DNA from: Somniosus microcephalus
Lineage: Eukaryota
Assembly: GCA_052327205.1 (NCBI GenBank)
Contig: CM126209.1
Location: forward strand, 200,632,001 to 200,696,000
Direction of reading: 5' to 3'
DNA length: 64,000 nucleotides
A program made the translations under genes and the position numbers. The notes under the pieces were generated by a model. It made no database searches. It was not told the DNA's origin and saw only the letters and a program-made list of their open reading frames with translations. The number at the start of each line of letters is the position of its first letter. Positions within the stretch are counted from its first letter, which is position 1. Below, in pieces: positions 1-64,000 of the stretch.

Positions 1-1162
1 AGATTGGGAACAGTTTAGGATTCAGCAAAGGAGGACAAAGGGATTAATTAAGAGGGGGAAAATAGAGTATGAGAGTAAGCTTGCAGGGAACATAAAAACT
101 GACTGTAAAAGCTTCTATAGATATGTGAAGAGAAAAAGATTGGTAAAGTCAAGCGTAGGTCCCTTGCAGTCAGAATCAGAGGAATTTATAATGGGGAACA
201 AAGACATGGCAGACCAATTAAATACATACCTTGGTTCTGTCTTCACAAAGGAGGACACAAATAAACTCCCAGAGATGTCGGGAAACATAGGGTCTAATGA
301 GAGGGAGGAACTGAATGAAATCAGTATTTGTAGGGAAATGGTGTTAGGGAAATTGACGGGATTGAAGGCTGAAAAATCCCCATGGCCTGATAATCTACAT
401 CCTAGGGTACTTAATTAGATGCATTGCTGGTCATCTTCCAAAATTTTATAGACTCTGGAACAGTTCCCATGGATTGGAGGGTAGCTAATGTAACCCCACT
501 TGGAAAACAGTGACAGGATCGGACAAAGTCAACATAGATTTATAAAAGGTAAATCATGCTTGACTAATCTACTGGAATTTTTTGAGGATGCAACTGGTAG
601 AATAGATAAGGGAGAACCACTGGATGTGGTGTATTTAGGCTTTCAGAAGGCTTTCGATAAGGTCCCACATAAGAGACTAGCATGTAAAGTTAAAGCACAT
701 GGGATTGGGGGTAAGGTATTGACTTGGATAGAAAACAGGTTGGCAGACAGGAAGCAAAGAGTTGGAATAAACCGGTATTTTTCCGAGTGGAAGGCAGTGA
801 CTAATGGGGTACCGCAGGGATCGGTGCTAGGACCCCAGTTATTCACAATATATATATTAATGATCTAGATGAGGGAACTAGATGTAATATCTCCAAGTTT
901 ACAGACAACACAAAGCTGGGTGGGCGTGCGTGCTGTGAGGAGGATGCAGAGAAACTCCAGTACAGAAGACAGTTGAGGCCAATTCATTAAATATATTCAA
1001 GAAGGAGTTAGATATATTTCTTAAGGCTAAGGGGATCACAGGATATGGGGAGAAAGCAGGGGCAGGGTACTGAATTTGGATGATCAGCCATGATCGCATT
1101 GCATGGCGGAGCAGGCTCGAGGGTCTGAATGGCCTACTCCTGCTCCTATCTTCTATGTTTCT
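1..1162 (+). mobile_element. CR1 LINE 3' portion (ORF2 RT remnant with internal deletions, 3' UTR)
   Basis: ORFs 125-418 and 500-868 carry CR1 motifs (GKSCLTNLLEFFE, AFDKVPH, GVPQGSVLGP); ends in GCCTACTCCTGCTCCTAT...TTCTATGTTTCTA; closely similar to 50546-52360. Confidence 0.95.
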
Positions 1163-2013
1163 AAAGGGGTAAAGTGAAGCTAGGAATGGCAGGTGTGCCT
1201 TGTACTTGGTACAGATTGTTGGTAGGTGAGAGATTTGTAGGGATGGTTGTGCATTGAGCAGTGTGTGAGGCTAGTGGTGCAGTTGGTAGTAGATGACTTT
1301 TTGAATATACATTCACTGACCTTGACCACTGGTCTGATGTCCTGAAGCTTCTTTGGGCACTGGACCCAGGTGGTGGGGGCAACACTGCTGGCAGTGATGG
1401 CCACGATGATCTAGTCCCACATCCTGCTTTCTGGAGGGCCTCCTGGCCTCTGTGGGTAGAGGACCTCTCTTGCAATGTTGACCCCCTGCACAAAGCTAGA
1501 GTGCTGCGTGTGAGACTCTGGGTCCTCCCCTGGCTTGCTGAGCCATTTGTGTTAGTGCTGAAGCACTTTTCCCATTTTCTTTACGTGCGGAAGGCAATTC
1601 CACATTAACAGCTGAAGACTGCCATTTGGGAATTATTTTTAATGTTAATTTTTTTTCAGAAGGCAGTTGAGCTCTAAGGGCTAAAAGCTGCCTTTTTTTT
1701 AAATGATTTTTATTTTTTTCATTTTAGAAGGCTGTTCACCTTTAAGGGACTGACACTGCTTTCTAAAATAACAGCCTTGGTTTAGGAGAAGGCTATTCTA
1801 GCTGCAATGACATTACGTCCACGCTACATTGGGCCTCCTGCTGAGACTACCACCCAAAAACCAGCCTTGCACAGTAAGTTTAGCACTGCACAAATGTTAA
1901 TTAGCAAGCAGCACCAATATACCAGTGCTGCCAGCACTATTCATTTTGGCAGCCGTTAGCTGTGGCTTACAGTGTCACTGGCAGGCTTCCACGCACTGGA
2001 ACTTTTAGCCCCC
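1163..2013 (-). mobile_element. PIF/Harbinger derivative: one terminus plus decayed Myb/SANT-like exon
   Basis: Colinear with 40563-41414; minus-strand peptide TTWVQCPKKLQDIRPVVK then GTCAGT donor; terminus ...ACTTTTAGCCCCC at 2013. Confidence 0.7.
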
Positions 2014-2819
2014 AGAATCATAGAAATTCACGGTACAGAAGGTGGCCATTCGGCCCATCGTGTCTGCACCGGTCGAAAAAGAGCTATCCAGCCTAATCCC
2101 ACTTTTCGGCTCTTGGTCCATAGCCTTGCAGGTTACGGCACTTCAAGTGCATATCCAAGTACTTTTTAAATGTGGTGAGAGTTCTGCCTCTACCACCCTT
2201 TCAGGCAGTGCATTCCAGACCCCTACCACCCTCTGGGTGAAAAATGTTCTCCTCAACTCCCTTCTAATCCTTCCACCAATTACTTTAAATCTGCGCCCCC
2301 TGGTTTTTGACCCCTCTGCTAAGGGAAACAGGTGCTTCCTATCCACTCTATCTAGGCCCCTCATAATTTTAAACACCTCAATTAAGTCTCCCCTCAGCCT
2401 CCTCTGTTCCAAAGAAAACAACCCCAGTCTATCCAATCTTTCCTCATAGCTAAAATTCTCTAGTCCTGGCAACATCGTCGTCAATCTCCTTTCTACCCTC
2501 TCTAGTGCAATCACATCTTTCCTGTAATGCGGTGACCAGAACTGTACGCAGTACTCTAGCTGTGGCCTAACTAGTGTTTTATACAGTTTTAGCATAACTT
2601 CTCTGCTCTTATATTCTATGCCTCGGCTAATAAAAGAAAGTATCCCATATGTCTTCTTAACCACCTTATCTACCTGTCCTGTTACCTTCAGGGATCTGTG
2701 GAACTGCACTCCAAGGTTCCTCTGTTCTTCTACATTTCTCAGTGTCCTACCATTTATTGTGTAATTCCTTGCCTTGTTAGCCCTCCCCAAATGCATTAAC
2801 TCACACTTCTCTAGATTGA

Positions 2820-3537
2820 GACCTGGGTGTCCTTGTGCACCAGTCGCTGAAGGTAAGCATGCAGGTGCAGCAGGCGGTTAAGAAGGTAAATGGTATGTTG
2901 GCCTTCGTAGCAAGAGGGTTTGAGTACAGGAACAAGGATGTCTTGCTGCAGTTGTACAGGGCCTTGGTGAGGCCACATTTTGAGTATTGTATGCAGTTTT
3001 GGTCACCTTATCTGAGGAAGGATGTTCTTGCCATGGAAGGAGTTCAGTGAAGATTCACCAGGCTGATACCTGGGATGGCAGGAATGACGTATGAAGAGAG
3101 ATTGGGTCGATTGGGCTTATACTCGCTGGAGTTTAGAAGAATGAGAGGGGATCTCATTGAAACTTATAAAATTCTGATAGGACTGGACAGACTAGATGCA
3201 GGAAGGATGTTCCCGATGGTCGGGGAGTCCAGAACCAGGGGTCACAGTCTAAGGATAAGGGGTAGGCCATTTAGGACAGAAATGAGGAGGAATTTCTTCA
3301 CCCAGAGAGTGGTGAACCTGTGGCATTCTCTACCACAGAAGGCAGTAGAGGCCAATTCATTAAATATATTCAAGAAGGAGTTGGATATATTTCTTAAGGC
3401 TAAAGGGATCAACGGATATGGGGAGAAAGCAGGGACAGGGTACTGAATTTGGATGATCAGCCATGATCGCACTGAATGGCGGAGCAGGCTCGAGGGGCCG
3501 AATGGCCTACTCCTGCTCCTATTTTCTATGTTTCTAT
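2820..3537 (+). mobile_element. 5'-truncated CR1 inserted into the minus-strand CR1
   Basis: ORFs 2835-3050 and 3075-3446 are CR1 ORF2 C-terminus; TTCTATG-repeat tail at 3523-3538. Confidence 0.93.
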
Positions 3538-3914
3538 GAAGTCCATTTGCCACTTTTCTGCCCACCTGACCAGTCCATTGATATCTACAGCTATCTTCCT
3601 CACTATCAATCACACAGCTAATTTTTGTATCATCTGCAAACTTCTTAATCATGCCTCCTACATTGAAGTCTAAATCATTGATATAGACCACGAAAAGCAA
3701 GGGACCGAGTACTGAGCCCTGTGGAACCCCATTGGAAACAGCCTTCCGGTCAGAAAATCACACGTCGACCATTATCCTTTTCTTCCTGCCACTGAGCCAA
3801 TTTTGGATCCAACTTGCCACTTTCCCTTGGATCCCATGGGCTTTTACTATTTTGACCAACCTGCCATGTGGGACCTTGTCAAAGGCCTTGCTAAAATCCA
3901 TGTAGACTACATCT

Positions 3915-4099
3915 TGTAATGATCAGTAACATGTCATTCTAGAATGGTACACTAGGTGGAGCTGTATGTTTAGTAGGGGGCTACCCACAAGGCAGTAGTC
4001 AAGATGGATGCCTGTACACTAGTCCACATGGCTGAATAAATGACTAGCTCAAGCTAGCTGTTCATAATGAAAAACGTCTATTTATTTATGAACATAACA
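3915..4099 (+). repeat. 5' LTR of Gypsy #1
   Basis: Direct repeat of 8932-9114; 4 substitutions and one 2-bp indel counted by eye. Confidence 0.97.
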
Positions 4100-4115
4100 T
4101 GGTACCAGGATTGGT
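4100..4115 (+). promoter_or_regulatory. Primer-binding site, probably tRNA-Leu(TAA)
   Basis: TGGTACCAGGA directly after the LTR, complementary to the recalled vertebrate tRNA-Leu(TAA) 3' end ...UCCUGGUACCA. Confidence 0.7.
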
Positions 4116-4145
4116 AATATCTGCTGAATATTGTGAAACGTGACA

Positions 4146-7100
4146 TGGAGAATTTGAAGCCACCGGAGGGTTTGAAACTCACGGGGAATGTTAACTGCAA
4201 TTGGCGGACTTGCAAACAACAATTCGAACTCTATATTGCTGCCATCGGGTTCGGTACGATGCCAGACGCAAGGAAAATAGCATTGCTGCTCATGGTTGCA
4301 GGCCCGCAGGTGATAGAGGTATTTAATATGTTTGTATTTGATCAAGAGGAGGACAGAGAAAAAATGGACAATGTGCTAAAGAAGTTTGATACACATTGTT
4401 CTCCCAAAAAGAATGAGACCTATGAGAGGTACGTGTTCCGTTCACGGACACAGCAGCAAAATGAGACTTTTAATAGCTTTGTGACCGATCTGAAACTGAA
4501 AGCACAGACATGTAATTTCTCTGAACTGAAATCATCCATGATTCGTGCCCAGATTGTGTTTGGTATTCATGATAAAAAGGTCAGGGAACGTTTGTTGAGA
4601 GAAACCAAACTAACATTGGATGATGCTGTGAAAATATGCCATGCAAGTGAGCTAGCTCAAAAGCACGCAAAGACTTTCAGTGAAATTAATAATGATGCGA
4701 CTGTAATGAGTGACTGTGCTGCTGTCAGTGCTGTGTCCTACAAAGGGAAGAAACATGGGCAGAACAGAAATGCAAAGCAATCGGAGGATGGCATTTTTAA
4801 TTGTAAACGCTGTGGTTACCAGCACCAGTCAAGACAATGCCCTGCGTTTGGGAAAATGTGCACAAAATGTAATGGAAAGAATCACTTTGCCAAACAATGC
4901 TTTTCAAAAGTATAAACAAAGAAAGGGCAACAAGTCAATGTGATTGAGGACACTGATTTAAGTGAGACATTTTTTGTAGGAATGGTGTCATGTGACAATA
5001 TCGAAAAGGATACAGAAAATGTGCAGCCCTCAGGAATGGACAATGCTGAACATAAAGTTAATGCAGTAAAAGAGGACAAATGGATAATGCCACTGCAGGT
5101 AAATGGAGCATTAGTTACATTGAAACTAGACACTGGGGCAAAAGCAAACTTAATCAGCATGAGTGACATTAAAAATATGAAAATAAAGCCCAAAATACAG
5201 AAAAAGCCAGGACTACTGAAGAACTATAATGGACAGAAAATAGATAGCTTCGGTGTATGCACACTTAAAGTGACAGTCAAAGACAAAGTGCATCATCTCA
5301 TGTTTTCTGTTGTGGCTGAAGGACTTGATTCACTACTAGGTGACAAAGCTTGTGAGGACTTAGAACTGGTCAAGAGAGTCTACCGTATAAACTGTGCCAT
5401 AAGCAGACCAGATGATTCAGTGGATTCTGTAGTGAGTAATTTCCAGGATGTGTTCAAAGGATTTGGAGTTCTACCATTCACTTACAAGATCCAGCTAAAG
5501 GAGGATGCTCAGCCAGTGGTACATGCTCCATGGAGAGTTCCAGCACCCCTGCGTGACCGGCTCAAGAAGGAACTGGACAGAATGACCACACTAGGAGTCA
5601 TCAGGAAAGTCGAAGAGCCAACTGACTGGGTTAACTCCATGGTATGTGTAAAGAAAAAGAACAATGATCTAAGAGTATGCATGGATCCAAAGGACTTAAA
5701 TGCAAACATAAAACGTGAACGCTACCAGATTCCCAAGCGAGAAGAAATCACCAGTGAAATGTCAGGTGCCAGATACTTTACAAAGCTCGATGCCTCACAA
5801 GGATTTTGGCAACTAAAACTGGATGAAGAGAGCACCAAATACTGTACCTTCAACACACCATTTGGCAGGTATTGTTTCCTCAGAATGCCTTTCGGGATAA
5901 TATCTGCATCTGAAATCTTTCATAGAGCGATGGAACACATAATTGAAGGTCTGAAAGGAGTTAGGGTCCATGTTGATGACATCATCATCTGGGGCTCCAC
6001 ACTGAAAGAACACAATGAGAGACTGACTAAAGTGCTACAGAGCATACGCCGGAATGGACTGAAGCTCAACAAAGCCAAGTGTCAGTTTGGCATCCAGGAA
6101 GTCACTTTCCTAGGAGATAATCTATCTGGTAAAGGAATAGAGCCAGATATGGAAAAAGTAAACGCCATACTCAATATGCCCCGACCCACTGACAAAAAAG
6201 GAGTGCTACGCATCATGGGGATGATAAACTTCATTGGAAAGTTCATTCCTAACTTGTCAGCCAAGACAGCCTGTCTGTGAGACCTGCTACATAAAACAAA
6301 TGAGTTCGCATGGACAGAAAGACATGAACAAGAGTAGATGAACCTCAAAACAGTGCTGACAACCACACCTGTACTCACCTTCTTTGACCCAACAAAGAGA
6401 ATCAAAGTGTCAACGGATGCATCAAAAATGGCCTAGGCGCGGTCTTGCTACAAGCAGAGGGTGAAGATTGGAAGCCTGTTGCCTATGCCTCCAGGTCTAT
6501 GACTGACTCTGAGTGTCGATACGCCCAGATTGAAAAGGAATGTCAAGGCTTGGTAGTTGGACTAGAAAAGTTCCATGGCTACATATATGGACTTCCCACC
6601 TTCACAGTTGAGACAGACCACTGCCCACTGGTTGCCATCATAAAAAAAAAATCTGAATGAGATGTCTCCTAGAATTCAACGACTCATGATGAAGCTGCAA
6701 AGATATGGCTTTGAACTGATCTACACACCAGGCAAACACATAGGCCTAGAAATTAGGTTTGCCTCCGCCAGGGCTTTTGCGCCCGAAATGTTGCGCCCGC
6801 GATAATTGCCGCTGCGCCCGCCAAAAATTCAGCTGCCCCGCGCCCAGACGGCTGCGGGCGCTAATGGAGGGTTTCAGCGCCTCGCTATGGGCGCTGAATG
6901 CAGGTTTGCGGCGCTAATCCCCCGCTGCGGCACCCGATGCGGTGCGGCAGGCTGGGGTACTGCAGGCCTCCTCCTTCTGTTAAGGAGGAGCTGCCTGCAG
7001 CCGACCGCTGACCGGTCGATTCGCCCGACAAATGAGCCCGGCACCTCAGAGAAGTGCTGGGCTCGCGGGCCACACACATCAGTGCCGCGGGGGGGTGGTG

Positions 7101-8790
7101 GAGGAGTCCGGGGAGGGAGGTGCGGGCAGGCGGCCGCCGGGAAAGCGGCCGGCCGCCGCTCCACCTTAATGCGCCGGCGCTACGTGCTGCAACATCCCGT
7201 TGAACAATCGTTGGTTGCGGCTGCCACGGGCGAGGCGGCCGCAACTGAATTTACCACGGCAACCGGGACGCTGCGCACACCGATGACGTCATCGGTGCCG
7301 GCACAGCGCTACCGGCTAACGCCGATGGTAGGGCCCAACGCAATTTCGATCGCGGCTATAATTCCGGCGCAAGGCCCTCTAACGCCTCTAATTGGGCGCT
7401 AACCCCACCGAATTTCTAGGCCATAGTGTTAGCAGATGCACTATCCCGAGCACCCACAATGAGTCATGTGAGCTCTACTGAGGAAGACGTGGATGGTCAT
7501 GTGAGTATGGTCACTGCTGCGCTGCCCGTGTCAGACACAAAATCAAAGCAAATAGCAGAAGAAACAGTAAAAGATACAGTGTTACAAACAGTAATAGAGA
7601 ACATTCATCATGGTTGGCCAAAAGGTTCCTGTCCAAAGTACTATCACATCAGGTCAGAGTTAAGAATTCGCAAGTGGACTATTACTAAAACAGAACAGAA
7701 TAGTCATTCCACAGGCTCTATGTGAAGACATGCTCAAAAGGATTCATGAGGGACACCTCGGAATTGAAAAATGCAAAAGGAGAGCAAGAGACACTGTTTA
7801 TTGGCCTGGCATAAATAAGGACATTGAGAACATGATAGGCATATGTGAGACATGTCAGAAACACCAAAACAAACAAGCAAAGGAACCAATGGTAGTAGCT
7901 GACTTACCAACAGCACCATGGCAAAAGGTTGGTATGGACCTCTTTCATTTGAATGGTAAAGACTATCTAATAGTGATTGACTACTTTCTAACTATCCTGA
8001 GATGGCGCTGCTCTCAAGCACATCAGCAAGCAGTGTCATACTGCATGTTAAATCCATCTTCGCAAGACATGGAATTCCCAGGATTGCCGTTAGCGACAAT
8101 GGTCCGTGCTTCAACTGTAAGGCGTGGCAACAGTTTGCAGCACATTATGACTTTCAGCACATCACATCCAGTCCTCTGTATGCTCAGTCGAATGGTAAGG
8201 CAGAGAAAGGTGTTCAAGTTCTCAAACAGCTACTGAAGAAAGCAACAGAAAGCAAGTCTGATCCTTATCTCGCCCTGCTGAGCTACCGAGCCTCCCCTTT
8301 AGACTGTGGTTCTTCACCTGCTGAACTCCTAATGGGTCGCAAGTTGTGCACCACGCTACCCTGCTGTGCAAAAGAAAAGCAGAGTAAGGAACTGAGACAG
8401 AGACTTCAATTGTTAAAGCTGAAACAGAAATCACACTATGACAAGTCATCCAAAACTCTGAAACCATTGACAAGGGATGATGTTGTCAGGATTGAGGATC
8501 CAGATGCATGGAACAGGAAAGCTACAGTTCTTGAGGAAGTAGGACCAAGGTCATACACTGTTAGAACTGAGGAAGGACAGATTCTCAGGAGGAACCGCCG
8601 TTCCCTCCTGAAAACACAAGAAACTATCCAAGAGCAAATCGATGACAATGCCGCAACTGAATCTTGTCACTCACCACCAGAACAATCTAACACAAACACA
8701 CATACAGGCTCTCATGAAAACACATCAGACTTACCTGTGCTGAGAAGATCCACACGTGAAGTAAAAAAGCCTGATAGACTTAATCTTTGA
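4146..8790 (+). pseudogene. Gypsy gag-pol pseudogene (gag CCHC, protease, RT, RNase H, integrase)
   Basis: Gag knuckle CTKCNGKNHFAKQC; PR LKLDTGA; RT KLDASQGFWQ, RMPFG, HVDD; RH YAQIEKE; INT HEGHLG...CETC, SDNGP, SNGKAEK; in-frame stop 4913-4915, further stops/frameshifts and a MITE insertion. Confidence 0.95.
6743..7422. mobile_element. PIF/Harbinger-type MITE inserted in Gypsy pol
   Basis: 12-bp TIR GGCCTAGAAATT / AATTTCTAGGCC; 3-bp TSD ATA (6740-6742, 7423-7425); excision restores YTPGKH-IVLADALSR. Confidence 0.93.
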
Positions 8791-8931
8791 GTACAAAGAA
8801 AACTATAATAAAAGAATGAAAAGCTTAAAGTTCATAAAGTAAAGCTTTGAAAATGTGTTGACTGTTGTGAAGATGTTTATGTCGTTATGATTGATTGATA
8901 TTGATTTTGTTTAACCTCTAAGGAAGGGGGA

Positions 8932-9114
8932 TGTAATGATCAGTAACATGTCATTCTAGAATGGTACACTAGGTGGAGCTGTATGTTTAGTAGGGGGCTA
9001 CCCACAAGGCAGTAGTCAAGATGGATGCCCGTATACTAGTCCACATGGCTGAATAAATGACTAGCTCAAGCTAGCTGTTCATAATAAAAAACGCCTATTT
9101 ATTTATGAATAACA
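8932..9114 (+). repeat. 3' LTR of Gypsy #1
   Basis: Direct repeat of 3915-4099 preceded by polypurine tract. Confidence 0.97.
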
Positions 9115-10074
9115 CATCAAATGCACTACCTTCATCAACTCTCCTCATTACCTCCTCAAAAAGTTCAGTCAAGTTAGTCAGACACGACCTTCCCTTAACA
9201 AATCTATGCTGACTGTCCTTAATTATTCTGTAACTTTATAAATGATGATTTATACTGTCCCTCAGAATTTTTTCAAATAATTTGCCCGCCGCCGAGGTTA
9301 GGCTGACTGGCCTGTAATTATTCGGTCTATCCCGTTCTCCCTTTTTAAACAATGATACAACATTAGCAGTCCTCCAGCTTTTGTTCTCCAAGATATCCTG
9401 GTTTGTGCTCTGGATATCAAGGAGCATGGTGAAACAGACTGACCGATTAGACAGATGTAGATGTAGTGTATCTGGATTTTCAGAAAGTGTTTAATAAGGT
9501 GTCTCACAAGAGGCTTGATAGAAAAATTCAGGCCTATGAACGTCAATGCCTGCTTGCCTTCAGCGAAGGTCTTGCTGGCTGGTAAAATGGTGACTGGCAT
9601 GAAGACAACATGAATCAGATGAGTAGCTTGTTGCTAGGATTTTAACCCCACGCACACACAGGGAGCGGGGTGAAAATCAGGGCTATAGAGTCTATAGGAA
9701 AAATATTGGGAGGTTTTCCTGTCAGTGACTTAACACTTATTTTAAAAGAGGAGAGCGGTTCCTGTTAATTTAGAGAAAAATCAAAAAACTGGCTGGTCAG
9801 GCTGGAAAGAGGTTCCAAAAGGGTCCTGCAGGGGTAAGTCTAGCAACTGTTGCTATTTTAATATATATCTTAATCAGATGGGCAAAGGAACACTAAGCAA
9901 AATCTCCATATTAGAAGATGATATCAAAATAGAAGGTATGATCTAAAATGTACCTTTCAAGTCCAATATTTTGACGTCACTGACCCTTTTGCATAATGTA
10001 ATGCAACAAGATTCAGAAGCATTTTGGATTATTCAGGTAGCTAGTGTAATTAAAGGTGGATAAGTGAAAACAAT

Positions 10075-10510
10075 GGCCCAGAAATTCCAGAATGGGGCTT
10101 GCAGCGCGTGCAAGCCCCGTATTTACACTTACCCCGCGCTACTGACGATCAGCTCCAGGGACGCCTGGACTTGGTGAATGAAAAAGAAGAATCCCGGGCA
10201 GCGTATGACGTCACGCCACCCAGGAGTGCAGCCAGCGCGAAGCCAGGAGCGTGCAGTGTAAGTGAGACACGCCCCTTGAGGCCTCAGTTTCACTGGACAC
10301 GCCCCCAATGTTTCTGTCAAGCTGCTAAGGATTTTTACATGCAAAGCAGCAGTTTAAATAGGTTTTTGGAAGTTTTTTGAAGATTTTGGTAACTTTTATA
10401 AACTTTTTTAAATGTTTACATTATTTTGAGTAACCTGAAGTAGTTTTAAAGAGAATTAAAGCAATTTAAAGACTTTTAAAAGCCCTAAAAGAATTTTTTT
10501 AATTCCATTT
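10075..10510. mobile_element. Harbinger-type MITE left part
   Basis: Starts GGCCCAGAAATTCC like other MITE termini in the window; GC-rich then AT-rich body. Confidence 0.6.
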
Positions 10511-10524
10511 ATTTATTTAGCAAT

Positions 10525-10870
10525 GTCGTCGTCATACGTGTCTTCACACTGTTCCCTTTGGGGAACTGTATGAAGTGGTGGAAGGATTTATGGCTGTGAT
10601 TAACGCTCATTCCGTGACCGTAACCATCTTTGAACCAGCCATTAGGGCGGTTAGTCCTATGGCGGGAGGGTTTTACGGGCTCCCACAAGCTATACAAGGA
10701 GGGGGGGCCACCCACACCCACGGACGCAAATATCCCACTGGATGTCAACCCAGAATTTAGAGCCGGAGCTCCGACTCCACTTGCCGGGACTGTCTGGAGC
10801 GGGGTTCGAAACCCTACCCTGATCTGGCCCAGCGGCGGGGATCCTACCGCTATGACAAAGGCCCAATCCG
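10525..10870 (-). mobile_element. tRNA-derived SINE-like element, copy 1
   Basis: Minus strand: A-box-like CATAGCGGTAGG, B-box GGTTTCGAACCC, tail ATGACGACGAC; inverted homolog of 10954-11298. Confidence 0.65.
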
Positions 10871-10953
10871 ATTAGCAACGTGAAATGGCAGCATAGGGCT
10901 CCAGTCACGGGGAGGGAAAAGGCGCAGGAAACGTATGGGTGTCACCTTTTGTG

Positions 10954-11298
10954 CGGAGTGGGCCTTTTGCGTAGCAGTAAGCATCCCCGCCGCTGGGCCA
11001 GAAGAAGTAGGGTTTTGAACCCCACTCCAGACAGTCCCGGCAAGTGGAGTCGGAGTTCCAACTTTAAATTCTGGGTGGACATCCAGCGGGATACTTGCGT
11101 CCGTGGGTGTTGGTGGCCCCCCCCCTCAGATGGGTTGTGGGAGCCCGTAAAACCCTCCCGCCATAGGACTAACCACCCTAATGGCTGGTTCAAAGATGGT
11201 TACGGTCACGGAATGAGCGTTAATCACGGCCATAAATCCTTCCACCATTTCATACAGTTCCCCAAAGGGAACAGTGTGAGGATACGTACGATGATGAC
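10954..11298 (+). mobile_element. tRNA-derived SINE-like element, copy 2
   Basis: Head CGTAGCAGTAAGCATCCCCGCC...GGTTTTGAACCCCACTCCAG; tail ACGATGATGAC. Confidence 0.65.
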
Positions 11299-11396
11299 CT
11301 CTTGCGCAATGCACCTCCTTGGACCCTCAGTCGCAGATGCGAGGGGGCAAGTCGTGCAATTGTTAAATTTTTCATTTTATTGACATGTAAAATGTT

Positions 11397-12348
11397 GGCC
11401 CAGTAATTCCCTTCCAACTGCGCGAGTACGGTCGGGGTACTTACGCATCTGGCCGGATGAAATGCCGGTTTTCAGCATGCACAGTGCTTTTGGGGAAAAC
11501 CGGCATTTCCTGTCCTCTGAACGAAGGGGTTCAGAGGCAGAACGCGTGCGACTGCACAGGCAGCGCGTGCGCAGTATAATTCGCTGCTTTCATTACTGCT
11601 TTCAGTGAGGTCAAGTCCTTACAACTTACACATGAAAAAAGCATGGGTACAGTTGCTGCAGAGGCTGCGGAGGAAGATATTTCTTATCGTGGAGCTTCTG
11701 AAAGTATGTATGTCTGTATATATTCCTTTGCGTGTTATGTATATATTCCTTTACTTATGTGTATGAATGTATTATTTAATTATGACTTTCAGAGAAAGTA
11801 ACTTATTTGAAAATCATAATTAAAAACATACATTCATACACATTAGTAAAGGAATATAAAACATACATACATATACGTAAAGGAATATATGTGGACATAC
11901 ATACATAACTCATTCTCACATTCCATTCACACAGCCACAATTGCTCCTTCTACCTACCGTTCTGAAAACCCTTTTTAAAAAAAAAAAAAAAAAATTTTAA
12001 CTTTAAAACTTACTTAAAATTTCTTAAAATAACTTCCCTCCCTTTCCCAAACAAAAATATTGCATTTCAGAAGCTCCACGATAAAATGTTTCTTCCTCCG
12101 CAGCCAATGAACCACTTTACACTTGCTTTTTTCAAGTGTAACTTCTGAGGACTTACCCTCACGGATTTCATGAATGAAATCTACGAAGTTCACTGCGCAA
12201 GCGCTGCCTGTGCAGTCGCACGCGCTCGAGGTCTGGAAATGCCGGCGTTCCCCGCATGCGCTGTTCATGCTGAACGCCGGCATTTCCAACGGCCAGATGC
12301 GTGAGTACCCCGAGCGCACTCACGCCTTTGGCCGCGAATTTCTGGCCC
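11397..12348. mobile_element. Foldback-like Harbinger-type MITE with ~300-bp imperfect TIRs and an internal AT-rich hairpin
   Basis: 11397-11703 is the inverted homolog of 12063-12348; termini GGCCCAGTAATT / AATTTCTGGCCC. Confidence 0.8.
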
Positions 12349-13387
12349 ATTATTAAAATGGGAGTAAAGAACCTAACGAAGGAGTATTTGTTGAATGGAA
12401 CAGTGTGCAATCCTCTCAGGCCCAGAAAAACCTTAAAAAGAAAAGAACAAAAACTCACCTTCTCTGGAGCGGGCTGCATCGGTCCCTTTAAGGACCACTG
12501 GCAAGGCCACTCAACACCTGAGACCAATGGGTGGAACATGCGTGGTACATGCTCTGCTCATTGGTACCTCAAAATTGCATTGGGGTCCTATGTACATCAT
12601 AGGGCCCCGATTATTACATTACAAATAGGCTCCTGCCCGAAACAGGTGAATGCCAGAGATCCCAACCAACATGGAAGCAAGCAGGAATGGGGTGGTACGT
12701 ATCGCCAAGATTTTCAGGGCAATAGTGCCCGTTCCCTCTGGGCAGAGGGGGTTAAAATGGAGCCACCTTAAATTACCAGGGAAGACTGTTGAAGCAGACA
12801 ACACAGGTGCATTCAAAAGAAAAATAGATTTGTTTCTATAGTAATCTCGGATGTAATGCTTAAGTTATCCACTAGATGGAGACAAATGCAAAGGGATTAT
12901 ATTTACTAGTCTTAAGGTAAAATTGCATTATGGGTAGAATGACATCATAGCATCCTCCATGTTTTGCATCGTGTAATAAGAAATACCAGTGCATGCCTGT
13001 AGCTTGTAAGAGCGCTGTTCTCTCCTTATTCTGTGTAATTGAAAGTAAAGTTTTGAGTTCCTGAAGTCTCACTTATCGTAGTTATTGGACCTTACTACTC
13101 GGATATAACAGTTTCTGGGAGAAATAAGGAATTGAGGGATGTGATGAGAAGGTAAGTATGGCGGGGGGTTGATTTTTGAAAAATGGACAAGATTGTTGGA
13201 CTTTTCCTGATCCTAAAAATGAATATGTTTGTTGCGTCACTGCTGTAACCTAGACACAGTAAATAGCTTCAGTTAATTATGGATCTGCCTCATTGTAGTG
13301 ACCTTTACATAAAACTCCATCAATAACATTCCGCCACAGGACACTTTTTCAGTTGAGTATTTTTCCTTTCTGTACGCAGACACTGTA

Positions 13388-14473
13388 GCCCTGAATTTAA
13401 CTGGGGATGGGAATCAGGTGGATGGGGGCCGGAAGAGTGGCAAGCTCCTATGACATTGCCTGGGTGATTTTAACTCCCGGGCCTCATTTTAATATGATTG
13501 ACAAGCTGCCCACCCGATCGTTACATGAAACGGGCAAACCGCCCGTTTTCACTGCACAATGTCCAGCGGGAAGCCCAAGACCTATTTCAAGTGGGAATGC
13601 ACCTCTTAAAGTGAATTTGTATTCCCATTAGCCCAGATTTTGTTGGAACTCAGTGCGGAATTTCTGTCACAATGATGAGTCGCAGGGCTGCCATCAGGTT
13701 TTCAGGTGCCTCCCTTGAGGTACTGATGGAGGAGGTCAGGAAAAAGAAATGGGTACTGTTTCCCTGCACCTGTCGGAGCATCATCGGGGCGACTATCCAG
13801 CAGGCCTGGATAGAGGTGGCTGATGGGGGCAGTGCCACCAGCATCTCCCCCAGGGCTTGGCTTCAGTGTAGAAAGAGGTATAATAGCTTCACAAGAACAG
13901 CAAAGGTGAGTGCAGCGCTTCATCTATCCATTTCTTTCAACAACACCTGACAACACTCTTTTCATCCCTCCCCACCACTCTCAACAATTCCCTCCCCTCC
14001 ATCACATCCTTCAGCATTCAATTGACAATTCTCCTGGCACGCGCTTCATCCCTCCCAAGCACTAGCACAGACACTGGCATTCTGCATGGGTTAGGCAGTG
14101 AGCTGGAGGGGTCTGTACATGGTGAAACACCCAGCACGAGTGAGCCGCAGCAGATACTGGCAGCGGGGACAGACCAGGACACAGTTCAGTGGAGAGCGAG
14201 ATCCTCTCCCAGCTCTGCTGAGCACGACAGGGATGAAAAGACAACTGCTTGCCTCTCGAAAGTAGTTACAGCAGGTATTGGAAAGCCTACCAAGGAGTTT
14301 CAGCACTATTGCTGAAAGCAAGGAGGAATCCAGCCTGTGTGGTGTCATCCTGGCCAACTAAAAAAAACTGCGCTGTTGTAATGGCAGCCGGCGGGAACAG
14401 GGTGGTAAATAGTCTACAGCGGTTTTAACCACCTGCCATGTTCCTGCTGGACAGACAGGGTTAAAATTGCCCT
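13388..14473 (+). mobile_element. Non-autonomous Harbinger derivative carrying a Myb/SANT-like exon
   Basis: Degenerate termini GCCCTGAATTTAAC / GTTAAAATTGCCC flank the Myb-like ORF. Confidence 0.7.
13672..13905 (+). pseudogene. Harbinger Myb/SANT-like (NAIF1/MYPOP-type) DNA-binding exon
   Basis: RFSGASLEVLMEEVRKKKWVLFP...AWIEVA...PRAWLQCRKRYNSF; open frame ending at AAG|GTGAGT donor. Confidence 0.8.
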
Positions 14474-15544
14474 TATAAAATTAAGTAAAATACATAAATT
14501 GGATCAATTGAAACTGACTTGACCTTTGCAAAGTGGATAGAATTTCACAGCTAATGAAAATTTTCTGCTGCTCTATGAACATGGATTTCCTTCAAAGCTC
14601 AGCTGATTGACAGCTAATTAAAGATGAAAAATTATCCTTAACACCATTCGTTTGTTGTAAATAGTTTCATCCACAATTTTAAATCATTGCATTTTAAAAT
14701 GTTAACGGATTCAAACTTCATCTGCTCTCAAGTCATTTGTCAAACTGCAGGTTGTGCAACCTTTTAAAGGTACATGAATATAGAGAGCGATTTGCAACTG
14801 TTACAAATCTGATTGGCTTTCAGCCACTTTTATGGTCCTAAATATTTTGTGTATCTGTAGGATTCAAATGGTTCTGAGCTTCCGCTGGTCCATTCTTATT
14901 CAGGGATTAAATATACAGTGGAATCTTGTTATTACAAACTTTTATTCCAAATTAATTCTGATAATGATTTTTTTGTTGATGCTGTTGGAAGCTTCATTCG
15001 AGGCCACAGAGTACTTGACAAGAACTACTTTGGTTCCCTCCATGAATTTGTAGTACTGGGGTTTAACTGTGTATATAGTAATTATAAATGTGATTAGCGT
15101 AAATCAATTCTAAAGTAACATATTTTATCACAAGTGAAAAATAGCCAAATGAGAGCTTGTATATACTTTATTAAAAATGAAGAATATATGTTAGCAAAAT
15201 GAGAATCATTGTTCTGTGTGGGGGGGAAAATGTCACCAAGGCCATTCACGTGTATCATAGTATGCGGGCAATACTTGCCATGTTCCTGGATGCTTTTGCA
15301 GACATTAGTAATTGCTCGTGGAATGGTATGACGCTGAGATCTCAACAAATTCCTCCAGGATCCGCATTACTGATATTTTACTGCAATGACTTTACAGTAA
15401 GCCTTAGTCACAGCTGCCTGAGTCTCTCCAAGAATACTGGTCCCATATCTTGAGAGGTTTTTCGAGCACCTCTTCCACACTCCTGGACAGAACACTGAAA
15501 AAGCTGATTACCTCAAATAATTTGTCTCTCACTCCTAACCTCAA

Positions 15545-15598
15545 CTCTCCCCTTCTCTCTGTCTCTCTTTCTCTCAATCTCTCTCTCTCTCTCTCTCT
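15545..15598. repeat. (CT)n microsatellite
   Basis: Imperfect then perfect CT dinucleotide run. Confidence 0.9.
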
Positions 15599-16905
15599 GC
15601 ATTGCACCTTTTCTTGTCTCTCAGTTTTATTGACACTACTATAACAATTGCTCCTCTGACCTTACACTCTTGTTCTTCCTAAGCTTCTCAGCTCCAAATG
15701 CATTGTTCTGCATGCTCTTCCTAACTGATGATTCACTGCAGTTATATTACTGTACAGCATGCCATATCCAAATCACAGCTTTCCGAGTCTATCCAAGACT
15801 TAAATACTACTGTATGTCTTGGGAGGTTTTTCTAACACCTTACCATATTAAAATTAAAATTCATTATGCAGACTTCTACTGAAACTTATTTTTTCCCAGG
15901 ACCTCAAAACTGTCGAACTCTGCACCCCTTTATTCTTGAGATGCAGTAACTGTTGTTATGGATTTGGATTGCAATTTGGATGAATTGCACTTCTAGAGGC
16001 GGCTTCTTACTTACAGTAATGAATTGTTTTTGAAGACAGCCATCTTCCCAATTTTTGTCTCTTTTTGAAATATCCGAGGTGTAAAGTTGAATTTCAAAGG
16101 CATTACAAGTTAGGCTACAATTACACTGCAGCTATCCATTTAGACACTGGTATCTGCTGGCAAATGTGTGATCAGCAGACCCTAATTATATCACAATCTG
16201 ACCACAGTCTGACGAACAGCGAGGTACTATAATAGCAGAGCTTTGTACAAGTGTTCTCTGATTCAGGTACAAGGCTCCACTCTTTCTGTTGGTGATTTTT
16301 CATGTTAGAAGAGTGTGGCAGGAATTGCATTATGTTCTAATATTAAAAACATCAATACAATGTTTAAAAAGCTTCCAGCAAGTCCAACAGGCATCACATC
16401 TGTCACCCACTTGATGCACTGACATGCATCTAAAACTGCTTTGCATCAATGTGAAATGTAATTGTCCCTTAAGCAGTCTGGTCTGCCAGCCATATCTGAC
16501 TTCCTATTTTCACAAGGCTGTTAAAGTCTTGTGAACTGTTCATATCACACTGTTAAATTCAGTGAATTAAAGGATGGAAGCCTCATGAAACTAAGAAATC
16601 AGAGCACAGGATTAGGGCTGTATTGATGTTATGTATAATACATGGCAGCCACAAATTTAATACATTCAAAATAATGTAATAGTAAACACAACTGTTTATT
16701 AAAATTGTATTAAATTACCATTTTCTCATATATACAGAGACTTTCTATTTTAAATGTTGTCAACTTCATTTTTACAGCCTTCTCATTTTATCCCAAATTA
16801 ATACTATGGTGAGCTGACAGTCTGACTGGCATTTTGAGTACAATTTAGATGAATTTTTACCAAAATCAAATAGACATGACATTTCAAGATGAAAGTAAAC
16901 ATCAA

Positions 16906-17641
16906 GGGGTAGAGTTTCCGTTTTGGTTGTAATCGGCAATCTGGGCGCAAATTGCACTCAAAATTGCACTCGTTTTAAGAAGTGCTTTTTTTGCGTGTTT
17001 CCGCTCAAACTTATTTGCATATCACCGACCGTAAAATCTGCCAGGAACCAGCGCAATCAGGCAGCTTTTTAGAACATTTTTTTTTTAATTTTGTTTTAAA
17101 AAATATTCCTTGATAATATTTAAGTGATAATTTGGTGCAGTTTGATTTAATACAGCTGAAAATTAGCATTTTTAGTCAAAGTGTCCTGTCCACCAGCTGT
17201 GAGTAAGCCGATTTTAAATAACTGAAAATGACTTTAAAAATTATACAGAACTATTTGCTAGTTATATAGGTGTACAGTAGTCAGTTTCTTAGTAAGTTAA
17301 AAAAAAATTATATTCTAAAGCTTTTAAACCATGCCTATTAGTGTCCTTGCGTCTAAAAAGACCAGCTTAATTTTTGAGCCTCCTCAAGGACCTGCAAACG
17401 AGCACAATTAGTGGAAATTTGCAATCGTGATTAGTTTGACCTGGGGGCATGGCCAGTTTTGTGGGCAGGGCCGGCTTCTAGCCCAATGTTTCTTTAAACT
17501 AGTGCAAAAGATCGCGGAAATTCGAGTTGCGCTGAACATAATTTGTGCTTATAATTCCGCAATCTTTTGTGTTGGTTTTGCCGATTTCGAATGAATTGCG
17601 CTTGAAAAAAACCAGCGCAACCGAGCGGAAACTCCCAGGCC
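16906..17641. mobile_element. Harbinger-type MITE
   Basis: Imperfect TIR GGGGTAGAGTTTCCG / CGGAAACTCCCAGGCC; AT-rich centre. Confidence 0.7.
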
Positions 17642-17645
17642 TTGA

Positions 17646-18145
17646 NNNNNNNNNNNNNNNNNNNNNNNNNNNNNNNNNNNNNNNNNNNNNNNNNNNNNNN
17701 NNNNNNNNNNNNNNNNNNNNNNNNNNNNNNNNNNNNNNNNNNNNNNNNNNNNNNNNNNNNNNNNNNNNNNNNNNNNNNNNNNNNNNNNNNNNNNNNNNNN
17801 NNNNNNNNNNNNNNNNNNNNNNNNNNNNNNNNNNNNNNNNNNNNNNNNNNNNNNNNNNNNNNNNNNNNNNNNNNNNNNNNNNNNNNNNNNNNNNNNNNNN
17901 NNNNNNNNNNNNNNNNNNNNNNNNNNNNNNNNNNNNNNNNNNNNNNNNNNNNNNNNNNNNNNNNNNNNNNNNNNNNNNNNNNNNNNNNNNNNNNNNNNNN
18001 NNNNNNNNNNNNNNNNNNNNNNNNNNNNNNNNNNNNNNNNNNNNNNNNNNNNNNNNNNNNNNNNNNNNNNNNNNNNNNNNNNNNNNNNNNNNNNNNNNNN
18101 NNNNNNNNNNNNNNNNNNNNNNNNNNNNNNNNNNNNNNNNNNNNN
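17646..18145. other. Assembly gap (500 N)
   Basis: Run of N. Confidence 1.
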
Positions 18146-18365
18146 GGAGTCCCCGAGCCCCGCCCCCGATGCCCCGAGCCCCGCCCTCCCGAGGCCCGAT
18201 CTCACGGCGCCCGATCTCCCAAGCCCCGTGCCCCGATCTCCCGAGCGCCGATCTCCCGAGGCCCGATCTCCCGAGCCCCGCCCCCCGATCTCCCGAGGCT
18301 TGCCCCCCCCCGATCTCCGGAGGCCCGCCCCCCCCCCGATCTCCCGAGCCCCGCCCCCCGCCCGA
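18146..18365. repeat. GC-rich minisatellite (CCCGATCTCCCGAG-type units) inside Helitron
   Basis: Visible tandem units next to the gap. Confidence 0.85.
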
Positions 18366-19212
18366 GCCGGCTTCAAGAGCAGAGAGAGAGACGCTGCCAC
18401 GCAACCTACCGCGTGAGGCCCGGCTGGACTCAAGTCGCGCGCGCTGACTCCTGCCCCACCCGCCTTTACTAACATGGCGGCGGGTAGCGACGCTAGGCTC
18501 AGGCCCGCCCCCTCCAGCCTTCACAAAGATGGCAGCGATCGCGAGCCGCTTGTTCAGCGCGATGGGAGGTGCCTTGCTCGGGCGCGGCTGGCCAACAGAG
18601 GCCCAGGCTTAGAGGCCTGGAAAAACGGTTAAAGGTAGGAAAATTCTAGATGTTACAGAAAAGATTTACAAATTAATTAACTTTTTTTAAAAACAATTTG
18701 TGTTTTAAAAGCAACTTTTTTTTTTGCTGGAAATGTAGATTTGAAAAGAAACACGCAGAAAGCGGGAAAAAGAAATGAAAAGTTTGGAATCATGATGGTG
18801 GCGACTCACCTCGGTTCAGAACGATAAGGCCCACCCACACACGCACCGATTGGTCGACCGTCAGGTCACCGAAGCGTAGGATTGGTCAATCGCCCTGTCA
18901 CTCGACTCTAGGAGGGCTCGCCCATAAGCGCCAGGAACCCGCCCCCGCCACGCAGCGATTGGTCGACCTCGACGTCACTCGATGCTAATGAGCGGATAAT
19001 GAGCGGAATGTTGAAAGTTTTTTGGATACCGCGGGCACAATTTTTGTCTGCCGAAACGTAAATATGCTTATGACGGTTCTGGAATTGTAAGCTTTCTTTC
19101 GATGTAACACACGTGTAGGTACGCTCTATAACTTTCGAGTTTATTCAATACAGACAGACAGATAGACGGAATGACAGACAGACAGATGTATCCTGTTATA
19201 TATATGGATGGA
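18146..19212 (-). mobile_element. Non-autonomous Helitron copy 1 (3' end lost in gap)
   Basis: Minus-strand 5' end TC(CATC)CATATATATAACAGGATACA-(TCTG)n; diverged direct repeat of about 20060-20945. Confidence 0.8.
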
Positions 19213-20950
19213 CTAGCTGAAGTGCCCGCCGGTGCCGACGGGATTTTTGAGGGATAGTTGTTGTTGGAAGAGAGAGAGAGAGCGACTGGGGGGGAGAGAG
19301 AGAGAGCGAGCGACTGGGGGGAAGAGAGAGAGAGCGAGCGACTGGGGGGGAGAGAGAGAGAGCGAGCGACTGGGGGGAAGAGACTGGGGGGGAGAGAGGG
19401 AGAGCGAGCGACTGGGGGGGAAGAGAGAGAGAGCGAGCCACTGGGGGGATGAGAGAGAGAGCGAGCGACTGGGGGGAAGAGAGAGAGCGACTGGGGGGAA
19501 GAGAGAGAGCGACTGGGGGGAAGNNNNNNNNNNNNNNNNNNNNNNNNNNNNNNNNNNNNNNNNNNNNNNNNNNNNNNNNNNNNNNNNNNNNNNNNNNNNN
19601 NNNNNNNNNNNNNNNNNNNNNNNNNNNNNNNNNNNNNNNNNNNNNNNNNNNNGAGGGGAGGCGGGGGGGAAGGGGGGGAGGGGGGAAGGGGGAAGGGGAG
19701 GGGGAAGGGAGAGGGGGGAATGGGGTGGAGGGGAGGGGGAGGGGGGAATGGGGGGAGGGGAGGGAGGAATGGGGGGAGGGGAGGGGAGGGGGGGTGTGGG
19801 GGGAGGGGAGGGGGTGGAGAGGGGGGAGGGGAGAGGGGGGGAGAGTGGAGGGGAGGGGGGTTGTGGGGGGAAAAAGGGAGGGGGGGAGCTAGCAGACCCG
19901 ATGGCTCCGCGGAGCTCCGTGCCGCCCCACGCACTGACATGGCTCAGCCCGAGCCCCGCCCTCCTGAGCACCGGCCTCCGGAGCCCCGTCCTCCCGCTCT
20001 CTGGAGCCCTGCCCTCCTGCTGCGCTCTCCCGAGCCCCGAGCCCCGCGCGCATGCCCTCCCGAGCTCCGCCTTCCCGAGCCCCGCCCCCCCGCCCGAGCC
20101 GGCTTCAAGACCAGAGAGATGCCGCCGTGCAACCTACCGCGTGAGACCCGGCCGGACTCAAGTCGCGCTCCGGGCGGAAGATGACGCGGACGCTGACTCC
20201 CGCCCCGCCCGCCTTTACAAAGATGGCGGCGGTGGTGATGCTCGGCTCAGGCCCGCCCCCTCCAGCCTTCACAAAGATGGCGGCGATCGCTGGCCTTTTG
20301 TCGATCGTGGCGGGAGGCACCTAGCTCGGGCGTGGCTGGTCAACAGACGCCCAGGCTTTGAGGCCTGGAAAATGGTGAAAGGTAGGAAAATTATAGAGGT
20401 TAGACAAAAGATTTACAAATTAATTAACTTCTTTTAAAAACAATTTGTCTTTTAAAAGCAACTATTTTTTTTGCTGGAAATGTAGATTTGAAAAGAAACA
20501 CGCAGAAAGCATGAAAAAGAAATGAAAAGTTTGGAATCAAGATGGCGGCGACTCACCTCGGTTCAGAACGATAAGGCCCGCCCACACACGCACCGATTGG
20601 TGGACCATTAGGTCACCGAAGCTTAGGATTGGTCAATCGTCCCATCACTAGATCGTAGGAGGGCCCGCCCGCACGCGCCAGGAACCTGCCGTACGATTGG
20701 TCGACCTCGACGTCACTCGATGCTAATGAGCGGATAATGAGCGGAATATGTTGAATGTTTTTTGGATACCGCAGGCGCAATTTTTGTCTGGCCGAAACGT
20801 AAATACGCTTAGGACGGTTCTGGAATCGTCAGCTTTCTTTCGATGTAACACACGTGTAGGTACGCTCTATAATTTTCAAGTTTATTCAATACAGACAGAC
20901 AGACAGACGGAATGACAGACAGACAGATGTATCCTTTTATATATATATAA
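19213..20950 (-). mobile_element. Non-autonomous Helitron copy 2
   Basis: Minus-strand 3' end CCCGTCGG-CA-CCGGCGGG hairpin, 8 nt, then CTAG (19213-19216); 5' end TATATATAAAAGGATACA-(TCTG)n; no TIR or TSD. Confidence 0.85.
19266..19890. repeat. ~30-bp GAGAGAGCGAGCGACTGGGGGG minisatellite and G-rich tract (contains 129-N gap 19524-19652)
   Basis: Tandem units and G-runs directly visible. Confidence 0.9.
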
Positions 20951-22103
20951 ATAAATAAATATATATATATATATATTGCAGAAAATAAAGTATATGGAGC
21001 TTATAAGACTCATTATCAATAAAACTACTGAACTTAAGTAAAATCCTTTGGGCAAAATCAGGTAGAAAACAAATGATGTACTTTTGAAACAAAGCTATCA
21101 ATAACGTATGGCTTATAAACATTTACACTCTCAATAGATACTGAAAACGACTATGCTGTATAATGAAATAACATACAGAACACTGATAGCTTGCCAAAAT
21201 GTCACGGCAATAAAAACCAAACTAATCATCCCAGAAAATAATGTTGTGTGTTAAACTGCAGAAGCTAAGTGTTTATGCATTGTACAGTACTTCAAAGCAA
21301 AGTAAATGGAGATCTTCATTTACAAAATATCCTATATCCTATTCAAAGATTCTATAGGATTTTATGTGCTTTAAATAAATAAATCTGATGCAATACAACA
21401 GACTTTACACCATATAAAATATTAATATATCATACGATCTAATACATTTTATAAACTGAAGCTCCAAATGGATGCTTGGTGTTGAGGGAGGTCATTAAAA
21501 TAGCATAATAAATTATTGTTTTCTGTGCAAATGTAAAATTAATAATTTATTTGCATAACGTTCTTTGAGGCCAATATTCTATAATAACACTCTTTACTAT
21601 CTGCAAAGCTGGACCCGTACAATTAAAGTTACAGATTACTGGTTCAATGGAATTCCTTGCCAAGACATAAAAAATGCTCATTACAAAATCCCACCAGATG
21701 AATTAAATAATCCTAAATTAGCTTCCTTAATGCATTATGATGTTCTCAAAAAATGAGCTTGCTGTTGTTGCTACTTTCAAACTGGCTGCTGTTGGAGAAA
21801 GATTAATACATTTCCATATGTAATGTAGAATTTGAGATTTCTTTAATTCTATCCATCTGTATATCCACAGTTTTGTGCATCTTTTGGTTTTACTCCTGAA
21901 CTGTACACCAGAATTTTTTTTAAGGAGCTTTATGGTTTTTATTTATAACAGAAATGATTTTTCACCCTCTCAAACAATCAAGATATTACAGGAACCTTCT
22001 GTATACTATGTTTTAAACTTATTGCATCCAAAATGCAAGTATGAAGAAGTAAATCATTTAATTAAGAGTGTCCTGACCACTGCAGTATTCAAAAGTGCTT
22101 TAC

Positions 22104-22236
22104 CTTAGAGGAGTAAGTGTGGCCATCAGAACCACAGACAGAACTGGGGTGCACCACTGCACAAGGCTTGCATTTGACCAAATTGGCTCCTCCGACCCGT
22201 TGTCTATGAAGATGACTGTCCTTTTTCTGTCTGACG
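22104..22236 (-). CDS. spock1: Internal coding exon of testican-1 (start of Kazal-like domain)
   Basis: TTTTGTTTTGCAG| acceptor and AAG|GTAAAG donor; 133 nt (1 nt + 44 codons) reading VRQKKDSHLHRQRVGGANLVKCKPCAVVHPSSVCGSDGHTYSSK; matches recalled human SPOCK1 RQKKGNVAQKHWVGPSNLVKCKPCPVAQSAMVCGSDGHSYTSK, closer than SPOCK3. Confidence 0.9.
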
Positions 22237-22966
22237 CTGCAAAACAAAATTCAGTTGATCATACAAAGTGACAAAGCCTATGTGTATTATATTAAAAACC
22301 TCCATATTACCATTTCTGGAGATTTTATAAAGGTGAGATTACAGTACCACAATGTGGAAGAACAGATTCAAAGTAGTCAAAAGGTAATGTTAAATCAGAA
22401 AATGTTTGTGTACATACTGTATTAGGCCCATAAAAAGGATTGGAACCTGTGGCTATTTGCAAATTGCACTCTTCTTCATCACTTTATATTCCTGGTAAAG
22501 TAGAATCTGTTTAGTGCAAAACTAATGTTCTTTTAAATTATCTTTTGTTTCTAAAATTGCAGCCATCATATAGGGGAAACAAAAGGTTCTGCCAGCATTG
22601 GGGATCACAGTGACCACATGTCAATGCAGGATGTAGCATTGGTAGCTTTTGTTGTTCTCCTGTCTGAATCTTCTGAATTTTAGCATAAAGCTTCCTCTAA
22701 TATGAACAGGAGTTTGCCAACCTCTGGATGTTGCAGCCTAATGTGTCCCTTGGGTTTATGAATAATAGTGTCTGCATTGATCAGAGCACTTATTCTAATT
22801 TGAGAAGAGATTGGGGTCTGACCTGCAGTTATCTAACTTGTTTATTTATGGATGAACCTAGTCTAGTGTGCTCAGTAGGATGCTGCATGCTTTTGGACCA
22901 TTTGTCCAGTTATCTGGCCTTTAGACTCCTTCTCTGGAGGGACCAAACTTTTGTTAACTTCCTGGG

Positions 22967-23945
22967 GATAACCATCCTTTCAGGCAGTGCATTCCAGGTC
23001 CTAACCACTCGCTGTGTAAAAAAGCTTTTCCTTATGTCGCCTTTGGTTCTTCTGCCAATCACCTTAAATTGGTATCCTTTGGTTCTCGACCCTTCCGCCA
23101 ATGGGAACAGTTTCTCTCTATCTACTCTGTCTAGACCCCTCATGATTTTGAACATCTCTATCAGATCTCCTCTCCACCTTCTCTGCTCTAAGGAGAACAA
23201 CTCCAGCTTCTCCAGTCTATCCACATAACTGAATCCCTCATCCCTGGAACCATTCTTGTAAATATTTTCTGTACCTTTTCTAAGTCCTTCACATCCTTCC
23301 GAAAGTGCGGTGCCCAGAATTGGAAACAATACTTCAGTTGAGGCCAAACCAGTGTTATTTATCATAACGTCCTTGCTTTTGTACTCTATGCCTCTATTTA
23401 TAAAGCCCATGATCAAGTATGCTTTTTTAACTGCTTTCTCAACCTGCCCTGCCACCTCCAACAATTTGTGCTCATATACCCCCAGGTCTCTCTGTTCCTG
23501 CACCCCCTTTAGAATTGTACCCTTTAGTTTATATTGCCTTTCCTCATTCTTCCTACCAAAATGTATCGCTTCACACTTTTCTGCGTTAAATTTCATCTGC
23601 CACGTATCTGCCCATTCCACCAGCCGGTCTATGTCCTCTTGAAGTCTATCACTATCCTCCTCACTGTTCACTATACTTCCAAGTTTTGTGTCATCTGCAA
23701 ACTTTGAAATTGTGTCCTGTACACCCAAGTCCAAGTCATTAATATATATCAAGAAAAGCAGTGGTCCTAGTACCGACCCCTGGGGAACACCACTGTATAC
23801 CTTCCTCCAGTCTGAAAAACAACCGCTCTGTTTCCTGTCACATAGCCAATTTCGTATCCATGCTGCCACTGTCCCTTTTATTCCATGGGCTTCAGCTTTG
23901 CTGGCAAGCCTATTATGTGGCACTTTATCAAACACCTTTTGGAAG
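22967..23945 (-). mobile_element. CR1 LINE ORF2 RT fragment
   Basis: ORF 22910-23935: FDKVPH, GVPQGSVLGP, KFADDTK, FFTQRVV. Confidence 0.95.
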
Positions 23946-24247
23946 TTTAACTAAAATAATAAAACACATTTATTTTATTATGTACAAATGTTCATTACAC
24001 AAATTTGTTGCATTTAACTGGTAATAACAGATCCAAAGAACAAACATGTTTGCATTAGATTTTAACTTCAACCAGATTTAATTTCCACCATCTTTTTAAT
24101 TATTTTTATAGTGACTACCATTATTAATAATTTATACTAATTACTTTGCTGCACACTGTTGCAGCAACACACAAACTGCTGCACTTAATCGGCTTACTAT
24201 TTCATCACATTCAAGTTACATTTTAAGCACTGACTTTTGTAATGTTC

Positions 24248-25866
24248 GAAGATTTATATACAAAATATATTCCAGTGAGAAAGAAAGACTCTAAGAGAAG
24301 GATGAACCATCCGTGGCTAACGAAGAAAGTAAAGGATGGTATCAAATTGAAAACAAAGGCATACAATGATGCGAAGATTAGTGGTAGGCCAGAGGATTGT
24401 AAAATTTTTAGAAACCAGCAAAGGACGACTAAAAAAGTAATGGAGAGAAGATAGATTATGAGAGTAAACTAGCAAGAAATATAAAAACAGACAGTAAGCG
24501 CTTCTACAGGTATATAAAAAGGAAGAGAGTAACTAAAGTAAATGTTGGTCCCTTAGAGGATGAGACTGGGGAATTAATAATAGGAAACAGGGAAATGGCA
24601 GAGAAATTGAACAAATATTTTGCATCGGTCTTCATGGTAGAAGACACTAAAAGCATCCCAGTAATAATAGATAATCAAGGGGCTATAGAGAGGGGAGAAC
24701 GTAAAACAATCACCATCACTAGAGAAAAAGTACTAGGCAAACTAATGGGACTAAAAGTTGACAAGTCCCCTGGGACCTGATGGCCTGCATCCTAGGGTCT
24801 TAAAAGAAGTGGCTGCAGAGATAGTGGATGCATTAGTTGTAATCTACCAAAATTCCCTGGATTCTGGAGGGGTCCCAGCGGATTGGAAAACTGCAAATGT
24901 AACACCCCTATTCAAGAAAGGAGGGAGACAGAAAGCAGGAAACTATAGAGCAATGAACCTAACATCTGTCATTGAGAAAATTCTGGAGTCCATTATTAAG
25001 GAAGTAGTAGCAGGATATTTAGAAAATCATAATACAGTCAAGCAGAGTCAGCATGGTTTTATGAAAGGGAAATCATGTTTGACAAATTTGTTGAGTTCTT
25101 TGAGGAGGTAACAAGCAGGGTGGATAAAGGGGAATCAGTAGATGTCGTGTATTTGGACTTCCAGAAGGCATTCGATAAGGTGCCACATAAAAGGTTACTG
25201 TACAAGATAAGAGCTCATGGGGTTGGGGTATATTAGCATGGATAGAGGATTGGCTAACTAACAGGAAGCAGAGAGTCGGGATAAATGGGTCATTTTCAGG
25301 TTGGCAAACTGTAACTAATGGGGTACCACAGGAATCAGCTGTTTATAATCTATATTAATGGCTTGGATGAAGGGACCGAGTGTAATGTAGCCAAATGTGC
25401 TGATGTTACAAAGATAGGTGGGAACGCAAGTTGTGAAGAGGACACAAAGAATCTGCAAATGGATATAGATAGGTTAAGTGAGTGGGCAAAAATTTGGCAG
25501 ATGGAGTATAATGTGGGAAAATGTGAGGTTATCCACTTTGGTAGGAAAAATAAAAAAGCAAATTATTAATTAAATGGAGGGAGACTACAAAATGCTGCGG
25601 TACAGAGGGATCTGGGGGTCTTTGTACATGAAACACAAAAAGTTAGCATGCAGGTACAGTAAGTAATTAGGAAGGCAAATGGAATGTTGCCATTTATTGC
25701 AAGGGGACTGGAGTATAAAAGTAGGGAAGTCTTGCTACAACTGTACAGGGCATTGGTGAGACCACACTTGGAGTACTGTGTACAGTTTTGGTCTCCTTAT
25801 TTAAGAAAGGAATACTTGCATTGGAGGCAGTTCAGAGAAGGTTCACTAGGTTATTTCCTGAGATGA
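24248..25866 (+). mobile_element. CR1 LINE ORF2 fragment (frameshifted)
   Basis: HPWLT, GPDGLHPRVLKE, QHGFMKGKSCLTNL, LVRPHLEYCVQFW in successive ORFs. Confidence 0.95.
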
Positions 25867-25910
25867 TTGGTTTAATCACTAAAATTAGATTGTTATAAAA
25901 AATCTCAGAC

Positions 25911-28900
25911 TTTTTTTTAGTCGTTCCTGAGATGTGGGTGTCGTTGGTAAGGCCAGAATTTGTTGCCTATCCCTAGTTGCCTGTGAGAAGGTGGTGGTGG
26001 GCGGCTTTCTTGAACCGCTAAAGTCCGTGTGGAGGTACTTCCAAAGTGCTGTTAGGAAGGGAGTTCCAGGATTTTGACCCAGCGAAGATGAATGAACAAT
26101 GATATACTTCCAAGTCAGGATGGTGTGCGACTTGGAGGGGATCTTGCAGATGATGGTGTTCCCATGCGCCTGCTGCCCTTGTCCTTCTAGGTGGAAGAGG
26201 TCACGGGTTTGAGAGGTGCTGTCGAAGCAGCCTTGGCGAGTTGCTGCAGTGCATCTTGTAGATGGTACACACTGCAGCCACAGTATGCCGGTGGTGGAGG
26301 GAGTGAATGTTTAAGGTGGTGGATGGGGTGCCAATCAAGCGGGCTGCTTTGTCCTGGATGGTGTCGAGCTTCTTGAGTGTTGTTGGAGCTGAACTCATCC
26401 AGGCAAATGGAGAGTATTCCATCACACTCCTTACTTGTGCCTTGTAGATGGTGGAGCCAGGAGGTGAGACACTCGCCACAGAATACCCAGCCTCTGACCT
26501 GCTCTTGTAGCCACAGTATTTATGTGGCAGGTCCAGTTAAGTTTCTGGTCAGTGGTGACCCCCCAAGGATGTTGATGGTAGGGGATGCGGCGATGGTAAT
26601 GCCATTGAATGGCAAGGGACGGTGGTTAGACTCTCTCTTGTTGGAGATAGTCATTGCCTGGCACTTGTGTGGCGCGAATGGTACTTGCCACTTATAAGCC
26701 CAAGCCTGAATGTCGTCCAGGTCTTGCTGCATGCGGGCGTGGACTGCTTCATTATCTGAGGAGTTGCAAATGGAACTGAACACTGTGCAACCATCAGCGA
26801 ACATCCCCACTTTTGACCTTATGATGAAGCGAAGGTCGTTGATGAAGCAGCTGAAGATGGTTGGGCCTAGGACACTGCCATGAGGAACTTCTGCAGTGAT
26901 GTCCTGGGGCTGAGATGATTGACCAACAACCACTTCCTTTGTGCTAAATACAACTTCAGCCAGTAGAGAGTTTCCCCCCCGATTCCAATTGACTTCAATT
27001 TTACTAGGGCTCCTTGATGCCACACTCGGTCAAATGCTGCCTTGATGTCAAGGGCAGTCACTCTCACCTCACCTCTGGAATTCAGCTCTTTTGTCCATGT
27101 TTGGACCAAGTCTGTAATGAGGTCTGGAGCCGAGTGGTCCTGGTGGAACCCAAACTGAGCATCAGTGAGCAGGTTATTGGTGAGTAAGTGCCGCTTGATA
27201 GCACTGTCGACAACAACTTCTATCACTTTGCTGCTGATTGAGAGTAGACTGATGGGGTGGCAATTGGCCGGATTGGATTTGTCCATATTCTTGTGGACCC
27301 GGGCAGTTTTCTACATTGTCGATAGATGCCAGTGTTGTAGCTGTACTGGAACAGCTTGGCTGGAGGTGCGGCTAGCTCTGGAGCACAAGTCTTCAGCACG
27401 ATAGCTAGGATGTTGTCGGGGCCCATAGCCTTTGCTATATCCAGTGCGCTCAGCCGTTTCTTGATATCACGTAAAGGGAATCGAATTGGCTGAAGGCTGA
27501 CTCTCTGATGCTGGGGACCTCAGGAGTAGGCCGATATGGATCATCCACTCGGCACTTCTGGCTGAAGATGGTTACAAATGCTTCAGCCTGGTATTTTGCA
27601 CTCACGTGCTGGGCTCCACCTTATTGAGGATGGGGATATTCATGGAGCCTCCTCCTCCCGTTAGTTGTTTAATTGTCCACCACCATTCATGACTAGATGT
27701 GGCAGGACTGCAGAGCTTTGATCTGATCCGTTGATTGTGGGGTCGCTTAGCCCTGTCTTTAGCATGCTGCTTCCACTGTTTCACATGCATGTAGACCTGT
27801 TTGCAGCTTCCCCAGGTTAGCACCTCATTTTTAGGTACGCCTGGTGCTGCTTCTGGCATGCGCTTCTACACTCCTCATTGAACCAGGGTTGGTCCCCTGG
27901 CTTGATGGTAATGGTAGAGTGAAGGATATGCCGGGCCATGAGGTTACAGATTGTGATGGAATACAATTCTGCTGCTGTTGATGGCCCACAGCGCCTCCTG
28001 GATGCCCAGTTTTGAACTGCTAGATCTATTCTGAATCTATCTCATTTAGCACGGTGGTAGTGCCACACAACATGATGGAGGGTCTCCTCAGTGTGAAGGT
28101 GGGATTTTGTCTCCACAAGGACTGTGTGGTGGTCATTGCTGCCAATACTGTTATGGACAGATGCATCTGCGACAGGTAGATTGGCGAGGACGAGGCCAAG
28201 TAGGTTTTTCCCCTCTTGTTGGTTCTTTCTTCACCTGCCGCAGGCTCAGTCTGGCAGCTATGTCCTTCAGGACTCGGCCAGCTCGGTCAGTAGTGGTGTT
28301 ACCGAGCCACTCTTCGTCATGGACATTGAAGTCCCCTACCCAGAGTACATTCTGTGCCCTTGCTACCCTCAGTGCTTCTTCCAAGTGGTGTTCAACATGG
28401 AGGAGTACTGATTCATCAGCTGAGGGAAGGCAGTAGGTGGTAATCAGCAGGAGGTTTTCTTGCCCAGGTTTGACCTGAAGCCATGAGACTTCATGGGGTC
28501 AGGAGTCAATGTTGAGGACTTCCAGGTCCACTCCCTCCTGACTGTATACCACTGCCGCCACCTCTGGTGGGTCTGATCTGCTGGTGGGCAGGGATGGTGT
28601 TGAAGGGGTCTGGGACATTGGCTGAAATGTTTGATTCTGTGAGTATGACTGTGTCAAGCTGTTGCTTGACTAGTCTGTGGGACAGCTCTCCCAATTTTTG
28701 CACAAGTCCCCAGATGCTAGGAAGGAGGACATAGTAGGGTCGACTGTTCTGGGTATGTCATTGTCATCACAGAATCACAGAAACCCCACAGTGCAGATAG
28801 AGGCCATTTCGGCCCATTGAGCCTGCACTGACACATATCCCACCCGATCCCCGTAACCCCTACACCAACACATATCCCACCCTATCCCTGTAACCCAACG

Positions 28901-29512
28901 TATTTAATCCCACTAACACTAAGGGTCAATTTACCATAGCCAATCAACCTAACCCGCACATCTTTGGACTGTGGGAGGAAACCGGAGCACCCGGAGAAAA
29001 CCCACGCAAACACGGGGAGAATGTGCAAACTCCACACAGTCGCCCAAGGCCGGATTCGAACCCGGGTCTCTGGCGCTGTGAGGCAACAGTGCTAACCACT
29101 ATGCCACCGTGCCGTCATGTCCAAAGCCGGTGCCTAGGTCGATGCTGGGTGGTCCATCCGGTTTTATTCTTATTAGTATTTTTCGTAGCGGCTTGGTACA
29201 ATTGAGTGGCTCGCTAGGCCAATTCAGAGGGCAGTTAAGAGTCAACCGCATTGCTGTGGGTCTGGAGTCACATATAGGCCAGACCAGGTAAGGACGGCAG
29301 ATTTCCTTCCCTAAAGGACATTAGTGAACCAGACAATCCGATAGTTTCATGGTCACCATTACTGATACTAGCGTTTTTATCCCAGATTTATTTAAATAAC
29401 TGAATTTAAATTCCCCAGCTGCCGTGGTGGATTTGAAGTCACGTCTCTGGATCATCTATTCCAGGTCTCTGGATTACTAGTCTAGTAACATGACCACTAT
29501 GCTACTGTACCC
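25911..29512 (-). mobile_element. Decayed CR1/L2-group LINE of a second family (single APE-RT ORF, tRNA-derived 5' head, A-tail)
   Basis: Minus strand: VILTES, WVGDFNVH (endonuclease); NPANCHPISLLS, QFGF, ALDIKAAFDRVWH, VPHGSVLGP, FADG (RT); T-run 25911-25918; head GGGTACAGTAGCATAGTGG at 29512. Confidence 0.85.
28768..29113 (-). mobile_element. HE1-like V-SINE
   Basis: Head GGCACGGTGGCATAGTGG...GGTTCGAATCC; V-domain TCCGGGTGCTCCGGTTTCCTCCCACAGTCCAAAGATGTGC; CR1-like tail; TSD GTCAT (28763-28767, 29114-29118). Confidence 0.93.
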
Positions 29513-30419
29513 GTTAAGTGTGCATTCACATTACAGCTGTAGCGTTGGTGTGAAGCGGTTTCACTATGTCCTGAGGCTGCAGTTATAGTGGAAATTAAGG
29601 CTGAATATGGAGTCAGAGGTCTAAAAAATAGCCTGGGTCCTCGCCGGCAGCAGCCCTCAGGCAAGTCCTGGGCGAGGGTGTTGGAGCGAGTATACGGAGG
29701 TGATCGCATACCCTGTGGCGTTGGGGGAGCACTCCTGCTCCTCAGGCTCCACAGGAACGTTTAAAAAAACTTTTTCCCAGCTACCTGTCATTGCCGGCCC
29801 GAAGTATGCTCTGCTCATCAGCAACAAATTTCGAAAAGGGGTCCTCAACTGGCGTTAGGCCCCTAATTTACATGTTCAAGGAGCCTAAAGCCCAGGTCAC
29901 CTAAAAAATGGGCCCCATAAATTTAAACAGTGGGAACAACACTTGCACAGACTGGGCACGTGCCATCCCACTGCTAAATTGGTATGCTTTGTGCCTGTTT
30001 TACACTCGGAGTACGGACGCAGTGCATGCCAATTTCTACCCATACTTGAAACCTTAACACCAGATTTACAATGTTACCACTGGTGCACTGCTAAAGCTGC
30101 GTCGCACCGACACTAAACTTGCAGTGTAACTGCAGCCCCAGTCAAAGGACAATGACATCATCTGAAACAATCCCCACTCAATTATAGACCCAAAAAATAA
30201 ACAATTTGAGTCAATTATTTAGCAGTCTTCAAACTGGTGCTAATTATGAATTAGTTATCATTACCCATAATATTCATATGATTCACAAATTTATGGCTAA
30301 ATTTCATTATTTAAAAGCCAATTAAGACACAATAGAAAACTAAAATCATCATTTATTTTACTGATCTGAAATATTAGTTATACATGAATTAATGAACATC
30401 GTTCCAATTTTGTGTGAAT

Positions 30420-31230
30420 ATTGAGTGGGAAAAAGTATGGTAAATGGAGTTCAATATGGGGAAGGGCGTGATCATCCACTTTGGATCCAAGAAAGACAAA
30501 CTGGAATATTTTCTTAATGGTGAGCGACTAGGAGCTGGGGAGGAGCAAAAGGAAATAAGCGTCCATGTACACAAATCATGAAAAGCTAGGGTACAGGTAC
30601 AAAAAAGTAATCAATAAAGCAATGGGGACTGGGATTGGCCCTCGGGGGTTGGAATGCAAAAGTAAGGAAGTGATGGCTCAGTTGCACAGTCTTAATCAGA
30701 CACCATCTTGAGTAATGCATCCAGTTTTGAGCACCAAACCTCAGGATAGATACATTGGCCTTGGAGGGGATGCAGCACCGAGTCAGCAGAATGCTACCAG
30801 GGCTTAAACGGTTGCATAAACTTGGTTTGTATTCACTTGAGTTTGGACGTTTGAGGGCTGAACTAATCAAGGTCTTTAAGATCAACAGGGATTCAATAGG
30901 GTAGATAGAGAGAAGCTATTTCCTCTGGTAGGGGAATCCAGAACAAGAGGGCATACTCTTAAAATTAGAGCTTGGCCATCTAGGAGTGAAATCAGGAAGC
31001 CCTTTGTCACAGAAAGGGTAGTGGAAATCTGGAACTCTTCTCCCCAAAAGGCTGTGGATGTTGGGTCAATTGAAATTTTCAATACTGGTATTGATAGATT
31101 TTTATTAGGTAAGGATATCAAGGGATGTGGAGCAAAGGCAGGTACATAGAGTTGAGGTACAGATCAGCCATGGTCTAATTGAAGAGTGGAACAAATCAAG
31201 GGGCTGAATGGCCTACTCATGTTCCTACGT
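30420..31230 (+). mobile_element. Old CR1 3' fragment
   Basis: Degenerate ORF2 C-terminus and GGCTGAATGGCCTACTC 3' UTR. Confidence 0.85.
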
Positions 31231-32107
31231 GCCTTTTTTAAAATTTAAGTATGGATTTTAGGACCATTTCAAGTTTACAACCCATTAGGAAAAAAAACAC
31301 ACTGCCATTGCCCATCATTTCCAACAGAATTCGCTGTTCCCCATGAAATAGATCTGTTCTAAGTGGATGTGTTCTGACTGGCATATGTCCCACACGGAGA
31401 TTATAGTAGGAAGGGAAGGGCATGTTCTTTCTACCAATGGTGTGAATTGGGCTAGCCTGATCATCGATGACAGCACCTGAACCCCTGGAGACAAACTCAG
31501 CAGACAGGACAGTGGACCAAAGAATCTCAGTATTAGTCATGGTTTTGAGATATCCTGGATTGTTGCCCAGAATTGTTTGATTTACGGGCAGGCCCAGAAG
31601 GTATACATGTAATTTACTAAAAATCTTATATCCGTGCACACTGCCAGTCAATGTTTTCCCTTCACATTTATAATAGAAACTGCTTATGTGAATTGGTCAT
31701 GCTGGAATGACACCTTCCCACCAGTGGTGGTGCTGTAACACCTCAGTGTTGCATCTCTCAGCTCCTCAGCCTGTACTGTTGAGATGTTCCAACTAACTTT
31801 ACTTCTCTTCTCAAATTACTGTATGGTTTGCTATTTAACTATGAATAATATCAAATGCTATAGAAAAATAAGAACAGACATTATGACTTTAAAATGGGGA
31901 ATGAATTAGGTCAGCATCCCTTACCCTCTAATCCCACTTCACTTTAAGACTACACTCGGTCTTGATGTTCTGCATGGAACACCACAGAAGACCAATTTGT
32001 ATATAAAAAAAGACAACCTTATTTTACCTTTTGGCTTCCATAGTTGAACTACAATGACAGCTATCTTTAAAATCCCACGACAGATATGAAATCCTCCATG
32101 TAAATGC

Positions 32108-32308
32108 TATTATATATTATGTGTTCTCCTCCCACCTGCGGTGGCGCTGTCACAGCAGATAAATGGTTGGGTTTGTTCTCTTGGTTGGGTTTTTGTTCTC
32201 TTTGTTCTGTTCTCTCCAGAACCTTCCTTTTGAATAAAGAAGCCTCATGTTTGAATCTCTGGGTTCTGAGCATTTATTGTGTCTAGGTATAAAGGTACAG
32301 ACACAACA
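32108..32308 (+). repeat. 5' LTR of Gypsy #2 (TG mutated to TA)
   Basis: Direct repeat of 36570-36770 with about 5 substitutions by eye. Confidence 0.95.
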
Positions 32309-32311
32309 AAG

Positions 32312-32324
32312 TGGCAATGAGGAT
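32312..32324 (+). promoter_or_regulatory. Primer-binding site, probably tRNA-Ser(GCT), CpG-decayed
   Basis: TGGCAATGAGGAT differs from TGGCGACGAGGAT by two CpG-type transitions. Confidence 0.65.
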
Positions 32325-32448
32325 CGGATGAATCTGCGTTGTGGGAACTTTCTTGTTTTCGACTACAAAACACTCGGAACAGAGATTGCAGCATTACATT
32401 AATGTTACGGGTGCAGTGAGTAACAGAAATTCAAATTTGAAACGTGAG

Positions 32449-35400
32449 ATGGCTACTATATTCGGAAACATCTGTGATTTCGATGAAAATGTTGAGCAAT
32501 GGAGCGCTTATACGGAACGTTTTGACTATTTTGTTTTGGCGAATGCGGTGGCAAACGATAAGGATGTGCCTACCTTTTTGAGTATAATGGGAGCAAAGAC
32601 ATTCAATTTACTGCGCAGCACTGTACAGCCAGTTAAGCCAGGATCTAAAACATATAAACAACTAGTGGAAATTCTTGGAGCACATTTTTCACCGAAACCT
32701 CTGGTTATTGCTGAGAGATTTAGATTTCACAAATGGAATCAAGAGGAGGGGAAACAGTGACTATGTTTGTTGCTGCTTTAAAAAGGTTGTCAGAACACTG
32801 CGAGTTCAAGGAGGTGCTGAATGACACCATTAGAGACAGACTTGTGTGTGGTCTGCAAAGTGCAGCCACACAGAAGCGCCTTCTTACTGAGGACAACCTT
32901 ACTCTTGAAAAGGCCATTGAAGTTAGTGTCTCCGTGGAGATGGCGGAAAAGGAGGCTCACCAGTTTAGTTCAGCAGGGAGAGTTCACAAGGTGTCGTCTG
33001 AGCCAAAAGGTGCGCGGAACGGCACATGTTACCGTTGTGGGAAAAAGGGCCATCACGCTAATGACTGCTGGTGTACGGAGCTGGAATGCCGAAATTATGG
33101 CAAAAAGGGTCACATTGAATGTTCTTTTTTTACCTCTACAGGCACGGACAGAGCTGGGAAGCATGAAAGCAAAATGTCTGTATTTGGATAAGAGAAGAAA
33201 AAGAGTGTTCATTCAGTGCAGTATGATGGAACAAGCAAAACAGAGGGGAGCGACATCTCTGAGGAGGAAGAGGTGCACATACTGACGGTTGCAGGTGGTC
33301 CAAATGGCTACTGGGTGTCACCACTGGTGGAGGGACAATCAGTGCGGATGGAGGTGGACACAGGCGTGGCTGTGTCCCTTGTTTCAGGCACTGTCTACAA
33401 CAAAATGCTAAAGCATCTTACCCTTCAGCCAACAAACATTGTGCTAAAGACGTATACCGGCGAACCTGTGGCCATGAGAGGCGCCATTGAGGTGACAGTT
33501 AAATTGAATGGACAGACTGCGAAATTGCCACTATGTGTGGTAAAGGGAAATTACCCATCTCTACTGGGACGTGCGTGGCTAGAGAAAATCACACTGGACT
33601 GGCCTGCAGTCCGCATGATGTCAAAAGGGGAGTCAGGTATGACTGCAGTTTTAAACAAACATGCAGAACTCTCCAATGGTGAACTTGGGAACATGAAAAA
33701 GATTAGCGTGAGACTGAACATTAAACCTGACAGCAAGCCGAAGTTTCACAAAGCCTGACCTGTACCCTATGCAATTAGGCCAAAAGTTGAGGTTAACTTG
33801 GAGGCCTTAGTCGAGAATGGAGTCCTGGAGCCTGTGAGCATGAGCAAATGGGCCACACCCATTGTTCCTGTCCTGAAAAAGGATGGATCTATTCAAATCT
33901 GCGGGGATTTTAAAGTGACTATTTACCCGGTGCTGTCTGCGGAACAGTACCCTCTTCCCCTCATTGGTGATCTTTTTACGGGCCTGGCCGGAGGGCAAAA
34001 GTTCAGCAAAATAGACTTATGCCAGGCTTATCTACAAATGCATGTTGATGACAAATCAAAGGAGTTGCTGACAATTGTGACACACAAGGGGCTATACAGG
34101 TACTGCCGCCTTCCGTTTGGAATTATGTCGGCCCCTGCTCTATTCCAAAGGACAATGGATCAGATTTTGAGTGGACTGCCAGGAGTCCAGTGCTACCTGG
34201 ACGACATCCTTGTCACTGGGACAAATGAGGAGGATCATCTTCTGAACTTGGATGCGACACTACAGCGACTGAAAGAGTACAGACTCAGAGTTCGTAAGGA
34301 CAAATGTGAATTCTTTCAGTCTTCAGTTGAGTACCTGGGGCATGTGACTGACGCTACTGGCCTGCATAAGGCGCCGTCAAAGGTCAAGGCGATCGTGGAG
34401 GCCCCAGCACCCCAGAATGTGAGTCAGTTACATTCATTCCTGGGGCTACTTAACTACCATGGAAAGTTTATTCCAGACTTAGCAACATTGCTGAAGCCGC
34501 TACATCAGTTGCTATGTCAAGGCAAAACATGGAAATGGACTGAACTGTGCAACGAAGCTTTCGTCCAAGCAAAGAAAGCATTGCTGAAGTCAGAGGTCCT
34601 GACACACTTCGACCCAAAGCTACCCGTGCAGCTAGCATGTGATGCATCACCATATGGTGTGGGAGCAGTCATATCCCACATCATGCCTTCTGGTGAAGAG
34701 AAACCTATCGCCTTTGCATCACGCACCTTGAACAAGGCCAAGAGTAACTATGCACAGATTGAGTGCGAGGTCTTGGGAATTGATTTTGGAATTCAAAAAT
34801 TTCATCAGTACCTGTTTGGGAGAAGGTTCACACTCCTGACGGACCACCGTCCATTGACTTCAATCTTCGGGCCCCACACCGGAATTCTGTCTCTTGCTGC
34901 AAGTAGGATGCAAAGGTGGGCTTTACTGTTGTCAGGACACACATACGACATCAAATATTGCAAATCAGACTTGCACGGCAATGCAGACGGTCTCTCGAGG
35001 CTGCCCTTGCCTGTTACTCCCCAGAGCCTCGTCAGATAGACATTTTCTACTTTAGACAAGCGGAGGACCTGTCACTGCAGTTCAGGTGCGAAGGTACACC
35101 CGCAATGATGCAGTCCTGTCTGAGGTAATGGACGATGTCATTCGAGGGAGAGCTATAGGAGATTCTCCTAGTTTGAAACCTTACGTTTCAAAAAGAAATG
35201 AGCTCTCCGTCCAGGCAGGTTGTCTTCTCTGGGGATGTCGTGTCATCCTTCCGCCACCTCTGAGGGAACCTGTAGTGCAACAACTTCATACAGGCCACAG
35301 TGGGATGGTTCGGATGAAGGAAATGGCAAGAAGCTACTTCTGGTAGCCAGGTCTCGATGGAAATATTGAGGAGAAAGCCAAAACATGTTCCCCGTGTCAC

Positions 35401-36413
35401 AGGGTCCGGAATGTTCCACAGCTGGCAACCCTACACCCCTGGGATTGGCCTGAAGAAGTGTGGTAGCGAGTACATGTGGACTTCGCCGGTCCTTTCGAAG
35501 AGAAGATGTTTATGGTGGCTGTGGATGCTCGTAGCAAGTGGCTGGAGGTCGCTGTGATGAGGTCTACCACGGCAGAGAAGACAATTGAGAAACTTGGTGA
35601 GATGTTCAGCCGTTATGGCTCACCGGAACAACTCGTAAGTGACAATGGTCCACAATTTGTATCACAGGAGTTTGCAACCTTCCTGCAAGTGAATGGTGTC
35701 CAACACATCAGGTCTGCGCCCTATCATCCCTCTACTAACGGCCTGGCAGAAAGGTTCGTGTAAACTTTGAAGGCATTGCAAGGTCAGGGCTCAATCCACC
35801 AACGTCTGAACAGCTTCCTGTTGTCCTACAGGAACGAGCTGCGTGCCACAACCAAAACTTCCCCCGCTTCGCTCATGATGAAGAGGCAGTTGCGGACAAG
35901 TTTTGACTTACTCAAACCTCCAAGAGCAGAACAGGTTGTCCGTCAACAACAAGCTCAAGTTGAAAGGAGAGAGAAAAGAGCCAAGGAGAGACGGTTTCAT
36001 CCTGGAGAGCACGTCCTAGCTCGAAACTACAACACTGGACCGAAATGGGTTCCTGCTACGGTGATCGCGCAGACGGGCCCTGTGTCTTACACGGTTGAGA
36101 CTGCTGAGGATGTCATCTGGAGAAGACACACTGATCAACTGTTGCTAGGAGCAGAGACAGCCACAGAGGCTCCAAGGCTGGTTGGCCTGAACTGTTTCCG
36201 GATGATACCACAAACCAGCATCTTTTGCCACAGTGCTCTTCTCCAACACAGGAAGTCAAAGAAACTGTTCCACCTGTGCAAACTCATGACTTTCGACTGA
36301 CACATGCACCTTCTCTATCTAGGCCTGTGTCAATGCCTACTGCTGTGGAAGCCAGCGACGACCGCCGGTATCCTGTCAGAGAGCGGCGGCCTCCAAGACG
36401 CTTGGATCTGTAG
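32449..36413 (+). pseudogene. Gypsy gag-pol pseudogene
   Basis: Gag ERFRFH, CYRCGKKGHHANDC; PR MEVDTG; RT RLPFG, YLDD; RH ACDASPYG, TDHRPL; INT LHTGHSG, SDNGPQF, NGLAERF; multiple stops/frameshifts. Confidence 0.95.
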
Positions 36414-36569
36414 GCTTAGTGACTTACCCACAAGACTGGGGCAGAATAAACCCCAGGGTAAAGTCAGGGTTTGAGGCAGTCTACCTCTACCCTTGGTTAG
36501 TTGAGTGCATTGAAAGTAACTTACCTGTTGAGGAATAATGTGGACATTTCATTTAAGAGGGGAGGAATA

Positions 36570-36770
36570 TGTTATGTATTATGTGTTCTCCTCCCACCTG
36601 AGATGGCGCTGTCACAGCAGATAAATGGTTGGGTTTGTTCTCTTGGTTGGGTTTTTGTTCTCTTTGTTCTGTTCTCTCCAGAACCTTCCTTTTGAATAAA
36701 GAAGCCTCATGTTTGAATCTCTGGGTTCTAAGCATTTATTGTGTCTAGGTATAAAGGTACAGACACAACA
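36570..36770 (+). repeat. 3' LTR of Gypsy #2
   Basis: TG...CA, preceded by PPT. Confidence 0.97.
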
Positions 36771-37051
36771 AATACCAATACACCATATTATATTGGCAGA
36801 TGACAGGAACTGTATACAATGATTAACATTACTAAAACTTTAACAATTTGATGTCTAGACCCTGCATGAACTTGTTCTTTGCTCACATTGTCAAGACTGC
36901 CATTTTGGAACCTGCAGAATAAGTATCTAGGCTATGACAGCATGTTACAAAAAATAGCTTTGGTTGCTGAAAAGAACAAATGTCCTCCAATTAAAATGTT
37001 TAAACTTCATTTATGATATAAAGCTCATTTAGTATTGTACACATAACTACT

Positions 37052-37741
37052 GGGCCAAAAATTGCGGTCAGTGGTGTACCTCTGGAGTACGCCACCAACC
37101 TGCGAAAAGAATAGGTACCTACCCGATGGCGGCCCTCCTGTGTAAACCTGTGCTCTGACGCTGCGTACTCGAGGGCAGCGTAATGGCCCATGGATCCCAG
37201 GGTGCAGCCTGTGCAGAAGCATACCTGGGATCATATGGGCCTGGTCCGCCAATCAGAAAACAAATTGCCTTTCATTCATTTAAATTACTATATTACTTCA
37301 TTACTACAGCCTTTAAAATACATACAGATTTAGCTTTTATCGTGGGAATCCAATTCATTACTCATAACTCCCACTTCTAAACAAAATACTGAGCAGAAAG
37401 TCATGAAATGTCAATGTTATTTTGAAAAAACCTGCAGCTTTGACATACACTAGGATTGCTTCTCATTAAAGCTTTTAATGTTCCTGAATGTCATTTAATT
37501 TTTTAAAAAGCATTTTTTTCATATCCTGTTTCCACCAGCCATAAAATTTCCATCTGTAATTGCTGGGCAGTTGGTGGGCAACTAGCCCAACTCTGTGCCA
37601 GCAATTAGGTTTTCAATGTCAGTTCGGATGGCCTGTCAACAAGTGCGTTGACAGACTGCAAGTTCGGGATTTAGCAAAATCCCGAATTTTCGGTGGATTT
37701 CAAAGGTGGGATGGCGTCATACCCAACACAAAATCTGGGCC
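37052..37741. mobile_element. Old Harbinger-type MITE
   Basis: Termini GGGCCAAAAATT / AAATCTGGGCC; body resembles 52750-53240. Confidence 0.55.
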
Positions 37742-38984
37742 ATTATTTTTATCCAATTTAGAAGTGGCTTATTGGCACATTAAATTGACTAAAATTTTAA
37801 AAACCTGCTTTGGTTTTGAAGAGGAGATTATTCACCTTTAACTGTATTTTTTTCATATTCTTTGACTTCTTCACATATATATTTTTTTTGATTTTCCTCT
37901 GCAGAAGTTCCCCTTGGGATGATAAGGGAAAATGTATCTATTTAGAATTCCGGGCAGAGGCAACATAATCCTATTAAACTATGGAGCTGATTCTGTGGTC
38001 CTGTTGCAGTAACAGTGGGACTGCAGCTCCTCACAACCAATGCACGCCATTAGTGCAGTGACCTTGTCCATGCTCTGAAAATCAGGTTACTTAAGTTATT
38101 AGAACACCATCGAGGCACACATTAGCCCAGGTATAGATTCCGTACTGATGGAGAGGGCAAGAATTCCTTAAGGACTGCTGGAAAATATAAAAACATACAG
38201 CCATTTAAAGTTAAGCGACTGAAGGTGTGGGCTGTCAGAAAGTCTTTGGGGGGAGAAATTCCCTACCTTATCGCCACCTGTTTGCACCACTATCCTGGTG
38301 GAAAATGGCGGCTGCCACTCTAACGTCCTTCGCTGGCGCGGGACTCGGCGACTGCCATTTTGGTGAGGGCCTTAGCGCTGCTGACAGCAGTGCTGGCCCT
38401 GGAGATGCAAATGAGGAGAGCGTGACATGCCCGCCGACTTAACGTCACGCTCTGCGAACTTCAACCTTAGCGCTGAGTTTAGCGCTGGGTCCTAAGCTCA
38501 CTTTGAAATGCAAGCATGCAGCTGAATGACAGAGATGCTGTGAGCGCTTCTTAAAGGGACACACCCATCTTTCAGGTAAGTTTGCATTTAAGCCTTTGGA
38601 CTGGATTTTTTAATATTTTATTGAAGTAGTGGTGTAGGAGTCGCTGGAAATAAACAGACTGCGAGATTTTCATAGCAGCAAAGAAAAACGCGTGTTAGCT
38701 TTATTAACTCTCCGCATGGACTGAGTGACTTGGCCTCGTCGCAGGGCTGTGACATCATCACACAATCGACGACTCTTAAAGGGACCCTGCCCCGATAACC
38801 CAACCAAGTTCCGTACATAACGTGGAGCGATAACAACATTGACTGTATATAGTGAATTGTGTTACTGTCCCTATGTGGTCTCCGCCACAGTGGGTTGGTG
38901 TAATATAGGTGAAAAGTTTTTTTTAAGTGTGCAGGGAGTGCTCCTGGAAGCTTGCAAGGCCTTGGATGGTAAATGAAGGCCTCT

Positions 38985-39120
38985 GAGAAGACAGAAAATG
39001 CTGGACATACTCAGCAGGTTAGCCAACACCCCCTGAGAGAGAAACAGAGTTCACGTCTCAGGTCGAGATGCTGCCTGGCCTGCTGAGTATTTCCAGAATT
39101 TTATGCTTTTATTTCAGATT
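38985..39120. repeat. Short palindromic repeat remnant (probably Penelope-terminus-derived)
   Basis: AAAATGCTGGACATACTCAGCAGG ... CCTGCTGAGTATTTCCAGAATTTT inverted arms. Confidence 0.55.
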
Positions 39121-39417
39121 TAATGCATCCACTCGCAGAGAGAAGATGAAGATGCAGAAGAGGAGGAAGCAGAAGGAAGGATGCAACCCAGACAGCCCCT
39201 TTCTAGCTGGGATATCTGGGATGGAATCACCCACCTGCAGTACCAGTGACCGCAACCCAAATTTCACTTTCAACATTTGTCCCACACCTTACCATCCCTC
39301 TGTTACTGACCATCACAGCGTCCTCTTGGCCACAATGCTGAAATAAGAGCCACCACAAAGCAAACTTTCCAATCCAACTTTATACATCTATCCATCCAAA
39401 ATGACATCAAGAAATAT

Positions 39418-40115
39418 GGGGCTAGATTTTCAGTTGCTTGCGCCAGCAGTTAGCGCCTTAAGAGAAGTGATTTTCGGGCGCTATGCGTGTAGCGCCCGGG
39501 CGCAGCGCAGTTTGCGCCCCGCCCCAAATTAAGTTGCCCGTTAGCGCCGGCGCAAAGTTTAGCGGCCGCCCGGATGCGCGCGCAGAAAATGACGTCACAT
39601 CCTCGTGCAACGCCCTTTGGCCGCCCCGAATACAAACTTCAGTCGGACCGCCCGATTGTGCGGCTGGCGTCCAGAGCGTTTGTAAAATGGAACGCAACAC
39701 ACCCTGGGGAGCGCAAATTAAAGGGCCCTCCTCCTGCACTATAATGGAAGGAACCAGTGTGTTGTGAATGGTGTATTTATGTTTTCCTCCTCCTCCTCCT
39801 CCTCCTCCTCCTCCTCGTTCTTTTCCCCCCCCCAGACTCTGCCTTTGCAAAAAAACACATGCACCCTTCTCCTTTAAGAGCTCACTGGCACCAGAGTGTC
39901 TGCCGTGCGCTGCGCCCGAGCTCGGGCGCAGCGCTCTGCACCGCCGGCTTAGCGCCTAAAGATAGTAGTGGAACGCCTCTTTTAGCGCTCCACCAACCTC
40001 TTAGGGCGAAGCCACTGAATTTCCGGCAACGGGGCGCTACTTTGGGGCGGGCGCTAACTTCGGGCGGGCGCTAAGGTTAGCGCCCCAAAACTGTCTATAC
40101 TGAAAATCTAGCCCC
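39418..40115. mobile_element. Harbinger-type MITE
   Basis: Perfect 17-bp TIR GGGGCTAGATTTTCAGT; subterminal TTAGCGCC/GGCGCTAA repeats; TSD not clean. Confidence 0.9.
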
Positions 40116-40289
40116 AACTCTTCACGCTTATGCATTCCCTTAGTGACTGTCTTGTGTGTGCCTTTGCCTAGCCTAGTGATGTCATACTGTGCTACCCCAG
40201 TGGCTGCAGCATGGCTGGTGGAAGGCTGCTGACTTTCAGTGGGGTCACTGCAAATGGCCTTGATGGTTGACCTTGAGGAACTGGTGGCT

Positions 40290-40949
40290 GGGAGTGTGAA
40301 ATCGAGTGATGGATTTTCCTCTTCTTCACTCTCCTCTCCTTCTTCTTGGTTAACCACTGGCTGGGCCGGCTGCATTTCTTGGGTGTGTGAAATGAGGAAG
40401 ACACAAGGGTGGAGTTTTGGTGCGGGGTGGGTGGGAAAGCAAGAGGAGCATGCCAGAAGGAGGATAACGTATGGGGATACCAGCATTTTGAATCCTTTCA
40501 GCCCCGCTGCTGGCCAAGGACTCAGCCATGCCCCGGCCAAGAATGGCCAGCACTCTCTCCTCCAAGGGGATGAAGTGAGACTAGGAATGGGAGGTGTACC
40601 TCTTGTTTGGTAGCGACTATTGGTAGGTGAGTGAGAGGGGTGTGGGGGTCATGCATTGAGCAGTGTGTGAGGCTAGTGATGCAGTTGGTAGAAGACTGCT
40701 TTTGACGATGCATTCACTTACCTTGACCACTGGTCTGAGGTCATGAAGCTTCTTTGGGCACTGGAGCCAGGTGGTGGGGTTGACACTGCTGGCACTGACA
40801 GCCTCGGTGATGTAGTCCCACATTCTTCTTTCTGGAGGGCCCCCTGCCCCTGTGGGTAGAGGACCTGCCTTGCAGTGTTGAGCCCCAGCACAAAGCTGGA
40901 GTGCTGCATGTGAGGCCCTGGGTGCCACATCCCTGGCTTGTTGAGCCAT
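40290..40949 (-). pseudogene. Harbinger Myb/SANT-like gene remnant (about 3 exons)
   Basis: WDYITEAVSASSVNPTTWLQCPKKLHDL...VK|GTAAGT (donor after 40722); then MEERVLAILG block; then acidic EEGEESEEEE block. Confidence 0.7.
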
Positions 40950-42239
40950 TTGAGTTAGCGCTGAACACTTTCCCCAATTTTTTTTTAGGTGCGGAAGGCA
41001 ATTCAGCTTTAAGAGCTGAAGATTCCCACTTGGGAATTCTTTTTATATTAATTTTTTTCAGAAGGCAGTTGAGCTGTAAGGGCTAAAAACTGCCTATTTT
41101 TACATGATTTTTATTTTTTTCAGTTCAGAAGACAGTTCCCCTTTAAGAGACTAAACTGGTTTCTGAACTGACAGCCTCGCTTTAAGAAGAGGCTGTTCTT
41201 GCTGCAATGACCATCAGGCCACGCTACATTAGGGCCTTCTGCCGGGATGAACGCCACCAGAACGGCGTTGCATAATAAGATTAGCACTGGGTTAATGTTA
41301 AATATCCACCAGTGCCAATTTACCGGTCCTGAGAGCGCCATCATTTTCACCGTCCATTAACATCGGCCTGCGGTAGCACTGGCAGTTTTTTTTAACGCTA
41401 TCCGATTTCTAAGCCTTTCAGCCTTCAAAAAGACTGAAAACAGTTTTTAAGTGTTTGCCTTTCCAGAGGCTGTCTGGGGCTGGGGGGAGAAGTGGCAGGC
41501 AGAAAGCAAGGGTGGCCCCTGTGTCAAGGCACAAAACATAATCTGTGGGCTAGTGGTAGAATGGCATAGGCCATTTGATGCAGCTTTAGGTTGGTGTGAG
41601 AAAGATAAGCATGACTAGTATTCCAGGGCATAACCCCCACAAAACAGCAGTGCATCATGCCTGGCAAGAGGTGACAGCCAGGCACAACACTGTACCTGCA
41701 AAACCTAGGAACAGATGCGGGTGAAGATTTTAAGGAACATGGCAAGGAACAGTACCATGTACATGGTCCAAGATTGGATGCCACAAAATTACAGGAAACT
41801 TTGTGTTATCCGGAGGCTAAATGTCCGGCAAGCTCGAGCCACTGGCAAAAATCAGGAGACGTTTTTTTTCTTTTCGTTTCTTTTTTCTCAACAGTCAAGC
41901 TCTGCAAGGCCTGTAGCTAAGCAACAGCTTCAGCTAGAGACGCTACAGAGATGCTTGCCGACTGTTTAGAAGCTGTTGCTAAGCAACAGGGTTTGTTGAT
42001 TCACACGGAGCTGAAAATCTCTGTATGTTTCAACATTAATGCTGGAGTGTCCGGCAGTTTTGAGGGAGCGGCAACAGCTCGGTCCCGTCGGTGCCGGATA
42101 GCACAAAGTTTCCTGTACACCTGTTCCACATTTACTGCTTGTCCGTGCCAAGCGTTCACACAATGTAACCACTTTTTCATTAAATCTCATGCACACCTAC
42201 ACTACAGCATGGCTTTCATTCAAGCTAGAACTTACAAAT

Positions 42240-42620
42240 GAAAGCCTTACCACACTCATGGTCACTTGCTGACATACAGAGTGCCCTTCAAGTTGGCATA
42301 TGGCAACCATCAGTGACCCCTTGTGCTTTGGGAAATGCAGTAGTGCAGTCACTTTTGGCAGCGGAGTCATGCTATTCATTGGGGCGGAGATGAAAGTGCT
42401 CACCGGCTGACCTATTTACGTCAGCAGCACATTAGCAGTGGCAGCTGAGAATGTGCCACAGGGCAGTGACCTTGACAAACACTGGCATCATCATCCCTTT
42501 GTTACAAGTTGTTGCCGTGCTAAAGTTCTTCAATTGGCTCCCTGCTGACCCCATAGCAAGCTGAGGCTGTGGACTTCTGTCATTGGTGTGCCAAGGTCTG
42601 CAGATATGGCCAAGTTGTTG
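42240..42620 (-). pseudogene. Harbinger/HARBI1-like DDE transposase relic
   Basis: FPKAQGVTDGCHMP (42294-42335) resembles the first catalytic-Asp motif FPxxxGxIDGxH; upstream PVFVKVTAL resembles the conserved KVxxAL motif. Confidence 0.65.
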
Positions 42621-43089
42621 CTCAGTTCCTTGGCATGCTTCCTTCCATCTGGTACTACCTCAACTATGAAATACTTTAATTGAGGTAACAAATATATCTT
42701 GAGCAAAAAAAAAGTCCCCCAAAACATTCTCAAATTTAAAAAAAAATCAGAAATATGGGCGGCAGCAGCGGACCTGCGGGAGACGAGGCGGCTGAGCGGC
42801 GGCGGTTATTTAAACCAGCGGCAGAGACTAGGTAGGCTTACTAATCTCTAGGGAGGGAGAGAAGTCAAAAGTAATCGAAGCGTGACGTCACCAGAAAGCA
42901 GGTAAGTGATTGGTTGGTGAGTATTTCTCTCTTTTTAAACTTTAACTCTGTGGTTTATAGTTTCTAGGGTCTCTGTGGTGTAGCGGGGACTGTTGGTAAA
43001 CCAGGGCCCTTAATTATATCATTTAACTGTAGTGTAATTGGTGGGATTGATTTGATTTAATTTAATTTGAATTAATTAAAGGGTAAGTC

Positions 43090-44026
43090 ATGGCAGGAGA
43101 GCCCGGCCCCGTGGAATGCTCCTCCTGCGCTATGTGGGAACTCAAGGACACTTCCTGTGTCCCTGACAACCATGTGTGCAGGAAGTGTGTCCAGCTGCAG
43201 CTACTGGCAGACCGCATTGCGGCGCTGGAGCTGCGATTGGATACATGCTGGACCATTCGCGATGCTGAGGACGTCGTGGATATCACGTTTAAGCAGTTTG
43301 TCACAACGCAGGCAAAGGTTGGACAGGCAGAAAGGGAAGGGGTGACCAACACAGAGTAGTAGGCGCAGGCAGGTAGTGCAGGGGTCCCCGGTGGACATCC
43401 CCCTCTCAAACAGATATACCACTTTGAATACTGTTGAGCGGGATGGCTTATCAGAGGAAGGCAGCAGCAGCCAACTTCCTGGCACCAGGGGTGGCTCTGC
43501 TGCACAGGACGGGAGGAAAAAGAGGGGTAGAGCTATAGTAATAGGGGATTCTATTGACAGGCGTTTCTGCGGCCGCAAACGAGACTCCAGGATGGTGTGT
43601 TGCCTCTCTGGTGCAAAGGTCAAGGATGTCTCAGAGCAGCTGCAGAACATTTTAGAAGGGGAGGGTGAACAGCCAGTTGTCGTGGTGCATATAGGTACCA
43701 ACGATATAGGTAAAAAACGGGATGAGGTCCTAAAAGCTGAATATAGGGAGTTAGGAGGTAAATTAAAAAATAGGACCCCAAAGGTAGTAAACTCAGGATT
43801 GCCACCAGTGCCGCGTGCTAGTCAGAGTAGAAATAGAAGGATATTTCAGATGAATACGTGGCTAGAGGAATGGTACAAGGGGGAGGGATTCAAATTCCTG
43901 GGACATTGGAACCGGTTCTGGGGGAGGTGGGACCAGTACAAACCGGATGGTGTGCGCCTGGGCAGGGCCGGGACCGATGTCCTAGGGGGAGTGTTTGCTA
44001 GTGCTCTGGGGGAGGGTTTAAACTAA
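43090..44026 (+). pseudogene. CR1-A ORF1: CxxC/CxxC zinc finger, leucine zipper, SGNH esterase
   Basis: CSSC...CRKC, LQLLADRIAALE; IVIGDS, HIGTND, DGV; stop at 43357-43359 and frame change. Confidence 0.9.
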
Positions 44027-44136
44027 AATGGCAGGGGGTTGGGAACCTGAGCAGGGAGACAAAGGAAAGGGAAACAAGGATAAAAGCAAAAGATAGGAAG
44101 GAGAAAAACAAAAGTGGCAGTCAGAGAAATCAACAG

Positions 44137-44986
44137 GGCAGCAGCGGGGCTATAAAAGTCCCAGAGACCAGGTAAGGCCTCAGTGTGTCGGCGGGTGTTT
44201 CAGCGGCAGCAGCGGGGCTATAAAAGTCCCAGAGACCAGGTAAGGCCTCAGTGCGTCGGCGGGAACTCGGCGGCAGCAGCGGGGCTATAAAAGTCCCAGA
44301 GACCAGGTAAGGCCTCAGTGCGTCGGCGGGAACTCGGCGGCAGCAGCGGGGCTATAAAAGTCCCAGAGACCAGGTAAGGCCTCAGTGCGTCGGCGGGAAC
44401 TCGGCGGCAGCAGCGGGGCTATAAAAGTCCCAGAGACCAGGTAAGGCCTCAGTGCGTCAGCGGGAACTCGGCGGCAGCAGCGGGGCTATAAAAGTCCCAG
44501 AGACCAGGTAAGGCCTCAGTGCGTCGGCGGGAACTCGGCGGCAGCAGCGGGGCTATAAAAGTCCCAGAGACCAGGTAAGGCCTCAGTGCGTCGGCGGGAG
44601 CTCGGCGGCAGCAGCGGGGCTATAAAAGTTCCAGAGACCAGGTAAGGCCTCAGTGCGTCGGCGGGAACTCGGCGGCAGCAGCGGGGCTATAAAAGTCCCA
44701 GAGACCAGGTAAGGCCTCAGTGTGTCGGCGGGAGCTCGGCGGCAGCAGCGGGGCTATAAAAGTTCCAGAGACCAGGTAAGGCCTCAGTGCGTCGGCGGGT
44801 GTTTCAGCGGCAGCAGAGGGGCTATAAAAGTCCCAGAGACCAGGTAAGGCCTCACAGCGTCGGCGGGAACTCAGCGGCAGCAGCGGGGCTATAAAAGTCC
44901 CAGAGACCAGGTAAGGCCTCAGTGCGTCGGCGGGAACTCAGCGGCAGCAGCGGGGCTATAAAAGTCCCAGAGACCAGGTAAGGCCT
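44137..44986 (+). repeat. 13-copy tandem array of 67-bp monomers (CR1-B 5' UTR), each with TATA, Inr and 5' splice-site motifs
   Basis: TATAAAAG starts at 44151, 44219, 44286, 44353, 44420, 44487, 44554, 44621, 44688, 44755, 44823, 44890, 44957. Confidence 0.97.
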
Positions 44987-45043
44987 ACCAATCTCCAGTC
45001 TGGGAACTCGGAGGGAAGGAGAGAGGTAAAAAGTAATCCAATG

Positions 45044-45083
45044 TGACGTCACCAGAAAGCAGGTAAGTGATTGGTTGGTGAGT
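45044..45083 (+). promoter_or_regulatory. Conserved CR1 5' UTR block: CRE, splice donor, reverse CCAAT
   Basis: TGACGTCACCAGAAAGCAGGTAAGTGATTGGTTGGTGAGT, identical at 42883-42922 in element A. Confidence 0.6.
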
Positions 45084-45206
45084 ATTTCTCCATTTTTAAG
45101 CTTAAATCTCTTTGGTTTATAGTTTCTAAGGTGTGATATTCACCATCTAGAATCGGGGCAGAGGGTATTTAAGAATAATATTAATAAATTTAATTAATTA
45201 CATAGA

Positions 45207-46163
45207 ATGGGAGATCAGGTGATGTGTTGCTGCTGCAATATGTGGGAGCTGGTGGACACCATTGATGCTCACGGTGATCACATTTGCAGTAAGTGTTGGC
45301 TGCTCGAGGAATTCCGGCTCCGTGTTGAAGAGCTGGAGTCCGAGCTTCAAACACTGAGACACATCAGGGAGGGGGAGAGTTACCTGGACTCTGTGTATCA
45401 CGAGGTATTCACACCAATTAGATTAATTAATTCAGATGTAGTCCGTGGCCAGGGTCAGGATGGTGTGACTAGAAGTGAGGCAGGTACGGGGATCCAGGAG
45501 GTAGTGTTGGAGGAGCCGCAGCCCTTGCACTTGTCCAACAGGTTCGAGGCTCTTAGTCCCTGTGAGGATGGGAACAGGGACTGCGGGGAGGATGAGCAAC
45601 CCGGCCACAGCACCGTGGAGCAGGGGGCCATTCAAGTGGGGGGAGTTAAAAGAAATGTTGTAGTAGTAGGGGATAGTATCGTTAGGGGGATAGATAGAGT
45701 TCTTTGCAGCCGAGAGCGTGAGTCCCAAAGGCTGTGATGCCTGCCCGGTGCCAGGGTTAAGGACATCTCCTCTGGACTGGAGAGAAACTTGGAGTGGGAG
45801 GGGGAGGATCCAGTTGTCGTGGTCCATGTTGGTACCAATGACATAGATAGGACAAGGAAGGAGGTTCTGCTGAGGGAGTTTGAGCAGCTAGGGGCCAAAT
45901 TAAAAAGCAGAACCACAAGGGTAATAATCTCTGGATTATTACCTGAGCCACGAGCAAATTTGGCTAGGACAAATAAAATTAGAGAGTTAAATGCGTGGCT
46001 CAAAGACTGGTGTGGGAGAAATGGGTTTTGCTTCCTGGGACACTGGCACCAGTACTGGGGCAGGAGGGAGCTGTTCCATTGGGACGGGCTTCACTTGGCC
46101 AGTGCTGGGGCTAGAGTCCTGGCAGATCATATAACTAGGGCTGTAGAGAGGGCTTTAAACTAA
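45207..46163 (+). pseudogene. CR1-B ORF1 (zinc finger, zipper, SGNH esterase) with one in-frame stop
   Basis: CCCC...CSKC; VVVGDS, HVGTND, DGLH; TGA at 45735-45737. Confidence 0.9.
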
Positions 46164-46424
46164 CTAGTGGGGGGGAGGTTCCTAGAGAGCAAATAATAAA
46201 AATGACAACAGAGAAGGTCATAGACTTAGGTAGCAGTGGGGAAATTAAAAGCCAGAGCGTGTCAGGAAGGGGCAGAAGGTATGGAGTAAAAGGTAAAGTA
46301 ATAAAAAGGGCAAAAGCAGGAACTAAGTGTCACAAAACATATTTGAAAGTTCTCTATCTGAATGCACGTAGCATTCGTAACAAAATAGACGAGTTAATGG
46401 CACAAATAACTACATATGGGTATG

Positions 46425-46592
46425 ATCAAATCAAAAAAATCAAATCAAATCAAATTTTATTGTCATTGTTAGTGCACAAGTGCAGTACAACGAAATGTAG
46501 GCTTGCGGCTCCCGAGAGTGTACATTTGGACATTTAAACATTCAACATACATTTGGCTTGTAGTATATTAACATAAATATGACCATAATAAA
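46425..46592 (-). mobile_element. Short 3'-tail fragment of a Rex1/Babar-like LINE inserted in CR1-B endonuclease
   Basis: Minus strand ends AATAAAATTTGATTTGATTTG; interrupts YGYD/VVITETWL. Confidence 0.6.
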
Positions 46593-47489
46593 GTGGTCAT
46601 TACAGAAACATGGCTGCAGGGTGACAATGCCTGGGAATTAAACATAGCAGGTTATTTAACGATCAGGAAGGACAGGCAGGAAGGAAGGGGAGGTGGGGTG
46701 GCTATGTTAATAAAGGAAAGAATCACTGTAATACAGAGAAATGATATAGGGTCAAAAGATCAGGATAATGAAACAGTTTGGGTGGAGGTAAGTAATAATA
46801 AGGGGAAAAAAACACTAGTGGGTGTAGTCTATAGGCCTCCGAACAGTGGCAACTCTGTTGGACGGAGTATCAATCAGGAAATAGTTGAGGCTTGTAATAA
46901 GGGAACATCTATAATTTTAACTATCATATTAATTGGACAAATCAAATTGGGCAGGGCTGCCTTGAGGATGAGTTCATTGAGTGTATTAGGGATGGGTTTC
47001 TTGAGCAGTATGTAACTGAATCAACCAGGGGGCAAGCAACCTTAGATCTGGTCCTGTGTAACGAGACAGGATTAATTAAAAATGTCCTAGTAAAGGATCC
47101 CCTTGGAATGAGTGACCATAACATGGTTGAATTCCATATTCAATTAGAGGGTGAGAAGGTTGGATCTCAAACAAGCGTGCTAAGCTTGAATAAAGGAGAC
47201 TATGAAGGTATGAGAGCAGAATTGAGTAGAGTGGATTGGGAAAATAGATTAAAGGGTAAGACGATACATGATCAGTGGTGTACATTTAAGGAGTTATTTT
47301 ACAACTTCCAAAAAATATATATTCCACTGAGAAGAAAAGGGTGTAAAAGAAAAGACAGCCATCCGTGGCTAAGTAAAGAAATTAAGGATAGTATTCGACT
47401 AAAAACAAGGGCATATAAGGTAGCCAAATCTAGTGGGAGGATAGAGGATTGGGAAAACTTTAAAAGACAGCAAAAAATTAAAAAAAAGA

Positions 47490-49271
47490 TTGATTAAGAA
47501 AGGGAAGATAGATTATGAAAGTAAATTAGCAAAAAATATAAAAACAGATAGTAAGAGTTTTTATAGTTATATAAAAAGAAAAAGGGTGGCTAAAGTAAAT
47601 GCTGGTCCCTTAGAGGATGAGACCGGGAAATTAATGGTGGGAAATATGGAGATGGCAAAAACACTGAATGAATATTTTGTATCAGCCTTTATAGTAGAGG
47701 ACACTAAGAATATCCCAACACTGGACAAACAGGGGGCTATAGGGGGGGAGGAGCTAAACACGATTAAAATCACTAAGGAAGTGGTACTCGGTAAAATAAT
47801 GGGACTCAAGGTGAATAAATCACCTGGACCTGATGGCTTACATCCTAGGGTCTTGAGGGAAGTGGCGGTAGGGATTGTGGATGCATTGGTAATAATTTTC
47901 CAAAACTCCCTGGACTCGGCAAAGGTCCCGGCAGACTGGAAAACTGCTAATGTAACACCCTTATTTAAAAAGGGCAGTAGACAGAAGGCTGGAAACTATA
48001 GATCGGTTAGCCTAACATCTGTGGTAGGTAAAATTTTGGAGTCCATTATTAAGGAGACAGTAACAGGACATTTGGATAATCATAATTTAATAGGACAAAG
48101 TCAGCATGGTTTTATGAAGGGGAAGTCATGTTTGATAAATTTGCTGGAGTTCTTTGAGGAAGTAACATATAGGGTGGATAAAGGGGAACCAGTGGACGTA
48201 GTGTATTTAGACTTCCAAAAGGCATTTGACAAGGTGCCACACAAAAGATTATTGCTTAAGATAAAAAATCACGGGATTGGGGGTAATATTCTGGCATGGA
48301 TAGAGGATTGGCTATCTAACAGAAGGCAGAGAGTTGGGATAAATGGTTCATTCTCAGACTGGCAATCAGTAACTAGTGGTGTTCTGCAGGGGTCAGTGCT
48401 GGGTCCCCAACTCTTTACAATCTATATTAATGATTTGGAGGCGGGGACCGAGTGTAACATATCAAAGTTTGCAGATGATAATAAGATGGGAGGGAAAGTA
48501 GTGAGTGAGGAGGACATAAAAAACCTGCAAGGGGACATAGACAGGCTAAGTAAGTGGGCAGAGATTTGGCAGATGGAATACAATACTGTAAAGTGTGAGG
48601 TTATGCACTTTGGCAGGAAAAATCGTCGAGCAAGTTATTATCTTAATGGCAAGAAACTTGAAAGTACTGAAGTACAAAGGGATCTGGGGGTCCTGGTGCA
48701 TGAAACTCAAAAGGTTAGTATGCAGGTGCAGCAAGTGATTAAGAAGGCCAATGGAATGTTGGCTTTCATTGCTAGGGGGATAGAATATAAAAATAGGGAG
48801 GTATTGCTTCAGTTGTACAAGGTATTGGTGAGACCGCACCTGGAATACTGCGTACAGTTTTGGTGTCCATACTTAAGAAAGGACATACTTGCTCTCGAGT
48901 CAGTACAAAGAAGGTTCACTCGGTTAATCCCAGGGATGAGGGGATGGACATATGAGGAGAGGTTGAGTAGATTGGGACTCTACTCATTGGAGTTCAGAAG
49001 AATGAGAGGCGATCTTATTGAAACATATAAGATTGTGAAGGGGTTGGATCGGGTGGATGCGGGGAGGATGTTCCCGATGATGGGTGAAACAAGAACTAGG
49101 GGGCATAGTCTTAGAATAAGGGGCTGCTCTTTCAAAACTGAGATGAGGAGGAACTACTTCACTCAGAGGGTGGTAGGTCCATGGAATATGCTGCCCCAAA
49201 AAGCTGTAGAAGCTACATCATTACATAAATGTAAAACAGAAATAGAGTTTCCTAGAAGTAAAGGGAATTAA
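47490..49271 (+). pseudogene. CR1-B ORF2 reverse transcriptase region (593-aa open segment; upstream frameshifts)
   Basis: QHGF, YLDFQKAFDKV, QGSVLGP, KFADD. Confidence 0.93.
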
Positions 49272-52200
49272 GGGTTATGGGGAGCGGGCAGGAATTTGGA
49301 CATGAGTCTAGGTTCAGATCGGTCATGGCCCTGTGGGTAGCGGAGCGGGCCCAGGGGCCGTGTAGCCTGATCCTGCTCCTATTTCATGTGTCTAATTCTG
49401 TTAGATTCAGGAGATGGTTCTGTGATAGTGGATTGGCGGTTAGGATCAGATCAGCCATGATCTTATTGAATGGCGGAGCAGGCTCGAGGGGCTGATTGGC
49501 CTACTCCTGCTCCTATTTCTTATGTTCTTATGTTCTTAAATCAAACATGGCCACAGTAAGTAATAATTCTAATAGGTCTAAGAGCATTAAAAAAACAAGC
49601 CTGAAGGCTTTGTGTCTTAATGCGAGGAGCATTCGTATAAGGTGGATGAATTAGTTGCGCAAATAGAGGTAAACGAATATGATTTGATTGGGATTACGGA
49701 AACATGGCTCCAGGGTGGCCAAGGCTGGGGACACAACATCCAGGGGTATTCAATATTCAGGAAAGATAGGCAAAAAGGAAAGGGAGGTGGGGTAGCATTG
49801 CTGGTTAAAGAAGGGATTAACACAATTGTAAGGACGGATATTAGCTCTGATGATGTGGAATCTGTATGGGTAGAACAGAGAAATACCAAGGGGCAGAGAA
49901 CGTTAGTGGGAGTGGTATATAGACCTCCAAACAGTAATGCGGAGGTTGGGGATGGCATTAAAAGGGAAATTAGAGAAGCATGCAATAAGGGCACAGCAGT
50001 CATCATGGGTGACTTTAATCTACATATAGATTGGGCTAACCAAATTAGTAACAATACTGTGGAGGAGGAATTCCTGGAGTGTCTACGGGATGCTTTCCTG
50101 GACCAATATGTCAAGGAACCAACCAGAGATCAGGCCATCTTAGACTGGGTATTATGTAATGAGAAAGGATTAATTAGCAATCTTGTTGTATGAGGCCCCT
50201 TGGCTCGGAGCGATCATAATATGATAGAATTCTTCATTAAGATGGAGAATGAAGTAGTCGACTCAGAGACTAGGGTCCTGAATTTAAATAAAGGAAACTA
50301 CGATGGCCTGAGGCCCGAATTGGGTAGGATTGATTGGGGAATGTTACTCAAAGGGTTGACAGTGGATAGGCAATGGCAAACATTCAAAGACCGCATGGAT
50401 GAACTACAGAATTTCTTCATCCCAGTTTGACATAAAAATAAAACAAAAAAGGTGACTCAACCGTGGCTAACAAGGGAAATTAGGGATAGCATAAGATCCA
50501 AGGAGAGGACATATAAATTGGCCAGAAAAAGCAGTAAACCTGAGGATTGGGAGCAGTTTAGGATTCAGCAAAGGAGGACAAAGGGATTAATTAAGAAGGG
50601 GAAAGTAGAATATGAGAGTAAGCTTGCAGGGAACATAAAAACTGACTATAAAAGCTTTTGGTTCTGTCTTCACAAAGGAGGACACAAATAACCTCCCAGA
50701 GATGTTGGGGAACATAGGGTCTGATGAAAGGGAGGAACTGAAAGAAATCAGTATTTGTAGGGAAATGGTGTTAGGGAAATTGACAGGATTGAAGGCCGAT
50801 AAATCCCCAGGGCCTGATAATCTACATCCTAGAGTACTTAAGGAAGTGGCCCTAGAAATAGTAGATGCATTGCTGATCATCTTCCAACATTCGATGGAAT
50901 CTGGAACAGTACCCATGGATTGGAGGGTAGCTAATGTTACCCCACTATTCAAAAAAGGTGGTAGAGAGTAAAGGGGGAATTACAGACCGGTAAGCCTGAC
51001 ATCGGTCGTGGGGAAAATGCTAGAGTCCATTATAAAAGATGTAATAGCAGAGCACTTGGAAAACAGTGACAGGATCGGACAAAGTCAACATGGATTTACA
51101 AAAGGTAAATCATGCTTGACTAATCTACTGGAATTTTTTGAGGATGTAACTGGTAAAACAGATAAGGGAGAACCAGTGGATGTGGTGTATTTGGATTTTC
51201 AGAAGGTTTTCGATAAGGTCCTGCATAAGAGATTAGCATGTAAATTTAAGGCACATGGGATTGGGGGCAAGGAATTGACTTGGATAGAGAACTGGTTGCC
51301 AGGCAGAAAGCAAAGAGTTAGAATAAACGGGTCTTTTTCCGAGTGGCAGGCAGTGACTAGTGGGGTACCGCAGGGATCGGTCCTTGGACCCCAGCTATTC
51401 ACAATATATATAAATGATCTAGATGAGGGAACTAGATATAATATCTCCAAGTTTGCAGACGACACAAAGCTGGGCGGGCGTGTGTGCCTTGAGGAGGATG
51501 CCGAGAAACTCCAGGATGATTTGGACAGGTTGGGTGATTGGGCAGAAGCATGGCAGATGCAATATAACATGGATAAATGTGAGGTTATCCACTTTGGTGG
51601 CAAAAACAGGAAGGCAGATTATTATCTGAATGGCAATAGATTGGGAGAAGGGGAAGTGCAACGAGATCTGGGTGTCCTTGTGCACCAGTCGCTGAAGGTA
51701 AGCATGCAGGTGCAGCAGGCCTTTGTAGCGAGAGGGTTTGAGTACAGGAACAAGGATGTCTTGCTGCAGTTGTACAGGGCCTTGGTGAGACCACATCTTG
51801 AGTATTGTGTGCCGTTTTGGTTGCCTTATCTGAGGAAGGCTGTTCTTGCCATGGAAGGAGTTCAGCGAAGATTCACCAGGCTGATACCTGGGATGCCTGG
51901 AATGACTTATGAGGAGAGATTGGGTCGATTGGGCTTATACTCTCTGGAGTTTAGAAGAATGAGAGGGGATCTCATTGAAACTTATAACATTCTGACAGGA
52001 CTGGACAGACTAGATGCAGGAAGGATGTTCCCGATGGTCGGGGAGTCCAGAACCAGGGGTCACAGTCTAAGGATAAGGGGTAAGCCATTTAGGACAGAAA
52101 TGAGGAGGAATTTCTTCACCCAGAGAGTGGTGAACCTGTGGAATTCTCTACCACAGAAGACAGTAGAGGTCAATTCATCAAATATATTCAAGAAGGGGTT

Positions 52201-52749
52201 GGATATATTTCTTAAGGCTAAAGGGATCAAGGGGTAGGGGGAGAAAGCAGGGACAGGGTACTGAATGTGAATGATCAGCCATGATCGCGTTGAATGGCGG
52301 AGCAGGCTCGAGGGGCTGAATGGCCTACTCCTGCTCCTATCTTCTATGTTTCTATGTTTCTAATTGTGCTAGGTGTTCATTTAAATATTTTTGATTCAAA
52401 TCTGGGGCTAATGGGATGTGCATATCGGCACATTAAATGCAACAGACTACGGAACTCAGCCCACTGGGAAATGGGTGCAGGGCCTGCTCTCCTAATTCTC
52501 CAATCCCCCTCTTGTGCTGCAGCTGCTCTCCCAACCTGTAGCAACAACAACTTCATATTGTTCCTTTAAAGTAAAGGACGTTCTAAAATGCTTCAAAGGT
52601 AGGTGTGAGAAAACACTGAGCCAGAAAGGGAGAACTGACCAAAGGGTTGGTCCAAGAAATGGGTTTTGATAAGAATTTTAAAGGGGGCGGAGGAGGAGAA
52701 GTAGAGAGGTTTAAGGAGGGAATTCCAGAAAGTTGCGTGAAAGCCAGAA

Positions 52750-54115
52750 TCGGAGGCTTCCCGAAAAAATCTATCCACTTACCTGAGGGCTTCCGAGGTG
52801 CGTATAGTTCCGATGCTGGGCCTCTCCAACTCCAAGTGCGCAGGGCCCACGTATCCCAGGGGCGCAGGCAGTTCGCAGCGTCCCTGGGATCACGTGGGCC
52901 ATGGGGAGCCAATCAAAGAAGGGAATCTCTCGTCATACACTTGACAGATAGACCTGTCAAATATATGAATGGAGATCACCCCAAAAACACTTTAAAACAT
53001 TAAATAATTTTTTTTTTTAATCACATTTTTTAAATTAGTTGAAATTACAATAAATTAAATATTTTAAACAAAAATTTAATTTTGAAAAAAATAATTAAAG
53101 CTTTTTACGGGGCTAAAAATAAACTTACCTTTTTCTAAAAGTATTTTTAAATGATAAATGAGTGAATTGTTAAAAACTTTTTTCAACTCTTAACCTGGTA
53201 AAAGCAAGCCTCACGCCTGCTTTTACCAGGCGTAAGAATTCTAAGGGGGAAAAATTCGGTATTGCCCCATTTGGGGCGCCGTTATCGGCCGTGCGCAAAG
53301 TTCAGCGCCTGGCGCTAATTATCGCCTCCGACAGCAAACTTGGCTTTTATCGCCCCTGGAGGTGATTGGAGCGCTAAATCAGGTGCTTCACACCTGTCTT
53401 AAGGCGCAAATTCCGAGGAGCGAGGCGCTACCTCAGAGTGCTGGCGAAGCAAGGAAGGGCAAATCAAAACCAACCTGCAAAGTGCTGCTCAGTACTCAAA
53501 ACTCCTTCACACAGCGTTGAATCTCTCCAGAAGTCTCTCTCTCTCTCTCTCTCTCAGAATGCGTGGTGCAAAAATGTCACTGACAAAAAAAGGCAGGAAG
53601 CGGTCGCCTTTAAATAGTGCTCCCCTAGTCCCTTTCTGACAGCATAACACTCCCCTCAACCTGTCGTTGCTAGCGGCAGGCGGTAAGGCAGGGGGCGCCA
53701 CTCAATATCCGGTCTGGGCGCTAACGGGGCGTTGCGCACTCGACTGATGTCACAATCTGCCGGCGCAGGAGATCATGGCGGTAGTGTTTAGCGCCACCGC
53801 AAAATGTCTACTTAATTTCGTGAGCGGCACAAACATCGCAGCACCTGGCCTCTAGTTGCTTTGAACCCCAATTGGCACCCTCTTAAGGCGCTAACGGGAG
53901 GCACAAACAACTGAATTTTTCCCCCTAAGAGTTTTCTGCGGGCGGAGGGTCTCCAGAAAGCCGAACTCTCTGTCCGCGGAGGCCCTTCTCCAGGGCATTC
54001 TTGACAGATTGGAAATGCTGGTTTTCAGTGTGCATGCCTGAAACCGGCATTTCTGATGTCCCTACGAGTGGGTACATGACGCATACATACCCATGGGGAT
54101 CGGAATATCAGGTCC
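52750..54115. mobile_element. Harbinger-type MITE (host of 53245-53925)
   Basis: AT-rich core, CCTGGTAAAAGCA...TGCTTTTTACCAGG hairpin, right end GGAATATCAGGTCC; related to 60055-60540. Confidence 0.6.
53245..53925. mobile_element. PIF/Harbinger MITE
   Basis: TIR GGGGGAAAAATTC(G/A)GT; canonical TAA TSD (53242-53244, 53926-53928). Confidence 0.95.
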
Positions 54116-55149
54116 ATTGTGTTCGGAGGGGATATAGAGCTGGAGGAGATTGCAGAGAAAGAATGGGGCAAGTCCATAGAAGGCTGGGGATCCAGTGTAG
54201 GTCAGCAAGGGCATGGGTGATTGGTGAACGGAATTTGATGCCGGACAGGATGTGGCAACAAGGTTTGGGACCAGTTAAATTTTTTGAAGGGTAGATGATT
54301 AGAGGCCAGCAGGAGATGTTGGCATAATCATGTCTGTAGGTGAGGAAGGCATGCATAAGGGTTTCAATGCCAGAAGGGCTGAGGTGGGGATGGAGGCAAG
54401 CCACCAGCTCCATGACATCATTGGCTGCCGCCGCAAAGGTGCCTCTGGCATGGTAACATCACCCTCTCGCCGCAGCAGAGAAATGGCACCCACTTAGGAG
54501 TGACTGGAAACTGGACCGGCTGGTTGCTGAGAGTCTGGGGGGTGGGTGAAGCGAGAGAGCGAGATACGCAGCCGAGATAGGTGTGGGTCAAGGTGAACAA
54601 AGACTAGGGTGCAGGGGATTGGGACTCGGGGGTGGGGGGGTGTGGGGGAAGATGAGTGGATGACCAGGGACTGGTGAGGGGTCATTGGAGATTGAGACTC
54701 GTGGGGGGTGGGAAGAGAGTGACACTGGACTGGGAGTCGGGGATAAAGGCTCAGGAGGAAGAGGAGGAGCCTGGGTAATGGGGTTGGGTGAGAGGGAGAT
54801 GTGAGTGGGGGTCAGGGACGGGGGCTCAGGGGAAGAAAGGGAGTCTGGGGAATGAGTGTCAGGAGGATTGAGACTCGGGCCTGGGGAAAAAGACTGGGCA
54901 TTGGGAGGTTTGGGGATCAGATGGATGTGGGGCCCAGCATTTCCCGCAGAGCCGGGGGCTGTGGCAGCAACAATGTAGTGAGTGGGAGCAGCGCTAAGAG
55001 AGGAACAACCAGTAAAAAGGTGTGTGAAATCTGGGGACTTCGCTGTGGGTAAGCAGTGATAGTTTGTTTCTACTGGTGGGTGAATGGGGAACATGGGACG
55101 GAGATTGAGAATTTTCACTGGAAGAACCAAGTGGGATGGGAGAAGGACG

Positions 55150-55562
55150 GGCTATTCAGAAGAATGAGAGGGAATCTCATTGAAGCATACAAAATTATTA
55201 CAGGGCTTGATAGGGTGGATGCTGGGAGAATGTTTCCCTTGGCTGGGGAGTCTAGAACCAGGGGCCACAGCCTCAGGATAAAGGGTAGGCCATTCAGGAC
55301 TGAGATGAGAAGAAATTTCTTCACACAGAGGGTGGTGAATCTTTGGAATTCTCTACCTCAGAGGGCTGTGGAGGCTCAGTCATTGGGTATATTCAAAACA
55401 GAAGTCGATAGATTTCTGACTAGTAAAGGCATCAAGGGATATGGCGAGATGGCTGGTGAATGGAGTTGAGGCAGAAGGTCAGCCATGATCTCATTGAATG
55501 GCGGAGCAGGCTCAAAGGGACGAATGGCCTACTCCTGCTCCTATTTCTTATGTTCTTATGTT
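55150..55562 (+). mobile_element. CR1 3' fragment
   Basis: FRRMRGNLIEAYK...FFTQRVVNLWNSLP; TATGTTCT-repeat tail. Confidence 0.93.
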
Positions 55563-57257
55563 TTTTGTTAGAGGATAGGTTGGTTCACTACAAGTAGCTA
55601 TTGAGGCAGAGACTAAAGGATCACATAAAAGGGAATCATAGAATGGTTACAGCACAGAAGGAGGCCATTCGGCCTGTCGAGCCTGTGCCATCTCTCTGCA
55701 AGAACACTTCAGCTAGTTCCACTCCCTGGAATGGGATAAATATTTAAAGAGGAAGAATATAAAAGGATCTGGGAGGAGAAATCAGGTTACTGGAGAGAGC
55801 ACCAGCAACAGCACAGGCACCGAGGGCCGAACAGCCTCTTCCTGGGCTGTAATTTCAATCATTCTTTGAAATCTCTCCTTTATTGAGCCCAAGCCCAGGG
55901 AATGGTTTAGAGATGCTCGTGCTCAGCGATGAGCCCTGTGACAAGTGGTTCAAACACCGAGCCCACTGCCTCTTGTACAATCTCTCGGTTTGGTTCAGGT
56001 CAGTCTGTACTGGTCAGTTTTGACGTGCAAAGTTCAAGTATAGCTCAGTTCTGAACAAGGGCTCCCAGTTCAGAGTCATCACCTTCACACAGAGGCTGAG
56101 TCCAAACCAGAGAAAGGGAGAGAGAAGGGACTTGTTAAAAGTGGCATCGACTGAGGTGCCTGTGCTGTGCAGAGGGATTGTGGCTGTAATTACAGGGTAA
56201 GGTAGGATATTGGGGTGTTACACATATTAGTACCTGTTACATATACACTGCCAGTGAGTTATTGGATTACTGGTGATTATGAGGAGAATCTGACTGTTAC
56301 CAGTATTACTATTAGTATCGGTACAATTTCATTGAGTTACTATTAGTTACTGGTGGAATCAAAGTCCCTTCCACCTCTGGTTTCACCCCTGCAAATTCCT
56401 TCCCTATGTTTGGTTTCCCTCCTTTGCCTGCTCGTGGATGGTCCCCTGGTTCTCACCACTTCTCGCACAACAGCTGCTGATGTTAAACCCTGAACTAAGA
56501 TACAGAATTCCAGGAGAGCCAACCTTTATAAGGTAAATGCAATAAAATTTGCAGATGTCACGTGATCGGACGCCACGTGATCGGACTTCCAGGAATACCT
56601 CAAACCAGAATTGGAAACTGTAGTCACTGCTCAAATGCACAAGCAAATGGATTTTTTTTAAATTCCAGCATTACCATACAATAACATAAAAATATTAATT
56701 CTTACTATAATGAGTACACTTCAAGGCATGTTAGTATAAAAAACGGCGCTCCCAGATCTACAGGGGTTCTCTTAATGAGAGCAAAGCTAGATATGGGTAG
56801 AAAATGTGAAATCTCAGTAATTTATGGTATTTTACACTGCCATGTTTCCTAAAGAATTTTGTTGGCAATTTAGAATACTTATCACATTGCTCTTCAATAT
56901 GGCAACCAAAACCCTAACAGCACACCCTGAAAACAAAAACAAACACTAAACAGAGAAAGCGAGAGAGAGAGAGAGAATGAAACAAAAATCAAGAGATGTC
57001 TAAGCAAAGAGAAGGTATAAACAGGGGCATTTGCAATTGTTACCTTATACATATCCAGCATTCAAGGCATTTTCCCTGCATTTCTTCAACAATTTTTCAG
57101 GCATTTCCTTCTGATGTACATATTAGATGATGAATTCTTTACTTATTGAATTTCAAAAACTGAAAATAAATTTCTAGTACCTATCACTGCATGCTGAATG
57201 CAATATTATGTATTATAATATATCAGCACAAAAGTATATCGTGTAAACTACTGCTAT

Positions 57258-57751
57258 AACAACAACTTGGATTTACACAGGGTTCCTCATGTGCAGGAAG
57301 ACATCTCAGAGTGCTTTACAATATGGAGGAAAGAAATATGATGGACATGGATACCAAACATTGGAAAAGGGGAGGGAATTGGTGAGCCTAGAATGGGGAA
57401 CCGAAAGCATGGTTGAAGAGGAGAGTTTTGAAAAGACTCTTGAAAGCGGGGAGGGAGAGGGCAAGGCAGAGGGAACTGGGTAAAGAGATCTTGAAGGCGG
57501 GAATACAGTGGCTGCATGGAATGAGTAGTAGAGAATGGTGGAGCAGAGGAAGTGAAGGGTGAAAAGACACTGAATATTGGAGGCATGGAGGATGCGCGTG
57601 GGAATATAAGGCAAGAGGAAGTCTTGTAGGGTAGGGCGAGGCCATGGAGGGAATTTGAAAACAAAGACAAGAATTTTGAAATCAAAAATATTGGGCAGAA
57701 GGGGTCAGGGGAACTTGGAGAGGACAGAGAGGACTTAATACAGATGAGCAT
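57258..57751 (-). mobile_element. Old L2 3' fragment
   Basis: SLPAFKSLFKTLLFNHAF; resembles 52542-52730. Confidence 0.65.
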
Positions 57752-57871
57752 ATGGAAAGTGGAGTTGAGGCGAAGATCAGATCAGCCATGATCTTATTGA
57801 ATGGCGGAGCAGGCTTGAGGGGCCGAATGGCCTAATCCTGCTCCTATTTCTTATGTTTTTATGTTCTTATG
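57752..57871 (+). mobile_element. CR1 3' UTR-only insertion
   Basis: GATCAGCCATGATC...GGCGGAGCAGGC...TATGTTCTTATG. Confidence 0.88.
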
Positions 57872-59376
57872 TACAGCATTTTGAAGCTTGTGGAGGGATC
57901 TGGGGAGAAGCCATCTAGGAAAACTTTAGAGAAGTTAAGCCTTGTAGTGATGAAAGCATGGACTAAGATAGACAATGTACATGGGAGAAACACATCGAAG
58001 CTCATCCTTGTTTTCTAACCGCTGTTGAGAGTAGACTGGCCTGGTTCTAATTTATGGAATGATATATGCAAATAATGAGGTTATCTATTTAAAGCTGAGT
58101 ACTGAAACAAACTAGGTTGATTTTTTAATTACATTTTTAAAGAAGATGTAAACATTTTTAGGATGGGGGTTAAGTGCTCAGAAGATACAAATATTGTTAC
58201 TGTGGTTGCACTGAAGAAAAGCCAAATATTTAGCTTCAAATCAGGTGAGTTGAGGGATTAAATGTTGAAACCCCTGGAAATTAAAAAAAAAATCTGAGCA
58301 ACTGCAGAATCAAGAGTTATGTTGACAATGATGCACATGGAGATAGTCTTAAAAAGGTACCAGTCTGTAACTGATGGGGTTCGAAAGGCTACCACCATAA
58401 AAAGCTGAAGGAATACCACTGGATGCAATTTAGACAGGCTACTCCCATAGAAAGCCTGCAATAAATTCCTTCCAACCTTTGGCCAACATTGATATACATT
58501 ACTCCTAACAGTGCCGACTGAGTAGCCACTACAGAACCACACTGCAAACAAAGTGGCATTGTATAACGGATTGGCATTTTAATGATTGAACACACCTGCC
58601 ATCAAACCATGTTTTCTCCTATATGTTAGCTCACTGTATTTTTCTTTATGTTTTCTGGCTATTCTTGTTCTCCAACAAGGTGCACTCTTAATGTCTTCAG
58701 CATAGGTGATGAAAGGTTGGTGACGTTCATATGAGGGCTCTTGAATTGCTTGTGGTCAGTTTGTGTTATATGATCCTAAAACATTGGTGCAAATCCTTGG
58801 AATCCCATCTAGGAAAACAGAATTTATCTTATTCTGTCACCGCAAAGCATTGGCCCTGATCAGAGGCTTATATTCAGGGCTGTTTTTGAGTTGTACATTT
58901 TTTTTTTTTTGAGTTGCCTTTTTTTTTGGAGCTGTTCTGCAGCTATTATTAGTTTTCAAGATTGACATGTATGCAGATACTGCCACACATCTGTACAGTA
59001 GGCCAATGTTCTGAATTCAGTGCCTGAGGGGCATTTGTGTTTGCTCTTTTTGCACACACAGGGAGACTGTAGAAAAAGATGGAGCTGGTGAAGGGAGCCT
59101 GGAGCTGGCGGAATGGCAGTGCTCTGAGCAACAAGAGAGGATACTGATCTTCTGCTCAGCACAAGGGGACTGATCCTCTACACAGAGGACATGATTTGGA
59201 TATAAGCCTAGAGGGAGTGGTGCTAAATTAGCTGATTATACCATAATAGGGGTACAGTTAATTCTTCAGAAGAAAACTGCAAAGGAATATTGATAAGATT
59301 GGGAATGGGTTAAAAGTGGCAGATGGCATTCAATGCTAATAACTTGTGACGTGATCCATTTTAGTAAAAAAAAATA

Positions 59377-59781
59377 CTTCTTAGGCAGTCCCTCGGAACC
59401 AAGGATGACTTGCTTCCACATTAAAAATGAGTTCGCAGGTGACTGATGAGTCCAATGCGGGACCTACAGTCTCTGTCACAGGTGGGGCAGACGGTGGTTG
59501 AGGGGACGGGTGGGTGGGGTGCTTGGGTTGACGTGCGCTCCTTGCGCTTGGCTTCCGCTTGCTCCCGGCGAAGAGGCTCGAGGTGTTCGTCGCCTTCCCG
59601 GATGCTTCTCCTCCACTTTGTGCGGTCTTGGGCCAGGGATTCCCAGGTGTCGGTGGGGATGTTACACTTTTTCAAGGAGGCTTTGAGGGTGTCCTTGAAG
59701 CGTTTCCTCTGCCCACCTGGGGCTCTCTTGCCGTGCCGGAGCTCCGAATAGAGCGCTTGTTTTGGGAGTCTCGTATCGGGC
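59377..59781 (-). mobile_element. 5'-truncated RTE-clade LINE
   Basis: RLPKQALYSEL...KRFKDTLK...CPTCDRDCRSRIGLISH; tail CCTAAGAAG; 10-bp TSD AAAAAAAATA (59367-59376, 59782-59791). Confidence 0.93.
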
Positions 59782-60054
59782 AAAAAAAATAACAGCAGTA
59801 ATAATAATCAGAATGGAAATAGGCTTGGTGCTGCAGAACAGCAGAGGGATTTGGGGTACAGGCTCACAGCATATTAAGGGCAGAACGCAGGTTGATGAGC
59901 CTGTAAAAAAATGCTAATGAAATTCTAGGTATTATCACAAGGGATATAGAATATAAAAACCAAGGAGTAATTATAAACTTATATTATAACCTCAATAAGA
60001 CCTGAGTTAGAGTATTGTGTGCTGTATTGAGCTCCATACTATAGGAAAGATAAT

Positions 60055-60540
60055 GGCCCAGATTTTCCGGGGCCTATGATGGTGGACGCGGTGCATACGT
60101 GGCTGTGCATGCCCGAAAACCCAGAACTTGCGATCTGTCAAGTTTCAGCTTGACAGAGCCACCGCATCCCCGGGAAATGGACATTCGCAGGAGGAGAGTT
60201 GGGCTATTTGCCCAATTACTGCCCAGCGAATGCCCATGAAACTGTATGCCTAGTAAAAGCAGGCATAGGGCCTTCTTTTACCAGTGTAAGAGTTTAAAGA
60301 AATATTAAAATATTAAAAAAAACTATTTAAACATAAAAAAACTTTAAAATGAGTTATAGGTTATTTTTAGCCCCTTTTAAACATTTAAATGTATTTTTCA
60401 AAAAATTACATTTTTGTTTTAAATGTTTAATTTAATTGTATTTGAATTAATTTTGAAAATGTAATGATTTATTTTTATTTAAGTTGTGCGAAATTTGTGA
60501 TTTTAGGTGATTCCTATTCATGCTTTTAGAGACGGTATAA
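60055..60540. mobile_element. Harbinger-type MITE, partial
   Basis: Starts GGCCCAGATTTTCC; shares the GTAAAAGCAGGC hairpin and AT-rich core with 52750-54115. Confidence 0.6.
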
Positions 60541-60683
60541 TTCTGCATATTCACCAGGATACTGCCTGACACGAGAAAATGCAAATACAAAATGGGACTT
60601 TTTGCATTAGAATGATGTAGAGTATGTGGCGATACGATAAAAGTGTTTAAAATTATGAAAAGATGAGTAGAAATAAACAGACT

Positions 60684-61547
60684 GGGGGTGATTTTGCCAA
60701 TGCAGGCACATTGGAGGCGGGACCGCTGCTTGTCAGGTTTTAGTCCCACCTCCATCGACTTGTGGCCAACCCATGCTATTTTCCCTTGATTGACCTTGTT
60801 AAGCCCACCCAGCGGGCTTAGCAGGCCAATTAAGGGAAAGCTGGTTATAGAGAATGTCAGCATATGACGTTTCATCTATCAAAAATTTTTGACAGATGAA
60901 TGGTCATCATTTGACAGCTTTGAGAAGCTGTCAAACACTGACATTCTCTGTTGTTTGATGAGTTCTTGTACTCAAGACTCACCAAACCTATTTTCTGAGC
61001 TGAAAGCAGATGACTGTTGCATCAGAGAATGCAGCAGTCATTCTGTCATCTCTGCCGTGGAGATGTCGGAGCCTCCGGATCCCCAACAATTGAAGCCTGC
61101 AGGAAGAAACAAAGGTAAGGAAACTTTTTTCAACACTTTTCACTCACCTCACATATATACCTCTCCACACTTGCATCCATCACTCAACTCCACAGCGCAC
61201 TTTTGGACCCCTCTCACCCCCACAGACCCACTGCTCGCCTCGCTGACCCTGGCAGGGTTTCCTGACGTCGGGAAGCCCGCACCTCTGTTGAAAAAATGGG
61301 GATAATCCTCTTAACTGCCTGTTAACTACATGTTAACAGGCAGTACAATGGCTGTAATCCCCTTCCCGCCTCCAGGAGACAGGACGCGGCATGGTTCGGG
61401 GACCCGGCGCAGGTTGGGTGCCCGCCTCCTGGGAAGATGGCACTGAGGCGGGTTGGGGGTGGGATCGGTTCCTTGCCCCAGATTCTGCCATTTTCCCAGC
61501 AGTCTGGCCTCCAAACCCGCCTCCCCAGGGCTGGCAAAATCGCCCCC
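60684..61547. mobile_element. Harbinger-type MITE
   Basis: 16-bp TIR GGGGG(T/C)GATTTTGCCA; TSD ACT/GCT; CR1 rejoins across it. Confidence 0.9.
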
Positions 61548-61607
61548 GCTGTTTCCAGTAGTGGAGAGTCTAGAATTAGGCACCACAGATAAAAAATTAA
61601 ACATAAG

Positions 61608-63094
61608 GGCCTAAAAATTCGGTTGCTTTGCGCTAACGGGGCGCAAAGCAACTAACGCCCGGGCGCGGCGCCGCCAATGCCTCCCGCAAAATACAGCGGG
61701 AGGTTAGCGGCGGCAGTAACCGTTAGCACCCCGTGGCGCTGCGGCGCCAGTGATGGCGTCATCGCAGTGCGCAGCACCCCGGCCGCGATCTTTGGTAGCG
61801 CCCCGACTTACCGCCAGACACTATGGGCTGGATTTTCATTGGGCCGTCGAGTTGGGATTGGAGGCGTGGGGGGGTTTAAAATCCCGAAATCGGGGGTCCC
61901 GACCCCACCCCGCCTCCATGCCAATTTCAAAGGAGGCGGGTACCCGCCCCGCACTGGGACCTGCCTCCCCGAGGCGGAAAGGCGATTAGTGTCAATTAAC
62001 TGCCTGTTAACAGTAGTTAACAGGCAGTTTTTAGCCTAATCCCTATTTTCATTGTTGAAATGTGGGATTCCTGACAGCTCCAAACCAAGCCAAGTTAGCG
62101 AGGTGGGCCGTCGGGATGAAGGGCTTGGAGGGGTCGAGATGTTCGGTGTTCAGGTGAGTGATGGGTGCATGAGTGCAGAGGTAAGTGTGTTTGGTCTGTG
62201 TAAAGTGTTGAAAGAAGTTCTACTAACCTTTACTTACCTTTATAGCCTTCCTTCCTTCAGGTCTCGGGAGTCCCTTATCTCACCGGCACAGAAAGCAGAA
62301 TGGCCGCCAGCTGTCAAAATCTGCAGCCTCTGCTTTCTGTTCCAGGGAGATCTCTAAATCATCCTGAGAGGAAGGAATTAACCTGGAGTACAGATTGTCA
62401 GTGTTTGACAGCTTCAAACAGCTGTCAAACACTGACATTTCATCTGTCAAAAAGTCTTGACACATGAAATTTCAATCTGTGACGTCACCTGTTGCTGGGT
62501 GACCCTTAATTGGCCTGCTGAGCCCGCTGGGCGGGCTCAACAAGGTCAATCAAGTCTAAATTGCGTGGGTTGGCTAGAACTTGATGGAGGCGGGACTACA
62601 ACCCCAAAAGTTGTAGTCCCGCCTCCTACCCACCTCCTCAATGAAAATCTAGCCCAATGTCCGACGGGGTCAGGCGGGCCTACCTGTGGCCAGGGCGGCG
62701 CTAATTAAAGGTGAGGTGCTGGGCGGCCATTTTTGTTGTTGGCCGCCTGCCAGCACCTGCCCCCGTTGCCGTCCCCGGCCTCTCAACCAGCACCCCCGTG
62801 GAGTGCCGGCTGCGCTCCGTGAGCCTGACACTTCTCGAGTGCCGGGCTCTTTTGTTGGCACTCGGATCCCTGGTGCCCAGTTGGGCCCCGGGTCGCGCTG
62901 CACAAGGCTCCTCCCCTTTAAGAAGGGGAGGAAGGCCTGCAGTAGCACGGCGCGACGTTCCCTCGTAGTTCCCTGCTTCCTTCTTGGGGCACTACCGATG
63001 AATTTCGGCCGCGGGGGCAGTAATTTTTTCAGGGCGCATAGTGCCCCAAAGGAAGCACAACTCAATTTCCCCCCCCCCCCCCCCCCCCCCCCCC
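61608..63094. mobile_element. Harbinger-type MITE (resembles 6743-7422) with poly-C-expanded right terminus
   Basis: GGCCTAAAAATTC / AATTT-polyC; TSD AAG (61605-61607, 63095-63097). Confidence 0.85.
61825..62655. mobile_element. Nested Harbinger-type MITE, inverted relative of 60684-61547
   Basis: TIR GGGCT(G/A)GATTTTCATTG; flanks TAT/AAT. Confidence 0.88.
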
Positions 63095-64000
63095 AAGAGA
63101 TTTAGGGCAGAGAGCAAGAAAAACTACAGAGAGTGTTGGTAAGACTGTGGAATTCATTTCCAGGGTTAGTGGTTGAGACAGAAATTTTAATGACTTCATC
63201 ATTGAAAACATTAAAAATGTCATCATTTTTTAGGATTACAAAGTTCAGCACTCATAGATAACAATGGAAACAATTGGCCCCAAATTATGGTGCCTTAAAG
63301 GTGTGGTTCCTGATCGCCTTCATTTGGAAGCAAGTCTTTTTAGCTTAATCCCAGGGTACAAATGTCATGCTATTGAATTATGCTAAAGTTGTCGGTACAA
63401 TTCATATCCAATTTGAAATAATTCCCAGATGATTACCACTTGGTGGTGGCATTCGTGCTGCCACGTCATCCAGATGAACCCAGAATCCATTTGAACCATT
63501 CAAGTACTCTTTAGTTGCATGCTATTGATTGTGCTGAGCAGCAGCTTTTAGCTTTTCTGTCCATCACTTTCACGACTAATTGGACCGTACAAAATTACTG
63601 CTGTCTGTTGAAAGCAATAGCTTAATTAGTATAGGAGCTGCTAGTGCTTAGTCAATGGTACCATGTCAACCAGCAATCCCTCAGAGTCTGTTTAGCTCAC
63701 AAGGGCCATGCAGCCTTGTAGAAGGAATTGTAGTTATTTCATGTTGCTTGTTTATGCCATATGCTTCTTGTGAAAGGCAAAAAGAATGCATTATATGGTC
63801 AGTTACATTTCTTTCATTCACATACACATACATACACACATCCCTATATGGAAAATTAAAACGATTAACGACTTTATTCCCTTCTCTCTACACGTTATAT
63901 TACCTACATAAGGAGCCAGCAAAGATTCCTCAGTCATACTGCCACAGTACTGAAACATCAAAGAAACTTGCTTCACACACAGAAAGTTGAAAAGATGGAA

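Follow-up and report, generated by a model that had tools for sequence, protein, structure and literature searches.

The window analysed here, a 64,000-nt stretch of the Somniosus microcephalus genome, contains two CR1 LINEs, one nested in the other, and the 5′-end of the inner element consists of a tandem array of short monomers (Table 1). The outer CR1 spans about 42758–52362, and the inner one sits in its ORF1–ORF2 linker. An exon with a Kazal domain, presumably part of a testican/SPOCK1-like gene, is found on the minus strand, and both CR1s are thus antisense to the host gene; the initial annotation had placed the array antisense to spock1, and the orientation holds for the gene carrying the Kazal exon, while the name spock1 is tentative. 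The window also includes two LTR retrotransposons (3915–9114 and 32110–36772), with terminal repeats of 185 bp (96.8%) and 201 bp (98.0%), respectively, both with broken gag-pol-like frames and Gypsy-like by inspection. Two N gaps (17646–18145 and 19524–19652) adjoin GC-rich low-complexity repeats, indicating that the assembly struggles with such sequences, which bears on the copy number of the array.

Table 1. Features of the nested CR1 elements and of the host gene. Positions are those of the window; a slash marks a splice junction or a start, and TATA+n is counted from the first T of the TATA word.
Feature	Position	Strand	Remarks
Host-gene exon with Kazal domain	22104..22236	-	E 4.9e-6
Outer CR1, 5′ leader	42758..42849	+	starts with GGCGGCAGCAGCGG; one homologue of the monomer
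Outer CR1, copy of the CRE/donor block	42850..42970	+	
Outer CR1, ORF1 (esterase)	43090..44026	+	broken
Left target-site duplication, AAATCAA	44127..44133	+	may reach 9–10 nt with a 1-nt deletion
Tandem array, inner CR1 5′-end	44137..44986	+	12 complete units of 67–68 bp, then 44 nt of a 13th
First TATAAAAG	44151..44158	+	TATA box of unit 1
Further copies of TATAAAAG	44219, 44286, 44353, 44420, 44487, 44554, 44621, 44688, 44755, 44823, 44890, 44957	+	
5′ splice-site-like CAG/GTAAGG of the first monomer	44169..44177	+	8/9 to the U1-pairing ideal
Inr-like CTCA(+1)GT, unit 1	44179..44184	+	A at 44182, TATA+31
Inner tether	44987–45206	+	unique stretch joining the array to ORF1
Divergent tail of unit 13	44987..45011	+	leaves the repeat at TATA+30
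Conserved 5′UTR block, inner CR1	45012..45132	+	109/122 identical to outer 42850–42970
Inner CR1, ORF1	45207..46163	+	Cys-rich N-terminus, SGNH/GDSL esterase; in-frame stop 45735–45737
Inner CR1, ORF2	46139..49300	+	endonuclease and RT; three frame changes, ~157-bp insertion
Inner CR1, 3′UTR, duplicated	49309..49537	+	degenerate copy 49309–49391; terminal copy 49441–49537
Right target-site duplication, AAATCAA	49538..49544	+	directly after the tail
Outer CR1, remainder	49538..52362	+	ORF2, 3′UTR and TTTCTATG tail; continues past the inner insertion

The element that begins with the array is a CR1 LINE of a cartilaginous fish, full-length but decayed, and nested in a second CR1. The array, the ORFs and the tail are enclosed together in a 7-bp target duplication, whose chance occurrence was estimated as 114/198011 trials, and the presence of AAATCAA at both ends implies that array and inner CR1 were inserted together; no target duplication was found at the junctions of the outer CR1. 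The CR1 identity of the element, as initially proposed, is supported by its esterase ORF1 and by the endonuclease and reverse transcriptase (RT) domains, and agrees with the RT tree. The two ORF1s match Lipase_GDSL_2 (E 1.1e-11 and 3e-10), the Cys pattern being visible in the alignment of the relatives; RVT_1 is recognized with E 5.8e-27 in the inner and 2.8e-31 in the outer element, and Exo_endo_phos with E 4.5e-11 in the outer element and 0.013 in the inner fragment tested, where tblastn spans the endonuclease region. In a 15-row tree, built without an L2 outgroup and with database rows not labelled as CR1, the RTs of both elements group with chondrichthyan relatives (100/96); with the RTs of birds and turtles they share 47–51% identity. 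Relatives of ORF1 occur in Hemitrygon (76% identity), Scyliorhinus (62%) and Callorhinchus (50%), in keeping with a cartilaginous fish as host.

Other observations concern the same element and its relatives. ORF1 relatives at 37–40% identity are also present in teleosts (Paramormyrops, Pygocentrus), and a complete CR1-like ORF2 is filed under a Carnobacterium name, probably as a result of host contamination. Among prokaryotes, an ORF1 alignment yielded 44 candidate stretches, of which two were confirmed; at 23–27% identity these are unrelated esterase loci and were left aside; the exact 27-nt core motif had no match in the bacterial/archaeal genome collection. The insertion in the inner endonuclease (46421–46585) begins with AAATC repeats and is bounded on both sides by an 8-nt duplication that differs at one position; it resembles the 3′-end of a different retroposon in minus-strand orientation. 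The terminal copy of the inner 3′UTR comprises a stem-loop and the TTCTTATG tail, and the same 3′ stem is predicted in the terminal UTRs of both CR1s, at z values of only -1.5 and -1.7; at six ends in the window the 3′ tails (TTCTTATG or TTTCTATG) are short tandem repeats, not poly(A). The upstream copy of the inner 3′UTR is only 74% like the terminal one, a divergence far above the decay of the element, and was therefore probably inherited from the source lineage.

The array is the highest scoring of the 38 rows returned by TRF for the 64-kb window (period 67, 12.7 copies, 95% matches, score 1542), and the TRF consensus is the same as that of the initial annotation, which had counted 13 tandem monomers of about 67 bp; ten of the full units are 67 bp long, while units 1 and 10 have 68 bp. 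All 13 units contain both TATAAAAG, a match to TATAWAWR, and the donor-like CAG/GTAAGG, which is located between the TATA box and the start motif, as had been noticed for the shorter CAG/GTAAG. The spacing of 31 nt between the first T of the TATA box and the A of TCAGT, reported earlier for 44151 and 44182, recurs in 12/12 full units; in unit 11 the start motif reads TCACAG, and unit 13 is without TCAGT. Upstream of TATAAAAG, the BREu element is matched at 5/7 positions, as scored at 44219 and 44957. The donor of the following unit has its G 58 nt past the predicted +1 (44182 to 44240), close to the distance of about 56 nt first given, which needs this correction. No ATG is present in the array. 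The CpGs, previously described as intact, number 65 of the 73 expected, and 7/8 losses are CpG-to-TpG/CpA transitions, a pattern that points to past methylation rather than to full protection. Searches of the window with blastn and nhmmer detected, outside the array, only words of 11–16 nt shared with the unit, one of which leads to the outer CR1. Past unit 13, the divergent tail carries T/A (+30) and C/A (+33) starts, and a degenerate second half of a monomer (44996–45011), absent from the outer CR1, follows.

The leader of the outer CR1 contains a single homologue of the monomer, with an alignment score of 59 against a mean of 21 and a maximum of 37 in shuffled sequences (0/2000 reach 59). 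This homologue maintains an AT-rich island, TATTTAAA at 42807, which is one base off TATAWAWR, a 5/7 BREu match, a weaker GT donor (TAG/GTAGGC at 42832) and a T/A start at TATA+33. The occurrence of a unit homologue at the same place in a second element indicates that the unit is an amplified CR1 5′ module and not a foreign satellite; the finding that a homologue heads the outer CR1, and that the array lies inside the target duplication, argues against a CR1-independent satellite, one of the cases that the initial annotation had named as refuting its model. The array is thus very probably derived from CR1 and was inserted together with the element.

Downstream of the array, the two CR1s share a block that includes, in the inner copy, the CRE palindrome TGACGTCA at 45044, a donor CAG/GTAAGT at 45063 and an inverted CCAAT at 45069; the core (45043–45087) is identical at 45/45 positions. 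With 89% identity, this 5′ block shows the same degree of conservation between the two CR1 families as do their terminal 3′UTRs (77/88 identical, 87.5%), far above the ORFs, which are 54–68% identical. A 16-mer of the unit that includes the donor is found again, at two mismatches, within this block in each of the CR1s but at no other place in the window, and the 5′UTR conservation ends right after two candidate acceptors. The sharing of the block could reflect strong constraint, exchange of 5′UTRs between families or local gene conversion. The only ATG of the inner 5′UTR (45041–45046) is directly followed by TGA, forming a start-stop that overlaps the CRE and is absent in the outer element; in the latter, a further donor-like AGG/GTAAGT (7/9) occurs right before the ORF1 ATG (43080–43092).

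The presence of a consensus TATA box in a unit with 63% GC is unusual: TATAWAWR arises in 214/200000 dinucleotide shuffles of the unit. The spacing to the start motif is weak evidence when taken alone, as BBCABW is found at +28..34 in 22 of these 214 shuffled units and at 8/60 background TATA sites of the window, a chance of about 10–13%; moreover, the 12 spacings within the array are duplicates of a single observation. The initially proposed canonical TATA–Inr spacing stands as regards the 31 nt and the fit of the motif to BBCABW at +31, while the strict YYANWYY consensus fails. The triple of TATA, Inr and donor did not occur in 200000 shuffles (0/200000), the motifs having been picked after viewing the unit. 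The invariance of TATA and donor across the units is not significant (estimated p about 0.1), because the array contains so few mutations.

Thirteen donors matching the ideal at 8/9 positions and one at 9/9 (CAG/GTAAGT) are located upstream of the candidate acceptors ending at 45122 and 45130. The inserted inner copy is unspliced; splicing from these donors to 45122/45130 would delete the promoter, as occurs in the human SpIREs. An intron between the donor at 45063 and the same acceptors would measure 59–68 nt. In human L1, a conserved donor near the 5′-end and acceptors before ORF1 allow a splicing event that removes the promoter and yields dead copies (PMC5860796). Human L1 has a single donor, whereas the shark CR1 has 13 in the monomers in addition to the 9/9 one. 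The conservation of the human donor has been explained by an overlapping RUNX3 site (PMC5860796), and thus a donor-like word can be conserved without U1 binding.

Taken together, the array probably has a promoter function. The main reading, to which a probability of about 0.5 is assigned, is that of a redundant promoter array like the mouse L1 monomers, with starts set by the TATA box and with the CRE/CCAAT block as activator. U1 recruitment can aid initiation. A module of about 67 bp from the CR1's own 5′-end, with the GC-rich leader, the TATA box, the donor-like motif and the start site, would at first have been duplicated, after which unequal exchange or slippage would have multiplied it; the array reached the site at 44137 together with the element, in one retrotransposition. 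Each unit may act as an RNA polymerase II core promoter whose TATA sets the start about 31 nt downstream, under activation from the downstream CRE/CCAAT block; the transcript would lose its own TATA and retain all the downstream units, so that daughter copies would stay transcribable. The donors may bind U1 without splicing, or may be spliced to the 45122/45130 acceptors, giving an mRNA that yields promoterless copies. The present inner copy, which is decayed and probably methylated, would be 5′-truncated inside a monomer.

The odds of a TATA-directed start at +31 in the monomers are about even, as judged from the sequence. A complete insertion has its 5′-end at the start site of its parent, and the 5′ truncation sites that are common in mouse L1 mark start sites (PMC6454616). 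The 5′-end of the inner CR1, a single genomic 5′-end, coincides with position 1 of the unit (or with 64, should the short target duplication be right) and not with 46, that is, 19–22 nt downstream of the predicted +1. The promoter-array model of the initial annotation is favored by the outer CR1, where the unit, a TATA-like box, a donor and a pyrimidine/purine start at +30–33 are kept, while the position of the 5′-end, which is not at the Inr, is against it. A less likely alternative, with perhaps half the weight of the main reading, takes the array as one of the ordinary internal type: transcription would start, via downstream elements, at the G of C/GGC(GGC)AGCAGC, the inner copy would be exactly full length, and the TATA-like word would be transcribed as a passenger or as a secondary start. 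In line with this alternative, both CR1s begin within 3 nt of this motif, with the 14-mer GGCGGCAGCAGCGG, and in both a G takes the place of the C of the inner unit; GGCAGCAGCGG is also the motif at which the outer CR1 begins, and its sole TATA-like box is 49 nt internal. The junction G could be an extra cap-derived G, which marks the 5′ junctions of full-length L1 insertions (PMC11702581), but target-site sequence explains it equally well in both elements, and these are two cases in all. An internal start has also to be reconciled with the rarity of a consensus TATA in so GC-rich a unit, and with the maintenance of TATTTAAA and of T/A at +33 in a second family. Furthermore, unit 13 tracks the consensus to position 44 and departs from it at TATA+30, one base before the predicted +1, suggesting that the natural unit spans from one predicted start to the next; by chance, 7/67 phases of the repeat boundary would fall in the 28–34 window, and the argument is weakened by the degenerate monomer half downstream (44996–45011), which allows another history.

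The history of the array is recorded in the variants of its units. One variant is common to units 7 and 9 and a second one to units 8 and 10, as expected of a two-unit duplication (7–8, 9–10), and a rare block is present in both unit 1 and unit 10; thus the array turns over. This variant sharing resembles the internal templating of mouse monomer additions, in which internal monomers serve as template for the 5′ additions (PMC6454616). Private differences within the array amount to 0.35–0.47%, which fits the age of the element, estimated from one stop in 3537 coding nt as 0.7% (95% range 0.02–3.8%), and therefore expansion after insertion is not required. Inheritance of the array from the source element is sufficient; local expansion or homogenisation is neither required nor excluded. 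It is in this respect that an unlikely alternative has to be considered, namely a minisatellite-like expansion of a CR1 promoter fragment, in this copy or in its source only, with no adaptive role and with the CRE/CCAAT block as the promoter. The outer CR1 has one unit only and there is no second array in the window, so that one of the two CR1s having an ORF1 there carries it; GC-rich repeats of such size are generally known to expand readily, the deamination-type CpG losses suggest silencing, and the wide age interval permits some local homogenisation. A local origin is opposed by the location of the array exactly at the 5′ terminus and inside the target duplication, by a divergence that matches the point-estimate age of the element, and by the divergent terminal unit and the internal-to-terminal variant sharing, which resemble L1Md arrays (PMC6454616).

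A non-promoter origin, be it as a satellite independent of CR1, as an artefact of the assembly or as a self-cleaving ribozyme in tandem making the 5′-end, is very improbable and these readings are largely refuted: the two N gaps leave room for a mis-assembled copy number, and the fold of unit dimers is somewhat better than that of shuffled sequences (z -1.8 and -2.7), but the unit has a homologue at the 5′-end of the outer CR1 and lies within the target duplication, the patterned unit variants speak against a pure artefact, and the outer leader folds no better than shuffles (z 0.35). As regards ribozymes, there was no Rfam match at E up to 1; on either strand of the array segment scanned, which for the relaxed HDV-like descriptor comprised the first four units, and of the outer leader, neither a hammerhead core nor a match to that descriptor was found, and the six matches of the descriptor in the post-array segment, of which those listed are in the AT-rich end, were taken as loose-pattern noise.

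Returning to the redundant promoter array, the closest known systems are the monomer arrays in the 5′UTRs of mouse L1Md A/Gf/Tf (PMC6454616, PMC9022269, PMC7778262, PMC5381506). In both cases, CpG-rich repeats are arranged head-to-tail at the 5′ terminus, with a partial 5′-most unit and a unique tether to ORF1, and the redundancy is proposed to preserve the promoter through truncation. Unlike L1Md, the shark element belongs to the CR1 clade and its unit is 67 bp long, against about 200 bp; its array has 12.7 units, while no more than 10 are present in 99% of young mouse promoters (PMC7778262). The shark unit combines a consensus TATA with a strong donor-like motif, whereas TATA boxes are described as lacking from the regulatory regions of L1 (PMC7778262). 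With its esterase ORF1 and repeat tail, the element would thus work like an L1Md monomer promoter without being an L1 member. In rat, hyrax, horse and elephant as well as opossum L1 5′UTRs, motifs of about 70–100 bp are duplicated (PMC5381506); these duplications comprise two or three copies and belong to the L1 clade, and only in mouse L1 are the repeats said to be close to the 5′-end (PMC6454616).

Within CR1, a 32-bp direct repeat in the promoter region was reported for a turtle CR1 (Kajikawa 1997) and a pufferfish CR1-like LINE (Poulter 1999), as cited in PMC2734521. The shark array is similar to these in having direct repeats in the promoter region, and the two GGCGGC-rich motifs of the outer CR1, about 30 nt apart, may also be compared with them. 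Since such repeats are on record, 5′UTR repeats in CR1 are not unprecedented, and the novelty claimed by the initial annotation, which knew of no such description in CR1, is smaller than stated. E boxes, which PMC2734521 describes as obvious in vertebrate CR1, are reported for the amniote CR1-B type and are absent in chicken CR1-F, and are not universal in CR1; no E box (CANNTG) was found in the inner or outer 5′UTR. In the literature searched, Repbase and Dfam being outside this scope, no description of a monomer array in a shark or other CR1 was found, which is weak evidence. What seems new here is a CR1 monomer array with TATA-containing units, as drawn from one copy and one informative relative. 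Drosophila HeT-A is said to follow a "promoting in tandem" logic, by which the upstream promoter is lost from the transcript and a redundant copy replaces it, and retroviral LTRs reportedly do likewise. Within a telomeric array, HeT-A relies on the 3′-end of the element next to it, whereas the redundancy of the CR1 would be internal to its own 5′-end. A bolder proposal can be put forward only tentatively, namely a cartilaginous-fish CR1 family with true upstream TATA–Inr promoters, which would outlast the loss of these promoters in every round by keeping them in an expanding tandem array, whose unit runs from start to start and supplies a U1-binding donor to each first exon.

The origin and upkeep of monomer promoters are described as unresolved for mouse L1 (PMC6454616); CR1 provides an independent case, and its short units, together with a natural one-unit relative that has the downstream core in common, make it a simple system for comparisons and reporter work. 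If the TATA box is a passenger, the finding amounts to a modest convergence. If instead it sets the start, the element would be an exception to LINE promoters being TATA-less and internal, and sharp starts phased at 67 nt, together with spliced promoterless copies, are predicted. Such a TATA-driven array, if true, would bring an LTR-like logic of promoters into a LINE, in convergence with the mouse L1 monomers but made of other parts. CR1-like elements are abundant in shark genomes (PMC1513397), and therefore promoters of this kind could feed intronic antisense transcription.
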